DNA of 64,000 bases from Leptonemataceae bacterium (GCA_965227295.1 OZ245742.1:4032001-4096000); one strand, 5' to 3'; counted from the stretch's first letter, positions 1 to 64,000 are shown. Notes: generated by a model from the letters alone, not told the origin. Numbers and translations: made by a program.

Positions 1-2
1 AA

Positions 3-1157
3 TCGGCCCGGACGCCGGAGGGCAGTGAAGAAGAGGACATCCTCCTCGATGACTCCGAACTGGCCGACCACATTCTGCACGAGGAGTCGGGTCCCGTGCC
101 CGAAGCCGTACCTGTCGTTGAAACCCGGTCTTCGCAAGATGCGCAGGAACCGGAGCAATCAGAAGAGTCGGAAGGACCGGAGGCCACCGCCGCAGCGCAG
201 TCGGGGGTCGCCTCCGTGCCCGTTGCCCGGCCGTCCGGCGAACCGCGCATCAGCGACAGGCTGCTGGCGGAGACAGACTCCCCGCTGCCGGACAACACCA
301 CGATCACGCTCCAGAAGCTGTATACGAAACGCCGCATTGAATCGACGGACTTTCATGAAATCCTGGACCTCGTTCTCGAAAAGAGCCGGGCGGACGCGCT
401 GGCCTTTCTGTTGCTGGATTCCATGCAAATGGTCTTCCGTACGCTTGTAGGGCGCGGGCTCGACGAAGCCTCCGAACGCAATCTCTACATCGGCATCGAC
501 GATCAGTACGTCGGCAGCGAATCGCACTTCCAGACGATTCGTTTTAACAGCGACGCCATGCGCGAGGACTTCCACTTCAAGAAGCGTTTCAGCACGGACT
601 TCTTCGAACGCATGGACGGTCTGTACATCATCAACCTGCACCCGTCCGGACTTCCCGGGTTCCTGGTCCTGGCCTATGAAGACCTGAATCGCCTGGCCGA
701 AAACGTACTGGAGATTACGTTGCCGCCGATCATGCGCGACGTGCTTCCGGTACTGAACCGCTACCGTACGATTGCCTGGGAACCGGAGCATCAATCCGCG
801 GTGGACTCAAGCATCGTGGACGAAATCTACAAGTTACTCAAGCACGTCTCCCGCAGCGGACGCGACGAACTGTGCGTCATCCATCTGCGTTTTCCGGGGC
901 TCTTGCAACAGAGCGCCTGGCGCACCCGGTTGGCCCGCATCGCCGAGTCGTTGTCCACCGCCATCGGTCCCGGTGAGAAATTGATCCGCGCCACGCCCGA
1001 GCGCCTCATTTTAGTTTTGAAAGAAACCTCGCCGGACAGCGTCATCGGCGCGGCCCGGGAGAGCGCCGGAAACTGGGGCCAGGGCCTCAAGCATAGAATC
1101 CTGAGATATCCGGAGTCCGGCAGGAACTTCTACAACTACATTGCTCCGGGACTCTAA
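3..1157 (+). CDS. Hypothetical protein, 5'-truncated by the window edge; acidic low-complexity N-terminus, possible degenerate GAF/GGDEF-like C-terminus
   Basis: The frame of ORF 96..1157 is open back to base 3. Its stop overlaps the ATG of the next gene (TAATG). Confidence 0.7.
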   Translation, partial: SARTPEGSEEEDILLDDSELADHILHEESGPVPEAVPVVETRSSQDAQEPEQSEESEGPEATAAAQSGVASVPVARPSGEPRISDRLLAETDSPLPDNTTITLQKLYTKRRIESTDFHEILDLVLEKSRADALAFLLLDSMQMVFRTLVGRGLDEASERNLYIGIDDQYVGSESHFQTIRFNSDAMREDFHFKKRFSTDFFERMDGLYIINLHPSGLPGFLVLAYEDLNRLAENVLEITLPPIMRDVLPVLNRYRTIAWEPEHQSAVDSSIVDEIYKLLKHVSRSGRDELCVIHLRFPGLLQQSAWRTRLARIAESLSTAIGPGEKLIRATPERLILVLKETSPDSVIGAARESAGNWGQGLKHRILRYPESGRNFYNYIAPGL

Positions 1158-1687
1158 TGTTTGCTCGCATTACATTTGTACTCCTGGCGGTACTGCTGAC
1201 CGCAGCGGCCGGTCCCGCGACGGCGAAGGAGGCCGGGCGTTACTCCGCGCTGGTCGAACGCGCGGGAGAACTGGCCCGGGCGGGGCGCTACCGGGAGAGC
1301 ATTCCGTATTTGCGTAAGCTGGTCGAACTGCGGCCGTACGATGAGCGGGCGCTGTATCACCTGGCCCTGGCCCTGTTGCATCAGGAAGCACCGGTCTCAC
1401 GGGAATCCTACGGTGAGGCTGCCCGGCTCTTACAGGAATGCGAGGCCATGCAGGAGCAAGTGCAGGATTTCGGACCCGCCCTGGGGCTCCGCCGTTTCTA
1501 TTTGGGCCTGGCCCTGTGGCGTTCCGGGCGGTCGGAACCGGCCCTGGCAGCCTTCGAACGCAGCTTCGCCGCCGATCCGGATGGCCGCAGTGACGCCGTT
1601 TACAACATGTTCGCGATTCACGATGAATTGGGCCATGTTAGCCGCGCCCGGATTCTCCTCGAACGTTACAAAGGCCTGCGCCCGTAG
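1157..1687 (+). CDS. Secreted tetratricopeptide-repeat protein
   Basis: Signal peptide (MFARITFVLLAVLLTAAAGPATA) and TPR-like helices (ALYHLALAL, FYLGLALWRSG, AVYNMFAI). Confidence 0.75.
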   Translation: MFARITFVLLAVLLTAAAGPATAKEAGRYSALVERAGELARAGRYRESIPYLRKLVELRPYDERALYHLALALLHQEAPVSRESYGEAARLLQECEAMQEQVQDFGPALGLRRFYLGLALWRSGRSEPALAAFERSFAADPDGRSDAVYNMFAIHDELGHVSRARILLERYKGLRP

Positions 1688-1714
1688 GCCTCACCCGGCG
1701 TAATTCTTTTATTG

Positions 1715-1743
1715 TTGACACTCGCCCTGTCGATTGCTAATTT
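1715..1743 (+). promoter_or_regulatory. Sigma70-type promoter of the hrcA operon
   Basis: TTGACA (1715-1720), 17-nt spacer, extended -10 TG-c-TAATTT (1735-1743). Confidence 0.7.
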
Positions 1744-1752
1744 TGTCTAATA

Positions 1753-1779
1753 TTAGCAATCGACAGGTAAGAGTGCTAA
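1753..1779 (+). promoter_or_regulatory. CIRCE operator (HrcA binding site)
   Basis: TTAGCAATC-N9-GAGTGCTAA, one mismatch from the consensus TTAGCACTC-N9-GAGTGCTAA, directly upstream of hrcA. Confidence 0.92.
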
Positions 1780-1863
1780 TAAATCGGTAAAATAATTCGT
1801 CAGATTGGACATAATTTCAGGAACATGTGGATAAGCTGCGGATAAAACCGCAGATTTTTGCAT

Positions 1864-2919
1864 ATGGCGAGGCGCAAGAGCAACAGCAACGAGTCGGAAA
1901 TCACCGATCGGCAGGCGGAAGTGTTGAATATGGTCGTGAGCGGCTTCATTCACCAGTCCCAGCCGGTCAGTAGCTTCTATATTATTGAGAACTACGATGT
2001 GAACCTGAGTTCTGCCACGATTCGTTCCGTCTTCGCGGCGTTGGAGAAGAAAGGATACCTCTTTTCCCCGCACCGGAGTTCGGGCCGGATCCCCACCGAG
2101 AAGGCCTATCGTTACTTTGTGGATCAGTTGCCGCCGCCGGCCGTCCTCCTGGACGAGGATCAGCGCGTCATTCAGGCCGAGTATCTGAAACACGAGTTCC
2201 GCCTGCCGGACATCCTGGACGTGACGTCTCGCATCCTCTCGATGCTGACGACGTATGCGGCGGTGGTCCTGGGGCCGGAGCCGGAGCAGGCCGTGCTCAA
2301 GCACATCGAGCTGATCGACATGGGTGAGGACGAGGTCCTGGTCATCCTGGTCACCCGTTCGGGCGCCGTGTACTCACGGACGTTGTTTCTGGAGAATCGT
2401 ATTCCCGGGGACACCCTGCGGCAGATCTCGCGCCAGTTGAACGAAATGTTCAAGGGCATGGACCTGTCGGAGATTCGTGAGCGGCTCAAGTCCAGCATCG
2501 AAGGGGCCAATCGTTACTTCCCGCTGATTGCGAAGACCATTGCGGAAAACTTCGATTCGGTTTCCGGCGAGGAAGAGGTCTTCACCTACGGCCTCGATAA
2601 CCTCTACCGGGCCATGGCCGAGAGCGGGGAGCCGGGCCGCCTGCGGGACATCGGTGAATTGTTTCATCATACGGATTTCTTGCGCGGCGTGTTTAAGAAG
2701 GCGATCAGCCTGGATGACGTCGAGGTTGTGATCGAGGGAGATCGGGACGAACGCCTGGCCGGTCTGTCGGTAATCTCGGCGAGCTACAAGATGGGCGAGA
2801 AGCGCATCGGCAGCCTGGGCATCGTGGGGCCGAATCGCATGGACTACGTGCGCGTGATGAGCATCGTCGAGTACATTCGGCGGCTGACAACGAATATGGT
2901 AACCAGGATCAGCAAATAA
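1864..2919 (+). CDS. hrcA: Heat-inducible transcription repressor HrcA
   Basis: N-terminal wHTH (LSSATIR...LEKKGYL..PHRSSGRIPTEKAYRYFVD), C-terminal GSLGIVGPNRMDY; precedes grpE-dnaK-dnaJ. Confidence 0.96.
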   Translation: MARRKSNSNESEITDRQAEVLNMVVSGFIHQSQPVSSFYIIENYDVNLSSATIRSVFAALEKKGYLFSPHRSSGRIPTEKAYRYFVDQLPPPAVLLDEDQRVIQAEYLKHEFRLPDILDVTSRILSMLTTYAAVVLGPEPEQAVLKHIELIDMGEDEVLVILVTRSGAVYSRTLFLENRIPGDTLRQISRQLNEMFKGMDLSEIRERLKSSIEGANRYFPLIAKTIAENFDSVSGEEEVFTYGLDNLYRAMAESGEPGRLRDIGELFHHTDFLRGVFKKAISLDDVEVVIEGDRDERLAGLSVISASYKMGEKRIGSLGIVGPNRMDYVRVMSIVEYIRRLTTNMVTRISK

Positions 2920-2950
2920 CGTCGTTAAGTTTTATACGGAGTATATTAAG

Positions 2951-3682
2951 ATGGAAGGTGTGTCGGAAGAACAGGAAGGCAAACATCCCGAAGGCGTGGA
3001 CGTGGCTCCAGGCCGGGAAGAGCGCCGGGCTGACGAAGACAACAACGCGGCCAACGCTGCCGCGAATACGGAAGGTGCGGGCAGCGGAGCCGGCGATGAG
3101 CAGGCCCCGGCCGCGGACGAAGGCAGTACGCAAACGGAAGGTGAGGGCGAGAGCGAACTCGAACACGCTCAGCGTGAGATCGCCGAGCTCAAGGATCACT
3201 GGAACCGGGAGCGCGCGGACTTCGCAAACTTTCGCAAGCGTACGATTGTAGAACGCCAGAAGGCCGAGGGCGAAGCGGTAGCTCGTTTCACCCGCGAACT
3301 CTTGAACGTTCTGGATAACCTGGATCGGGTCCTTTCGATGAAATCGGATAACCCCGAGGTGAGCAACTTTCTTACCGGGGTGCAGATGATTCGCGAGAAC
3401 TTTATTCAGGTTCTCGGCAACCATCGGATTCGCACGGTAAACCCGGAGGGCGAGCCCTTCGACCCGTCGTCCATGGAGGCCATCGCCAAAGAAGACCGCG
3501 ACGACCTCGAACGCGACACGGTGCTGGAAGTCTACCAGGCCGGTTACGTCATCGAGTTTTCCGGCGGCGACTCGCAGGTATTGCGGGCGGCCCGGGTAAA
3601 AGTCGGCGTGAAAGCGAACAAACAAACGACGCCGACGGCAGACGAAGCGCCGGCAACGGATAACAACGCAGAGGAATCATAA
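2951..3682 (+). CDS. grpE: Nucleotide exchange factor GrpE
   Basis: RADFANFRKR, LLNVLDNLDR, GEPFDP, VYQAGY..RAARVKV motifs; operon position. Confidence 0.96.
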   Translation: MEGVSEEQEGKHPEGVDVAPGREERRADEDNNAANAAANTEGAGSGAGDEQAPAADEGSTQTEGEGESELEHAQREIAELKDHWNRERADFANFRKRTIVERQKAEGEAVARFTRELLNVLDNLDRVLSMKSDNPEVSNFLTGVQMIRENFIQVLGNHRIRTVNPEGEPFDPSSMEAIAKEDRDDLERDTVLEVYQAGYVIEFSGGDSQVLRAARVKVGVKANKQTTPTADEAPATDNNAEES

Positions 3683-3768
3683 CGGAGCATCATTCGGAGC
3701 GGCGAAACTTCCGAAAAACACGGAGCGGCGTCCGAGTCAGCGAATCTTGAAGAATTGAGGAAATAAAC

Positions 3769-5706
3769 ATGGCACAAGAAAAGATTATCGGTATCGACCT
3801 GGGAACCACGAACTCCTGCGTGGCGGTCATGGAAGGCGGCGAGCCTGTCGTCATTCAAAACGCCGAGGGCGCCCGGACTACTCCGTCCATCGTGGCGTTC
3901 GCGGACGGCAACCGTCTCGTGGGCCAGATCGCGAAGAACCAGGCCATCACGAATCCGGGAAACACGGTTCGTTCCATCAAACGTTTCATGGGCATGCGCT
4001 TCTCCGAGGCGGAGAGCGAGATGGCCAAAGTCTCGTACAAGGTGGTTCGTTCCGGTTCCGACGGACTGAAAGTCGAAACGGATCAGGGCAGCCATACGCC
4101 CCAGGAAATCTCGGCGATCACGCTTCAAAAAATGAAGCAGACTGCCGAAGACTATCTCGGCCACCCGGTTACGAAGGCCGTGGTCACCGTACCCGCCTAC
4201 TTCAACGACGAGCAACGCCAGGCGACGAAAGACGCTGGCCGCATTGCCGGTCTTGAAGTCGAGCGGATCATCAACGAGCCCACCGCGGCCGCTCTGGCCT
4301 ACGGCCTGGATCGCAAGAATCAGAACATGAAGATTGCGGTCTATGACCTGGGCGGCGGCACGTTCGACATCTCTGTCCTGGAACTGGGCGACGGCGTCTT
4401 CGAAGTGAAGTCCACCAACGGTGACACGCACTTAGGCGGCGACGACTTCGACCAGGCCGTGATGGACTGGATGGTGGAAGAGTTCAAAAAAGAGAGCGGC
4501 ATCGACATCGGTAAAGATCGCATGGCGTTGCAGCGTCTGAAAGAAGCGGCCGAGAAGGCGAAGATCGAACTCTCCGGCACGACCCAATCGCAGATCAACA
4601 TTCCATTTGTGACTGCGGATCAGAGCGGGCCGAAACACCTGAACATGACGCTGAGTCGCGCGAAGTTCGACCAGCTCACGAAGTCCCTGGTTGATCGCAC
4701 GCGCATTCCCTGCGAGAACGCGATTAAGGACGCCGGTCTTTCGGCGAGCGAGATCGACGAGGTCATTCTCGTGGGCGGTTCCACCCGGATTCCCGCGGTG
4801 CAGGAGCTCGTGAAGAACGTCTTCGGTCGTGAGCCGAACAAAGGCGTAAACCCGGATGAGGTTGTGGCCATTGGTGCGGCGATTCAGGGCGGCGTTCTCG
4901 CCGGTGAGGTGAGCGACGTTCTGCTGCTGGATGTTACGCCGTTGTCTCTGGGGATCGAAACCCTGGGCGGCGTGTTTACGAAGCTGATCGAACGCAACAC
5001 CACGATCCCGACGCGCAAGTCGCAGATCTTCTCCACGGCCGCGGACAATCAGACTGCCGTATCCGTACACGTGCTGCAGGGCGAACGTGAAATGTCCCGG
5101 GACAACCGGACGCTCGCGCGCTTCGACCTGGTCGGCATTCCATCGGCCCCGCGCGGTGTGCCGCAGATCGAGGTAACTTTCGATATCGACGCGAACGGCA
5201 TCGTGCATGTGTCGGCGAAGGACCTGGGCACCGGCAAAGAACAGAAGATTCGCGTGGAATCTTCGAGTGGCCTCTCGGAGGACGAGATCAACAAAATGGT
5301 CAAGGACGCCGAGGCCAACGCCGCGAAGGATCAGGCCGAACGCGAAACGGCCGAAGCCCGCAACGAAGCGGACAACCTGGCATATACGCTCGAGAAAGCC
5401 GTGGCAGACGCCGGTGATGCCGCCGATGCCGCGGACAAAGAGCAGGCCGAAGAAGTGATCAAACGCACGCGGGAGGCACTGGACTCCGGTGACAAGGATC
5501 GCATCATTGCGGCGCGGGATGAAATCCGCAACGCGGCTATGGAACTCGGCCAGAAGCTGGCCGCCGCGGCCGGACCGCAACCGGGAGCCGAAGGCGCCCC
5601 GGGCGGCGGCGAAGCGGGCCCCGACGGCTCCGGTCAATCGGAAGGCGAGGGATCCGAGAAGGTCGTAGACGCGGATTATACCGTCGTGGACGACGAGAAG
5701 AAGTGA
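3769..5706 (+). CDS. dnaK: Molecular chaperone DnaK (Hsp70)
   Basis: [39 protein letters not shown] signatures. Confidence 0.99.
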
Positions 5707-5714
5707 GGTTGCGA

Positions 5715-5740
5715 GGGCCGTCCTCGAACGAGGGCGGCCC
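5715..5740 (+). terminator. GC-rich hairpin after dnaK (attenuator or mRNA-stabilising stem; no U-tract)
   Basis: GGGCCGTCCTCG-AA-CGAGGGCGGCCC, 8 nt after the dnaK stop. Confidence 0.45.
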
Positions 5741-5769
5741 GGTGAGTCACGGGTGAAATAGAAGATAGG

Positions 5770-5889
5770 ATTAACACCGAGGACCGAGGTCTCCGAGATT
5801 CTCTGTGAGGGCGATCATGGTTTGATCACCTGTCAGCTATGAATACTCTCAGGATTGATTCCTCGGCGCTCTCGGTCCTCGGTGTTAAT
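5770..5889. repeat. MITE/REP-like element with 19-bp perfect terminal inverted repeats (CCGAGGACCGAG family)
   Basis: ATTAACACCGAGGACCGAG (5770-5788) / CTCGGTCCTCGGTGTTAAT (5871-5889); related copies at 52265 and 34657. Confidence 0.75.
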
Positions 5890-5926
5890 AATCCTTTCCC
5901 GCAACTTAGCGATAAAAGGTACTCAT

Positions 5927-7075
5927 ATGGCAGATCGAGATTATTACGAGGTTCTCGGGATTTCCCGGGGCGCGTCGAAGGACGAGATCAAGTCCGCGTA
6001 CCGCAAGATGGCCGTGAAGTACCATCCCGATAAGAACCGCGGCAATGCCGAGGCGGAGGAGAAGTTCAAAGAGGCCACCGAGGCCTACGAGGTCCTCTCC
6101 GATGAACAAAAACGTCGCGTCTACGATCAGTTCGGCAAGGCCGGGCTGGGCGGTATGGGCGGCGGTGCCGGTTTCGGCGGCGCGAAGGCTTATCAAGATT
6201 TTTCCGACATCTTCGGCGACATCGGCGACATCTTCTCCGAATTTTTCGGCGGGGGCGGTGGTGGTGGTTTCGCCGGCGGCGGTTTCGGCGGCCGGCGCGG
6301 CGGTATGCGGCGCGGTGCCGATCTCCGTTACAACCTGGAAATTTCCCTGGAAGACGCCGCTCTCGGCAAAGAAGTAAAACTCGAAATCCCGCGCCAGGAT
6401 ACCTGTGATACCTGCGGCGGCAGTGGTGCGAAAAAAGGCAGCGAACCGATTACGTGTGACACCTGCGGCGGCATCGGCCAGGTACGCCGGACCCAGGGAT
6501 TCTTCTCGGTGACGACGACCTGCCCGACCTGTCAGGGCCGCGGACAGCGCATCAAGGATCCGTGTTCCGCGTGTCACGGCTCCGGTGTACAGGAAAAGAA
6601 GCGCACGTTGCACATTAAGATTCCGCCGGGTGTGGAATCCGGCAGCCGGCTGAAAGTTGCGGGCGAGGGCGAGGCCGGTCCCAACGGCGGCGGCCACGGT
6701 GATCTCTACGTCGTGACGCATCTGAAACCGCACGAGGTATTCGAGCGCCAGGGCAACGATCTTGTGGTGCAGGCGAACATTCCGATCACCACCGGCATTC
6801 TGGGCGGTGAGATCGAGGTGCCCACCATCGACGGCAAGAAGGTCCGTATGAAGATCCCTCCGGGCACCGAAGCCGGTCAGATCTTCCGACTGAAAGGCAA
6901 GGGCATGCCCTACATGGGCGGCTACGGGAAAGGCGATCAGCACGTGCTGGTTTCGCTGAAGGTGCCGAAGAATCTGAGCCGCAAGGCGAAAGAGCTCGTA
7001 ACTGAACTTCAGAAAGAGTTAGACGAAGTTGGGAGCGAGGCGGAGTATTCGCGGGTTACCGTTGGGTACGATTGA
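5927..7075 (+). CDS. dnaJ: Molecular chaperone DnaJ
   Basis: J-domain with HPD, G/F-rich linker, four CxxCxGxG repeats; ATG at 5927 ([11 protein letters not shown]). Confidence 0.98.
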
Positions 7076-7968
7076 ATTGCGGATTCTTCCGGTGGATCGC
7101 TCAAGGCGATAATCACTACGAATATGATCAGCACGGCCGCTTCGAGCAACAGCGTGAACGCGGCCGGTATCACGAGCCAGCGATAGCGGCCGGTCCAGAT
7201 ATGCGACCACGCGAAGCAAAGCCCCGCCAGGACAAACAACGGGACCACCGGGATATACAGGGTCAGCGCGAAGTACAGCAACGCGACGACGATCGGAAAC
7301 GCCGCGCAAGAGTACGCTGCGATCAATGAATAGACGTCCGCGCCGGTGATCCAACCCCATAACGATCGACCGCGGCGTGTCGTGGCCATGAGCGAGCCGG
7401 ACAGGATGATCCCCAGCGTAAAGCCGTGAACCATGAAGAACGTTCCGACCACGGCGTAGATCAATGCGTTGACTGCCGCCGTAGGATCCCCCTCCGGGTC
7501 TGCGCTGTCCCGGCTTATTATGGAGTAGACGCTGGCAAGCAGCGCGCTGAGCCAGGGAATGAAAGTGAGCAGGCGGATGAGCATGGCCGGATGCCATGGG
7601 CGTGCTTGTCGAATCCATCGAATCAACATCACAATGGTGGCGGGGGGTTCCAACAGGGCATAGCCGAGATGAGCGCCGAGTACGGCTCCGACAACGGGAG
7701 TGACGGTCAGGGCATAATAGATGAACTGTGGCATGAAGCTGATGAATGCCCCTGCGGCATGCCGTGCGTGCAGCGTAGCCCGCAACATTCCCACGGATAT
7801 GAGTGTGCCGGAGACCAGCCCGACGAGAAAGCCCAGGAAAGCCAGCAGGCCGATTGCGATGATGCTCGGTCCGACGTTGCCGAGTACACTCCAGGCAATC
7901 CGTCTTCCTGCCTCCAGGCGCGGCCGTTGCTCTTTGAGGCGTTCGCTAAGATCCTTCGTGATTGCCAT
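7009..7968 (-). CDS. Hypothetical multi-pass membrane protein
   Basis: About 7-8 hydrophobic segments; RBS-like AAAAGG before the ATG; 3' end overlaps dnaJ convergently. Confidence 0.65.
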
Positions 7969-8031
7969 GGTCAACCTTTTTCCCCTTTACAGCCAGGGCT
8001 GTGTCCTCGATCTTCCCCCGGGTAATTTTAC

Positions 8032-9009
8032 ATGAGTGCAAAAGTAAAAGTCGGCCTCGTTGGAACGGGGCACATGGGTCAGTACCACGTCAACGTCAGC
8101 GCGGGAATCGCGGATTACGACGTCGTGGGCATTTTCGACATCGATCCGGAGCGGCGCAAAGAAATTTCCGAGCGCTTCAGCGTGCCAGAGGTCTCCACGT
8201 ACGACGAACTCGTCCAGAAGGCCGAGGCCATCGTCATCGCCGTGCCGACGGTCCTCCACTATGAGTACGCCCTCAAGGCTCTGCAGGCCGGGCGCCACGT
8301 GCTCGTGGAGAAACCCATGACCGAAACCGTCGCCCAGGCGCAGGAGTTGGTCGACATAGCGCAAAAGAACGGGCTGATTTTCCAGGTCGGCCACGTGGAG
8401 CGCTTCAACGGCGCCGTCCTGGAACTCGGTAAGATCGTGGAGCATCCGCTACTAATTGAATCGCGTCGCCTTGCCCCGTTCAACCCGCGCATCTCCGACG
8501 TCGGCGTGGTCCTCGATCTCATGATCCATGACATCGACATTGTGCTGAACCTGGTGAACGAGGACGTGAAATCGGTGCACGCCCGGGGGACCCGGGCGCT
8601 TTCGGACCACGAGGACGTGGCCGTGGCCACGATTCAGTTCGAAGGCGGCTGCGTGGCGAACCTCATCGCGTCGCGGGCCACCCAGGCTAAGATCCGGCGG
8701 CTGAACATTACGCAGGAGAGCGCGTTTATCGTCCTGGACTTTTCGACGCAGGACATCGAAATCCATCGCCGCGCTTCGTCCGCGTATCTCATGACCCGCG
8801 AAGAGTTGAAGTACAAGCAGGAATCCTTCGTCGAGAACATTGCCGTGCATCGGGACAACCCGCTGCGCCAGGAGCACCAGCACTTCCTCGCGTGCATTCG
8901 CGGGACGCAGGAAATCATCGTCGGCGGCCAGGAAGAACTTCGCACGCTCACGATTGCGTCGAAGATCCTGGACGACATTAAGAGTACGCTCCAGGTTCCG
9001 GCGGGTTAG
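8032..9009 (+). CDS. Gfo/Idh/MocA family oxidoreductase
   Basis: VGLVGTGHMG Rossmann motif, HVLVEKP, GHVERFN, DLMIHDID. Confidence 0.93.
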   Translation: MSAKVKVGLVGTGHMGQYHVNVSAGIADYDVVGIFDIDPERRKEISERFSVPEVSTYDELVQKAEAIVIAVPTVLHYEYALKALQAGRHVLVEKPMTETVAQAQELVDIAQKNGLIFQVGHVERFNGAVLELGKIVEHPLLIESRRLAPFNPRISDVGVVLDLMIHDIDIVLNLVNEDVKSVHARGTRALSDHEDVAVATIQFEGGCVANLIASRATQAKIRRLNITQESAFIVLDFSTQDIEIHRRASSAYLMTREELKYKQESFVENIAVHRDNPLRQEHQHFLACIRGTQEIIVGGQEELRTLTIASKILDDIKSTLQVPAG

Positions 9010-9695
9010 TCTTTCCCGGCCGGGGAATCGAGCAGCAACAGCCCGTCCATCTTCATCTGCAACGTTTCGTCCGCCGTCGCCTCGCGCAGGTTTTCCAGGC
9101 GGAGCCGAAATGCCTTTTGATCGCGCGCGTTCTGTGCGTCCCGGCGTAAGCTTAACAATCTTGCCATTTCGTAGCGGGCCTCGTTCGCGGCCGCGCTGAT
9201 GGTTCCCATGGATTGCAACCGCCCGGCACGGGCCACGTCCTGTAAGGACTGGTCCGCGGAACGGTAGACCAGCAGCGCGTTCTGCATGGAACGGCTGACG
9301 CAATGAGACGACGGGCATGCTCGGGGTATCGCACGCGAGCGGCACGGGTGCTGGCCGTGCGGAGGGCGGTGATGACCTGCTCGGCCTGGGCCTTCTTCAT
9401 GCCCTTAATTTCATCTGCGCACTTGTTTACGCCGGCGTCGCGCAGTTCGATGCGCGTAAGGTCTTCTTTGACCGGAACGGCGTCTTCGTTTCGGAAAAGC
9501 CATCGAGCCAGTGCGCCTTCGCGCCCGACGGACCAGGCCGGAGAGCCGGGCGTCGTAGAGCATATAGAACCAGTAACACAATCCACCGGCCATGCCGAAG
9601 AGCAGCACGATCAGCCGGGAGTGCCATTCGACATGTGAGAGGATTTCGCGGAGGCGTTCCATGATTTCGAAAATATAGTGGTGGCGGGATTTCAC
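9006..9695 (-). pseudogene. Frame-disrupted gene for a membrane-anchored helical protein
   Basis: Three ORF pieces (9411..9695, 9152..9586, 9006..9287) join into one plausible protein with an N-terminal TM segment across two frame breaks. Confidence 0.5.
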
Positions 9696-9720
9696 CGCAA
9701 TTCGGTTCCTTGCAGGCAGA

Positions 9721-11181
9721 ATGTCCCGCGCCCTGAAAAACCCGGAAATCGCCGATTCCGGAAAGAATCTTTCAAATGCCGGCGAGGTCGTTGCCGATCG
9801 TGAAGCACGGCTCGGGCGGTTCTATGTCGAAACCTACGGCTGCCAGATGAACGAGTACGACTCGGGCCTGGTGCGCTCGATCCTGGGGGACGGCGGCTTC
9901 AGCCGCGCGGATTCGCCGGAAGACGCCGGCATCATCCTGCTCAACACCTGCGCCATTCGCGAGAAAGCGCACGAGAAAATCTACAATCGCCTGGCGTCCC
10001 TGGGCCACTTGAAGCGCCGCGAGCCGCGCGTGGTGATCGGCGTGCTGGGTTGTATGGCGCAAAACCTGGGAGACGATTTGTTCGCCCAGGGCCTGCCCGT
10101 GGATTTTGTGATGGGGCCGGACAATTATCGGGAGCTGCCGGAGATCGTCGCGCGCATCCGTGGCGGTGTCGAAAGCAATTTGAACATCACCCAACTGTCG
10201 CGCACCGAAACCTACGATGACATCGATCCGTGCGTGGTCTCCGGCCGTCTCGCGTTCGTGACGATTATGCGCGGCTGTGATAACTTTTGTTCGTTCTGCG
10301 TGGTCCCGTACACTCGCGGCCGCGAACGCTCCCGGGATCCGGATACGATCGTGCGCGAGATCAACGGCCTCGTGCACGATCGGTGTGTGCGTGAGGTGAC
10401 GCTGCTCGGGCAGAACGTGAACTCGTATAAGTTCGGCGCCGACGAAGGCCGGGGGGATCGTGATGACGGCCTCGTACGCTTTAAGGATCTCGTGGAGCGC
10501 ATCCTGCGCGAAACGGAGATCGCGCGCATTCGGTTTACGTCGCCGCACCCCCACGATTTTCCGGAAGACCTGCTACAGTTAATGGCGGACGAACCGCGCT
10601 TCTGCCGGCACATTCATTTGCCCGTGCAGTCCGGCGCGTCGTCTACGCTCGAACGCATGAAGCGCGACTACAATCGCGAGGAATTCCTGGCGCTGGTGCG
10701 GCGCATCCGCGAATTGATGCCGGACGTCGGCCTGACCACGGACGTGATCGTCGGTTTCTCCGGCGAAACCGACGCCGAGTTCGAAGAGACGCTCTCGATT
10801 ATGCGCGAGGTGCGTTTCGACATGGCGTATATGTTTCATTATTCGGAGCGCACGCTAACGTACGCTCACAAGCGCTTACCGGACGACGTTCCACAAGAGG
10901 TAAAACTCGAACGCCTGCGCCGGCTGATCGAACTGCAAACGGAGATTGCCCGGGAGAACAACGTCTCGGCCATCGGCCAATCGTTCGAGGTGCTCATTGA
11001 GGGGCGCTCCAAACGTTCGGCGAAAGAGTTGATGGGTCGTAACGACGCGAATCGCACGATCGTGTTCCCGATTCCCGACGGCGCGGACGACGTGAACGCG
11101 CTGGATGATTGGATGGGGAGGCTCGTGACGGTGCGCGTCACCGAATCCACCGGCGCGACGCTGCGCGGCGAACTCATCTGA
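9721..11181 (+). CDS. miaB: tRNA-2-methylthio-N6-dimethylallyladenosine synthase MiaB
   Basis: [20 protein letters not shown] (UPF0004 domain); [10 protein letters not shown] radical-SAM motif; C-terminal TRAM domain. Confidence 0.95.
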
Positions 11182-11307
11182 AACCACGCCAGGACAGATT
11201 TCCCCGCCCCCGTTGCGCTCCGGTCAACCGAAAATGTCACACCCGGATGATAGAGTAAGCGGGGGGATTGTGCGACGAGTGAGCCGTTCAGACGCCTCTT
11301 CCGCGTG

Positions 11308-11420
11308 AGCGATTGGAAGGGTGCCGCGTAGCGGCAGTCCGAAGCGAAGCGCAGGACCGAAGCCGAAGGCGGAGCCCTGGAAAGCGCGACCCCGCGCTTG
11401 CGCGGGGGCACGCCCAAAAA
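11308..11420. repeat. Multi-hairpin REP-like intergenic repeat (GCGATTGGAAGGG family)
   Basis: Shares AGCGATTGGAAGGG..GCGT(T)AGCG..GTCCG..GCGAAGC..GGCGGAGC with 48439-48540; lies between convergent genes. Confidence 0.65.
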
Positions 11421-11427
11421 CCATCAT

Positions 11428-14400
11428 TCAATTCTCAGACGACTTTTTCTTTTTCGCGGCTCGCTGTTTTCTCGGCGCCTCGGTGGTTGCATCTTCTTCC
11501 TGTCCCTGCGCGCGCCCGATCAATCCCAGCACGCGTGCCTTGCCGAACATCCACAGGCGACCGAACGCTAACCTTGCATCAACGTTATTTAAGTAAAAAC
11601 ACGGAATTAGAAACAAAGAGATCTGCGTCGACAGGATGAGTCCCCAGGCGATGGCGAGCACCATGGGTTCGATGAAGGGATCCGAACCACCGACCCCGTA
11701 GGCCGTCGGCAGAAGACCGGTGACCGTGGTGATGGTGGTGATGATGATCGGCCGGAGGCGACGGGCCGCGCCGGCGACGACGTCCGGAATCAGTTCGTTG
11801 GCGCTGGTATAACCGCCGGCGGCTTCGCGATCGGCGCAGAGTTTGTTGATGAACTCCACCATCATGAGCGAGTTGTTTACGACGATGCCGGAGAGTCCGA
11901 TCACGCCGATGAGACCGAGAAACGAAAACGGTCGGTCGTGAAAGTAAAAGGCCCAGATGACGCCGATCAATCCGAACGGAATGGCCGAGAGTACGACCAG
12001 GGGCTGCGTCAATGAGTTAAAGAGCAGCGTGAGCACGAGATAGATCGCGACGAAGCCGCCGATGAAGGCGAACATCAGCGACGCCATGGACTCGGCTGTT
12101 TCTTCGGCCTCGCCGCCGTAGCTGAACGTGACGCCGGGATATTCCTGCGTTTCTTTCGTGTACTTCGCGAGGATCTGATCGATGACGCCCTGGGGCTGCG
12201 TGGCGATGCCGGTCTGTGCTTCGATGGTCGTGGTGACGTCGCCGTCCGTATGCTGGATCGCCGTCTCGGCGCGGATGCGAGAAAGTTTCGCGAAGGCGCG
12301 CACCGGAACGAGCTGGCCTTGCTGATTGCGAATGTCCAGGTCGAGGACGTTGCGTACCTCGCGGCGATGTTGCACCGGAAAACGCACGCGGATGTCGATC
12401 TCCTCGTTGTTGCGTACGATGGATGTCGAGTCGATGCCGTCGAAGGCGATGCGGAGCGTACTTGCCACATCCTGCACGGTCAGTCCGGCGGCGGCCAGGG
12501 TATCGTAGGTGATGTCGAGTTTGTACTCCTCGCGACCGAGCTCGGCGGAGGTCGTCACGTCGTAGACGCCGTCCATCGCTTTGAGATCGGCGACGATCTT
12601 GTTCACGAAGAGCGCGCGGTCTTCGTCGTTGTCGGAATGGACGCGGAGTTCGATGGGTTTGCCCGCGGGAGGACCGGGCTTCTGAAGTTCCGTGCGAATC
12701 TCTTTGGCGCCAGTGACGGTGCTCATGATTTTCTCGCGGGCTTCCTCCAGGATTACACCCGCTTCGCGTGAGCGTTCGGAGAACGGGACGAGCGTTACCT
12801 GTAGATACGCCAGGTTTTGTTCGCCGCCCACCGGAGCCGCCAGGTTGTTCGAGACGTCCGTGCCGATGCGCGCCGTGTAGTACTCCAGTTCTTCCGCGGG
12901 AATTTCATCGATGATCTTTTCGATCTGCACGATGACTTCTTCGGTGGCATCGAAGGTGGCCTCGTCCTCCAGCTCGACGTACACGAAAAACGTATCCGCC
13001 CCGTCCGCCGGAAAGAGGTTGAACGGCACCAGCTTCGCCGCGCCGTACAACGAACCGAACAACAACAAGACGGCGCCGAGCGAGGTCAGATAACGATGCC
13101 GGAGCGCGATGGGCAGCGAGGCGCGGTACGGAATGGCGATGCCGTCGAAGAGCCGGTCCTGCCAGGTGCGCTGCGGTTCCGATCCGGCGGCGCCTTCGTT
13201 CTCCCGCAGCGTATGCGTAAGGTGATTCGGCATGATCAAGAAGCCGTTAAACAAGGAGCCGATGAGCGAGGCGATGATGACGGCCGGAATCACGAAGATG
13301 AACTTGCCCATGGTTCCGCTCATGGCGAACATCGGCCCGAAGGCGAGCACCGTCGTAAGTACCGACGCGACGACGGGCATAATCACTTCGATCGTGCCCG
13401 ACAGGATGCCGTCGCGTTTCGAACGCCCTTCTTGAATATGGACGATGGAGTTTTCTGAAATTACGATGGATTGATCGACGATCATCCCGAGGGCGATGAT
13501 CATGGCCGCGAGACTGATCGCGTTGATGTCCACGCCCGCCGCGGGCATAATGATGAGCGTGATGGCGAAGGACGTCGGGATCGACAGGGCGATGAGGAAC
13601 GATGAGCGAAAATCCAGGAAGACGATGAGGATCACGACGACGAGAAAGAAACCGATCACCGCGTTTGAAGCCACGACGCTGATGCGGTTGCGCACGACCT
13701 TCGAGGAATCGTTCGCCGCGGAGAGACGGATGTTCTCCGGCAGGACCGTGCCTTTTTCGTCGAGGTACTCGTAGATGCGGTCTACCGTGCTGATGATGTC
13801 GGCGTTCGCCGATTTTTTTACGATCAGCAGGATTCCGCGCTTGCCGTCGAAGATCGTGCGCATCATTTCATCGCCGTAGCCTTCTTTGACCTCGGCCACG
13901 TCTTCCACGCGCACGTCGCCGCCGCCGAAGGCGGAGCGCACGATCACCTCCCGCACGTCTTCGATGGTTTCGAACTGCGACAGCGTGAGAATGTTGCGCT
14001 GCGTGCGATACGACTCTAAGTTTCCACCGGTGGCTCTTACGTTGCGGCTGTCCAGGGCGAACAGGATGTCGTTGAGGGCGATGTACTGTTGCTTGAGTTT
14101 CGCGGGATCCAGGTCCACGTGGAACTCGAGATCCCGGTACCCGTATTTGTCGATCTGCGATACGCCGCGGATGCGTTTGATGTCCCGCTCGACGAGCTTC
14201 GCCGTGCGCCGCAGTTCGCCGTAGTCCGCGTCCCCGGAAATCCCGACGACGAGGACGGGGATCTCCGATGACTTGAGATCGCGCACCTCCGGTCGACCGT
14301 CCACCTCCGCCGGCAGGTCCGACACCCTATCCACGGCGCGGCGGATCTCGTCTTTGACCTCGTCCTGATCCGGATAGTCGATGTCGATCTCCACCGTGAT

Positions 14401-14670
14401 CGACGACACGTTCTCCGCGGACACCGACTTGAAGTTATCGATGCCGGCGATGCCCTTGAGTTCGTCCTCGATGAGCCGGGTGACGTTCTGTTCCACGTCT
14501 TTGGGCGACGCGCCCGGGTAGCGCGTGGTGACGATCATGGTGCCCAGGTCCACCTCCGGGAACTCGTTCCGGTTGATGCTCAGGGCCGTGGAAAAGGCCA
14601 CGCCGAAGATGCCGATGAGCACGATGTTGACGAGGAGGGTGCGGTCCAGGAAGAACTCAATCAAACGCAT
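11428..14670 (-). CDS. RND (AcrB/AcrD/AcrF family) efflux transporter permease
   Basis: 1080 aa; YPGASPKDVEQNVT, two large periplasmic loops, GMIVD..IVISEN, RLRPIIITT. Confidence 0.93.
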   Translation of the reverse strand: MRLIEFFLDRTLLVNIVLIGIFGVAFSTALSINRNEFPEVDLGTMIVTTRYPGASPKDVEQNVTRLIEDELKGIAGIDNFKSVSAENVSSITVEIDIDYPDQDEVKDEIRRAVDRVSDLPAEVDGRPEVRDLKSSEIPVLVVGISGDADYGELRRTAKLVERDIKRIRGVSQIDKYGYRDLEFHVDLDPAKLKQQYIALNDILFALDSRNVRATGGNLESYRTQRNILTLSQFETIEDVREVIVRSAFGGGDVRVEDVAEVKEGYGDEMMRTIFDGKRGILLIVKKSANADIISTVDRIYEYLDEKGTVLPENIRLSAANDSSKVVRNRISVVASNAVIGFFLVVVILIVFLDFRSSFLIALSIPTSFAITLIIMPAAGVDINAISLAAMIIALGMIVDQSIVISENSIVHIQEGRSKRDGILSGTIEVIMPVVASVLTTVLAFGPMFAMSGTMGKFIFVIPAVIIASLIGSLFNGFLIMPNHLTHTLRENEGAAGSEPQRTWQDRLFDGIAIPYRASLPIALRHRYLTSLGAVLLLFGSLYGAAKLVPFNLFPADGADTFFVYVELEDEATFDATEEVIVQIEKIIDEIPAEELEYYTARIGTDVSNNLAAPVGGEQNLAYLQVTLVPFSERSREAGVILEEAREKIMSTVTGAKEIRTELQKPGPPAGKPIELRVHSDNDEDRALFVNKIVADLKAMDGVYDVTTSAELGREEYKLDITYDTLAAAGLTVQDVASTLRIAFDGIDSTSIVRNNEEIDIRVRFPVQHRREVRNVLDLDIRNQQGQLVPVRAFAKLSRIRAETAIQHTDGDVTTTIEAQTGIATQPQGVIDQILAKYTKETQEYPGVTFSYGGEAEETAESMASLMFAFIGGFVAIYLVLTLLFNSLTQPLVVLSAIPFGLIGVIWAFYFHDRPFSFLGLIGVIGLSGIVVNNSLMMVEFINKLCADREAAGGYTSANELIPDVVAGAARRLRPIIITTITTVTGLLPTAYGVGGSDPFIEPMVLAIAWGLILSTQISLFLIPCFYLNNVDARLAFGRLWMFGKARVLGLIGRAQGQEEDATTEAPRKQRAAKKKKSSEN

Positions 14671-14849
14671 TCATCAATGAATTGATCAGGGGACCGGATC
14701 GCAACCAAAAGACACACGTCGCCCATCCCCGTGGGTGGTTTTTGGTGGTGGGATGATACTGGTGCATGACCTACCGGAGGCGCCGCGCGGCGGCCGCCCT
14801 GGTGCGATTAGCTGAAAAATGCGCGGCGGTCAACGAAAAATGTCACACC

Positions 14850-15753
14850 TTTCTCACGGCAACGCAACGAACCGCAGCTCTTGAATTACCGGCACGCTCG
14901 GGTAGCTCGCACACGCCCCGGATCGTAGTGTAAGTGGCGGCCAGTGTACATTAAGACTTTTATGGGTCCGGCTGGTTCCAGCTGACGGGCGGAGGTCATG
15001 CCGGGGAATGTGGTAGGGCGGACCGGAACGGCGTCTTCCTCGCAGCATTCGCCAACGGGAGCTGACTCACAAACCGACGTCCGGTGTCGGCAAGGCCCCG
15101 CTTATTGGGGCCGCGGCAGTTGGTTCCCCACTGACGGACAGTCTTAACAAAACGAAAATCCACAACTCCCGCTCAGCTGTAGCAAAAAAAGTCCCTTCAA
15201 CATTGCGCAACTTACTTCGTGTTTCTCACGGCAACAGTCACGAACCGCAGTAGCGGGTAGTTCGCACACGCCCCGAATCGTGGTGTAAGTGGCGGCCAAC
15301 GTAAATTAAGCCTTTTGTGGGTACGGCTGGTTCCAGCTAACGTACGGAGGTCATGCCGGGGAATGTGGTAAGGCGCACCGGAACGGCGTCTTCGCCTTAA
15401 GAAACGCGACGGTAACTGAGCCGCAAACCGACGTCCGGGTCGAGACGGACAGTCTTAACAAAACGAAAATCCACAACTCCCGCTCAGCTGTAGCAAAAAA
15501 GTCCACTCCCCCATTTCACAACTTACTCCATGTTTCTCACGGCAACGCAACGAACCGCAGCTCTTGAATTACCGGCACGCTCGGGTAGCTCGCACACGCC
15601 CCGGATCGTAGTGTAAGTGGCGGCCAGTGTACATTAAGACTTTTATGGGTCCGGCTGGTTCCAGCTGACGGGCGGAGGTCATGCCGGGGAATGTGGTAGG
15701 GCGGACCGGAACGGCGTCGTCGCTTCGGAAAAGCCACCAGGCGAAGGCGCACT
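14850..15753. repeat. Tandem array of three ~310-370 bp structured non-coding units (candidate ncRNA or non-autonomous element)
   Basis: Units start at 14850, 15222 and 15533. 14850-15035 is identical to 15533-15718 (186 bp). A second ~61-bp block is shared at 15133-15194 and 15444-15504. One stem shows compensatory changes. Confidence 0.85.
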
Positions 15754-15836
15754 CCGGAGCACCGCTCCGGCTCCGAATCGTGAGACCCCAAACGATCCTT
15801 GACGCCGTCGCCCGCATCCCCACGCTATCCCCGCCC

Positions 15837-17018
15837 ATGCAACAACGCATCATAACAGTCATCATCCCGCTCATCTTAGTCGCGGCCCTCTCAACCTGCA
15901 AACCCGAACCCGCCAACGCCCAAAGCGAACGTTTCCCCGACCTGTTTCGCATCGAATGCGTCGGCAAAATCGAAGGCTGCGCCTGCTACACCGGCGCCAC
16001 CGGCAACGCCCGCAACAACGTCGCGTACCATGCCGAAGCCGCACGATCCACCGGCGCCGCGGAAAACGGCCGCGTCCCCATTGAACTCGAAACCCGGGGC
16101 GTAAGTTGCTGGTATCCCGAAACCGAATTGCGGCCCATGCCGTACGCTAAAGTCCCCGAATCGCCACTTAAGAAAATCGACCACACGCCGAAGTCCCTCG
16201 ATAAAATCGTGCCCGGCGCCACGGTGGAGTCGCTGAGTCAAAAACCGCATCGTTCGTTGGGCCGATTCTGGGCCACGTACTATCATCTCGCCGATGAACA
16301 CTATCATCCCGGCAAAGAGGTGGCCGTAAAAACGCCGGCGGGTTTGGAACTGGGGCGTGCTTCGGAAGATTTTCTCAAGCAGGTCACCTGGCAGGGCAGC
16401 GGCATCGCAAAGAACGGCCTGCGGCTGCACTACAGCGGATCGAACATGCGTTTCAACACCTACGCAAAAGACATGTGGGGCCACGGCGCCGGCTACGGCT
16501 ACCGTGTGTTCCCGTACCGAACGATCGCCGTTAACTTTCGTGGAGTGTGTGCTAAGATCTTCCCGAACAAAAAACGCTGCGGCAAAAAACAGGTGATCGG
16601 CAGTCTGGTGCGCATCCGCGAGGTGGCCGCGAAGAACATCGCAATGCCCGGCGGTACGATCCACGACGGATACTTCTGTGCCACGGATACCGGCAGCCCG
16701 CACTACATAAAGTCGGATCGCATCGATATCTTCGTCGGCGTACACGGCGGCGGCAATCCGTACCTGCCGCCGGAGCGCAGATCGAACGCGCTCATCGCCG
16801 GCGGCATTCGGAACCTGGTGCCGTCCGACTGGCGCCTCTGGAAAAACAAGAACGATCGCGTCTGGTGCGATGCGAACAAGCTTCCGACGGATCCCGCGCG
16901 GCCGAAGCCGGGGGACTGCACCTACGACTACCACGTCGTCGCGCAACAGAAGGCCCTGCACATCGACGTGGTCCTGGACGGCAAAGGCAATCCGATACGT
17001 TGTGCGAAACGGCCGTAA
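15837..17018 (+). CDS. Lipoprotein with a 3D (MltA-like Asp-Asp-Asp) domain
   Basis: Lipobox LVAALSTC; ATYYH, PYRTIAVN, HDGYFCATDTG, RIDIFVG motifs. Confidence 0.7.
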   Translation: MQQRIITVIIPLILVAALSTCKPEPANAQSERFPDLFRIECVGKIEGCACYTGATGNARNNVAYHAEAARSTGAAENGRVPIELETRGVSCWYPETELRPMPYAKVPESPLKKIDHTPKSLDKIVPGATVESLSQKPHRSLGRFWATYYHLADEHYHPGKEVAVKTPAGLELGRASEDFLKQVTWQGSGIAKNGLRLHYSGSNMRFNTYAKDMWGHGAGYGYRVFPYRTIAVNFRGVCAKIFPNKKRCGKKQVIGSLVRIREVAAKNIAMPGGTIHDGYFCATDTGSPHYIKSDRIDIFVGVHGGGNPYLPPERRSNALIAGGIRNLVPSDWRLWKNKNDRVWCDANKLPTDPARPKPGDCTYDYHVVAQQKALHIDVVLDGKGNPIRCAKRP

Positions 17019-17146
17019 GATAGTTTCGTTTCCGACCAATCCCCCGGCGCGAATTTCCTGATCTTCGCGAAAGCACTTTACAACCGTCCCGGCGCGGAAA
17101 ATCCTATGGGCGAAGGTCGCCGCGCCGCCGATACAGAACCACAGGC

Positions 17147-18958
17147 ATGAACGCTCATCCGCACATACTCCGTAATCTCACGCTGCGCCTGGAAAGCTTC
17201 GCCGTATTCATTCCGATTCCCTTTGCGTTCTACATGGTCTTCGTCGGCAGCAACGCCGACATCGGTCGCCTGCTGCCGCACGGCATCATCTCCGGCAGTG
17301 TTCTCGCCGTTATGATTCTCGGAAGCTGGATCGTGCGCTACCTCATCCTGCGGCCGTTCTTTGCGTTCCTCGACGCGCCACAGAGTTTTTCCGGAAACGA
17401 TGCGGAGCGCGAGCACCTCATCCTGGATATCAAGCGGCGCCTCCTGGGCCTGCCGCGCATCGAGGCCGGCCTGGTCGGGCTGCGCTGGGTGGTCGGCGGC
17501 ATCGCGGCCCTGGGCCTGGGGCAACTCTTTCTCGGTCTCAAGTCCCTGGAGATCGCCGCGACGCTGGGCGGTATCCTCATCGTAACGCCGGTGACCATGG
17601 TGGGTTACTTTTATCTGACCGAAAACTACGTGGCGTCCGTGTTGAGCGAGGAGGATGTGGCTCGCGTCCTGTTGCCGGAAGAATCGCGCCGGGCCGTCGG
17701 CTTTCGCTGGAGATTTCTCGCAACCATCGGTTCCGTCGTGCTCATGCCGCTCGGGGTCTTCGGTTATCTACTGATGATGATCGCCTGGAGTTACATCGAA
17801 ATCCAGCTCGTGTTGTTTCACGTCATCGCCCTCATTCTGCTGTTCGTTGTTACGGTGACGGTGGTTTCGGGAGTGGCGGCCGCTTCGTTTCTACGCACGG
17901 TGGCGTCCATGCAGGACACGGCGCGCAACCTGGCCGCCGGTGACTTTCGCGGCATCGTCCCCCAGCTTTCCACCGACGAACTGGGGGAGACCACGATCTA
18001 CTTTAATCAGATCGTCCAGGCGGTTTCCAACGTGCTGCGTTCCATCCGTGCCGAGGCCGCGCACATGACCGAGGTCTCGCGACGCCTGGCGAACGGCAGT
18101 CGCGGCCTTACGACGAACACGCAGGAGCAGGCCTCATCTTCCGAAGAGATCTCCGCGGCGCTGGAGCAAATGGCGGCGAGCGGCGAGAACGTTACGAAGA
18201 ATGCCCGGGAGCAAAGCGACGAGGCGCGCCAGGCGGATCAGGAGATCGACGAGTTTCACAGTCAACTGGAAACCGTTCATCGCAACGCCGGCCAGGCCGC
18301 CGAGCGTGCGGAGATGTCCTATCAGAAAGCTGCCGAGGGCGAGGAATACCTGGAAGCCACCGTGCAAACGATGCAGGAGATCTCACAAAACACCGATCGC
18401 ATCGTGGAGGCGATGCAGTTGATCAACGAGGTCGCCGATCGCGTGAATTTGCTCTCGCTCAACGCCTCCATCGAGGCCGCGCGGGCCGGCGAGTACGGTC
18501 GCGGATTCGCGGTGGTCGCCGACGAAGTCTCACGCCTGGCCGATCGTACCCAGGAGCACGGGCAGACGATTCTGGAACTCGTCAATCACGCGGTGGAGCG
18601 TTCGCGGGAAGGCATGCAGTCCATCCAGGAGACCTCGCGGGTCTTTCAGGAAATCATTCGCAGTACGCGCGAGAACAAGAATCTCATCGACGGCATTACG
18701 AAAGAGATCGACGGCAACTTCAAGACCAGCGACTCCGTGCGCACGAAGTTTGCAAAAGTACAGAAGATGTCCTCCGATACCTCGAACGCCCTCGACGAAC
18801 AGTCCCGCACGAACCGCGAGTTGACGGAGGGGCTGCATCGCATCAGCATTGCCACGACGGCCATCACCGAAGCCGCCGAAGAAGTGGCCCGACTCTCCGG
18901 CGACCTGGCCGATCGGGCGTCGCAGTTGGACTCGGACATTCAGTTTTTCAAGGTCTGA
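17147..18958 (+). CDS. Methyl-accepting chemotaxis protein
   Basis: Multi-TM N-terminus, HAMP domain (DELGET..YFNQIV), signalling tip [32 protein letters not shown]. Confidence 0.96.
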
Positions 18959-19014
18959 GCGCGGACTGCGGGTTAAAAACGTAACCATTCATTTCCGGGG
19001 GCGTCTCATCGGCA

Positions 19015-20085
19015 ATGTCCGCAAGTCCCGTCGCCACATCCGAACAAGAAAATCTCCGGTCCCTGCTTCAAGAATTCTACGGCCGGCAAATCTCAAAGAC
19101 CGCCGATCTCGAAACCAACGCCTGCTGCGATGTCAACACCATGCAGTTGCATCGCGAAGCAGTGGCTCTCATTCCAGGGCGCGCCACCGAGAGGTACTAC
19201 GGCTGCGGCAGTCCGTTGCCGGACGACCTGGCCACGTTGAACGGGCTCACCGCGGTGGACCTGGGATCCGGCGCCGGCGTGGACTCCATGATCCTGCGTT
19301 ACTATCTCGGTGAGAGCGGTACGATGATCGGCCTGGACATGACCGACGAACAGCTTGCCGTCGCGCGCGACGCCGGCCGGGAGTTTCTGGAGCGCCTGGG
19401 CTATCCCGCGGACTCCCTGCGTTTCGAAAAAGACTTCATCGAAACGGCGGACAGCATTCCGGACGCCTCGGTGGATCTTGTCATTTCGAACTGCGTCATC
19501 AACCTTTCGCCGCGCAAGGACCTGGTCTACGAAACGATTCAGCGCATTCTGAAACCGAGCGGGGAGTTTTTCATCTCGGACATTGTCTCCGATCGCCGCG
19601 TCGACCTCGCGGACGATCCGGTGCTCGTCGCCGAGTGTCTGGGCCTGGCCCCGTACATCCACGATGCCCACGATACAATGGAGCGCGCCGGTTTCCCGGA
19701 CGTGCGGATCTACTCACAACGCGAGCTGCCGGAGAACGCACGTGTTGCAAAGCGCGGCGAGAACGCGAAGTTTTTCTCGGTGGTGTGGCGCGGCTATAAA
19801 CTGAACGATATGGACCGTCGCTGTGAGGACTACGGTCAGATCGCCACGTATCGTGGGAACCTGGCATCGTCTCCGGCGAAGTTCCGGTTGGATGAAGGCC
19901 ATCTCTTTGAAGCCGGTCGGCCCGTCACGGTCTGCCGCAACACGGCGCGCATGCTTTCGGAGACGCGTCTCGCCCCGTACTTCGACGTCAGCGCGCCCAT
20001 CAAACACTTCGGTTTGTATCAGGACTGCGCCACCCCGGCGGCCCGGAGCGAAAGCACGAATACCTTTGCCGGCGGATGTTGTTGA
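19015..20085 (+). CDS. arsM: SAM-dependent methyltransferase, arsenite methyltransferase (ArsM/AS3MT)-like
   Basis: NACC, YYGCG, VDLGSGAG, VISNCVINL, AECL and terminal GGCC cysteine pattern. Confidence 0.75.
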   Translation: MSASPVATSEQENLRSLLQEFYGRQISKTADLETNACCDVNTMQLHREAVALIPGRATERYYGCGSPLPDDLATLNGLTAVDLGSGAGVDSMILRYYLGESGTMIGLDMTDEQLAVARDAGREFLERLGYPADSLRFEKDFIETADSIPDASVDLVISNCVINLSPRKDLVYETIQRILKPSGEFFISDIVSDRRVDLADDPVLVAECLGLAPYIHDAHDTMERAGFPDVRIYSQRELPENARVAKRGENAKFFSVVWRGYKLNDMDRRCEDYGQIATYRGNLASSPAKFRLDEGHLFEAGRPVTVCRNTARMLSETRLAPYFDVSAPIKHFGLYQDCATPAARSESTNTFAGGCC

Positions 20086-20125
20086 TACCATTGATCAAGA
20101 AACGCTCTTTGCTAAATTTGTCCGC

Positions 20126-22558
20126 TTAAAAGTTACTGGCGGGGGCCATGTTGCCGTAGAACTCCAGCACCTCCGGAATCTTCGCTTCCACTTTTCCGCC
20201 GGAGACCTGCACGAACTTGCGTTTCTTCAGAACCTTGAGGCCGCCGCTGGTAATCTTCCTGGCGTCGCGCGTTAAGTAATTCCCGGGATGAGTTTGTACG
20301 AACTCGTCCACCATGGCCGGCAGATCGGCGACGGGCAGGGCGGTTTCGGCCTCGCACAACAATCGCGCGATGATGTGATTCGGCAGCACGCGCAGTTTCT
20401 TCGCCCAGCCCTGCTGGATCTGAAAACCCAGGGCCGTCATGGGATCCTCCGCGTTGATGAACTGCGAAACCCGCACCGGCTCGGCGACGTCCATGAAAAC
20501 GCGGGTGCGGTGTTTTACAAAGGCGCTCACGTCGGTGCTTTTCGCCACACCCGCGAACTCCAGGTCCTCGGGAATGTTTTCGTACGACACGGCCAGAGGG
20601 ACAATGAGAATCTCCGCGCCGGAATGTTGGTAGGCTTCCACCGCCGTCGACAGCAGGCCGGTCTTAATCGGAACAATGCCGCCGGTGCGGCTGCGCGTGC
20701 CTTCCGGGTATACAAGCGAAGGAATGCCCATCTCCAGCATCATGGTGGCGTAACGCGTGAGGCATTCGAGGTACAGAATGTTGCGCGTGCGTTCGCGGTC
20801 CACGGCGTAGGCGCCCAGGGATTTGAGGATCCAGTTCCAGAACGGACTCGTCATGAGATTCGAACCCGCGGCGTAGCGCGGGATCGGCAGGCCGGCGCCG
20901 TAGAGGCCGTAGCCCACTTCCACGGAGTCCAGGTGCGAACGATGCGTGGGGGCGTAGAGAATGTTGTAGCGCGCGGCGAGGGACTTCAGCTCTTCGATCT
21001 CACCGCCCACGTGCGGGATGGCCGAGCCGGGACGGAGGCCGCCGACCAGGGTACGCAACGGGCCGATGGTGTGAATCAACGCCGTGCGCACCGTGGGGCT
21101 GTAGGAGTCCGAGATCTCGTCGACGTAAAACTCGATCAACTCCTCCACCGTTTCGCGAATGTGATCGGGATCGGCCGCGTCCATGGCCTTCCACAACGCG
21201 AGTTCCTGGGGCAGGGCTTCCAGTTCGCGACGATTCTTTTTACGCCGCGCCTTTTCCACGCGGCGCTCCAGGTTCTTTACAATGTTCGGCGCCTGTTTGT
21301 GCACGCGGTCGATCATGCCCCGGGAACCGCTCACGTGGCGGAAGATACGATTTTCGGTGAGCTTCTTGAAGTTGTGCCCGGCGGTATGGGCGAGGCCGAT
21401 TTTTTTCGTCGCCGTGGAATCCTCGTCCGGGGTGGGAATCTTTGGGCGTCCGAACAAAGTAATGAGACTCTCCGGCGTCTTGCGGCGGGAGAGCACGTCG
21501 AAGATCGTCGTGTAGAGCGGTATCTTTACGTCGTGATCCTCGGCGAGTTCGAGAATGGGGGTGAGGGCAAAGGCCCCTTCCACGAGATCGGCGCTCTCGC
21601 TCACCTCACGTTCAATGAACTGCGTCGGCCGAAAGAAAAGTTCAATGCGTTCAAAGAAGCCGGGATCGTTCTCGTGGGATAACGTCTGCCGCATGAACTG
21701 CATGCCGTAACCGCGGTTGCGGCTGTTGGGGGAGGTCGCCGTGGTGACGATGTCCGCGAGCCCGGAGACGCCGAACAACGTTGCCGGCTTCGCGCCCAGG
21801 GCGACACCCAGGCGAAACATTTCTTTGAAGCCCTGACTGACGAGCAGTCCTTGAAGATTCGAGGCCGCCCCGGGCATGACCTCGGCCATGCCGCAGGCGA
21901 TGGCGATGGGATTCTTCAGCGCCCCGCCGATTTCGGTGCCCAGGATATCCGTCGTGGTGGACACGCTTATGAATTCGTTCGTGAGCAGATCCTTGAGCGC
22001 CTGGGCCGTATCCCGATCTTCACAGCCGACGTTGAAGTACGTGTAGTTCGATGCATAGATTTCCGCGAGCAGGCTCGGACCGTTCACCACCGCCACGCGC
22101 AGTTGCCCGGTATCCAGGCCCTTGCGCCGCGCGCTTTCGCGGACGAATTGTGAGAAAGTCCAGAGATGCGAACCGAATTTACGGCGGCTCGCGCGGGACA
22201 GGAGACCCTTCGTAAGAATCACGAACAGGTGAGCGCAGTTCGGCGCGAGGTGATCCAGCAGATGTTCCACCGTATCCTCGAACTGCCGCGACGGCATGGC
22301 GGCGAACAGAGCCTGGGGGCCGTCTTCGAATTCGTCGTACTCGTGGATGACGTCGACATTCTCGTGCAGACGATACGGAGAGCCCAGGACCTGACCCATG
22401 CGGTCCTGGCTCAACCGGCGGGCGTCCCGGGGATCGGGATACCAGAGGCGAACCGGGCCGCCGGTGCCTCCGGCCAGGAGCGAGGACAGGATGAGTCCGA
22501 ACGGGCCGCCGCCCAGGACCGCGAAATTCATTTTTTCGAAATCCAGAGGCTCGGTCAT
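20126..22558 (-). CDS. gpsA: Fused NAD(P)H-dependent glycerol-3-phosphate dehydrogenase / PlsB-type glycerol-phosphate acyltransferase
   Basis: N-half: GGGPFG, GGALKNPIAIACG, GLADIVTT..SRNRGYG. C-half: HRSHLD (HX4D), YPEGTRSRTG. Confidence 0.85.
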   Translation of the reverse strand: MTEPLDFEKMNFAVLGGGPFGLILSSLLAGGTGGPVRLWYPDPRDARRLSQDRMGQVLGSPYRLHENVDVIHEYDEFEDGPQALFAAMPSRQFEDTVEHLLDHLAPNCAHLFVILTKGLLSRASRRKFGSHLWTFSQFVRESARRKGLDTGQLRVAVVNGPSLLAEIYASNYTYFNVGCEDRDTAQALKDLLTNEFISVSTTTDILGTEIGGALKNPIAIACGMAEVMPGAASNLQGLLVSQGFKEMFRLGVALGAKPATLFGVSGLADIVTTATSPNSRNRGYGMQFMRQTLSHENDPGFFERIELFFRPTQFIEREVSESADLVEGAFALTPILELAEDHDVKIPLYTTIFDVLSRRKTPESLITLFGRPKIPTPDEDSTATKKIGLAHTAGHNFKKLTENRIFRHVSGSRGMIDRVHKQAPNIVKNLERRVEKARRKKNRRELEALPQELALWKAMDAADPDHIRETVEELIEFYVDEISDSYSPTVRTALIHTIGPLRTLVGGLRPGSAIPHVGGEIEELKSLAARYNILYAPTHRSHLDSVEVGYGLYGAGLPIPRYAAGSNLMTSPFWNWILKSLGAYAVDRERTRNILYLECLTRYATMMLEMGIPSLVYPEGTRSRTGGIVPIKTGLLSTAVEAYQHSGAEILIVPLAVSYENIPEDLEFAGVAKSTDVSAFVKHRTRVFMDVAEPVRVSQFINAEDPMTALGFQIQQGWAKKLRVLPNHIIARLLCEAETALPVADLPAMVDEFVQTHPGNYLTRDARKITSGGLKVLKKRKFVQVSGGKVEAKIPEVLEFYGNMAPASNF

Positions 22559-22680
22559 GCGTTCGTAAAATCATGAAGCTTCTGAAGACTCAACCAGGAA
22601 ATGCCGCGTTCCGGAGACGGAGCCGGAAAAGCATTGAAAGCCGGGCGTGAGGCTCCGAAACTGAAATAACCGCCGTTACT

Positions 22681-25600
22681 ATGAAGAATCTTCTCCCGTT
22701 TTTTATTCAGCAGCGCCTGCACGAAGAGACATACGAGGGCTCCCTCCCGGCCCACACGATGTTTATGGACATCTCGGGCTTCACGCCCATGACCGAGCGG
22801 CTCATGCAGGAAGGAAAAGAGGGCGCGGAGATTCTTTCGGCCGAGATCAATCGGCTGTTCACTGCACTCATCGAAGCGGTCTACAGCCGCGGAGGCATCA
22901 TCACCGGTTTTGCCGGCGACGCCTTTACGGCGATTTTTGACGTGGAGGTCGGCGAGAAGCCGTTGCAGATTCTGGAAGCCGCGCAGGAGATCCAACAGAT
23001 CTTCAACGATCACGGCCACGCGGAGACGCGCTTCGGCAATTTCCAGCTTCAGGTGAAGGTCGGTCTGTCCTCGGGCCTGGTGCAGTGGGGCATCACCGGT
23101 TCCGGGGGCGCGCGTTGTTATTACTTTCGCGGGCCGGCCATCGACGGCTGTGCGCAGTCCGAGCAGCACTGTGACAGCGGCGAGATCATCCTGGACGATG
23201 CGATTTTCGCGAAGTACTCCGACGACGAGCGGCCGTCCGTCGAAGCGAAGGCGCCGGGCTATCATCGTTTCGTGGAACTGTCCGTGGGCACCGAGCGTTC
23301 GGTGGCGGAGGCCCTGTCATTTTTTCATCGCAACGAACAACGGCAGATCTACACCGAAACGGCCCTGGAATTTTTTCCCAGGGCGGCCATCGAGGCGCCG
23401 GCCGGAGAGTTTCGTAACATCCTGTGTTGTTTTGTGTCGCTGCGCAGTCCGGAGGATCACGACGAACTGGACGCCCTGGCCGCGCGACTGCGCGAACTCT
23501 CCGACGGCTACGAGGGGTACTTCAACAACCTGGACTTCGGCGATAAGGGTGGTACGGCATTGTTCGTTTTCGGCGCACCGACGTCTCACGAGGATGACGG
23601 CAGCCGGGCGGCGAACTTCGCCCTCGAGGTCCGCTCGTCCTTCGGGGAGCGCGTGCGGATCGGATTAAACTACGGCACGGCCTTCGCCGGCATGATCGGC
23701 TCGGACATTCGCTGTACGTATACGGTCGAGGGAGATGCCGTAAATACGGCCGCGCGGCTCATGACGTCCGCGGAGTGGGGAGAGATCCTGACCACCGCGG
23801 CGACGGCGCAGTTCCTCGGCCCCCTCTTCGCATGCGAGGATGCGGGCCGGCGAGAATTCAAAGGCAAGTCCGAAGCGATAGCCGTGAGCAAACTCACCGA
23901 TAGAAAAGAAGCAACGTTCGAGGACTTCGACGCATCGCTCTTCGTCGGCCGCGAGGCGGAACTGGAAGAGTTGAGCAAGGACTTTCGGACGTTACTCGAC
24001 GATCGTCGTTTCGCCGGTGTACGTTATATTTACGGCGAGGCGGGCAGCGGCAAGTCGCGTTTTCTGCATGAAGTCTTTGCGAAGTACGGCGCGCCCGACG
24101 CTTCCGGGGACCGGGTGGATTTCGCGTTTACCCACGCGGACGGGATTCTCAAACGAAGCATGAATCCTTTCGTGAACTACTTCGTTACGCAGTTCGGCAC
24201 CCACGAGATCGATGACCCGGTCGCTCGTCGAGACGCCGTAGACGGAAGGATCACGGCTCTGCTCGGGCAAATCGAAGCCATGCCGGTACCCGACGACGAG
24301 CACTTGCGCGGACACCGGGAGACGGTGCTCGCCGATCTCTGGCGGACGCGTTCGCTCCTCGGTTACCTGGTGGACGCCGACGTGAGCGGCAGCCTCTACG
24401 AACAGCTCGACGTCAAAGGGCGCTTCGAGAACACCCTGATCGCGATCAAAGAGTACTTTAAGGCCCTGGCGTTGATTCGGCCCACTGTCATCGTCCTGGA
24501 AGATCTGCACTGGGTCGACAGTGACTCGTTAAGTGTGATTGAAAACATGTTACGCTACGTCGACGAATTGCCGCTGCTGGTCCTGGTTTCCGGCCGCTAT
24601 CGGGACGACGGCACCCGCCCGCGCCTCCGCCTGGTCGACGACGTCGTCGTGCGCAGCGTGGAGCTGTCCGCCCTCGAACCTCCGGCGGTGCAGGAGCTTG
24701 CCGGCCATCGCCTCGGCGGAGAGATTGCGGCGAATCTGCTCCAGTTTATCGGTGAGCGGACCCGGGGCAATCCGTTCTACATAACGGAGTTCTGTACGTA
24801 TCTGCAACAAAACGAGTTGCTGGCGAACCAGGCCGGCGTCCTGGACCTTGCCGACACGAACGTGGCGGACATTCCCGCGAGCGTCAACGCCCTCGTCACC
24901 GCCCGTATCGATCGACTGTCCCTGGAATTAAAAGAAGCCGTGCAGATTGCGGCGGTGCTCGGTCGCGAGTTCGATGTGCGCGTGTTGGGACGATTGCTCG
25001 GCCGGGAGGACATCGCCTCCGTTCTCGAACAGGGTCGCTCCGAACAAATCTGGGCGCCCACGGAAATCCAGGATGTGTGCACGTTTCAGAACGGCCTGCT
25101 GCAGGAGGTCGCCTACGAAATGCAGTTGCGGGATCGCCTGCGCGGAATTCACGGCCGGGCCGCGGAGATCCTGGTGGAACGCTACGGCGAAAATCCTGCC
25201 CGGGCCGCGGAAGTGGCCTATCACTACGAGCAGGCGGAGAATGACGACGGCGCGCGCCGGTACTACGGCCTCGCGGCGGACTACGCCTACGACAACTACA
25301 AGAGCGACAAGGCCCAGGAATTCTTCGACAAACTCCTGGACTATGCACAGGACACAGACGCAACCATCGCCATTCTGGAACGTAAGGTGAATTTACTGGA
25401 ACTTACGGGCCGCTGGGACGAGGCCCTGGGCATCATCAACGACGGGCTGCAACTTGCCGGCGAGGATCAACAGAAGGCCGGCGAGTGGAAGGCGCGCATG
25501 GGAGAGGTCTATCAGAAAAAAGGCGACTATGATCGCGCCGCGACCTACCTCTTCGAAGCGGCGAATCTGGGCAAAGCTCTGAATGCCGACCGATTGCTCG

Positions 25601-26679
25601 CCGACGCTCACGGTCATCTGGGGCGTAATTACTGGAGCACCGGTCGTTACGATAAGGCGCTGGAGTGTTTCGATGAAGCCGTCGAAGCGAATCGTCGCCT
25701 GAACGACCGCCGGGGCATCGCGTTGAGCCAGTACTATGCCGGCGTCGTATACCGGGATCGTAACGAGTACGACAGGGCCATGCAGCTTTACAATGACAGT
25801 CTGCGCACTTTCGAAGAGATCGGCGACCGGCGCTACGCAACGTACCCGCTCTACGATATCGGAATCATTCACCAGTACCAGGGGCGTCTGGCGGAAGCCC
25901 GGGAGTACTTCGAAAAAACCGAGAAGCTGTACGCCGAGATCGGCTATCGCAGCGGTTCTTCGGCGACCCTGCTGAACCTTGGCGTCATCGAGATGCGCCG
26001 GGGTGAGTACGATAAGGCCCTGGAATACTTCGCGCACGCGCTTTCGGTGGCGGAGGAAATCGGCGAGTCCATGGCCGTGGGTTATACGCTGTTCAGCATT
26101 GGTACGGCTTATTATCATCTCCACCGCTACGACGAAACGCTCAAGCACTTCCAGCAGGCCTTTACAATCATGCGTAAGATCGGTGCGCGCGGTTACTACG
26201 GTTACGTCTTCGCGTACCTGACGTGCACGTTCGCGCGGACCAACAAAGCCGCGAAGGCCCTGCACGCGGCGCTCCAGCACTTAAAGAACATCCAGGAACT
26301 CGGCGGTTCCGATGTGGAGAACGGGCGCACGCACCTGGGAATCGCCCTCGTGTTGGCCCAGGGCGGGAAGTTCGGTCCCAACGCGCGTAAGCTGCTGGAC
26401 GAGATCCGCTCTGTGACCGGCCTGCCGGACAAGGCGGATGCGTACTTTGAGTTCGCGGTGCAGACGGCCCGCAAGGCGGAGTACGTCATGACCCTGGTGC
26501 CGGCCCTGCGGGAGTACGGGGCCTACCTGGCCGGGCGGGCCTCCCGGGCCCCCTGGTTCGCGGAGCGGGCGAGGGATTGCTTGGCGGAGGCTCATAGCCT
26601 GGCGCAGTCCATGGGCCTCGACGGCGAGCGAGTGCTCATTGAGGAATACGCCGGCAGTCACGGCATCGAAATCGGTTAG
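22681..26679 (+). CDS. Class III adenylate/guanylate cyclase (two domains) - STAND ATPase - TPR protein (sAC/ADCY10-like architecture)
   Basis: FMDISGFT..FAGDAF; GDKG..GDAVNTAARLM; Walker A GEAGSGKS; Walker B IVLEDLHW; GNPFY; C-terminal TPRs. Confidence 0.9.
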   Translation: MKNLLPFFIQQRLHEETYEGSLPAHTMFMDISGFTPMTERLMQEGKEGAEILSAEINRLFTALIEAVYSRGGIITGFAGDAFTAIFDVEVGEKPLQILEAAQEIQQIFNDHGHAETRFGNFQLQVKVGLSSGLVQWGITGSGGARCYYFRGPAIDGCAQSEQHCDSGEIILDDAIFAKYSDDERPSVEAKAPGYHRFVELSVGTERSVAEALSFFHRNEQRQIYTETALEFFPRAAIEAPAGEFRNILCCFVSLRSPEDHDELDALAARLRELSDGYEGYFNNLDFGDKGGTALFVFGAPTSHEDDGSRAANFALEVRSSFGERVRIGLNYGTAFAGMIGSDIRCTYTVEGDAVNTAARLMTSAEWGEILTTAATAQFLGPLFACEDAGRREFKGKSEAIAVSKLTDRKEATFEDFDASLFVGREAELEELSKDFRTLLDDRRFAGVRYIYGEAGSGKSRFLHEVFAKYGAPDASGDRVDFAFTHADGILKRSMNPFVNYFVTQFGTHEIDDPVARRDAVDGRITALLGQIEAMPVPDDEHLRGHRETVLADLWRTRSLLGYLVDADVSGSLYEQLDVKGRFENTLIAIKEYFKALALIRPTVIVLEDLHWVDSDSLSVIENMLRYVDELPLLVLVSGRYRDDGTRPRLRLVDDVVVRSVELSALEPPAVQELAGHRLGGEIAANLLQFIGERTRGNPFYITEFCTYLQQNELLANQAGVLDLADTNVADIPASVNALVTARIDRLSLELKEAVQIAAVLGREFDVRVLGRLLGREDIASVLEQGRSEQIWAPTEIQDVCTFQNGLLQEVAYEMQLRDRLRGIHGRAAEILVERYGENPARAAEVAYHYEQAENDDGARRYYGLAADYAYDNYKSDKAQEFFDKLLDYAQDTDATIAILERKVNLLELTGRWDEALGIINDGLQLAGEDQQKAGEWKARMGEVYQKKGDYDRAATYLFEAANLGKALNADRLLADAHGHLGRNYWSTGRYDKALECFDEAVEANRRLNDRRGIALSQYYAGVVYRDRNEYDRAMQLYNDSLRTFEEIGDRRYATYPLYDIGIIHQYQGRLAEAREYFEKTEKLYAEIGYRSGSSATLLNLGVIEMRRGEYDKALEYFAHALSVAEEIGESMAVGYTLFSIGTAYYHLHRYDETLKHFQQAFTIMRKIGARGYYGYVFAYLTCTFARTNKAAKALHAALQHLKNIQELGGSDVENGRTHLGIALVLAQGGKFGPNARKLLDEIRSVTGLPDKADAYFEFAVQTARKAEYVMTLVPALREYGAYLAGRASRAPWFAERARDCLAEAHSLAQSMGLDGERVLIEEYAGSHGIEIG

Positions 26680-26700
26680 GTTTGCACTGCAAACTTTTAA

Positions 26701-27051
26701 TTAATCAATATTAATGGCGATGCGTTTTACGAAGAACTCGCCGGGTTCCCCGTCTTCGGCTTCTTCGCGGACCACGCCGTCCAACTGCATCACCTTTCCG
26801 GTGTAGAACTCCCGGAGCATGCCGGTGAGTTTCCCGCTGATGATGTAGCGACGTTTCCCGTCCTGGACCGTTTCCGTGAGGATGAGGCGTTTGCCTTCCG
26901 TATGCAGGCGGCCGACCTTACGGACAAAATCCTCCGTCACGTTGGTCTCGCTTTCCGCGGATCCCGCGCAGGCGGTCGGCCCCGCCAGTGCAAGCGTCAG
27001 GATCGCGCAGGTTAGGATGGCATGAGCAGGACGTAAATACTTTGTTAGCAT
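26701..27051 (-). CDS. Small exported or lipoprotein, OB-fold-like hypothetical
   Basis: Hydrophobic leader ending GPTAC; beta-rich mature part. Confidence 0.6.
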   Translation of the reverse strand: MLTKYLRPAHAILTCAILTLALAGPTACAGSAESETNVTEDFVRKVGRLHTEGKRLILTETVQDGKRRYIISGKLTGMLREFYTGKVMQLDGVVREEAEDGEPGEFFVKRIAINID

Positions 27052-27250
27052 AGTTGAAACAACAGAAACATACAATGTAGAGCAAGGTCAGCGAACCCAG
27101 CATCCTTACATCCGGTGGAATTACAAGAGATAATCCGTCGATTCGCTTACGCACTTATACGTAAAACCTTAGAGTATTTCCACCGGAAAACATGAAAAAT
27201 ATACATTTGATTTGACACGGGACTTCAGACGGGTGCACGCTTCCGACGCA

Positions 27251-27580
27251 ATGAGAGGGTCGGTCAGGATCGACGTTCTTCAATATACGGAAGGCGTGGA
27301 GCCGGAAGACGAAGACGGCGAAGATTACTCCGGGATTCGTACGGCGGCTGTAGAGCATCGGCGGGACGTCCTGCTGTCGGTGCAGTCGGCCAGCCGCGAG
27401 GCTGTACTCTCCGAGCTGATTGACGGGGATGTGCGGGAGATTCTGGTCCTGGAGCACACTGTCGTCGACATCTACGCCGGGGAAGACAACCGCGATGTAG
27501 TGGAAGTACGGGGGTTTCGCCACGTCGCCGGTAACGGCTATGAACGTTGCCGGCTCGTGTTCTCACCGGGGACACCGTGA
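27251..27580 (+). CDS. Small acidic hypothetical protein translationally coupled to the sensor kinase
   Basis: Its stop overlaps the GTG start of the kinase (GTGA at 27577-27580); start uncertain (27212 TTG or 27251 ATG). Confidence 0.6.
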   Translation: MRGSVRIDVLQYTEGVEPEDEDGEDYSGIRTAAVEHRRDVLLSVQSASREAVLSELIDGDVREILVLEHTVVDIYAGEDNRDVVEVRGFRHVAGNGYERCRLVFSPGTP

Positions 27581-28893
27581 CCGGGCAATTGCTGCTGCAA
27601 AGAATCTTCGGCCTGCCCGGCGATCTCTTCACGACGGCCTCGGCTCGTTTCGTTCGAAGCGTGCAGCTCTACGAATCCAACTTCCTGTGGATGTGCTCCG
27701 TGGGCGGCGCCTTCTTTCCGGTCTACTGGTTCGTCTGGAGTCATGTCTTCCCGCAGCCTTACGAGAACCTGGCGTTACGATCCGTCGGCATGGTCTTAAC
27801 CTTCGGCCTGGCCCTCAGCCGTTACTGGCCGCCCACGTTGCGCGTGCGCTGGCTGGTACCTTACGCCTACGTCACACTCCTGTTCGTGTTCCCGTTTTTC
27901 TTTACGTACATGACACTCATGAACGGGGCCGTGCGGGCCTGGGTCATGTCGGCGCTGGTGGCGTATTTTTTGATGATTCTACTCATCGATTGGATTAATG
28001 TCATTGTGCTGTTCAGTCTGGGTACGGGGGCCGCGTATGCGGCGTTCTACTACGCTACCGACGGTCGGCCCATGCCGCCCGTTTACGTCGAAGACCTGAC
28101 GGTCATCCTGTTTTTGATTGTGATGGGTTCGCTGTTCAACTACCGGGCGGAGATGCTGCGCCGGGAGCGCGCCCGGGCCATGTTCCTGCTCGGCGCGCGC
28201 ATGGCCCACGAGATGCGCACGCCCCTGGCCGGCATCAAGATCGGGGTATCCGGCATTGCCCGGCAACTGGAACGCCTGTTCGAAAAAGCCGGCAAGGAAC
28301 AACGCCGACGGATGGCAGAGTTCGACCATCTGAAGCAGGATATCGTCTCCCAGGCAAACTATGCCGGCACGATCATCGACATGTTGCTTTTGCATACCGC
28401 GCCGGGGCAGAAGCTGGAACCGGATGAACTTGAACCCATCGGGGTTCGGGAAATCGTAGAGACGACTCTGGCCAACTATCCGTTTATTTCGAACGAAGAG
28501 CGGGCCCTGGTGGTCCACGAACCGGGGCCCGACGCCGTCTTCTGCGGTAAGCGGACCCTGGTCATCTGTGTCCTGTACAATCTACTCAAGAACTCACTCT
28601 TCGAAGTGCATACGGCCGGTGACGGAACCATTCGCATCTACGCCGTGCGCAACAGTTCGGAAGGCGTGGTGCACCTGTACGTTCGCGACACCGGGCCGGG
28701 CATCCCGCCGCACGTCTTGCCCCACGTCTTTGATCAGTTCTTCACCACGAAGCGCGGTTTCGAAGGTGCCGGCGTCGGACTCTGGAACGTACGGAACATT
28801 ATGGAAAGCCTGGGCGGTCGCATCTATGTGCGTTCCCAAACCGGCGAGTACGCCGAGTTCGAGCTCGTGTTTCCGTTAAGTGATAAGTGTTAA
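27577..28893 (+). CDS. cqsS: CqsS/LqsS-like alpha-hydroxyketone autoinducer sensor histidine kinase (no receiver domain)
   Basis: 6-TM sensor with FPVYWFVWSHVFPQPYENLALR, FPFFFTYMTLMN and WVMS, as in CqsS; H-box MAHEMRTPL, N-box NLLKNS, DTGPGI, GAGVGL. Confidence 0.85.
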   Translation: MTGQLLLQRIFGLPGDLFTTASARFVRSVQLYESNFLWMCSVGGAFFPVYWFVWSHVFPQPYENLALRSVGMVLTFGLALSRYWPPTLRVRWLVPYAYVTLLFVFPFFFTYMTLMNGAVRAWVMSALVAYFLMILLIDWINVIVLFSLGTGAAYAAFYYATDGRPMPPVYVEDLTVILFLIVMGSLFNYRAEMLRRERARAMFLLGARMAHEMRTPLAGIKIGVSGIARQLERLFEKAGKEQRRRMAEFDHLKQDIVSQANYAGTIIDMLLLHTAPGQKLEPDELEPIGVREIVETTLANYPFISNEERALVVHEPGPDAVFCGKRTLVICVLYNLLKNSLFEVHTAGDGTIRIYAVRNSSEGVVHLYVRDTGPGIPPHVLPHVFDQFFTTKRGFEGAGVGLWNVRNIMESLGGRIYVRSQTGEYAEFELVFPLSDKC

Positions 28894-28985
28894 GGTGGCA
28901 CAGGAGGTCGAGAGCTTCTGAGACATTGCATTGGCTCTCAAACATTTCAAAAGATCTCTCTATCCCTCTTCCTCCTGTGCAAAGC

Positions 28986-30170
28986 TCAAGCCATGCCCGC
29001 AAACGGATCCGGCCACATTTCCGGGCGCACCTGTTCCCGCACACCGACGATCACGGCCTTGATTAACTCCACATCATCCTCACTCAGTGCCGAGTGAAAA
29101 CTGAGGCGTAACAACGTTCGGTCCGGCGGGGTGGTGGGTTTCACGAATACCGCCCCGAAGACGTCGAAGTCTTCGAGGCGATCGCGTAGAAACGTGGTGC
29201 TCTCCTCGGAACCGGCCAGGAGTGGAATGATCGGCGAGGCCGACAGGGCCGCGCAGGTGTAACCCTCCACGATCATATGATTGCGCACGTCCTGGACCAC
29301 CTCGAACAGGCGTTGCCGCCGGTCGTCGGCATCACGCACGATCTCTAACGTACGCTGAATGCGAGCTACGTCGTGGGGTTCGAGCATTGTCGAGAAGATG
29401 GCCGGGCGGGCCTCCCAGGGAAAGTACGAGAGGATGCGCTGCGGTCCGAAGATGACGCCGGCCCGGCTGGCGAAGGCCTTGGCCAGGCTCGCGGTAATGA
29501 AATTGACCCGATCGCTCAGGCCGAGATCGGCCACCAGGCCGGCCCCGTGCGGGCCGAAGAGGCCCAGGGAATGCGACTCGTCCACGACCAGGGTGCAATC
29601 GTAGCGTTCACATACCTCGCAGATTGCCTGTAGCGGGGCCCTGGTCCCCAGGGCGGAGTAGACCGAATCCACCACGACTGTTCCGGAACCGTAGCGGCGA
29701 ATGCGGGACTCCAGGTGATTTACGTCGTTGTGCTTGAACATGCGTGCCGTGGCGCCGGCGCTGTGTGCTCCCTCCCAGAGCGACATGTGTGCAAAACGAT
29801 CGATATAGACCGGCGCCTGCCGGTCGGCAATGGACTGGATCAGGCCGACGTTGGCCGCGTAGCCCGACTGGCAGAGGACCGCAGCGTCCATCTGTACGTA
29901 CTCCGCCAGGCTTTGCTGTAGCCTGGAGTAGGGGCCGTCGTACTCGTTGAGAAAGACCGCCGACATCTGCGGCCCGCTTCCTTCTTCGAGCAATCGCCGG
30001 CTCTGGGCCACCAAAATGGCCGGATGCCGGGACAATGCCAGGTAGTCGTTCGAGTTCAGCAGAATCGAACCACTGCCGGGCACCCGGCCGTTGAAGACGT
30101 TTCCGCCATGCCTGGCGATCCGCGTCTCATAAAACTTATCCACACGCTCTGTCAAAAATTCTGGTAACAT
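28986..30170 (-). CDS. cqsA: CqsA/LqsA-like PLP-dependent alpha-hydroxyketone autoinducer synthase
   Basis: LPEFL..RVD N-terminus, SNDYLAL..HP, MSAVFL, QSGYAANVGL, HMSLWEG, VDSVYS, VDESHSLG, TASLAKAF, PAIFS; adjacent to a CqsS-like kinase. Confidence 0.88.
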   Translation of the reverse strand: MLPEFLTERVDKFYETRIARHGGNVFNGRVPGSGSILLNSNDYLALSRHPAILVAQSRRLLEEGSGPQMSAVFLNEYDGPYSRLQQSLAEYVQMDAAVLCQSGYAANVGLIQSIADRQAPVYIDRFAHMSLWEGAHSAGATARMFKHNDVNHLESRIRRYGSGTVVVDSVYSALGTRAPLQAICEVCERYDCTLVVDESHSLGLFGPHGAGLVADLGLSDRVNFITASLAKAFASRAGVIFGPQRILSYFPWEARPAIFSTMLEPHDVARIQRTLEIVRDADDRRQRLFEVVQDVRNHMIVEGYTCAALSASPIIPLLAGSEESTTFLRDRLEDFDVFGAVFVKPTTPPDRTLLRLSFHSALSEDDVELIKAVIVGVREQVRPEMWPDPFAGMA

Positions 30171-30194
30171 AGTTACTAAAAAGCGTTAGATACG

Positions 30195-30251
30195 TAAGAA
30201 TCTGCCTACGCATTTTCTTATGCAAATATGAAATATACGCATATTTTCGTA
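30195..30251. promoter_or_regulatory. Cluster of putative NarL/RcsB-type operator boxes upstream of cqsA
   Basis: TAAGAATCTGCCTA (30195-30208) and TACGCATTTTCTTA (30207-30220) resemble the RcsAB box TaAGaatatTCctA; TACGCATATTTTCGTA at 30236-30251. Confidence 0.4.
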
Positions 30252-30259
30252 CAGCAAAA

Positions 30260-30373
30260 TTGCGAGGGTATCTCCCCCTCTGACGCTCCTCGCGCGGCGC
30301 CATCCATGGCTTAGCGCGAGGAGGCGCGGCCTTCCTGGCCGCGTGACTGTCAGAGGGGGAGACACCCTCGCAA
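30260..30373. repeat. Branched palindromic REP-like element
   Basis: 25-bp outer inverted repeat with one mismatch enclosing two inner hairpins (CTCCTCGCGC/GCGCGAGGAG; CGCGGCC/GGCCGCG). Confidence 0.7.
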
Positions 30374-30494
30374 AGGCGGGGGGAATTTCGTGCGGTATTG
30401 TCGTCTTCGGATGTGGCCCGGTAGCCAAATGCCCCCAATCGGAGGGCATCGCTGACAACCATTGACTTATCCCCGTTTTCCGACACACCAAAAT

Positions 30495-31337
30495 TCAAGC
30501 GACCTCTAAATCCTCGAATTGATTCGGGCTCATAAACCCGATGCTACTATGAACCCTCCGGGGGTTGTAGAAGAGTTCGATGAACTCAAACACAGCCTCC
30601 CGGGCATGATCCACATCTACAAACTCGTCCGTGCCGATCCCTTCCTTGAGGATCGAGAAGAACGATTCCACACACGCATTGTCCCAACAGTTCCCCCGCC
30701 GGCTCATGCTTTGCACGATGTTGTGGCGACGGAGTTCCACGCGGAACTCACGCGATGCATACTGCACGCCCTGATCCGAATGGAACATCAGCCCCTTGCC
30801 CGGCTGCCTCGTCTTCACGGCCATATCCAGCGCCGCCACGGCGAGTTGCGCAGGCATACGATCCTGCACGTCCCAACCGATGATGCGACGCGAGAACAGG
30901 TCCATCACAACGCATAGATAGACCCAGCCAATGCGCGTTTTCAGGAACGTGATATCCGAAGCCCAGACACGATTAGGTTGCGCCACGTTGAAGTTACGGC
31001 CGAGCAGATTCGGAGACGCCTTGAAGCGATGATTCGAGTCCGTCGTGCAGACCTTGAATTTTCGCCTTTGTTTCCCGCTGATTCCAGCCTGTTTCATCAG
31101 TCGGTGGATACGTGTTTTGCCCACGTATTCGCCCCAACCGCGCAGGATTTCCCGGATCTTGGCGACGCCGCAGCGACCTTGCTCGTGATAGGCCTGCACG
31201 ATCAAACGCGTAAGTCTGACATCTTCACGATCACGCGCCGACGGTGCACGCTTTACGAAGCGATAGAACGATTTTCGCGAAACCTCAAGTACGCGGGCCA
31301 TGCGACCGATTGGAAACTCCTCGCGATGAGCTTCCAT
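30495..31337 (-). CDS. IS3 transposase OrfB (DDE integrase core), expressed as OrfAB via -1 frameshift
   Basis: WASDITF, HSDQGVQY, CWDNACVESFF; slippery AAAAAAG on the minus strand at 31379-31385. Confidence 0.95.
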   Translation of the reverse strand: MEAHREEFPIGRMARVLEVSRKSFYRFVKRAPSARDREDVRLTRLIVQAYHEQGRCGVAKIREILRGWGEYVGKTRIHRLMKQAGISGKQRRKFKVCTTDSNHRFKASPNLLGRNFNVAQPNRVWASDITFLKTRIGWVYLCVVMDLFSRRIIGWDVQDRMPAQLAVAALDMAVKTRQPGKGLMFHSDQGVQYASREFRVELRRHNIVQSMSRRGNCWDNACVESFFSILKEGIGTDEFVDVDHAREAVFEFIELFYNPRRVHSSIGFMSPNQFEDLEVA

Positions 31338-31348
31338 GAACTCGAAAA

Positions 31349-31642
31349 CTACAGTTCTCTCGATAGCATGGCCGCGAACTTTTTTAGGATCGTGTTATCC
31401 ATCTTCAGTTCGGCGTTCTCTTTACGAAGCTGCTCCAGCTCCTCTTCGACGCTGAGCTTGCTGCGCTTCCCTTTGCCTTTTTCTTCTTTGGCCTCTCGAT
31501 CCATATACTCCTTCTTCCACTCACGCAAAGTCCAGTAGCTGATCCCCAGCGACGCCGACACTTCTTTCAGGGTGCGCTCACCCTCCACTACGGCCTTCAC
31601 GGCCTCCTCGCGGAATTCCCGCGGATACCTCTTCTTTTTCAC
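31349..31642 (-). CDS. IS3 transposase OrfA (HTH plus leucine zipper)
   Basis: RYPREFREEAV..VSASLGISYWTLREW, ELEQLRKENAELKMDNTILKK. Confidence 0.93.
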   Translation of the reverse strand: MKKKRYPREFREEAVKAVVEGERTLKEVSASLGISYWTLREWKKEYMDREAKEEKGKGKRSKLSVEEELEQLRKENAELKMDNTILKKFAAMLSREL

Positions 31643-31790
31643 TCTGACCTCCTTATTCAGGACGCCCGATTTAGTGTATCAGTTTTCGGGGATAAGCCAC
31701 ATTGCTAACCAGCGCTAATCACACATTAGCTTTATCAAACCAGACTCTGTGTCCTCTGTGCCTCTGTGGCAAAGGGACACTCAGCCCGGC

Positions 31791-32429
31791 CTAGTTCAGA
31801 CCTTTGCTGAGGGCATAGCGGATGAGGGCGGCTTTGCGATGGATGCCCAGCTTTTGCTTGATGTGCTCGATGTGCTTGTTGACCGTCGTGTAGGAGATGC
31901 CCAGTTCGGTGCCGATCATCTTGGACGAGTGCCCCTGGGCCACACAGATGAGCACCTGGAGTTCGCGGTCGGAGAGCGTGGCGAGCTGGCCTTCGCGGCG
32001 TGGTGTCGCCGGTTCGGGGGACATGATGCGGGGTTGTGAGAAGCCCGTGGAGATTGCCGTCTCGCCGGCCAGGGTTTTGCGTACGGCGTTCAGGATGATG
32101 TGTTCCTGTTCTTCTTTGATTACGTAGCCGCACGCCCCGCGGTTGAGGGCCTTGCGGATGAATTCCTGGTTCTTGTGGACCGTGAGGACGAGCACCTGGA
32201 TGTCCGGAAAGCCGGCCTTCAGTCGCTCCAGCGCCGCGATGCCGTCCATGCCGGGCATGCTGAGATCCAGGATGACCAGGTCACAGGAGCGGCCGGCCAG
32301 CAAGTCCAGCAGTTCCTTGCCGCTCCCGGCCTCACCGACCACTTCCAGGTCGGCCTCGGCTTCCAGCAACAGGCGGAGGCCGCTCCGTATCAGGAAATGG
32401 TCGTCTGCGATAATGATTCTACGCCTCAT
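31791..32429 (-). CDS. NarL/LuxR-family response regulator
   Basis: REC domain (IIADDH, DLSMPGMDG, GYVIK) plus LuxR HTH (LSDRELQVL..G.SSKMIGTELGISYTTVNKH). Confidence 0.95.
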   Translation of the reverse strand: MRRRIIIADDHFLIRSGLRLLLEAEADLEVVGEAGSGKELLDLLAGRSCDLVILDLSMPGMDGIAALERLKAGFPDIQVLVLTVHKNQEFIRKALNRGACGYVIKEEQEHIILNAVRKTLAGETAISTGFSQPRIMSPEPATPRREGQLATLSDRELQVLICVAQGHSSKMIGTELGISYTTVNKHIEHIKQKLGIHRKAALIRYALSKGLN

Positions 32430-32547
32430 GGGTTGAGCCGGCCAAAATTATATTTTAGCTCCGCTGATAATTTGTAAATATATTAATGGTCGGCCGGCAC
32501 TCTTTTCCGCTACCGCCAGGTGCGATTCGGCCGATATTATATACGAC

Positions 32548-33579
32548 ATGTTGCGACGTTTCGCGTTTTCGACGCTCTCCGTGTGCCTGGTGTTCGCCGC
32601 CGCGGGCGAGCTTTTTGCCCAGGTCGATCGGGACCCCCGGGGCGATCGGACGGTGGATTTCTGGAGCCGCTACGGTGCGGTGGAACTGGAATTCGAACGC
32701 ATCACGTTTTCCGCGAACGAGGACATCCCCGTACGTTTTCGGGTGAGCAATCGCGGTTATCGCGTCATTCGAATCTATCCTTCGGCCCGGCCGCTGTCCA
32801 CGTTTCGTTTTCTCGTCACCAATCGCCAGGGCCAGGAGATTCCGGTTCATTTCAACTCGCGCCAGTTCAACAATCGCGAGCTCGGGGACCGAACGGTGGT
32901 CAATCTCCAGGGTGAGATGGTCAAAGAAATCGTCCTGCACCCCGGCGAGAGCCTGGAAAAGACGTTGTACCTGAATGACTTCTATCGCCTTGAAGCCGGG
33001 CGGGAGTACCGCATTTCGGCTTATTTTTATCCGGATCAGCGGGATCAATACTTCGTGCGTTCGGCGGGCATTTCACGCATTCGCATCGACGAGCGGCGGA
33101 GCGACGGACGCCGGGACGGTCCGGAAAACGTCGACCTTCCCGACGGCGGTCGCACGCCGGAGTTGTCCCCCGAGGAAACGGTCTACCTGTTTCTGTCCGC
33201 GGAAATGCGCCGGAACTGGAAAAACTATTTGAAATATCTGGATCTGCCGCAGTACATTACGGCGTACGATCGTTTCGCATCCCGGTACGTCCAGGCGCGG
33301 GGCCACGAACGCCCGGATGTCCTCCGTTCGTTCGCGGACTATCTCACCGGCGATCCGGCCAACCGCCTGGTGCGCTTTCGCATCGAAGCGGTGGAGCCGG
33401 AACGCGACGGCGACGGACGGGTGCTGCCGAACGGGCGCTCGTTCGTGAAGGTGAAGGCCACCAGGGAGAGCGACGGTTTCACGGCCCGCTACGAATACAC
33501 ATACACCCTGGAACCGGGCCGCGGTCGCTCCGAGGGCTTCTGGAAGATCATCTACGTCAAGGCGCAATTGATTCGCTGA
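32548..33579 (+). CDS. Exported hypothetical protein upstream of fliM
   Basis: Signal peptide ending ELFAQ; Ig-like N-domain (LHPGESLEKTLYL) and NTF2-like C-domain ending WKII. Confidence 0.75.
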   Translation: MLRRFAFSTLSVCLVFAAAGELFAQVDRDPRGDRTVDFWSRYGAVELEFERITFSANEDIPVRFRVSNRGYRVIRIYPSARPLSTFRFLVTNRQGQEIPVHFNSRQFNNRELGDRTVVNLQGEMVKEIVLHPGESLEKTLYLNDFYRLEAGREYRISAYFYPDQRDQYFVRSAGISRIRIDERRSDGRRDGPENVDLPDGGRTPELSPEETVYLFLSAEMRRNWKNYLKYLDLPQYITAYDRFASRYVQARGHERPDVLRSFADYLTGDPANRLVRFRIEAVEPERDGDGRVLPNGRSFVKVKATRESDGFTARYEYTYTLEPGRGRSEGFWKIIYVKAQLIR

Positions 33580-33631
33580 TGGGAAGTGTTGGTCCACAAA
33601 CTGTTAGCGAGACAAATTTTAGAGTTACACC

Positions 33632-34657
33632 ATGACTGAAATCTTATCCCAGGATGAAATCGACGCGCTGCTCTCGGCGATCTCCTCCGGCGAGGTCGAT
33701 CCCGACGATTACTCCGCCGTGGGCGAACAAAAAAAGGTCAAGATCTACGACTTTCGCCGCCCGGACAAATTCTCGAAGGACCAGATCCGCACGCTCCAGA
33801 TGATGCACGAGACCTTCGCGCGTCTCACCACCACGGCGCTCTCGGCGCAGCTTCGCGCCCTCGTCGGCGTGCACGTGGGTTCGGTCGACCAGTTGACGTA
33901 CGAAGAATTCATTCGTTCGATTCCGAACCCCACGACCCTGGCCGTGATCAACATGGACCCGCTCCGCGGTTCGGCCGTCCTGGAGATCGACCCCAGCATT
34001 ACGTTTACGATCATCGACCGCCTCTTCGGCGGCCCCGGCGAACCCACGAAGATCACCCGGGAACTTTCGGACATTGAGATGTCCGTTATGGAAGGCATCA
34101 TCGTACGCATCCTCGGCAACTTACGGGAAGCCTGGTCGACGGTGATCGACCTGCGCCCGCGCCTGGGAAACATTGAAACGAACCCGCAGTTCGCGCAGAT
34201 CGTTCCGCCGAACGACATGGTGGTTTTGATCACGCTGGAAACGAAGGTCGGCGACGTGGAGGGCATGACGAACCTGTGTATCCCGTACATCACGATCGAG
34301 CCGATCATCTCCAAGCTGTCGGCGCAGTACTGGTACTCGTCCATTCGTCGCGGTGAGGCGGACGAGAACAAGGCCATCATCCAGGAACGCCTGGACCAGG
34401 TTACGATTCCGCTCCGCTGCGAAGTGGGCGAGGTGGAGTTGCCGTTGTCGGAAATCCTGGGTCTCGGTCCGGGGGACGTCGTTAAGTTGGGCGCAACGCA
34501 CATTAAGAGCGACATGACCGTGAAGGTGGGCGACCGCCAGAAGTTCAAGTGCCGGCCGGGTAAGATCGGCGGGCGGTTGTGCATTCAGATCGGTGAGACG
34601 ATTGACGACATCCCGGATGAACTGCTGGGATCTACGAAGTCCGAAGAAGAGATTTGA
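33632..34657 (+). CDS. fliM: Flagellar motor switch protein FliM (canonical copy)
   Basis: LSQDEIDALL CheY-P peptide, YDFRRPDKFSKDQ, DRLFGGPG, C-terminal SpoA domain. Confidence 0.97.
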   Translation: MTEILSQDEIDALLSAISSGEVDPDDYSAVGEQKKVKIYDFRRPDKFSKDQIRTLQMMHETFARLTTTALSAQLRALVGVHVGSVDQLTYEEFIRSIPNPTTLAVINMDPLRGSAVLEIDPSITFTIIDRLFGGPGEPTKITRELSDIEMSVMEGIIVRILGNLREAWSTVIDLRPRLGNIETNPQFAQIVPPNDMVVLITLETKVGDVEGMTNLCIPYITIEPIISKLSAQYWYSSIRRGEADENKAIIQERLDQVTIPLRCEVGEVELPLSEILGLGPGDVVKLGATHIKSDMTVKVGDRQKFKCRPGKIGGRLCIQIGETIDDIPDELLGSTKSEEEI

Positions 34658-35150
34658 ACCACCGAGGCTCCGAGGACGCCGGGTTCCTTTTGTGAGGGGT
34701 GTTTACTCTGGTCTGTAGGTGGGCGTGTCGGCGTGGTGTATTCGCTGGACACGCGTCGTTACATTCAAAGCAATGAATACGATCGGGCTTCGCTTCGCTG
34801 CGGTCTCGCGAAGACGCGAGACTGGCGCTTCGCGCCACCCTCCGGATCGCTAACGCGGGAGTCTTGCCAACCATCCGGACATAGGTCACCCACCCCCTGT
34901 GGGTGGATCTTCTTCGGAGGAGGGTCGTAGAAGAAGTGATCCAGGCGAGCGGCGGCACGGCCGGAAGGCGGGGTATTATATCATAGAAACCTCCCCCCGT
35001 CCACCGAAAATGTCACACCCCTGTGCTATGCTAAACTGGGGAGGTTTGCTTCCAGCCTGGCGGACGTTTAGTTTTGCTTTTGATTTTCCCATGTGCAGCC
35101 CGGAGGCATCCGATGGAGGACCGAGAACGCCGGTTTCGTCATCGAGCCAG
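34657..35150. repeat. Stack of repeat remnants between the two fliM genes
   Basis: Half CCGAGG element (34657-34700); REP-like multi-hairpin (34784-34857); segment homologous to 14701-14850 (34866-35020); degenerate array-unit match (35041-35150). Confidence 0.6.
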
Positions 35151-35356
35151 ATGGGAGTCCAGGGTAGCCTTCTCTCGTAGACCGCATAGCACCACAAGTT
35201 ACTACTTCCTCCGGGCTTCGCATCCCGAAAGTTTGTCTTGTTACAAGATTGACTAATCCCTTAGTATTACTCCAGAAAACTTTACCGTGTTTACTTTTTA
35301 CGGTTTTTTTCTTGTGATCCGAACGCGCGCGAGTCAGAATTCATCAGAGGTGCGCC

Positions 35357-36379
35357 ATGACTGAAATCATCTCCCGTGAAGAACTCGAGAATCTGCTCGC
35401 CGCCATGCAGGCCGGCGATCCGGCGCGCCACGACACCGGGGAAGGGCCGCGCTCCGAACGCCCGCGGCGGGTGAAACCCTACGACTTTCTGCATCCGGAT
35501 CGTTTTGCCCGGGAGCAACTCAAGACCCTGGAAATGATCCACGAGAACTTTGCCCGCACGGCAAGCGCCGCGCTGTCCGCGCGTCTGCGCAGCATCGTGT
35601 CCATGCGCGTGGTGGACGTCACCCAGGTGAGCTTCGAAGAGTTCGTCCGCCTGGTGCCGAACCCGACGACCCTCGGCATCATCAACATGGAACCGCTGCG
35701 CGGTTCGGCGGTGCTGGAACTCGCACCGGAAATGAGCTTCGCCATTATCGATCGACTCTTCGGCGGCCGCGGCGAACCCGTGAAGCTGCACCGGGAAATC
35801 TCCGACATCGAAATGAACGCCCTCGAAACCGTGATCGTGCGGATGTTAGGCGACCTGCGCGAGTCCTGGGTGCAACTCGTCGATCTGCGGCCGCGCATCG
35901 CGCGCATCGAAACGAATCCGTACTTTACGCAGATCGTTCCGCCCCGGGACATGGCCGTGCTCATTGTCTTCGATACAAAGATCGGCGACATCGAGACGTT
36001 CGTTAACCTGTGCATTCCGTACATTACCATCGAGCCGATCATGAACAAACTCGCGCCGCACGAGTTCTATCGTCAGGGGGAGAGCAGCGGCGGCCACGAG
36101 ACGGCACTGAAAGAACGCCTGGACGAGATGCCCGTGTCGGTGCGTTGTGAAGTGGGCGAGGTGGAATTGCCGCTGAACACCGTGGCCGGCCTGGAAGTCG
36201 GCGACGTGGTGAAGATCGCGTCGACGCACGTGCACGATGACATGACGTTTATGATCGGCGAGCGCGCGAAGTTCAAGTGCCGGCCGGGTAAAATCCGCGG
36301 ACGTTTGTGCGTGCAGATCGGCGAGATGATCGAAGGCGTGCCCGACGAATTCTTGAAGTTCGCCGGGGATGAAGATTGA
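35357..36379 (+). CDS. fliM: Second, diverged FliM paralogue
   Basis: Aligns end to end with the 33632 copy (YDFLHPDRFAREQ, DRLFGGRG, NLCIPYITIEPI, KFKCRPGKI); N-terminal peptide is ISREELENLL. Confidence 0.92.
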   Translation: MTEIISREELENLLAAMQAGDPARHDTGEGPRSERPRRVKPYDFLHPDRFAREQLKTLEMIHENFARTASAALSARLRSIVSMRVVDVTQVSFEEFVRLVPNPTTLGIINMEPLRGSAVLELAPEMSFAIIDRLFGGRGEPVKLHREISDIEMNALETVIVRMLGDLRESWVQLVDLRPRIARIETNPYFTQIVPPRDMAVLIVFDTKIGDIETFVNLCIPYITIEPIMNKLAPHEFYRQGESSGGHETALKERLDEMPVSVRCEVGEVELPLNTVAGLEVGDVVKIASTHVHDDMTFMIGERAKFKCRPGKIRGRLCVQIGEMIEGVPDEFLKFAGDED

Positions 36380-37496
36380 TGCGTCCGCGGTGATACCGTA
36401 CGATGATGGGATGATTTTTGAAAGCATCATCTATCAGAAACTGTTACAGTATGATCTGGTTCGCGCGCGAGTTCTCAAAGATTTTCGCAATCAACAGTAC
36501 GACGTAGAGATCGGCGAGGTCCTTTGCGCAAAACATTGCCTGACCCCGTCCGATCGAAGTCGTAAAATCCGGCTGGTGGGTACACCGGGTTCCTGGGGTT
36601 CGCGAACCCTGTGCAAGGGCGAAGATGTATTTCTGTTTTTGACTACGATTCATGGCTGTTTTTACCAGGATTCCTGGAGAGGTCATCTCATTGTCCGCAA
36701 TGATCGGGTCCTGTCGCAGATCGAAAGCATCGCAGAAGACCTGCATGCGCATACAACCGAGGGCGGCGACGGCCTCTATAGCGTGCCGCTGGCTCTCTTT
36801 GAGGAGCATCTGCGGAAGTGCATCCGTGAGATTGATCACATACCGCGAAGCAACTATCGAATCCCGCTGGGACACGAAAAAAAGTTGGCCGAAGGTCGGG
36901 TCGTGGTCTCCGGTTTCGGAGCTGCAGTCGTAGACATCGTTTCGGCCCTGGAGGCATACGGATGCCGGCGACTGGAAGCGATCGACGCCGGGGAAAGATG
37001 CGATCTAAGCGACGTCGCCTGCGTCGTTTGTCTGCTGGATCCGGACGATGAACGATTCCCGGCCCTGATTGGCAGAGCGCAGCAACACGGCGCACATGTC
37101 ATATTGCTGCTGAATCCAGGCTACGGTTGGGTGTTGCATCATATTCCGAAAGATTCCTGCCCGGCGCGTCTGCCCTGGTGCCGATTTCCGAAACTCAGTC
37201 CAGGGGCCGCGGTATTGCAGGAGATTGTCCGATTCGTAGGCGCGCGGAAAGGCATCCCGGTCTGGCTCCGTCGGGCCGCACGCGACCTGTCACGCGGCCG
37301 CTTACAGTGGAACGCGACGTCCGGCGAGCCTCCCGGCGATTTCATATGTGAGGAAGTACGGAGTGTCCTGTGTACATCGGCCTGGCCCGTGTTTCCAGTT
37401 CCGATCTTTCCTGGCGGCGAACCGTGGGTGAACGAGCATATCCCGCTCCGATTTCTGGGCCGGTTTCGAACCTGGCTCTCCACCGGCGTCTGGTAA
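36369..37496 (+). CDS. Hypothetical protein
   Basis: 375-codon ORF overlapping the fliM2 stop; lower GC; no family recognised. Confidence 0.55.
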   Translation: MKIDASAVIPYDDGMIFESIIYQKLLQYDLVRARVLKDFRNQQYDVEIGEVLCAKHCLTPSDRSRKIRLVGTPGSWGSRTLCKGEDVFLFLTTIHGCFYQDSWRGHLIVRNDRVLSQIESIAEDLHAHTTEGGDGLYSVPLALFEEHLRKCIREIDHIPRSNYRIPLGHEKKLAEGRVVVSGFGAAVVDIVSALEAYGCRRLEAIDAGERCDLSDVACVVCLLDPDDERFPALIGRAQQHGAHVILLLNPGYGWVLHHIPKDSCPARLPWCRFPKLSPGAAVLQEIVRFVGARKGIPVWLRRAARDLSRGRLQWNATSGEPPGDFICEEVRSVLCTSAWPVFPVPIFPGGEPWVNEHIPLRFLGRFRTWLSTGVW

Positions 37497-37720
37497 ACCG
37501 GGGACCGGGGACTCGCCTTATGCCGCCCCGCGATTTGGCTTGCGATAAACACCAGATCCAGCGTGGCCAGGGCGGACGTCGCGAGACAACTGGCCAGAGC
37601 CGCCACGCTGGCCACGATCAGGGCGCGGCCTTCCATGCGGGGCAGCGTTTCGGAGCGGGCCTCGTTGGTTAAGACCCGAACGATCCGGTGGTACGTCTGC
37701 ACGGGACGACGTCCACGCCG

Positions 37721-38131
37721 TTACGGATTTTCCGGCATCTTCTGCGCCTTGTCCACGTGCAGTCCGGAACGGACCGCGCACACGGCCGTGGGTTCGGCGA
37801 TCATGAGGGCGTCCGGGTGATCCTGAGCGATTTTGCCCGAGCCGGAACGGAAGATGGTGCGCATGAGTTTAGCGAACGTGAACTTTTCTTCCCAGCCATC
37901 AATGACGCAACTACAGAACTTATCCCGGGTGGCCGCGTCTTTCTTTTTGATCTTCGGATCTTTCGCAATGTTGGCCCACAGCGCGTCCACGCAGAGTTCC
38001 AGGGCGACGTCGCGTTCTTCTTCGTTGAAATTGCCTTCGTCGGCGGAGAGTGGAGGCACTACGGCGGCCGCGGTGCCAACGACAAAGATACAGGCGAGAG
38101 TGAGGACGATGTGGAGTGGGCGATACTGCAT
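37721..38131 (-). CDS. Small secreted cysteine-containing hypothetical protein
   Basis: Signal peptide MQYRPLHIVLTLACIFVVGTAAAV; C..C.C..C pattern. Confidence 0.6.
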   Translation of the reverse strand: MQYRPLHIVLTLACIFVVGTAAAVVPPLSADEGNFNEEERDVALELCVDALWANIAKDPKIKKKDAATRDKFCSCVIDGWEEKFTFAKLMRTIFRSGSGKIAQDHPDALMIAEPTAVCAVRSGLHVDKAQKMPENP

Positions 38132-38303
38132 GACGGCAGATTGCGACGGTGATGGGGTGGAGCAATAACTTTTACAAGGCCAATGCCCGGCAAGACCCTG
38201 CACCCGTGAGCCGCCTGAACGATGCAGGTCGATTTTCCCGGTCGCCGTTTCGGCGCGAAGTTGTTTGTGTTTCGTAGCCGCCCGTTTGCGGCACGAGCCT
38301 TAC

Positions 38304-39110
38304 ATGATCTTCGCCTTCGATCCATACAATCTTTTCTTCACGGCCGTCGTCACCGCCGGCCTCCAGGCCGTGCTCTTTCTCATGGCGGCGACGCTCAAGA
38401 CCGACAAATTCACCGACATTACTTACAGCTTAAACTTCGTCATCCTGGCCCTGGTGTTGTGCGCTGTCACCCTGGACGGTGAACCCCATCTCCGGCGCAT
38501 TCTGCTCACCGTGGCCGTCAGCGTGTGGGGCCTGCGCCTGGGTGCGTATTTATTGATTCGCATCTTCAAAATGGGCAAGGACGATCGTTTCGACGATAAG
38601 CGCGATTCGTTCTGGTCGTTCGCGAAGTTCTGGATCTTCCAGGCCCTCGTGGTATGGCTGATTCTATTGCCCGTTACGATCGCCATGAGCATCGTCCCGC
38701 AACCGGAGCCGGGCCTCCCGGACTACGTCGGCTTCGCGCTGTGGTTGATCGGCTTCGTCGTCGAAGCAGTGGCGGACCAGCAGAAGTTCGCGTTCAAGAA
38801 CGATGCGGCTAATTCCGGGAAGTGGATTCAGTCCGGCCTCTGGAAGTACTCGCGCCATCCGAATTACTTCGGCGAGACGTTGCTCTGGTGGGGCGTCTTC
38901 GTTCTGGCGTTGCCGGCATTGTTCGCCGCGCCGGTGTACATGCTCCTCGTTGCGTTGCTGGGTCCCGTGTGCATCACGCTGATTCTTTTGTTCGTGAGCG
39001 GCATTCCGTTGCTCGAAGAGAAGCACGAGAAACGCTACGGCGATCTCCCGGAGTACCAGGCCTACAAGGCGCGCACGAATTTGTTTGTGCCCTGGTTTCC
39101 GCGGGCGTGA
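38304..39110 (+). CDS. DUF1295 / steroid 5-alpha-reductase-like membrane protein
   Basis: WGLRLG, DDRFD, EAVADQQK, GLWKYSRHPNYFGE, SGIPLLE. Confidence 0.92.
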   Translation: MIFAFDPYNLFFTAVVTAGLQAVLFLMAATLKTDKFTDITYSLNFVILALVLCAVTLDGEPHLRRILLTVAVSVWGLRLGAYLLIRIFKMGKDDRFDDKRDSFWSFAKFWIFQALVVWLILLPVTIAMSIVPQPEPGLPDYVGFALWLIGFVVEAVADQQKFAFKNDAANSGKWIQSGLWKYSRHPNYFGETLLWWGVFVLALPALFAAPVYMLLVALLGPVCITLILLFVSGIPLLEEKHEKRYGDLPEYQAYKARTNLFVPWFPRA

Positions 39111-40128
39111 GCAGTTCTTCGTGTCGCCGCCGTTGCCTGTGCATACGATAGAGTTCGCGAAGTTCTCGTTCGTTTTCCCGGCGCAGTTCTTCTAAGATCT
39201 GCTGACCACGCTCTTCGCGCAGCTCTCGTTCTTCCTGTTCGGTTTCGCTCTCACGTACGTTGCGCAGTTCCGCCGCATCTTCGCGGCGTGTATCCAGGCG
39301 AAAGCGCAGGGGCTCGAACACGAATGCACGCAGATCGCTCCGGCTTTCTTCCGCGCGATACTCCAGGACGTACTCGCGACCGGGGGCGAGCGATGGAAAG
39401 ATCAGCAGGGCCTTCGTTTCGCGGCCGGGTGCAAGAACGCTCCGCCGTTCGTGCCGGCGTTCCCCGCGACGCAGTCGGTTCTTCCGGTGCGCTTCCTCTT
39501 CGGCCGGGGAAAGCGTGTGCCGGAGAAACAAGGATGCATACCAGTCCGGTACCGGATGCGAGAAGCGCAGGGAATCTTTTTGCGCGAAGGCGTACTCGTA
39601 GACGTAAGGATAGTTCCCGAAACCGCCGTAGTTTTCCGAGTACTCCCGCGCATCGATGGGCCGGAAGATGCGATCGTCGCCGGTATCGCGGATCTGAAAC
39701 CAGTATGTATTCAGTCGGACCGGCGTGTCGCCGTAGTTCAGGACCGCGAGATACAGGGCCGTGACTTCCGGCGGGCTGCCGTCGGCGAAGTCGGGGTCCA
39801 GGCGCCTGGCCTCGCGGCGAAGCTGCTCCCGGGAGAGGAACAGGCCGCGGGTTTCGAACGGCCGGCTGGTGCTGCGGGTAGTCTTAAAGTATAGTGAACG
39901 AAAATTAGTGATACTGTGAATACTGTAAGTCGAGCCGTTCGGTTCCGCCCTGTAGGTGTAGTGAAGGGCGGGAGCTGAATAGCACTGTATAAATACGAGC
40001 AAAAAAGCAATTCCGGGGCTAGTCAATCTTGAGTAAGAATGAAACACAGTTAATCTCTTTTTATTAAGAAATAGTTTGCAAATATTAGTTTTCGCTGAAG
40101 GTGGATCATCCTTGGACACAGGCTTCAC
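38974..40128 (-). CDS. Probable lipoprotein, divergent from the giant toxin gene (true start probably downstream of 40128)
   Basis: IAFLLVFIQC lipobox-like segment; Ig-like motif LAPGRETKALLIF; Glu/Arg coiled-coil tail. Confidence 0.6.
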   Translation of the reverse strand: MKPVSKDDPPSAKTNICKLFLNKKRLTVFHSYSRLTSPGIAFLLVFIQCYSAPALHYTYRAEPNGSTYSIHSITNFRSLYFKTTRSTSRPFETRGLFLSREQLRREARRLDPDFADGSPPEVTALYLAVLNYGDTPVRLNTYWFQIRDTGDDRIFRPIDAREYSENYGGFGNYPYVYEYAFAQKDSLRFSHPVPDWYASLFLRHTLSPAEEEAHRKNRLRRGERRHERRSVLAPGRETKALLIFPSLAPGREYVLEYRAEESRSDLRAFVFEPLRFRLDTRREDAAELRNVRESETEQEERELREERGQQILEELRRENERELRELYRMHRQRRRHEELLTPAETRAQTNSCAPCRPGTPGDRRSVSRASLRATECRSRTKESA

Positions 40129-40142
40129 GGGAGTGGTTTATC

Positions 40143-43100
40143 ATGCAGCCGGGTACGAATCTATCATCCAATCGAGTAAGTCGTCGGCGAGCGACGCTCC
40201 CATCTCTGCGAAGATGGAAGCAGTGGCATCGCCTCACGGCCGCGATCCTGTTCCTTACCTGTTTCGGCACATTTACCGGGCCGCATACCACGATTCAGGC
40301 GCAGCCGGTGCCGGTCCCGAGTCTGAATACCAATCCTTTTCAGAGCGGTGACTTTGATCCGTACTTTCAAAAAGCGCTCAGCAGCAATACCCAGGCCTCC
40401 TGGGAGTATATCGTAAGTCAGGGCCGCTATTCCCTGGCCGCGCAATGGGAGGCCGCCGTTGACACGGAGATTGCGAATCATCTCAGCGCGGTCGGCACCA
40501 GTGATCACTTCCACACCGTCGCGGAGTACCGCGACTATCTCAAAGACGAGCTGCAGTTACAAAAACAAACCGCCTTCGCCGCCTGGGAACTCTCCGCCGA
40601 TGTCATCATCGAAGGGCGCCGCGAATCTTTCCTGGCGGCCCTGGCAGCCGAGAAGCAACGCAAGACCCTCCAGGAATCCGACGACACCATCGACGAAGCG
40701 GACACCAGCGTGCCCGATATTTCCGACCAGCAGCGAGATTGGGAAGAAGAATTCGGCGACGCCGTGGACGACGGTTTCCAGCAATTCCAGAAGGCCCTGG
40801 GCGAGGTGCACTTCGAGTACACCAGCTTTCTCGGGGAACTCCAGCAGAAAGAAGACGAGTTCGAGGAATACCGCCTGCAGATCGAACACTACGAACAGGT
40901 CGTACGGGACGGCATCCAGCAGACGGTCTACAACCTCGACAACTATCTCCAGAGCAACGGTCTCTTCCATAAAGAAACCTGCGTGGCCGAGGGGGCCGCG
41001 GCGACCCAGACCCAGACGTGCACCACGGACATGAACACCTACAGCGATGCCGGCGACCGGCTGAATACGCTGATCCACGATCTCCAGGACGGCCTGGACC
41101 AGGACGCGCCGCTCTCGACGCTGGCCACGTTGATGAACGACTACCTGGAGGACGAGCACCAGATCGCCGAAGATCGGCGTGATTACTGGGACGGGCTCAT
41201 CCGCAATAACTACACGTACGATCGTGCCGGATTCGCGCTCAATAACAACGCCTACGGCGTCCCTGAAATCAGCCATGCGCTGGCGGTCCTCGGCGGCGGT
41301 ATGAACGCCGGCATTGCCGGAATGGTGGCGGCGAACAACGATCCGCGCGTCGTGGAGTCGGTCAACTGGGCGAACGTTCGCGGTTACTCGCATAGCTACA
41401 ACGTACACCCCGATCAGGTCGGCCACAGCGGTGCCGGTGAATCCTACAACCCGCACGGGGACAATGCCTTCCATTTTAACTGGGAACAAAAACACACTTA
41501 TGTGTACGCCTGCCCGGGACCGTACGGCATTGCATGGTGTCCGGGCGAGTATACCAGCCATCATACTTCGTACGAACAGTACGGTCACGTCCAGGTAAAC
41601 TACAACTGGTACGATCCTAACGCCGATGCCAACCACCAGATCTGGAGCGGCTACGTCAACGACATGGATCCGGTGCTCGCTCACTGGCGTGACAACATCG
41701 TACCGTCCATTCAGAATTGGGAAGCCCAGGTGGCGGAGTACACGGCGAACCACCAGGCCTATCTCGCGAGCGCCGCGGTCCAGCGGGAACAGGCCGCGCA
41801 GCAGTACAATGACAGCGTCAACCGTATCGTCGAAAGCCGCAATAAGTGGCTCACGCAAATGAGCGAGGAGTATCGCAAGGGCCGCAACGAATGGGTCGTC
41901 CTGGGCAAGACCACGGTAGAGCCCAACGCGGCGGCACCGGAGTTCGAAACGACGGCCGCAGCATTCTCGAACAAACTGAATGACATCGCCGCGGCCGGCG
42001 TCGTGCCGGAAATAGAGAAGCCGGATCTGAACGTTCTGGTGGATCTACACAAGAGCTTTCAGCAGGCCACCCAGGGCGTGGTCAACCTGGCCCTGGCCGG
42101 TCAATTAAACGACAACGTCGTCGAACAACGCAACGCCGTTGTGCAGGCCGTCGCGGAAAATATCGGCGCCAACTACTTCGAGAACATGACCGAGGAGCAG
42201 CGCCAGAAGGCTGCCGAAGATCGTGCCGCGCAAACCGGTGAGAGCATCCCGGAAGCCCTGGAGGCCTTGCGCCAGGACGCGGCCGAGCGTCAGTATAACG
42301 TTACCATCGACGAAAACGGCCGCATCATCGCCACGCGGGACATTGCGAGCGGGAACGCCAGCCGGACCGGTGGGAACGGGACTTCCGCCGACGACTACAC
42401 GGCAGAACAAATTGAGCAGCGCCTTGTGATTGCACCGCCGCCGGCGGTGAAGCTCGTGGCCACCGCCGGTCTCTTCGATACCTGGGATCACAACGAAGTG
42501 ATGACCGATCACTTCGACACCCAGGAGACGTACGGCGAATCGCTGACTAACTACTACGAGTACATCGGCGGTGAGACCGAGGCCGCGGACGAAGTGCGTG
42601 CGGAAAACCAGGCGATGTTTCAGGCCCAGGTCGAGGCCAACATCGTTGCGGCCAACAATCGTCGCTCCGGCGGCTGGAAGGCCTATGCCGAGGGCATCTT
42701 CCAGGGAGTCATGAGCGGACTGAGCATCGAGGCGGCGGCGCAACAGTTTCAGCACAACCAGTGGGCGGCCGAGGCGGCGCGGCTCACCGGCATCCCTATG
42801 GACTTCTTCGGCAGCGTACTCGCCGGCGGACGCTGGCAGGATGCACTAACTGATGCCACGGAGTACTTAGTAGAAGATTATACGGCGAAAGCCGTGGCGA
42901 AGGCCACCGGCCTGCCCATCGATTTTATCGGCGGCATGGTCAACGGCGCGTCTCTGGACATCAGCGGCGAGACCATGGGCGCCGCGTTCCAGAACTACAC
43001 GAACCAGGTGTGGTCCGAGACCCTGGAAGAACAAACGGGCATTCCCGGCCTGGGCGCGCTGGTGATGGAACGTATGCAGGAGCACATCGACGAGCGCGAG

Positions 43101-46100
43101 CGTGTGAACGACGAGCGCAACATGCTGGGTGCCCTGCTGACGCCGGCGGGCCCGTATGCGGCGGCCGCGTACGCGATGAAACATACGGAGTTCGGACGTG
43201 AAGCCACGAATTCCGCGCTGGGTGTTTTGAGCGGGCGCATCCCGATGGAAGCGATGGGCCTGCCGCCGGGCCTCGGAGTGAGCGGAGGTCTGACCGGGAT
43301 CATCGGCGGGCAATTGGGTTGTGACGTCTGCCAGGGACTGCCCGGCGGCATGATCCCCGCCGATGCGGACGAACTCTGGGATTCCGTCGACGACATGAGT
43401 GATATCGCGAACGGACGGGTGGACGGTCGCGATCTGGAAGAGAAGTACCGCGACCGCCTGGATCGTTACGCGGCGCAAAACCAGGCGGCCATGGACGGCT
43501 TTGAGAATATGACTCTCGCGGATCTGCCCGGTCGCATCGGCCAGGGCATTACCGGTTATCTTTCCGGGGCGATGGGCGCCGTCATGGGGCCGCTCGGTGC
43601 GCTCATGAATCCGCCGGACGAGTTTTCTCCGGCCGAGCTGGCTGTCCGCGAAAGTCTGATGCAACAGGTCGTCGACGTCACCGGTCAGAACGAAGCGTTC
43701 TTGATGTCGATGGCCCGGGGCGAGAGCGCCCAGGAAGCATTGTATGCCCAGGCCTACGACGACGCGGCCACCTCGATCTACGGCGACGACATCCCCCCGC
43801 AACTGCGCGCACAGGTCGTGGGCGCGGTTCGCCAGTACACCGAACATACTTTAGAAAGATTAGAATTCCAGCGCCAGCGTGAACGCGCGGCGAACGATCC
43901 CTGGAACATCTGGCGCGGTGCTCAATACGGCAGCAAGGATCAGCAGATGGCCCTCCAGGCCGCGGAGATCGGCGCGGGTGTTGCGGCCTCTGTGGCCACC
44001 GCGGGTTGGGCGGCGCCGGCCTTCATCAGCTACATGGCGGCCAAGGGTTCTTACATGGGTTCCCAGGATGGCGGCGGCGCCATCGGTGCGCTGGCCGGCG
44101 GCCTGTCGGTGGTCGTGTCGCAGATGACGCCGGTGCAGTTGGATCTGGCTTACAGCGAAGATAACGGCTTCGGCGGTTCGATCGGCTTCGGTTATCAGAT
44201 TGAGAACACGCCGCTTACCGTGGGGGCGAGCATTTCGTTCCAGGAGGGTGAGGGCATTACCGGTGCCGGGTTGAATGCGGGCGTTAAGATCGAAGACGAT
44301 GATTCGGATTTCAACGGCGTCGGCGGCGGTCTCAGCCTGAACTTCGATGGTCAGGGAACCTTTACCGGCGGTTCGCTCGGTGTGAACTACGGCGAAGAGA
44401 ACGAAGAAAACGATTCGTCCTGGGGTGTGAACGCCGGCCTTAACTTCGGATCCGATTTGAGTTATACGGGATTCTCGGCGGGGGCGAATGCATCGTTCGA
44501 AAACTTCCAGCCCAACGACATGTTCACCGAGTTTACGATGGGCATGGACTTCAACTTCAACCGCGAGGGGGACTTCTCCGTCGGCATCAATCAAACCATG
44601 TCCCACGGCTACGGCCTGGTCGGCGGCGTGAACGGCGTCAAACTCACGAACAACAATACGTTCAGCTTCAATCCCGACGGTAGCCTGGCCGACGTCAGCC
44701 AGAACATCGATCAGAGTCTCAGCAGGCTCAAGGCCGCGAAGGCGCGCGAGAACATCATGGAGCGCTGGGAGGAGATGGAGCAGCAGTACGACGACCTCAT
44801 CTTCAACAGCGACGGCATGGATCCGGACGAGTACGCGGAGCGTATGGCCGAGTTCGAAGAGGACATGCAGCATCTCCAGATGATGCGGCGCTGGGCGGAT
44901 CCGAAGTACGCGGCGCGGCAGACGGCGATTGAGCGGGCGCGGGAAGCGGGGGATACAGAAACGGCGAACCGTTTGATGATGGGCGGGGAGTTGACGAAGG
45001 CGGATTGGCTCAAATACATCACTTTGCATGAGGACAACAAGGCCGCGGGCGACAGTCGTGATGAAGACAGCTGGGTCGATACCATGCTGGGTAAGGTTGA
45101 GGACGGCATCCGCAATTTCTTCTGGCATCACAGTGACGATGCCGGCTACGTCGATGCAGAGGGCAACTATCATGAACGTACATGCTTTACTGCGGGAACT
45201 CTTATACGAGTACATCCCGACACGAAAGGCGCCTTCGAACGGAACGGGGCCTGGTTTAAGGAGATCGAAAACATTCGCGTCGGCGACGTTGTGCTGAGCT
45301 GGAATGAGGGTACCGGAGAGCTTTCTTATAACCCGGTTACTTTTATATTCGAAAACGAGACGACTCTGGTTCACACCATCAGTTACGAGGATGGAACAGT
45401 AGTAGAAACAACCTGGAATCACCCATTCTATATCGCCGGTCGTGGCTGGGTCGAGACAAAAGACCTACGAATCGGCCAGCATTCATACACCCCCCGCGAC
45501 CTTGGGTTTCCCCCTGTCTCTGTCAACAAGGCGGAAGGAAGCTGGTTTGGCGACATATCAGTGCGGGAAATCGGGCTAAAGATTACGGGAATTTCCCAGG
45601 AGCTTCGGCGCGAGACGGTGTACAATATTGAAGTCGATAAGGACCATACCTATTTCGTGACGGAATCTCAGGTTCTGGTGCACAACTATCTCCCGTTCAT
45701 TATCGGTGCAGCCGGGGTGATCCTTTTTCTCGGTGTTAACAGAGGCCTGGGAGAGGATGGTGATACGGACGAGGAATACCTTGAACAGCAGCTTATGGGT
45801 GCGGGTATTACTCTCGGTGCCGGCGTATGTGTGGCAGGCGGCTGCGCAGCACTGGCCACCTGGCTGGGCAACGCCTACAACAGCGCGGGTTCCTTTCAAC
45901 TCGCGTATCTGGCCGGAGGGGCTCCGAATCTGACGTATGCTCTGACTCGTCTACTCCAGAATCCCGCGAATGCGACACGACTGAATTTCGTATCGCAAAA
46001 TGGAACACGGTTTCGTATCCTGCCCTCGGCACTTAAGCACGTTCCAGAATTCACACGGAACGCAACTACACATTCGGTGCCTCTCCAACATCAGATGCGC

Positions 46101-46253
46101 TCGCAACAAATGTTTTCAAATATAGAACATGTTGTGAATCAGGGAATTCGATACGGTGAAAAAATCAATTACAGGGGATGGGAGTTCATATTTCAAAGAG
46201 CTCGTGATGGAGGCACCCCGGTTCTGATCCATGCCCAGCCGACAGGTATGTGA
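40143..46253 (+). CDS. TIGR04388-type giant secreted protein with polymorphic-toxin HINT domain and C-terminal toxin
   Basis: Signal peptide; N-domain QPVPVPSLN..WE..V..G...L.AQWEA.V; HINT from CFTAGT (45183) to VYNIEV..HTYFV..VLVHN (45686); 188-aa C-terminal extension. Confidence 0.88.
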   Translation: MQPGTNLSSNRVSRRRATLPSLRRWKQWHRLTAAILFLTCFGTFTGPHTTIQAQPVPVPSLNTNPFQSGDFDPYFQKALSSNTQASWEYIVSQGRYSLAAQWEAAVDTEIANHLSAVGTSDHFHTVAEYRDYLKDELQLQKQTAFAAWELSADVIIEGRRESFLAALAAEKQRKTLQESDDTIDEADTSVPDISDQQRDWEEEFGDAVDDGFQQFQKALGEVHFEYTSFLGELQQKEDEFEEYRLQIEHYEQVVRDGIQQTVYNLDNYLQSNGLFHKETCVAEGAAATQTQTCTTDMNTYSDAGDRLNTLIHDLQDGLDQDAPLSTLATLMNDYLEDEHQIAEDRRDYWDGLIRNNYTYDRAGFALNNNAYGVPEISHALAVLGGGMNAGIAGMVAANNDPRVVESVNWANVRGYSHSYNVHPDQVGHSGAGESYNPHGDNAFHFNWEQKHTYVYACPGPYGIAWCPGEYTSHHTSYEQYGHVQVNYNWYDPNADANHQIWSGYVNDMDPVLAHWRDNIVPSIQNWEAQVAEYTANHQAYLASAAVQREQAAQQYNDSVNRIVESRNKWLTQMSEEYRKGRNEWVVLGKTTVEPNAAAPEFETTAAAFSNKLNDIAAAGVVPEIEKPDLNVLVDLHKSFQQATQGVVNLALAGQLNDNVVEQRNAVVQAVAENIGANYFENMTEEQRQKAAEDRAAQTGESIPEALEALRQDAAERQYNVTIDENGRIIATRDIASGNASRTGGNGTSADDYTAEQIEQRLVIAPPPAVKLVATAGLFDTWDHNEVMTDHFDTQETYGESLTNYYEYIGGETEAADEVRAENQAMFQAQVEANIVAANNRRSGGWKAYAEGIFQGVMSGLSIEAAAQQFQHNQWAAEAARLTGIPMDFFGSVLAGGRWQDALTDATEYLVEDYTAKAVAKATGLPIDFIGGMVNGASLDISGETMGAAFQNYTNQVWSETLEEQTGIPGLGALVMERMQEHIDERERVNDERNMLGALLTPAGPYAAAAYAMKHTEFGREATNSALGVLSGRIPMEAMGLPPGLGVSGGLTGIIGGQLGCDVCQGLPGGMIPADADELWDSVDDMSDIANGRVDGRDLEEKYRDRLDRYAAQNQAAMDGFENMTLADLPGRIGQGITGYLSGAMGAVMGPLGALMNPPDEFSPAELAVRESLMQQVVDVTGQNEAFLMSMARGESAQEALYAQAYDDAATSIYGDDIPPQLRAQVVGAVRQYTEHTLERLEFQRQRERAANDPWNIWRGAQYGSKDQQMALQAAEIGAGVAASVATAGWAAPAFISYMAAKGSYMGSQDGGGAIGALAGGLSVVVSQMTPVQLDLAYSEDNGFGGSIGFGYQIENTPLTVGASISFQEGEGITGAGLNAGVKIEDDDSDFNGVGGGLSLNFDGQGTFTGGSLGVNYGEENEENDSSWGVNAGLNFGSDLSYTGFSAGANASFENFQPNDMFTEFTMGMDFNFNREGDFSVGINQTMSHGYGLVGGVNGVKLTNNNTFSFNPDGSLADVSQNIDQSLSRLKAAKARENIMERWEEMEQQYDDLIFNSDGMDPDEYAERMAEFEEDMQHLQMMRRWADPKYAARQTAIERAREAGDTETANRLMMGGELTKADWLKYITLHEDNKAAGDSRDEDSWVDTMLGKVEDGIRNFFWHHSDDAGYVDAEGNYHERTCFTAGTLIRVHPDTKGAFERNGAWFKEIENIRVGDVVLSWNEGTGELSYNPVTFIFENETTLVHTISYEDGTVVETTWNHPFYIAGRGWVETKDLRIGQHSYTPRDLGFPPVSVNKAEGSWFGDISVREIGLKITGISQELRRETVYNIEVDKDHTYFVTESQVLVHNYLPFIIGAAGVILFLGVNRGLGEDGDTDEEYLEQQLMGAGITLGAGVCVAGGCAALATWLGNAYNSAGSFQLAYLAGGAPNLTYALTRLLQNPANATRLNFVSQNGTRFRILPSALKHVPEFTRNATTHSVPLQHQMRSQQMFSNIEHVVNQGIRYGEKINYRGWEFIFQRARDGGTPVLIHAQPTGM

Positions 46254-46254
46254 A

Positions 46255-46791
46255 GTGTTCGGTTCAATCAAAACTGAATTTACGACCTCGGTGACGTGTG
46301 ACGGCTATGTACCTTTTCAGATCCGCTTCCTGACGCAACGGATTGAAACAGGTCCGATCGGCTGGATTCGCTATACGGACTCCCGGCATCTTCTGGAGAT
46401 CGGTGTTGATTTACAGAGTGGAATGCTACAGGATATTTCGTTAGTTCTGATTCCGTCCGAATGGGTGTTGTATGCAGACAACCGAGATGCAGCTCCAGAA
46501 ATAGTCCACGGCGTTTTGCCGATGATGGAGGAAGAGGCCCGGAAAAAGTGTTTCGGGACAGATATTTTCGCCGACCCGGGCACGCTAAAATACGATATTC
46601 AACAGGGTTTTCAACTCATGATAATGGATAAATATGTATCTTTGAATATCTCCCATAAAAAGGAATATCGGGTTCTGGGAGACGCCTCCGTTGGTATTGG
46701 CCTGACGGAGGCAGGGGAGCTTTCAGCTGTCTACCTGCGGGATATGAGTGCACAGGACCGAGAAATGATCCAGGTTGCAATCGGCGCATGA
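46255..46791 (+). CDS. Putative cognate immunity protein
   Basis: Small acidic low-GC ORF immediately after the toxin stop (start 46231 ATG or 46255 GTG). Confidence 0.7.
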   Translation: MFGSIKTEFTTSVTCDGYVPFQIRFLTQRIETGPIGWIRYTDSRHLLEIGVDLQSGMLQDISLVLIPSEWVLYADNRDAAPEIVHGVLPMMEEEARKKCFGTDIFADPGTLKYDIQQGFQLMIMDKYVSLNISHKKEYRVLGDASVGIGLTEAGELSAVYLRDMSAQDREMIQVAIGA

Positions 46792-46812
46792 ACGCCGCAA
46801 TCACGCGCAGAC

Positions 46813-47677
46813 GATGAAATTCAGACACGCTCTTAACGTCACAATTGCTCTTGTGCTCACCGCCTGCGGCCCGTCCGTCACCGTCGAAGACGCCGCGGAC
46901 GCCGCCGCGTTGAATCGGCTGGCGCGGCAGCACTATCAAAACGAGCAGTACGACAAAGCCGTCGAACTCTTCGATCGTGCCGAGGAACTCGATCCCACCA
47001 ACGCGCAATATCCCAACGATCGCGGCATGGCTCGACTGCGCCAGGGCAAGCCGTTACTGGCCGCCGTGGATTTTAAGCGGGCCATGAACATCGATCCGAA
47101 GCAGGCGATGTATCCGTACAATCGCGGCCTGGCCTACGTCCAGGCGGGCAAACGCCAACAGGCCGTCGCCGCGTTTGAAAGAGCCATTGAGCTGAACCCG
47201 AACTACTACGATCCGCCGGCGTATCTGGGATTGCTCAATTACAACGAACAGGATTACAAGAACGCGCGCAAGTACTGGGAGCAGGCCGTAAAGATCCACG
47301 ACAACGCCGAGCTGCGGACGAACCTGGGCACCCTCGCTATCGCCATGGAACATCCCATCAATGCCGAGGCGCATCTGCTGGAAGCGATTGCGCTGGATCC
47401 GGAGTTCGCTCTGGCCTACTACAACCTGGGCGTGCTGCGGCAGTCCCAGGAAAAATATGCCGCGGCGGAAAGCAATTACCGCAAAGCCCTGGAGCTGGAT
47501 CCGGCAAACGTACGGCCTTATCTCAATCTGGGCATTGTCCTGACGCAACTCGATCGCAAAGACGAGGCCGTTCAGAACTTCGAGACGTTCATTCGCAAGG
47601 CCCCGCCGCGGCAGTACATGCAGCAGATCATCGACGCCCGGGCTCGCATCAACAAACTTCAGTCCGACGAAAGCTAG
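46813..47677 (+). CDS. TPR-repeat lipoprotein
   Basis: Lipobox LVLTAC; several canonical TPRs (YNRGLAY, AYYNLGVL, YLNLGIVL). Confidence 0.9.
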
Positions 47678-48321
47678 CCGCGAATCCAACCGAACATAAA
47701 CACCGCGTACGGAATCATAAACCACGGCGCGAACCACACGATGAAAGCGCGCCCGCGACTTAAGTCGAAGCGTTTCCGAAAGCCGCTCATGCTAATCCAG
47801 CCTTCCCAGGCCAGGCCGATCAGTACGAGAACGATAACGGCCCACAGACGAACGAACGCCGCGGTGCCCGGCTCCTGTAGCGATGAGATCGGCATCAGGT
47901 TATTCCAGACGTGGATCAACACGCCGAAGACGATCATGGGCAGCACGCCGTGACCGGAGATGCCGAAGATCGGCGCCGCCTTTTGCGGAATGCCGAAGAC
48001 GGCCAGGGCGATGAAACGCACCACGAACAGCATACCCAGCACCGGAAACCAGTAGAGCGGGGCCCAGAGCGTATCCCAGGGAATGCGATACTGTAGTTGG
48101 CCGACGTCCTCGCTGAGATCGATGTTGCGTTGATCCAAAAACTGTTCGCCCGTGGCGGTGATGGCGGCCTGGTTCGCCCAGGCCGTGCCGAAGACCAGCA
48201 GCATGCCGACGACCAGGAACAACGCGAACGCGATGAGGAAATTTCTTAACAGTGCGCGGTCTTCGGTTACCGCTGCGAAATAGGCGGCGGGACGGTACAG
48301 GGCTTCGAGGGCGGGGATCAT
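47674..48321 (-). CDS. Yip1-like multi-pass membrane protein
   Basis: LYRPAAYF N-terminus, five TM segments, LSRGRAFIVW C-terminus. Confidence 0.65.
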   Translation of the reverse strand: MIPALEALYRPAAYFAAVTEDRALLRNFLIAFALFLVVGMLLVFGTAWANQAAITATGEQFLDQRNIDLSEDVGQLQYRIPWDTLWAPLYWFPVLGMLFVVRFIALAVFGIPQKAAPIFGISGHGVLPMIVFGVLIHVWNNLMPISSLQEPGTAAFVRLWAVIVLVLIGLAWEGWISMSGFRKRFDLSRGRAFIVWFAPWFMIPYAVFMFGWIRG

Positions 48322-48437
48322 CGCGCGGCCTCCGAAAGCAAAGTGGGCGTTTGTTGAGCTTGCACGGGAAAGTATGGTACGATTGTAATTTAACGCAAGG
48401 AAAAACCAACGATATTCGCGTAAGTTTGCGAGACCGT

Positions 48438-48540
48438 TAGCGATTGGAAGGGGTGCGCGTTAGCGTACGTCCGGAGGGCGAAGCCCGTAAGATCGGAGCC
48501 GTAAGGCGGAGCTCCGGGTCGCGCAAGGCGCGTCGCTACA
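48438..48540. repeat. Multi-hairpin REP-like repeat (GCGATTGGAAGGG family)
   Basis: Homologous to 11308-11420 and to the reverse complement of 34784-34857; TAGCGA/TCGCTA ends. Confidence 0.6.
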
Positions 48541-48541
48541 T

Positions 48542-48916
48542 TCAGCGAAGGGGAACGCCCTGGACTACCGTACTTAGATCAAACCAAACGTTTCGATTCT
48601 TCAGGACTTGTATTTTGGGCGCCCCCGCCGCTGCGCGGTATCGAAACTTTGTCTGGCAATTCGGGCAATATAGCTTGATGCCCGGTAATAATGTCGGCTC
48701 ACGTATTAATTCGCAATCGCAAGTTCGGCAATGTAGTTTTTTCTGCGCGCGCCAGTATTCAACGGTGTAGAGTTGCGGGGGCGCCAAAAAGAGATACAGG
48801 CGAAATTCGTCGAATAATGCATGTTCCAATGAGGAATACGCTTTCCCAATCAGGAAGAGAGCACCTGTGCTGATCAGCGTGGTTGCCACGCCGGTTATAA
48901 TTTCATTGCGCTTCAT
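48542..48916 (-). CDS. Small membrane-anchored zinc-ribbon hypothetical protein
   Basis: N-terminal TM segment; CRTC and CPNC pairs; follows lepA. Confidence 0.5.
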   Translation of the reverse strand: MKRNEIITGVATTLISTGALFLIGKAYSSLEHALFDEFRLYLFLAPPQLYTVEYWRAQKKLHCRTCDCELIREPTLLPGIKLYCPNCQTKFRYRAAAGAPKIQVLKNRNVWFDLSTVVQGVPLR

Positions 48917-48934
48917 GAAGACAGGGGCCGGTCC

Positions 48935-50740
48935 TTACTCATCAGTCTTGAGGACCGCCAAAAACGCTTCTTGCGGAATGTCCACGTTGCCGATGGACTT
49001 CATCTTCTTCTTACCCTCTTTCTGTTTCTCGAGGAGCTTGCGTTTCCGCGAGATGTCGCCGCCGTAACACTTGGCCGTCACGTTCTTGCGCAGGGCCGAG
49101 ATGTTCTCGCGCGCGATGACCTTCGCGCCGATGGCGGCCTGGAGGGGAATCTGAAACTGGTGGCGCGGGATCAGCTCTTTCAGCTTCTCGATGAGCATGC
49201 GCCCGCGATGTTCCGCCGTGCTGCGGTGGACAATCATGGCCAGGGCGTCCACCGGCTGTGCGTTCACCAGGATGTCCACTTTCACCAGTTGGGATTCGCG
49301 GTACGGGCCGAGTTCGTAGTCCAGGGACGCGTAGCCGCGGGAGCAGGATTTCAGCTTGTCGTAAAACTCGAAGATGAGTTCCGCGAGAGGCACGGCGTAG
49401 ATTAACTGAATCTTGCCGTCTTCTAAATAAATGATGTTCTCCTGGACGCCGCGCTTTTCTTGCAGCAGGTTCATGACGTTGCCGAGGTAATCCTGGGGCG
49501 TCATGATCGACGCTTTCACGAACGGCTCGGTCATCTTCTCGATGGTGACGGGGGCCGGCCAGCGGGACGGGTTGTCGATCTCCATCTCCTCGCCCTTCGT
49601 GGTGACGACATGATACTTCACCGTGGGCGCCGTAGATATCAACGCCAGGTCGAACTCACGGCTCAGTCGTTCCTGGACGATCTCCAGGTGCAGCAGACCC
49701 AGGTAACCCACGCGAAAGCCGAAGCCCAGGGCCGGCGAGGACTCCGGTTCGAAGACCAGGGCCGCGTCGTTCAGCTTTAACTTCATGATGGCGTCTTTTA
49801 AGGCCGGGTAGTCCTCGCCGTTGACCGGGAAGAGGCCGGCAAAGACCATGGGTTTCGCTTCCTGATAACCGGGCAGGGCTTTCACGGCGCGTTTGTCCGC
49901 CAGGGTGACCGTATCGCCCACCGGCGTGTCCTCGACGCTCTTGATCCCGGCGATGATGTAGCCCACCTCGCCGGCGTACAACGCTTTGCCGGGTTTGTTT
50001 ACGATGGTGGTGATGCCCAGCTCGGTAACGGTAAACTCACGCCCGGTAGACATTACGTGGATGCGATCCTGTTTCTGAACGCTGCCGTCAAAAACGCGCA
50101 CCTTCATTACGGCGCCGGCGTAGCTGTCATAGTAGGAATCGTAGATGAGCGCGCGCAACGGCGCATCCACCTCGCCGCCCGGGGCCGGGATTTTCTGAGC
50201 GATGGCCTCAAGAATCGCCTGGACGTTCTCGCCGGTCTTGCCCGAAACGGGAATGGCCTCGTCCGGGTCCAGGCCCAGGCTGTGATCGATCAACTTGCGC
50301 GTGCGCTCGATGTCGGCGGCGGGCAGGTCGATCTTGTTGATGACCGGGATGATCGTAAGATCGGCTTCCATGGCGAGATAGAGGTTCGCCAGGGTTTGGG
50401 CCTCGACGCCCTGGGTGGCGTCGACGATCAAAAGCACGCCTTCGCAGGCGGCCAGGGAGCGCGAGACCTCGTACGAAAAATCCACGTGGCCGGGAGTATC
50501 GATGAGATTGTAGATATAAGTGTTGCCGTCGAACTCCGCGGTGTACAGAAACGAGGCGCTGTTGGACTTAATGGTAATGCCCCGCTCGCGCTCGATGTCC
50601 ATGGTATCCATGATCTGATCGCGCTTTGTCCGCGCGTCGGTGACCCGGGTAAGTTCGAGCAGACGATCGGCCAGCGTGGATTTCCCGTGGTCGATGTGAG
50701 CGATGATGCTGAAGTTGCGGATGTAAGGGCGTTTGTCCAT
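48935..50740 (-). CDS. lepA: Elongation factor 4 (LepA)
   Basis: [57 protein letters not shown]. Confidence 0.99.
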
Positions 50741-50935
50741 AAAACCCGGGCGGGCTTCCAGTTTTGTCCGGGCCGCGCCGCTGTCTTCCAAAAATCGGCA
50801 TGATCCCTGGAATGAAAGTTGCCCGGACGTATCAACACACATGGATGGGCGCCGCGCACGGCTCCCCGTAGAACCCGAAAACCCGCGCGGGATATTTCTG
50901 CTGGATTACACAGCCCGGTATGATTTCCAGGTAAT

Positions 50936-52258
50936 GTGGCGAAGAAGCTGAAAGCCAAACAGAAGCTCGGCAAGTACAAGATCGAGCGGGTCCTGGCCGA
51001 TGGCGGCTTTGCGCGGGTCTATCGGGCGCGGGATACCATCGAGGGTACGAAGGTCGCGCTTAAGATTCCGCACCAGAATCTCATGTCGCCTCAGGCCCTG
51101 GAGATCTTCAAGAAAGAGGTGCGGCTCACGGCGCGGCTGGATCATCCCAACATCCTGCCGCTGAAGAACGCCAACTTCATCGACGACATGTTCGTCATTA
51201 CCATTCCCCTGGCCCAGCAAACGCTCGAACAACGCCTGCGGACCCGGCTGTCGTTAAAGACCGCTCTGGAGTACACCGAGCAGATCCTGGAGGGTCTGGC
51301 CGAGGCGCACAGTGAAAGCATCATTCACTGCGACATGAAGCCCGAAAACATTTTACTGTTTCCGGAGAATCGCCTGCGCATTACGGATTTCGGCATCGCT
51401 CGCGTGGCCCGGCGTACGCTCATGGTCTCCGGTTCGGGCACGCTGGGTTATATCGCGCCGGAGCAGGCCATGGGCAAGGCCTCGTTCGCCTCGGACGTTT
51501 TCTCCACGGGCCTCGTTCTCTGGCGCATGTTCTCCGGCAAACTTCCGGAATGGCCCTTTCGTCAACCGCTGCCGGGCTACGAACGCCTGCGCAAGCGCCT
51601 GCATCCGAACTTCGTCGCGTTTCTGTTACGCGCGATCGACACTGAACCGTCGCGACGTTTTCCCGACGCCGGCGCCATGCTGCGCGCGTTCCAGCGGCTG
51701 AAACCCTCGGCACTGAAGCGCGGCGATAAAAAAAAGAAGCAGCAGGCCGCGGCGAAGGCCAGGCAGAAGAACGACTGGCGCTTCGTCCTCTTCAAGCAGT
51801 TCCAGCGTGAGTTCGGCAAACAACTTGAATCGAAGAATACCTGTGCGCGCTGTTCCGGGCCCATCGCCGAAACCATGCAGCATTGCCCCTGGTGCGGACA
51901 CGGGGTGGCAAAGCCGAAGTTCAAAGGCACCCCGCGTTTCCCGTACCAGTGCCCGCGTTGCGAACGCGGTGTCAAAGCGGACTGGAAGTTCTGCCCGCAC
52001 TGTTACGGCGGCGCCATCGGGCCCCAGAGCAACCGCGAGTTCTCGGATCGTCGCTACACCGGCCGTTGTTCCAACACAAAATGCGGCCGAAAAACACTCA
52101 TGCCGTTTATGCGTTACTGTCCCTGGTGCAATCGCAAAGTCCGCAAGCCCTGGACCATAGCCGGTTCGAGAGATCGCTGTAAGTCCTGCGGCTGGGGCGT
52201 GCTGGGTTCGTTCTGGAAGGTGTGCCCGTGGTGTAAGACGACGATCCGAAGAGGATAA
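50936..52258 (+). CDS. Hanks-type Ser/Thr protein kinase with C-terminal zinc ribbons
   Basis: GGFARVY, VALK, HCDMKPEN, DFG, GTLGYIAPE; eight Cys pairs at the C-terminus. Confidence 0.93.
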   Translation: MAKKLKAKQKLGKYKIERVLADGGFARVYRARDTIEGTKVALKIPHQNLMSPQALEIFKKEVRLTARLDHPNILPLKNANFIDDMFVITIPLAQQTLEQRLRTRLSLKTALEYTEQILEGLAEAHSESIIHCDMKPENILLFPENRLRITDFGIARVARRTLMVSGSGTLGYIAPEQAMGKASFASDVFSTGLVLWRMFSGKLPEWPFRQPLPGYERLRKRLHPNFVAFLLRAIDTEPSRRFPDAGAMLRAFQRLKPSALKRGDKKKKQQAAAKARQKNDWRFVLFKQFQREFGKQLESKNTCARCSGPIAETMQHCPWCGHGVAKPKFKGTPRFPYQCPRCERGVKADWKFCPHCYGGAIGPQSNREFSDRRYTGRCSNTKCGRKTLMPFMRYCPWCNRKVRKPWTIAGSRDRCKSCGWGVLGSFWKVCPWCKTTIRRG

Positions 52259-52264
52259 TGGACT

Positions 52265-52362
52265 CCGAGGACCGAGGTACCGAGAAAAAGACTCTGAGGG
52301 AGCCCGATCGCCTGCACACTGCGACCATTCTCCCATCTTCTCCTCGGTACCTCGGTCCTCGG
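52265..52362. repeat. MITE/REP-like element with 20-bp perfect inverted arms (CCGAGGACCGAG family)
   Basis: CCGAGGACCGAGGTACCGAG (52265-52284) / CTCGGTACCTCGGTCCTCGG (52343-52362), between convergent stops. Confidence 0.8.
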
Positions 52363-52365
52363 TGG

Positions 52366-53514
52366 TTAACCTTCTTTCAGCAAATGTTTGGCAATAATGT
52401 TCCGTTGAATCTGATTACTTCCTTCGACGATCTGGGTCGCCTTCGCATCACGTAACAGCCGCTCTACCGGATACTCGCGCATGTAACCGTAGCCGCCGAA
52501 GTACTGCACCGCCTCCGTGGCCGCGAACATGGCCGTGTCGCTCGCGAACAACTTCGCGCGGCTCGCTTCTTTGGAAAACGGCGCGCCCGCGTCCTTGCGC
52601 CTGGCCGCATCCAGGACGAGCAGACGCGAGGCCGCAATGCGCGTGTCCATATCGGCCAGGGTCCACTGTAAACCCTGAAATTCGTTGAGGCTTTTGCCGA
52701 AGGCCGAGCGTTCGTTTCCGTACCGTACGCATTCATCGAGGGAGCGCCGGGCGATGCCCACCGACGTCGCGGCGATGGTGATCCGACCGGAGTCCAGGGC
52801 CTGCATCGCAATCGAGAAACCGTCGCCTTCGTTGCCGATCAAATAATTCGCCGGCACGCTGAGATCTTCAAAACGTAAGCTTGCGAGCGGCGACGAACGC
52901 CAGCCCAGTTTTTTCTCGGCCTTGCCGAACGAAAGCCCCGGGGCGTCGCCGGGAACGTAAAAGCACGAGATGTTTTTGTGATTCGGCGTGCCGGCATCGT
53001 TCCCGGTGCGCGCGAGGACCATGTAGGCATCCGCCGCGCCGCCGTGGGTAATGAACTGCTTGCTTCCGTTGATGATGTACTCATCGCCCCGGCGTTGGGC
53101 CGTCGTGCGCAGGGCTGCGGCGTCCGAACCGCAGTGCGCTTCCGTGAGGGCGAAGGCGCCCAGGTGTTCGCCGGCGGCGAGGGCCGGCATCCAGCGCTCG
53201 CGTTGTTCGGTCGTGCCGAAGCGTTCCAGGATGATTTGCGGCAGACCGTTAACCGCAATCGTAACCGCGAAGCTCGAGCTGGCCCAGGCAAGTTCTTCCA
53301 AAATAAGGGCGTAGACCGCGTAGCCCAGTCCGGCGCCGCCGTAGTCCTCGGGCGCCACGACGCCCGTGAGCCCGGCCGCCCCGGCCTTCGTAAAGAGGCC
53401 GCGATCGAAGTGTTCGCGTTCATCGTTTTCGGCCTCGACGGCTTCGATTTCTTTTTTCGCGAAGTCTCGCGCCAGTTCAATGAGAGTCTCGTGTTCCTGC
53501 AGTTCGGTGATCAT
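52366..53514 (-). CDS. Acyl-CoA dehydrogenase
   Basis: [47 protein letters not shown]. Confidence 0.96.
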
Positions 53515-53593
53515 ATCGAAGGCTCGCGCGACGGCATGCGCTGGCGAACATTTTTTAGCAGACAAGGACCGTCGCCGGAGTCCGGTGGAACGC

Positions 53594-54925
53594 ATGCCCC
53601 TGACTCGCTGGTCCATGTATGCCGTCTTCGCCGCCGCCGTACTGTTGTTTCTCGGTGTGCGCACCCTGGCGCCCCACGCCCAGATCGTCGGCGACGGCGT
53701 CGGCTATCACTTCTGGACCCACGGCCTCATCACCGGCAACCTGGATTTCTGCAGTTACGGCGGACTCCTGAAAGACGTGGGCGCTTTCGCGGTGGATGGG
53801 AACGGCAACTGTCAGATCAAGTACCCGCCTGGCCTGGCGGTGCTGCGCTTTCCGGTGATGTACTGGTTCGTCGATCCGCACACAAGCACGGCCATCTCGT
53901 ACGGTGAACACCAGGCTTCGTCGTACCTCGGCGCTCTCGCTCTGGCACTCACGATCTTTTTTTTGAGCATGATTTTACACGGCCAGGGAGTCCGCCCGCG
54001 GCGCGCGCAGTTCGTCGTCCTGAGCGGCGTCCTCGGCCTCGGCATGTATCATTACGCGATCATTGAAAACAGCATGTCCCACATCTACTCGGCTATGTTT
54101 CTTTCCGGCCTCGCCTGGATCGGCGAGCGCCTGTGGCGCCTGCGTCCCGGATTGCCCGACGCCCTGGCACCGACTCACGCGGCGCTCTTGCCGCTGCTTG
54201 CGTTCGTCTTTGCGTTCTTCGTGATTCAACTGCGCAACGTGAACGTGTTTCTGGTGGCGCTCTTGCTGGCGTTCTTCGGCCTCGCGTTTCTGCGCAGTCG
54301 CCGCGGATTGTTCGCTGCTCTGGCCGGCGGTGTCGGCGTACTCGCGGGCATAGTGGTGCAGTTGAGTTACAACGCGTACATCAAAGGCGGTTTCGCCCTG
54401 AGCAGCTACGAGGGCTCCGGCGGATTTTTGTGGGACCGGCCCATGATGTGGAGCGTCCTGTTCAGTTACTCCACGGGCATCTTTCCGTACTACCTGGTCC
54501 TGGCGGTGATGATGATCGTCGCCCTCAGCTACGGCCGCAGTCGTCCCCTGGCGCTGATCATGCTCGTCGTCGTTTTGTTTTACGCCGCGCTCTACGGCTA
54601 CTGGGAGCAGTGGGACCTGGGTCATTCCTTCGGACACCGCGGTTTCGTGGAGCTGTTCCCGCCGGTGATCATAGCATTCGGTCTCGCCGCGGAAGAGATG
54701 GATGATTTGCCCTGGCAGGCCGTGGTGCTTGTCTGCACGGTCGTGGTGCTCGCAACGATTAACGCCATGTTCGCCTACTACTTCGGGCAACTACCGCATC
54801 AATATGCCACGGGTGCGGAGTTCCGGAGCGCCGTGTTCGCCTTCGGAAACATTCCGGCCTGGGCCTACACCCAACACGTTGCCTGGTTGCTCGTGGCCGC
54901 CCTGGCATTGCGAAAGTCGGCGTGA
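53594..54925 (+). CDS. Polytopic membrane protein, GT-C glycosyltransferase-like
   Basis: DGVGY after TM1, [20 protein letters not shown]; about 11 TM segments. Confidence 0.65.
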
Positions 54926-55359
54926 GTCTTTCATTTTCTGAAACAGCAAGGGGATTATTGTCCCAATACACGTCTCACCTTGAAGGGTCAAGGTCGGACG
55001 CAGGCTGCGCTTTTTGGAATATAGTTCTTGCGGTAAGAATCAGCCGCAGCCACCGTTCATTCATCTTGGAAGACAGCGCGTTCATCCGGAAGCTGAGAGA
55101 AGAAGGCATCCAGAGCCTCGACCTCCCCGACGACTTCCCCCGCATCGAGTTCGATCGAAGCGGCTTCCCCATCGTTCCCGGCGACGTCGTTGCGGAAATC
55201 GAACGGCGAAATCAGGTGCGCCTGGACCTTCACAACGAACTTCCGCTGGTCATCATCCTCTGGTACCTGCGCAAGCGTCAGGACGGCTACCGCGAGCCCA
55301 TCCTCGAAGAATCCATCGAGGAAGTCGTGCAGGAAGACTTCCAGAACTCCTTGAACTGA
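54922..55359 (+). CDS. Hypothetical protein
   Basis: ORF coupled to the upstream stop (GTGA); acidic; no family recognised. Confidence 0.4.
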   Translation: MSLSFSETARGLLSQYTSHLEGSRSDAGCAFWNIVLAVRISRSHRSFILEDSAFIRKLREEGIQSLDLPDDFPRIEFDRSGFPIVPGDVVAEIERRNQVRLDLHNELPLVIILWYLRKRQDGYREPILEESIEEVVQEDFQNSLN

Positions 55360-55804
55360 TCGCCCATTCAAACCCCGGGCAATGCGGGTACAGGCGTCGC
55401 TCACTCCTCCGATGGATTTCGTGCGATCGATCTGAGCCAGAAAACCTCCGGCAGTGACGCCCCGGGAGCCGGCTTCCTCCACGTCGCTGAGAGAACCGAG
55501 TATGCGGACGTAATACACGTCGATCTCGTTTTCGATCTCCATGATCTTACGAATGCGATCGTTGGCGCCGACCTCGGGCGGTCGGATCCCCGGAAACAGC
55601 ATTGGCACCAGAATTAACATTCGATAAAAAAAAGCTAACGCTCGGGCGTCGCCGAAGACGACTGCAGAATTACGGTGAAGGCGGTGCCGATCCCCACGAA
55701 TAGAATGACGCTTACCTTGACAGGGAAACGATTCCGCAACCGAATAACCGAGCACTTTTCGGATTGCGAAATGAACACGATTCCGAAAATAGTAAATAAC
55801 TTTA

Positions 55805-57388
55805 ATGGAATTCGAATCGACCTCTCTCCGCATCGTGCGACGACTTATGATCGGCGCTTTTATCTTCAGCACGGCCTGCACCGGTGCCGCCGCTCCGGCG
55901 GACTGTTCCTTCGGCCAGGCCTGCGATCCGCTGACGTTACTCATTAATTACAACTTCGTGACCGTACCGGTCACCCCCAACGACTTCAACGGCGACGGTT
56001 ACTCTGACGTTGTCGTCGGCGCGGCCCAGAGCGGCGGCCCCAGCACCGGCTATGCCGATTTCATCTTCGGGAACGCGGACTTCTTCACGAGCCGCCAGAC
56101 CGCGCGAATCACGGGTACGGATACGGTGAACGGGCAGTTCGGCCTCGTCGGCGGCATCGGCGATGTGAATAACGACGGGATCGATGATGTGGCTTTCGGA
56201 GAGATCGGTGCCGGTCAGGGGCGGGGCTTCGTGTTTCTCGGCCGCCACGTATGGCCGGAGAACCAGACCTCGGACGCGGCCACGTGTATCATCGAGTCCG
56301 AGAACATTACCGCCACGGATTACCTCGCGTCGCACATCGCACGCCTCGGCGATCTGAACGGGGACAACATCGACGATTTTGCGGTGGCCGCCACAAACCT
56401 CTTGAACACGGGCGGTGCGAACATCCTCTATGTTTTCTTCGGCGGCAGCACTCTGAACTGCGATACGACGCAGCCGTCCCTGGAAATCGCCGGCGGCGGC
56501 GGGACCGGCCTCGGGGTGGCCGCTTTCGACTGGAACGGCGACGGCCGACGCGATCTCATCGTCGGGGCACCGCGGGCCACCGGGGCGGCGGCGGACAGCG
56601 GTCAGGTCTACGTCTACTTCGGCGATGATCAACTCTACGGCGGCGGTTCGTTCGGCATCAGCGATGCGGACCTGGTCATTTCCGGGGTCGCTCCGGATCG
56701 CATCGGCCGCGGGATCGCGGATCTTGGAGACATCAACCTGGACGGTTACGACGACGTGCTCATCGGGGCGCCGGCGGGATCGACAACCACCGACGACGGT
56801 CGGGCGTATCTTCTGTTCTGCGGCCCGACGATGACCGGTTTTCCCGAGAATACTCTGATCAGCGAGTTGCCCGGTGTCGTGACGTTCACCGGTGAAAACA
56901 TCCTTACCACGGGCGCGGATTACTTCGGGCAGTCCGTCGAGCTTTTGCCGGATTACAACGGCGACGGATATCGGGACTTCATTATTACAGCCTCCAAATC
57001 GGACGGAAACCCCGCCTCCGAGCGCGCCTACATGTACTCCTACTCGCCGTCCCTGAGCGGGACGGTCACATTCTCTTCCGCCTATGCAATCATCACGAGC
57101 ACCGACAAATTCGGCTGGATGGTCGCGTCGCCGGGGGACCTCAATAACGACGGCATTGCCGACTTTGCCGTGTCCCACTTCAACTATCCCACCGGCCCGC
57201 GGAATGGGGTGTTGCGCTTCTTTCGCGGCCAATCATACACCGGCAGCTTCGCGGACACCGAGAACGCGTTTTCGTTCGAAGGGGCCGGGACCAATGATTT
57301 CTACGGGGTTTCGGTCACGCGGGGTTATGAAGATGTGGAACCGTACCTTCAGTCGCCGTATTTTTCCGGGTTGCAAATCCATCCGTAG
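55805..57388 (+). CDS. FG-GAP (integrin-alpha-like beta-propeller) repeat lipoprotein
   Basis: Lipobox FSTAC; seven DxNGDGxxD-type motifs (e.g. DFNGDGYSDVVVGA, DINLDGYDDVLIGAP). Confidence 0.9.
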   Translation: MEFESTSLRIVRRLMIGAFIFSTACTGAAAPADCSFGQACDPLTLLINYNFVTVPVTPNDFNGDGYSDVVVGAAQSGGPSTGYADFIFGNADFFTSRQTARITGTDTVNGQFGLVGGIGDVNNDGIDDVAFGEIGAGQGRGFVFLGRHVWPENQTSDAATCIIESENITATDYLASHIARLGDLNGDNIDDFAVAATNLLNTGGANILYVFFGGSTLNCDTTQPSLEIAGGGGTGLGVAAFDWNGDGRRDLIVGAPRATGAAADSGQVYVYFGDDQLYGGGSFGISDADLVISGVAPDRIGRGIADLGDINLDGYDDVLIGAPAGSTTTDDGRAYLLFCGPTMTGFPENTLISELPGVVTFTGENILTTGADYFGQSVELLPDYNGDGYRDFIITASKSDGNPASERAYMYSYSPSLSGTVTFSSAYAIITSTDKFGWMVASPGDLNNDGIADFAVSHFNYPTGPRNGVLRFFRGQSYTGSFADTENAFSFEGAGTNDFYGVSVTRGYEDVEPYLQSPYFSGLQIHP

Positions 57389-57584
57389 GCGGGAGCGCCG
57401 ATTCTGGTCAGACATCATCTGCGGAACAATGTTGGCCAGGGTTCACTTTTTTTCCGAACCGTACGGCAAAATTGGTAAAAATGTGAGAGAATCCCTGGCA
57501 TTGTTGTTGGTTTAAGAGTATGTGCGTATGATCTTCCGTCTAATTTTGAAGGAAGTCGCAGCCGTCTGAGGACAGAAGAGCGGG

Positions 57585-60500
57585 ATGAAACGGGCCCTCG
57601 TTATACTTTCGTTGTCGGTATTCACCAACTGTTGGGCCGGACACCCTGTGACCGGGCTACTGGGTGCCCTGGGCGGCACCGGTGCCGGGGGAAGTGGGAC
57701 CGGCGATCTACTGACCCTGACGGCCCTGATCGGTGGGGCGGGTGCCGGCGGCTCCGCCTCCGCCTCTCCGGGGTTCACCGCCAGCACCACGAATCTTATC
57801 GTCAGCGAGAGCGGGAGTTCGGCCAGCTTTGATCTACGATTGAACGCGGCCCCGAACGGTCTGGTCGTCGTGGACGTCGCCATGTCCGACTATACCGAGG
57901 CCACATGCGGGGCCGGCAGCCTGGTATTCACCACGTCGAACTGGTCCGAGGCGCAGACCGTCACCGTCACCGGCGTGGACGACACGACGGCCGACGGCAA
58001 TCAGAACGTTACGGTGCTGCTGACATTGGGCAGCAGCACCAGCGACACCAGCGGCTACGCGGACCTCGATCCGGACGATGTAATCGTCGTAAACTCGGAC
58101 GATGACCAGCCGGGAGTTACCGTAAGTCCCACGTCGGTGAACGTATCCGAAACCGCGACCGTCGATTCGTTCAGCGTCGTGCTGAATACGGAACCGGACA
58201 ACAACGTCGTCGTAGACATTGCAAACCCCGACACCGGCGAGGCGAGTATCAGCGCCGCGAGCCTGACGTTCACCGTCGCCGATTGGGATACTCCTCAATC
58301 CGTCAACGTCACCGGCGTGGACGATGCCCTGAGTGACGGCGCGCAGGTCTTTTCCCTGGCGCTCACGATCAACGGCGGCTCCACCTTTGATACCACCGGT
58401 TACGCCGGCCTCGATCCGGATGATGTTACGGTCACCAACTCGGACGACGACAGCCCGGGCTTTACCGTGGTGGGCGGGCCGGTCACGAGCGTGGAGGGGG
58501 GCACCGCGCAGAACTTTACGATCCGTCCCAACACTCAGCCGGCCGGGGCAAACATCGTGAGCGTCTCCCTCGTGAGCAACGATACCACCGAGGCAACGGT
58601 GTCTCCGTCGACCATCACCTGGAACAACGGCGACTGGACGACGGCCAAATCAGTGACCGTCACGCCCGTGGACGACAGCTTAACCGACGGCGCCCAGGCC
58701 TTTACTGTGGACTTCAGCCCGGCGGCGAGTACCGCGGCCGGGTATGCCGGGCTCCCCACGCAGTCCGTAAACGTTACGAACAACGACAATGATTCACCGG
58801 GCTTCATGACGACGGGTACGCCGGTGAGCACAACGGAAGGCGGCAGCGGTGTGTCGTTTATGATTCGCCCGGCCACCGAACCTTCCGGTGCTAATATCGT
58901 CAGCATAACAGTTAGCAGCAACGACACAAGCGAGGGCACCGTATCGGCGACACCGGTGACCTGGAGCAGCGCCGACTGGACCACGTACAAATCCGTCACC
59001 GTCACGCCGGTGGACGACAGTCTCACCGACGGCGCCGTGGGCTACACGCTCACCATCAATCCCGCCGCCAGTTCCGAGGCGGCTTACGCCGGCATGGGGA
59101 CTTCGACGGTGAACGTCACGAACAACGACGACGATTCCGCGGGTTTCATTTATACCAGCACGCCGGTGAGCACCGCCGAGGGCGGTGGTGCCGTGACGTT
59201 TACCGTTCGACCGCAAACGCAACCGGCGGTGGGCAACAACGTAAGTCTTTCGATCAGCAGTTCGGATACCAGCGAGGTCACGGTGTCGCCGAGCAACGTG
59301 AGCTGGAGCAACGCCACCTGGAGCTCGGCTACGACTATCACCGTCACGCCGGTGGACGACAGCCTCACCGACGGCGCGGTCGCTTATACCATCAACCTGA
59401 ATCCGTCCGGCAGCACGGAATCCTCGTACTCCGGACTCGGGACACAGACCGTCAACGGAACACACGCCGACAACGATACTGCGGGCTTCAGCATGACCGG
59501 CGTACCCGTAACGACTGCCGAGGGCGGCGGCTCCGTAACCTTCAACATCCGGCCGGATACGGAACCGTCCGGCGGGAACACCATTGTTGCGAACTTTGTA
59601 AGCAACGACACATCGGAAGGAACGGTAACGTCCTCGGTCTCCTGGACCAGCGCCGACTGGACGACGTACAAACCCGTTACGGTCACCCCGGTGCAGGATG
59701 CCGTGGCGGACGGTGCGATCGGTTATACGATCTCCGTATCCGGCGGCGGGACCGAGTCGAGTTACGGCAGTGTGAATACCAGCGTGAACGTTACGAACAA
59801 CGACGATGACGCCGTGGGTTACAACATCTCCGCGATCAGCGGCGGCACCACCGAGTCGGGCGGCACGGCGACATTTACGGTGAGCCTTACCTCGGAGCCG
59901 ACAGGCACGGTGAACATCGGTCTCAGCAGCAGTAATACGGCCGAAGGTACCGTGGGAACTTCCGTTTCGTTCAACGCGGGCGACTGGAGTTCGGCGAAGA
60001 CCGTCACGGTCACCGGCGTGGACGACGGCGCGGTGGACGGTAACGTTACTTATTCGATCATTACGGCGATCCCGACGGGAAGCGACACGTCCGGTTATCT
60101 TTCGAGCAATCCGGCGGATGTTAGCGTGGTAAACTGGGACGACGAAACCCGTCGGATCTTTGCGACGACGAACCAGTGGATCGGCGGCAGCATCGGCGGC
60201 ACGGCCGGCGCGGACTCTAAGTGTACCACCGAAGCCGCGAGCCGCGGTTATCCGGGAACCTGGAAGGCATTGATCGCGCAGCCCAACGCCAGTTATCCGC
60301 CGTTGCGCAGAGCGTGTACTACCTCCAACTGTACGACGGACGAGGGCATTGATTGGGTACTCTACGCGAACTTGACTTATTACCGTGCGGATGACGATGC
60401 CCTGATCGGAACCACGAACAGCGGGCGCATTTTCATCTTCCCGTTGACGAACGCCTTCGCAACGTCCCTCCCGCGGACCTGGACGAGTTTCTACGCCGAC

Positions 60501-60665
60501 TGGGTCGGCGGCGCGACGAACTTCAATTGCAACGGTTGGACGGATACGTCGGCGGGCCTGTTCGGCGGCATCAGCGATCCCAATGTTACGAGTAGCTCTT
60601 CGATTTATGGCGGCGGCTACAGTTGCCAGTCCGGAACCGCGCGTCTGATTTGCGCCGAGCAATAG
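57585..60665 (+). CDS. Surface lipoprotein with seven Calx-beta/Ig-like repeats and a C-terminal DUF1554 (Len/endostatin-like) domain
   Basis: Lipobox VFTNC; ~115-aa repeats with W..(P/A)..VTVT(G/P)VDD...DG ending N.DDD; C-domain GGTAGADSKC..WKALI..RRAC..DWVL..NCNGWT..LICAEQ. Confidence 0.88.
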   Translation: MKRALVILSLSVFTNCWAGHPVTGLLGALGGTGAGGSGTGDLLTLTALIGGAGAGGSASASPGFTASTTNLIVSESGSSASFDLRLNAAPNGLVVVDVAMSDYTEATCGAGSLVFTTSNWSEAQTVTVTGVDDTTADGNQNVTVLLTLGSSTSDTSGYADLDPDDVIVVNSDDDQPGVTVSPTSVNVSETATVDSFSVVLNTEPDNNVVVDIANPDTGEASISAASLTFTVADWDTPQSVNVTGVDDALSDGAQVFSLALTINGGSTFDTTGYAGLDPDDVTVTNSDDDSPGFTVVGGPVTSVEGGTAQNFTIRPNTQPAGANIVSVSLVSNDTTEATVSPSTITWNNGDWTTAKSVTVTPVDDSLTDGAQAFTVDFSPAASTAAGYAGLPTQSVNVTNNDNDSPGFMTTGTPVSTTEGGSGVSFMIRPATEPSGANIVSITVSSNDTSEGTVSATPVTWSSADWTTYKSVTVTPVDDSLTDGAVGYTLTINPAASSEAAYAGMGTSTVNVTNNDDDSAGFIYTSTPVSTAEGGGAVTFTVRPQTQPAVGNNVSLSISSSDTSEVTVSPSNVSWSNATWSSATTITVTPVDDSLTDGAVAYTINLNPSGSTESSYSGLGTQTVNGTHADNDTAGFSMTGVPVTTAEGGGSVTFNIRPDTEPSGGNTIVANFVSNDTSEGTVTSSVSWTSADWTTYKPVTVTPVQDAVADGAIGYTISVSGGGTESSYGSVNTSVNVTNNDDDAVGYNISAISGGTTESGGTATFTVSLTSEPTGTVNIGLSSSNTAEGTVGTSVSFNAGDWSSAKTVTVTGVDDGAVDGNVTYSIITAIPTGSDTSGYLSSNPADVSVVNWDDETRRIFATTNQWIGGSIGGTAGADSKCTTEAASRGYPGTWKALIAQPNASYPPLRRACTTSNCTTDEGIDWVLYANLTYYRADDDALIGTTNSGRIFIFPLTNAFATSLPRTWTSFYADWVGGATNFNCNGWTDTSAGLFGGISDPNVTSSSSIYGGGYSCQSGTARLICAEQ

Positions 60666-60771
60666 CAGGGTGCGCCGCAATTGGAGTTCGGCGCATACCG
60701 GCGTTGCTGAAAGAAGTTTGCGTATAAGTTTTGGCGTGGACGACGACGCAGTAGTCCGATCATTTACGCAC

Positions 60772-61080
60772 ATGAACGAAGCAAACTCCGGCGAGTCGAT
60801 CCTGATTGAATACGTGGACGAAGGCCACAAGGGCGCCTTCGTCGTACGCCGCGACGGCGTACGATTGGCGGAGCTCACCTACACCGGCGCGGGCGATACC
60901 GTGATTTTTGATCACACTCACGTGGACGACGTACTGCGCGGCCAGGGCGTCGGCGTAAAACTCGTGGAAGCCGCCGTTGCCTGGGCTCGCGAGAATCACA
61001 AGGCCGTAATCGCCCTGTGTCCGTTTGCCAAAGCCACGTTCGAGAAACGGGCGGATTTGCGAGATGTGTTGAAAGGTTGA
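60772..61080 (+). CDS. YjdJ-like GNAT acetyltransferase
   Basis: FDHTHVDDVLRGQGVGVKLV, ALCPFA. Confidence 0.9.
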   Translation: MNEANSGESILIEYVDEGHKGAFVVRRDGVRLAELTYTGAGDTVIFDHTHVDDVLRGQGVGVKLVEAAVAWARENHKAVIALCPFAKATFEKRADLRDVLKG

Positions 61081-61087
61081 GATGGTC

Positions 61088-61363
61088 TCAACGAACGCGC
61101 ATGGAGTCAAAAAACATGCGAAAGATCTTTTTCCCGTCTTGATTCACGTCGTCAGGGGCGAAACCCAGGGAATAGATCTTACGAGAGTGCACCAGTGTTG
61201 CATAGCCCTGCAGCTGGCTGAGGATCAAGAGACAGACCGTCTTCGAGTTGGACTTTTTCCAGACACCGCTTTTCTGTATTGATTGAACGAGGGAACGCGC
61301 CAGGTTCTAAGCTGAAAGTCATATTTGATCAACGACGGTTTGGGAATATGCGGACGGATCCAT
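61088..61363 (-). pseudogene. Degraded gene fragment resembling a TetR-family C-terminal domain
   Basis: In-frame ATG..TGA with two internal stops: MDPSAYSQTVVDQI*LSA*NLARSLVQSIQKSGVWKK..LLILSQLQGYATL..FFDSMRVR. Confidence 0.3.
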
Positions 61364-61373
61364 CAGGCTACTA

Positions 61374-62102
61374 ATGCGTACACCAGCTTTCACAATTACG
61401 ATCGCCTTGCTTGCTGTGTCATGTGACTATGCTGCTGGAACGCGGGCCTGTGAGCCGCGGTTCGTGACGGCTTCATCGTTGTTGATCCGCACACAGCCCT
61501 CGGCGAACGCGGCGCGCATTGGAGTTCTTCCGGAAGGGGCGCTGGTTCAGACGTGCCGAACCGAAAACAAAGAAACCATCGGCGGACTCACGGATGTCTG
61601 GCACGAGGTGGACGGAGAAAAACAGGGCTTCGTTTTTGGTGCGTATCTTGCGACTCCGTCGGATGAAGTGTATGAGCTACAGGACGGCGCCACTGTTCGC
61701 ATGGTATATGCCGAAGATCGCTTCAGTCGCGTCTACGTCCTCGACGCCACGCAAAAGCCGGTCTGTCGATTTGAGTATGAATACGGTGAACCGATCATGA
61801 TCGTGCCGTCTCCTGCCGGCACATTCGTTTTGATCAGCCCTGGCACCGGCGCGGTGCGATAGATTCAAATCATCGATCCTTTCTCCTGCGCGCTCGTGGT
61901 GGATAAGATCGGCATGCTCGACGTACGGCCGCATTGGGATGGCGAGTCACTTCGCTTTCAAGAAGCGCAAACCGATCGCAACGGTTGCAGGTTAATTGAG
62001 TATCGCTTTGAACGCGGGGTATTGCAGAAGACCGGTAAATGTGATGAATCCTTCAAAAACGATCTACTACGAAGTCTTCAGTCCGGACGGCGCGAGTTGT
62101 GA
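61374..62102 (+). pseudogene. SH3b-domain lipoprotein interrupted by an in-frame TAG
   Basis: Lipobox LAVSC; LLIRTQPS..IGVLPEG..W.EV..GFVFGAYL; ORF 61896..62102 continues in the same frame after TAG 61860-61862. Confidence 0.65.
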
Positions 62103-62284
62103 GTGCGATGGGCCCGGGTTTCTGTGCGAGCCTGCGCTCAGGTGGCACATCATCTTAATAGAATATGCGGAGCAGTTAGCCTTGTTTCAGGCGAAGTGAC
62201 GCCGGCGATTTTCTTCTTGTTTATTCAGGATTACTGTGAAAGATGCTAGGTCTGTCATGCGGGAAGGAGGCTTAGATCTGGCTT

Positions 62285-63469
62285 ATGAATTCATTTCAGG
62301 ATGACTTAAAGGTGCACAAGGCGCTATTTATGCGCGGGGCTTCATGCGCTTTCTTCAAACTCCCCGCGTCGATATCCCGCGCTATCCTTCTTCTCTCGTT
62401 GAGTGCGGCATTCGCCTATTGCGGAGGCTCCCCCGTACGCGAGGACTTCCAGAAAATTCAGCGCATACATTTACTCGGTGTAGCAGTTGTCGGCCCTTCG
62501 TATGTTACAGAGGCCTGGCAACCGCCTGCTGCGCCGGGCGATTTCGGCGGCAGTCGATCCCTCACGCAGATGCAGGATATGGCTACGGGGGGGACCGGTG
62601 GTGATACCGGCTTCGTTGACGGTGAGTTACACATTGATTCTGAAAATTACGGTGCGGTCGGTAATTTTCCCGTAAGTGGCACGTGCAAAGACTGCGACCG
62701 GGCCGCCCGCTACCGCATTTCCTTCGCGGCCGCGAGGGCGGCAGCCGGCACCGCCCTGCAGGATCGCCTCTATGCCAATGCATCGGCTCCATTCGTCGAT
62801 GCCGCCAACAGCCGGAAACTAAACGGCTTTCGAAGTGCCCAGGAGCTTCTCGAAAACGCGTTGGGACCCCGAGTTGACCTGCCCGATCCCCTTGCCGCAC
62901 TCAAAAAATACGAAAGCACCATTCAGTCACCGGCCTTTCGGGAATTCATCGCCGCTCATCCCGAAGACGCTTTTGTCTATGTAATGGTTTTTCTTTCGCC
63001 CCGCCTGATTCCGCAAACCATCAGTACGCAGGGTTCGGAACCGGTCCGCGACCCGGCCACGGGACAGCTAACCGACAAATATATCATGAAAATCGATGTG
63101 AATGTCGGTTGGGATTCCCTGGCCTTAAACGCTCGCACACGACCAGACATGCGCTACGGAAACAAGCCTGACACGAATCTTCTGAATCCGGGCAACCAGG
63201 GTTGCCTGCCCACGATCTTCACGATTCGTGATTTTAGTAGCGAACCAGCGAAATTTGGCGGTAGTTCGGCCAAATTCATTTCGGTAAATTGGTTCGACAT
63301 CGCACGCAAAGATGCTCGCCGGAACGTATTTCGCATTCAGGGATCTGTGCGGGGTGGAGACGCAACGACAGACCGCAATTTACGTGCAAGCCTACAGAAC
63401 GTAATGGGCCCGCTGGGTGATGAATTGGTTATCCGACTCAATGACTACATCGCGGCTGTAAGGAATTAG
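62285..63469 (+). CDS. Hypothetical lipoprotein
   Basis: Hydrophobic segment ending AFAYC; long ORF; start uncertain. Confidence 0.65.
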   Translation: MNSFQDDLKVHKALFMRGASCAFFKLPASISRAILLLSLSAAFAYCGGSPVREDFQKIQRIHLLGVAVVGPSYVTEAWQPPAAPGDFGGSRSLTQMQDMATGGTGGDTGFVDGELHIDSENYGAVGNFPVSGTCKDCDRAARYRISFAAARAAAGTALQDRLYANASAPFVDAANSRKLNGFRSAQELLENALGPRVDLPDPLAALKKYESTIQSPAFREFIAAHPEDAFVYVMVFLSPRLIPQTISTQGSEPVRDPATGQLTDKYIMKIDVNVGWDSLALNARTRPDMRYGNKPDTNLLNPGNQGCLPTIFTIRDFSSEPAKFGGSSAKFISVNWFDIARKDARRNVFRIQGSVRGGDATTDRNLRASLQNVMGPLGDELVIRLNDYIAAVRN

Positions 63470-63504
63470 ACAACCGGCTCGACACCTGTCATCGGCTACA
63501 TAGT

Positions 63505-64000
63505 GTGGAAGACCGGCGGCTGGAAAGAGACCCGGCCGCTTATTGTCGAGCTGATCGTCGATGCCCGCGAGAAACACCCGTCGTGGGTGGCACGTTCAGA
63601 AGGTTTTTGAGCGCGTCTTTCAGGAGTTCGGTATGCCCGATGCCATCCGATCCGATAACGGCTCTCCATTTGCGTCTCGCGGTCTTGCGGGACTCACGCC
63701 GTTTGCCGTGTGGTTGTTGAAGTTAGGGATCAGACTGGAACGGATCGAGCCCGGCAAGCCGTATCAAAACGGTCGCCATGAGCGGATGCATCTCACGTTA
63801 AAGCAGCATACGGCATTGCCGCCGCGGTCATCCTTGAAAGCACAACAGGCTGCCTTCGATGCCTTTCGCGAGGAGTACAACGAAGTGCGGCCGCATCATG
63901 CGCTGGATCTGAAAACGCCAGCGAGTTTGTACTGTGAATCGAATCGGGAGTATCCAGGAAAGCTTCCGCCGGTTGAGTATCCGACAAGCATGGAACCGTT
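63505..64000 (+). mobile_element. IS481-family transposase remnant (internally deleted, runs off the window)
   Basis: From 63606: FERVFQEFGMPDAIRSDNGSPFAS..ERIEPGKPYQNGRHERMHLTLK..YNEVRPHHAL; the upstream piece ELIVDAREKHPSW is in another frame. Confidence 0.85.

Follow-up and report, generated by a model that had tools for sequence, protein, structure and literature searches.

The window analysed here, a 64-kb stretch of DNA from a Leptonemataceae bacterium, carries a sensor kinase gene (27547..28893, plus strand) that converges on a gene for a PLP-dependent autoinducer synthase (28986..30170, minus strand), with a gap of 92 bp between them. A response regulator gene (31791..32429, minus strand) lies upstream of the synthase gene, and a complete IS3-family insertion sequence (30463..31699, minus strand) separates the two. 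The kinase, synthase, and regulator are not chance patterns (E-values 1e-17 to 1e-146), and the positions and orientations given for them in the first-pass annotation were confirmed. That annotation also placed the regulator upstream of and co-oriented with the synthase; strand and order are right, but the insertion sequence between them had been missed.

The kinase ORF encodes 448 amino acids from a TTG start at 27547, or 438 amino acids from a GTG start at 27577, the latter form being protein database entry P0001. We found six hydrophobic segments at residues 46-201, as judged by hydropathy only, followed by HisKA and HATPase_c domains identified in a Pfam domain search. The H-box histidine (His221) and the N, G1, F, and G2 boxes are present. 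No Response_reg domain was detected by the same search over the whole protein, and the HATPase_c match, at residues 341-445, stops about 3 residues short of the C-terminus (residue 448). These observations bear out the earlier description of a six-segment kinase lacking a receiver. However, the missing receiver had been taken as special, which it is not, since all 120 relatives among the matches listed are 345-502 amino acids long.

To place the kinase, we compared it with its relatives and with 80 cqsA loci from other genomes, a sample that includes one Leptospirales MAG (L001) and no Janthinobacterium locus. The closest relatives are 47-51% identical, and the JGI name CqsS occurs at 51% identity. 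An ORF homologous to the sensor part of the kinase (residues 1-205) was found at 69 of the 80 loci (blastp, E<=1e-5). No Pfam model matches the sensor part, MASE8 being absent on the window protein, and a search found no solved structure for it. On relatives of the kinase, MASE8 was seen below its cut-off. By sequence, the kinase is a member of the sensor family encoded alongside cqsA in other phyla, a placement made via the kinases neighbouring cqsA and the JGI names, not via characterised CqsS or LqsS proteins.

The synthase has 394 amino acids and passed NF005526, the curated NCBIfam model for alpha-hydroxyketone autoinducer synthases, with 488.1 bits (cut-off 428). Its best solved matches are the Vibrio cholerae CqsA chains 2wk8, 2wk7, and 3hqt (311 bits), and the next structural family is serine palmitoyltransferase (149 bits). 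The alignment to the CqsA structures spans residues 2-370 and sets K231, in an SLAK motif, against K236 of the CqsA chain, which we take to be the PLP lysine. Furthermore, every invariant and near-invariant column of alignment A1 is kept. We consider it highly probable that the synthase and sensor are of the CqsA/LqsA and CqsS/LqsS types, as first proposed for both.

The response regulator and its link to the kinase

The regulator is a NarL/FixJ-type protein of 212 amino acids with Response_reg (94.9 bits) and GerE (63.8 bits) domains, in which residues D9/D10, D55, T83, and K105 are present; it is the candidate output of the kinase. None of the NCBIfam equivalog cut-offs was reached (best MctR, 166 vs 300), and it was therefore given no specific subfamily. 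The LuxO model matched only its receiver domain (E 7e-11, 41.5 bits vs cut-off 800).

The gene order of the window recurs on both flanks in L001: GpsA/PlsB-like, cyclase-STAND, kinase, synthase, regulator, hypothetical, and FliM, whose products are 55, 52, 46, 67, 61, 65, and 96% identical, respectively. The regulator gene and cqsA are not tightly spaced: the interval contains the IS3 element in the window and two opposite-strand SDR genes in L001, where the regulator lies 1.9 kb upstream of cqsA.

We also found regulator orthologues with 61-68% identity. Four of these (P0242, P0248, P0249, and P0246) apparently share contigs with kinase or synthase relatives in four further assemblies, as inferred from matching contig sizes (3731, 81922, 21798, and 140402 bp). 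On the 3731-bp contig, the kinase, synthase, and regulator (449, 393, and 223 amino acids) would need about 3.2 kb, leaving room for no other genes; for the 140-kb contig, a kinase relative but no synthase is listed. The regulator and synthase trees show the same branching order for their shared members.

It is plausible, with chances that we judge about even, that the NarL-type regulator is the cognate partner of the kinase, as their neighbourhood suggests. The claim of new wiring stands as to what is missing, with neither a fused receiver nor an LqsR-like gene found, while the pairing of kinase and regulator is read from neighbourhood only. It is also quite possible that the synthase and sensor form a real pair and the regulator is a bystander, the kinase signaling to one or more regulators elsewhere in the 5.9-Mb genome. 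Since the whole neighbourhood is syntenic with L001, the regulator may have stayed in place through general synteny and not for functional reasons, and unrelated DNA parts it from cqsA in both genomes. For four further orthologues (P0243-P0245 and P0247), no size-matched contig with a kinase or synthase relative was found, P0243 having been seen on 18 contigs (longest 554785 bp). They nest among the cqs-linked regulators in the tree, so that the regulator seems to persist without cqs. In the DHp helix, the Leptospirales kinases are nearer to LqsR-paired kinases than to hybrid ones, as a bystander regulator would allow, but the differences lie at few positions only and the likeness argues neither for nor against a change of partner. 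A partner, LqsR-like or other, could lie outside the 64 kb, in the rest of the 5.94-Mb genome. Against a bystander role, the conserved neighbourhood holds no second regulator and no second kinase, and the kinase and regulator apparently occur together on contigs of the four further assemblies, including the one with room for these three genes only. Moreover, no LqsR-like gene was found in the window (tblastn best E 4.1) or at the L001 locus. Should the regulator prove to be a bystander, what is left is a new taxonomic occurrence, already labelled by annotation pipelines.

Density-controlled outputs had been proposed among nearby genes. The genes themselves are real: two fliM genes (33632-34657, 387 bits, and 35357-36379, 300 bits; TIGR01397, cut-off 219.6) and a 'toxin' gene (40101-46253) with TIGR04388 and a PT-HINT domain. 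However, their role as outputs is unsupported, being a matter of bare proximity, and the second fliM was not found within the 21 kb of L001 examined.

The IS3 element and the region upstream of cqsA

The insertion sequence is 1237 bp long and was recognised by the IS3 transposase model NF033516 (327 bits, cut-off 160), rve (98.6 bits), and an HTH_Tnp_1 domain. It contains orfA (31349-31642, minus strand) and orfB (30495-31337, minus strand), and its terminal inverted repeats of 30 nt are 73% complementary. Reading the sequence also showed TG...CA at the ends, an ATG repeat of 3 bp flanking the element, and, in orfA, a slippery A6G motif. The window has one copy, at which the GC content falls to 0.55. 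The element lies upstream of cqsA, at a distance of 292 nt, and 91 nt past the regulator gene, so that any read-through from the regulator gene to cqsA is interrupted. The insertion left all coding sequences intact, together with a 3-bp duplication that, being intact itself, suggests a recent simple insertion.

The region between cqsA and the element (30171..30462, minus strand) is AT-rich. We identified two TACGCAT heptamers in it (30207-30213 and 30236-30242), and in L001 the sequence TACGCAG-AA-CTGCGTA precedes cqsA by 60-74 nt. Among the 79 cqsA loci for which 120 nt or more of upstream sequence was available, L001 is the only one with two heptamers within the 150 nt before the gene, a count to be read with the heptamer having been picked after inspection and resting on two genomes. 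The paired TACGCA heptamers could mediate feedback of the regulator on cqsA, although we hold this to be rather doubtful. A hairpin of 114 nt (30260-30373, -96.7 kcal/mol, z -10) also lies in this region, with only sub-threshold matches in Rfam.

It is unlikely, in our estimate, that the circuit is uncoupled or silenced in this strain. In that event IS3 would have cut cqsA off from upstream transcription, and the cell may listen without making the signal itself, or make it constitutively via an IS-borne promoter. A complete element so close to cqsA with its duplication intact, and the very stable hairpin between them, would fit such a loss, as would the end branch of the window synthase, which is the longest in that clade (0.5 vs 0-0.39). 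But the three ORFs are intact, the synthase has lost none of its conserved columns, and the upstream region with its paired heptamers is still attached to cqsA. As cqsA is apart from the regulator in L001 too, it probably has its own promoter.

Host lineage and origin of the pair

The synteny with L001, TIGR04388, and DUF1554 indicate that the host is a Leptospirales-type spirochaete, in agreement with the spirochete-like genome first suspected; it is a free-living relative of Leptospira. Because the order of genes on either side is shared with L001, the pair was inherited within a Leptospirales clade.

Neither recent import nor assembly chimerism accounts for the synthase-sensor pair. The first-pass annotation had proposed horizontal acquisition, which our data do not show, and had named a chimeric contig as a possible objection. 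The remaining cqsA loci of the sample are all from Proteobacteria or Chlorobi, and an insertion sequence lies inside the locus; we nevertheless regard recent import or chimerism as very improbable. The GC content of the cqs locus (0.607) is the same as that of its surroundings (about 0.60), both flanks are syntenic with L001 while the proteins are divergent (46-67% identity, with FliM at 96%), and the window proteins lie on a single contig of 5,938,550 bp. Furthermore, in the phylogeny that had been called for, the window synthase forms a separate, fully supported clade with L001 and five metagenome proteins (SH-aLRT 100), on a long stem (1.02) outside the sampled Proteobacteria and Chlorobi, and so apart from all sampled donor groups. 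The IS3 element carries a 3-bp duplication of its own, and the cqs genes are not bracketed by it. Transfer at an ancient stage, into the ancestor of the Leptospirales, is possible.

It is scarcely credible that the synthase is an ordinary metabolic enzyme of the BioF/Kbl type which an unrelated membrane sensor adjoins by chance: it does belong to the alpha-oxoamine synthase superfamily, as BioF and Kbl do, and Pfam sees only Aminotran_1_2 in it, but this reading is already disfavoured by sequence scores, as the BioF (TIGR00858, 241 vs 426), Kbl (198 vs 460), SPT, and ALAS models stayed below their cut-offs where NF005526 did not, CqsA scored twice as high as any other structural family, and the sensor-domain family of the kinase co-occurs with cqsA.

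The proposed circuit and known systems

We consider it rather probable, taking the statement as a whole, that the window contains a quorum-sensing locus of the alpha-hydroxyketone type, chromosomal and belonging to a Leptospirales lineage, with a one-step NarL output and heptamer feedback. By analogy with Vibrio and Legionella, the synthase would convert an acyl-CoA and an amino donor to a lipophilic hydroxy- or amino-ketone, which would be sensed within the membrane by the six-helix domain and shift the kinase/phosphatase balance. Because this lineage has neither the fused receiver of Vibrio and Chlorobi nor the LqsR-type regulator of Legionella, the phosphoryl group would most likely pass in a single step to the NarL-type DNA binder encoded nearby, as the gene neighbourhood suggests. 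The regulator may act back on cqsA via the paired TACGCA heptamers in the putative promoter; in this particular genome, IS3 has inserted between the two genes.

Our more specific reading is tentative. It holds that the circuit is specific to Leptospirales, with a receiver-less kinase acting on a NarL regulator in place of LqsR or LuxU-LuxO and with feedback via the heptamers, and that this is the first such synthase-receptor pair in Spirochaetota. The locus would vary among members, with SDR genes that might finish the signal chemistry in L001, IS3 uncoupling the synthase from the regulator in the window, and possibly a listener-only form on the 140-kb contig. A pair conserved in a Leptospirales clade extends this signal class to another phylum, and the same sensor family is apparently joined to a third kind of output, which is useful for studying the specificity of kinase-regulator re-wiring. 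The locus also offers a testable entry to cell-cell signaling in free-living relatives of Leptospira.

To our knowledge, Vibrio, Legionella, and Janthinobacterium are the only genera in which alpha-hydroxyketone signaling has been elucidated. A literature search found no published spirochaete example, in line with the earlier statement that no characterised example is known in Leptospiraceae, and no paper on an autoinducer synthase in free-living Leptospira relatives. The parts consulted of two sources name Proteobacteria, Chlorobi, and Bacteroidetes as carriers of such systems, and no spirochaetes (PMC5289986, PMC4821796). The Jqs system of Janthinobacterium (JqsA/JqsS/JqsR) is grouped with the cqs and lqs homologues (PMC5289986).

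In the census, 58 of the 69 kinase-bearing loci have a plain kinase and an LqsR-like regulator of about 340 amino acids and so follow the Legionella logic, in 10 the kinase carries a fused receiver, and one, the Leptospirales locus of L001, has neither. One example of the ~340-aa regulator, that of L010, matches PDB 6sy9 (E 1.7e-84), presumably LqsR. As in Legionella Lqs, the window combines a CqsA-family synthase with a six-helix sensor kinase to which no receiver is fused. Unlike Lqs, where the cluster order is lqsA-lqsR-hdeD-lqsS, with LqsT in addition (PMC5289986), the window and L001 loci lack an LqsR-like gene, the kinase converges directly on the synthase, and the adjoining regulator is a NarL/FixJ-type DNA binder.

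The window resembles the Vibrio CqsA/CqsS system, which signals to LuxU and LuxO, in its synthase, which aligns with V. cholerae CqsA and conserves the PLP lysine, and CqsS likewise has the six-helix sensor design (PMC4821796). It differs in that the kinase lacks the C-terminal receiver domain of CqsS, and neither a LuxU-like protein nor a sigma-54 LuxO-like activator was found in the 64-kb window. In the Chlorobi-type cqs loci, the synthase (44-49% identity) and the sensor domain (28-36%) are homologous to those of the window, but the kinase ORFs, of 708-925 amino acids, are located upstream of cqsA and include a fused receiver.

The synthase and its sensor kinase

From the ORF listing and family scans, we found that a 394-aa PLP enzyme gene (the synthase; 28986-30170, minus strand) is convergent with a histidine kinase gene (27547-28893, plus strand, 448 aa from TTG), with a gap of 92 bp. 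The database form of the kinase (P0001, 438 aa) begins at 27577, the coordinate used in the first-pass annotation. A NarL-type response regulator of 212 aa (31791-32429, minus strand) is encoded on the far side of the synthase gene. The gene positions and orientations in that annotation were all correct, but it overlooked an insertion sequence lying between synthase and regulator.

The synthase scored 488.1 bits against NCBIfam NF005526 ('alpha-hydroxyketone-type quorum-sensing autoinducer synthase'; cut-off 428). Among all PDB chains, the top matches were the V. cholerae CAI-1 synthase entries 2wk8, 2wk7 and 3hqt (311 bits, E 7e-92, residues 2-370), and the next family was serine palmitoyltransferase at 149 bits. 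Within the motif SLAK, K231 is matched to K236 of CqsA, which we take to be the PLP-carrying lysine, and every column that is invariant or near-invariant in an alignment with 12 relatives is retained. The model scores and PDB matches thus place the enzyme in the CqsA/LqsA family, as claimed, and speak against a grouping with BioF/Kbl. The models for BioF (241, cut-off 426) and Kbl (198, cut-off 460) both fell far short, and serine palmitoyltransferase and ALA synthase scored far under their cut-offs.

The kinase has HisKA and HATPase_c domains, with the H-box histidine at residue 221 and the N, G1, F and G2 boxes present, and has no receiver. By hydropathy, six hydrophobic segments joined by short links occupy residues 46-201. 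The sensor part alone matched no Pfam family, and PDB matches were confined to the cytoplasmic kinase core, with no solved structure for the sensor part. ESM Atlas look-alikes of residues 1-210 scored at most 0.88 and were a mixture of unnamed, MASE8, PilS and MASE2 clusters. We compared the kinase with environmental homologues. The closest relatives among those listed were seven metagenome proteins at 47-51% identity, one of which (P0002, on a 3731-bp contig) carries the JGI name CqsS, and several of the several hundred further relatives at 43% or less are likewise so named. All 120 listed relatives were only 345-502 aa long, so that a missing receiver is the rule among environmental members of the family. 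It is therefore true that the kinase lacks a receiver, but this is not the distinctive feature it had been taken for. On this sequence evidence, the synthase and the sensor are a genuine alpha-hydroxyketone-class pair.

Origin of the pair and an IS3 insertion

Related loci were collected by a profile scan with a 13-sequence synthase alignment over one genome per species, a collection outside which the window's own genome lies, and the best 80 were retained. One of them, the locus L001 ('Leptospirales bacterium', on a 6.44-Mb contig), has a synthase of about 67-68% identity. The remaining 79 belong to Proteobacteria or Chlorobi, with synthase identities of 44-52%. L001 shares the gene order of the window on both flanks of the pair, with identities of 55% for a GpsA/PlsB-like fusion, 52% for a cyclase/AAA/TPR protein, 46% for the kinase, 61% for the regulator, 65% for a 343-aa hypothetical protein and 96% for the first FliM.

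The conserved neighbour of the kinase is the 1332-aa adenylate-cyclase/AAA/TPR (STAND-like) protein (22681-26679, plus strand; in L001 12724-16920, minus strand). In L001 its gene is on the same strand as the kinase gene, 130 bp apart, and the two may form an operon. The corresponding gap in the window is 868 bp and contains a 124-aa ORF (26701-27075, minus strand) with no family match. The 810-aa fusion (20126-22558, minus strand; in L001 16989-19538, plus strand) joins an NAD(P)H glycerol-3-phosphate dehydrogenase (GpsA-like) to an acyltransferase (PlsB/PlsC-like) domain.

The window proteins all lie on one 5,938,550-bp contig, and among them are a DUF1554/LenF-like protein and a member of the TIGR04388 'Lepto_longest' family. 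The pair has a GC content of 0.607, and its surroundings one of about 0.60. One regulator relative (P0246) is named 'Leptospirales bacterium'. Another, P0241, comes from a 1861-bp contig of a different data set and is 97% identical to the window's regulator, evidence that other sampling has also captured close relatives of this organism. We also built a synthase tree of 61 sequences (the window's own, five from metagenomes and 55 from the set of 80 loci, of which 25 Paraburkholderia loci were omitted) by a quick search with a midpoint root and without an outgroup, Vibrio or Legionella. In it, the window synthase grouped with the L001 and all five metagenome synthases in one clade (SH-aLRT 100, stem 1.02) outside the sampled Proteobacteria and Chlorobi.

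The L001 synteny, the GC and the synthase clade place the pair in an ancestor shared by two or more divergent Leptospirales genomes. The pair has been kept vertically in a Leptospirales clade, and an ancient transfer is possible. The same three observations rule out a recent import, and with it that form of the horizontal acquisition proposed in the first-pass annotation. A chimeric contig, also raised there, is ruled out by the gene order that L001 shares on both flanks.

In this genome, an IS3-family element (30463-31699, 1237 bp) is inserted between the regulator and the synthase. Its 30-nt terminal inverted repeats are 73% complementary. As read from the sequence, the element has TG...CA ends, is flanked by a 3-bp repeat (ATG) and carries an A6G slippery motif towards the end of orfA (31349-31642, minus strand; orfB 30495-31337, minus strand). 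The transposase scored 327 bits against NF033516 (cut-off 160). The element occurs in a single copy in the window and coincides with a GC dip to 0.55. The intact 3-bp duplication indicates that the element entered a spacer of roughly 380 bp by simple insertion, without deletion, and no coding sequence was broken.

The NarL-type regulator and other candidate outputs

The regulator has a complete receiver (D9/D10, D55, T83, K105) and a GerE helix-turn-helix, and reached no NCBIfam equivalog cut-off. Its search listed 12 proteins at 57-97% identity, followed by a drop to 50% or less. Four of these 12 close relatives are on contigs equal in size to those of close kinase or synthase relatives, contig sharing being read from equal bp sizes of the longest contigs. 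The 3731-bp contig would hold regulator P0242, kinase P0002 and synthase P0122, and the 81922-bp contig would hold P0248, P0004 and P0125, respectively. The 21798-bp contig pairs regulator P0249 with synthase P0124, with no kinase among the relatives listed; P0249 is identical to the L001 regulator and P0124 nearly identical to the L001 synthase (branch lengths 0 and 0.003). The 140402-bp contig pairs regulator P0246 with kinase P0003, with no synthase among the relatives listed, and from the equal sizes may represent a listener-only form. Since three proteins need about 3.2 kb of the 3731-bp contig, they would be directly adjacent there, and the equal sizes suggest a compact regulator-synthase-kinase unit. 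The shared members of the regulator tree (24 rows) and the synthase tree also branch in agreement, the window first, then the protein of the 3731-bp contig, then the rest.

However, other observations speak against pairing the regulator with the kinase. The entire region is syntenic with L001 anyway, and the spacer between regulator and synthase tolerates foreign DNA, namely the IS3 element in the window and two opposite-strand SDR genes in L001. Furthermore, P0243-P0245 and P0247 have no listed kinase or synthase relative on an equal-sized contig, and P0243 was seen on 18 contigs (longest 554785 bp). These four unlinked proteins nest among the cqs-linked regulators in the regulator tree. We consider the chances evenly balanced that the NarL-type regulator is the cognate output of the kinase, and this neighbour is the best candidate for the output of the circuit.

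The two L001 genes (8045-8764 and 8800-9699, both minus strand) belong to the short-chain dehydrogenase/epimerase family, are divergent from cqsA and have no homologue in the window. A dehydrogenase completes CAI-1 synthesis in V. cholerae; by analogy, the L001 proteins might act on the signal.

NarL sites are paired heptamers in a 7-2-7 arrangement. We found TACGCAT twice (30207-30213, 30236-30242) in the 292 nt between the insertion sequence and cqsA, at a distance of 37-72 nt from the start codon ATG. In L001, a perfect inverted repeat of the 7-2-7 type (TACGCAG-AA-CTGCGTA) lies 60-74 nt upstream of cqsA and accounts for two of the three heptamer matches in the 21 kb of L001. Of the 79 cqsA loci whose upstream stretch reaches 120 nt or more, 76 had no heptamer within the 150 nt upstream of cqsA, two had one, and only L001 had two. 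In the whole window, TACGCAK has 12 matches against 10.2 expected. The motif was picked after inspection and comes from two genomes, and the paired heptamers are a possible promoter lead only. A promoter and terminator scan of 26600-32700 gave 3 promoter-like sites against 2.3 expected and 8 terminator-like sites against 5.8 expected. Between the IS3 end and cqsA there is also a 114-nt near-perfect hairpin or three-way junction (30260-30373; RNA MFE -96.7 kcal/mol, z -10), followed by AAUUUUG on the gene strand and unique in the window. Rfam gave only sub-threshold matches in 26000-34000, all on this hairpin (MIR2109, 41 against 100; TwoAYGGAY, 31.8 against 43). The hairpin may serve to terminate transcription of the regulator gene, or it may be a small repeat element.

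The 343-aa protein (32548-33579, plus strand) has a hydrophobic N-terminus and is divergent from the regulator gene across a 118-bp spacer. It had no family match, its L001 counterpart matched Big_14 weakly, and it is a candidate regulator target by position only.

Two fliM genes and a toxin gene had been proposed as outputs of the circuit. These genes are genuine, but what ties them to the circuit is proximity alone. Both fliM genes (33632-34657 and 35357-36379, plus strand) pass TIGR01397. The first belongs to the backbone conserved with L001, whereas the second, 54% identical to the L001 FliM, was not found in the 21 kb of L001 examined, where an ORF with an FGE-sulfatase domain lies beyond the first fliM. 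In the 2050-aa TIGR04388 protein (40101-46253, plus strand), residues 1719-1794 match a PT-HINT pretoxin domain, which gives it a polymorphic-toxin architecture. A 186-aa ORF without a family match (46231-46791, plus strand) overlaps the end of its gene and is possibly its immunity gene.

Comparison with known systems

By blastp, a homologue of kinase residues 1-205 was found in 69 of the 80 loci. A plain kinase accompanied by a protein of about 340 aa that contains a receiver was found in 58 loci, all titled Pseudomonadota, with the gene for this protein between cqsA and the kinase in most of those listed. The kinase has a fused receiver in 10 loci (nine from Chlorobiota), and 11 have no sensor-kinase homologue in the stretch examined, several of them ending within about 2 kb of cqsA. 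The ~340-aa protein from one locus (L010) matches PDB 6sy9 'Response regulator' (E 1.7e-84), which we take to be Legionella LqsR; a literature search on the code found no paper linking it to LqsR. In the 64-kb window, tblastn detected no LqsR-like sequence (best E 4.1). L001 is the only locus with a plain kinase and neither a fused receiver nor the ~340-aa regulator, an architecture that none of the other sampled loci with a kinase (69 in all) shows. We also compared the DHp helix of nine Leptospirales-clade kinases with those of 10 hybrid and 58 LqsR-paired kinases and found clade-specific differences. Apart from a few positions that follow the histidine, the Leptospirales helices are similar to those of the LqsR-paired kinases, and they indicate the partner neither way.

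In agreement with the first-pass annotation, which knew of no characterised example in Leptospiraceae, a full-text literature search, with subscription journals outside its scope, found no description of an alpha-hydroxyketone-type system in spirochaetes, Leptospira and Leptospirales included, and nothing that ties CqsS/LqsS to a NarL-type response regulator. The close relatives of the Leptospirales synthase already carry the pipeline annotation 'CAI-1 autoinducer synthase'. In the available part of one source, the carriers are Legionellaceae, Vibrionaceae, Burkholderiaceae, Chlorobiaceae and Oxalobacteraceae (PMC5289986), and an excerpt of another assigns the CqsS-type six-helix cluster to Bacteroidetes, Chlorobia and alpha-, beta- and gamma-proteobacteria (PMC4821796). 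The synthase-regulator-kinase order in most of the listed loci with a ~340-aa protein agrees with the Legionella cluster lqsA-lqsR-hdeD-lqsS, as given in the available part of PMC5289986.
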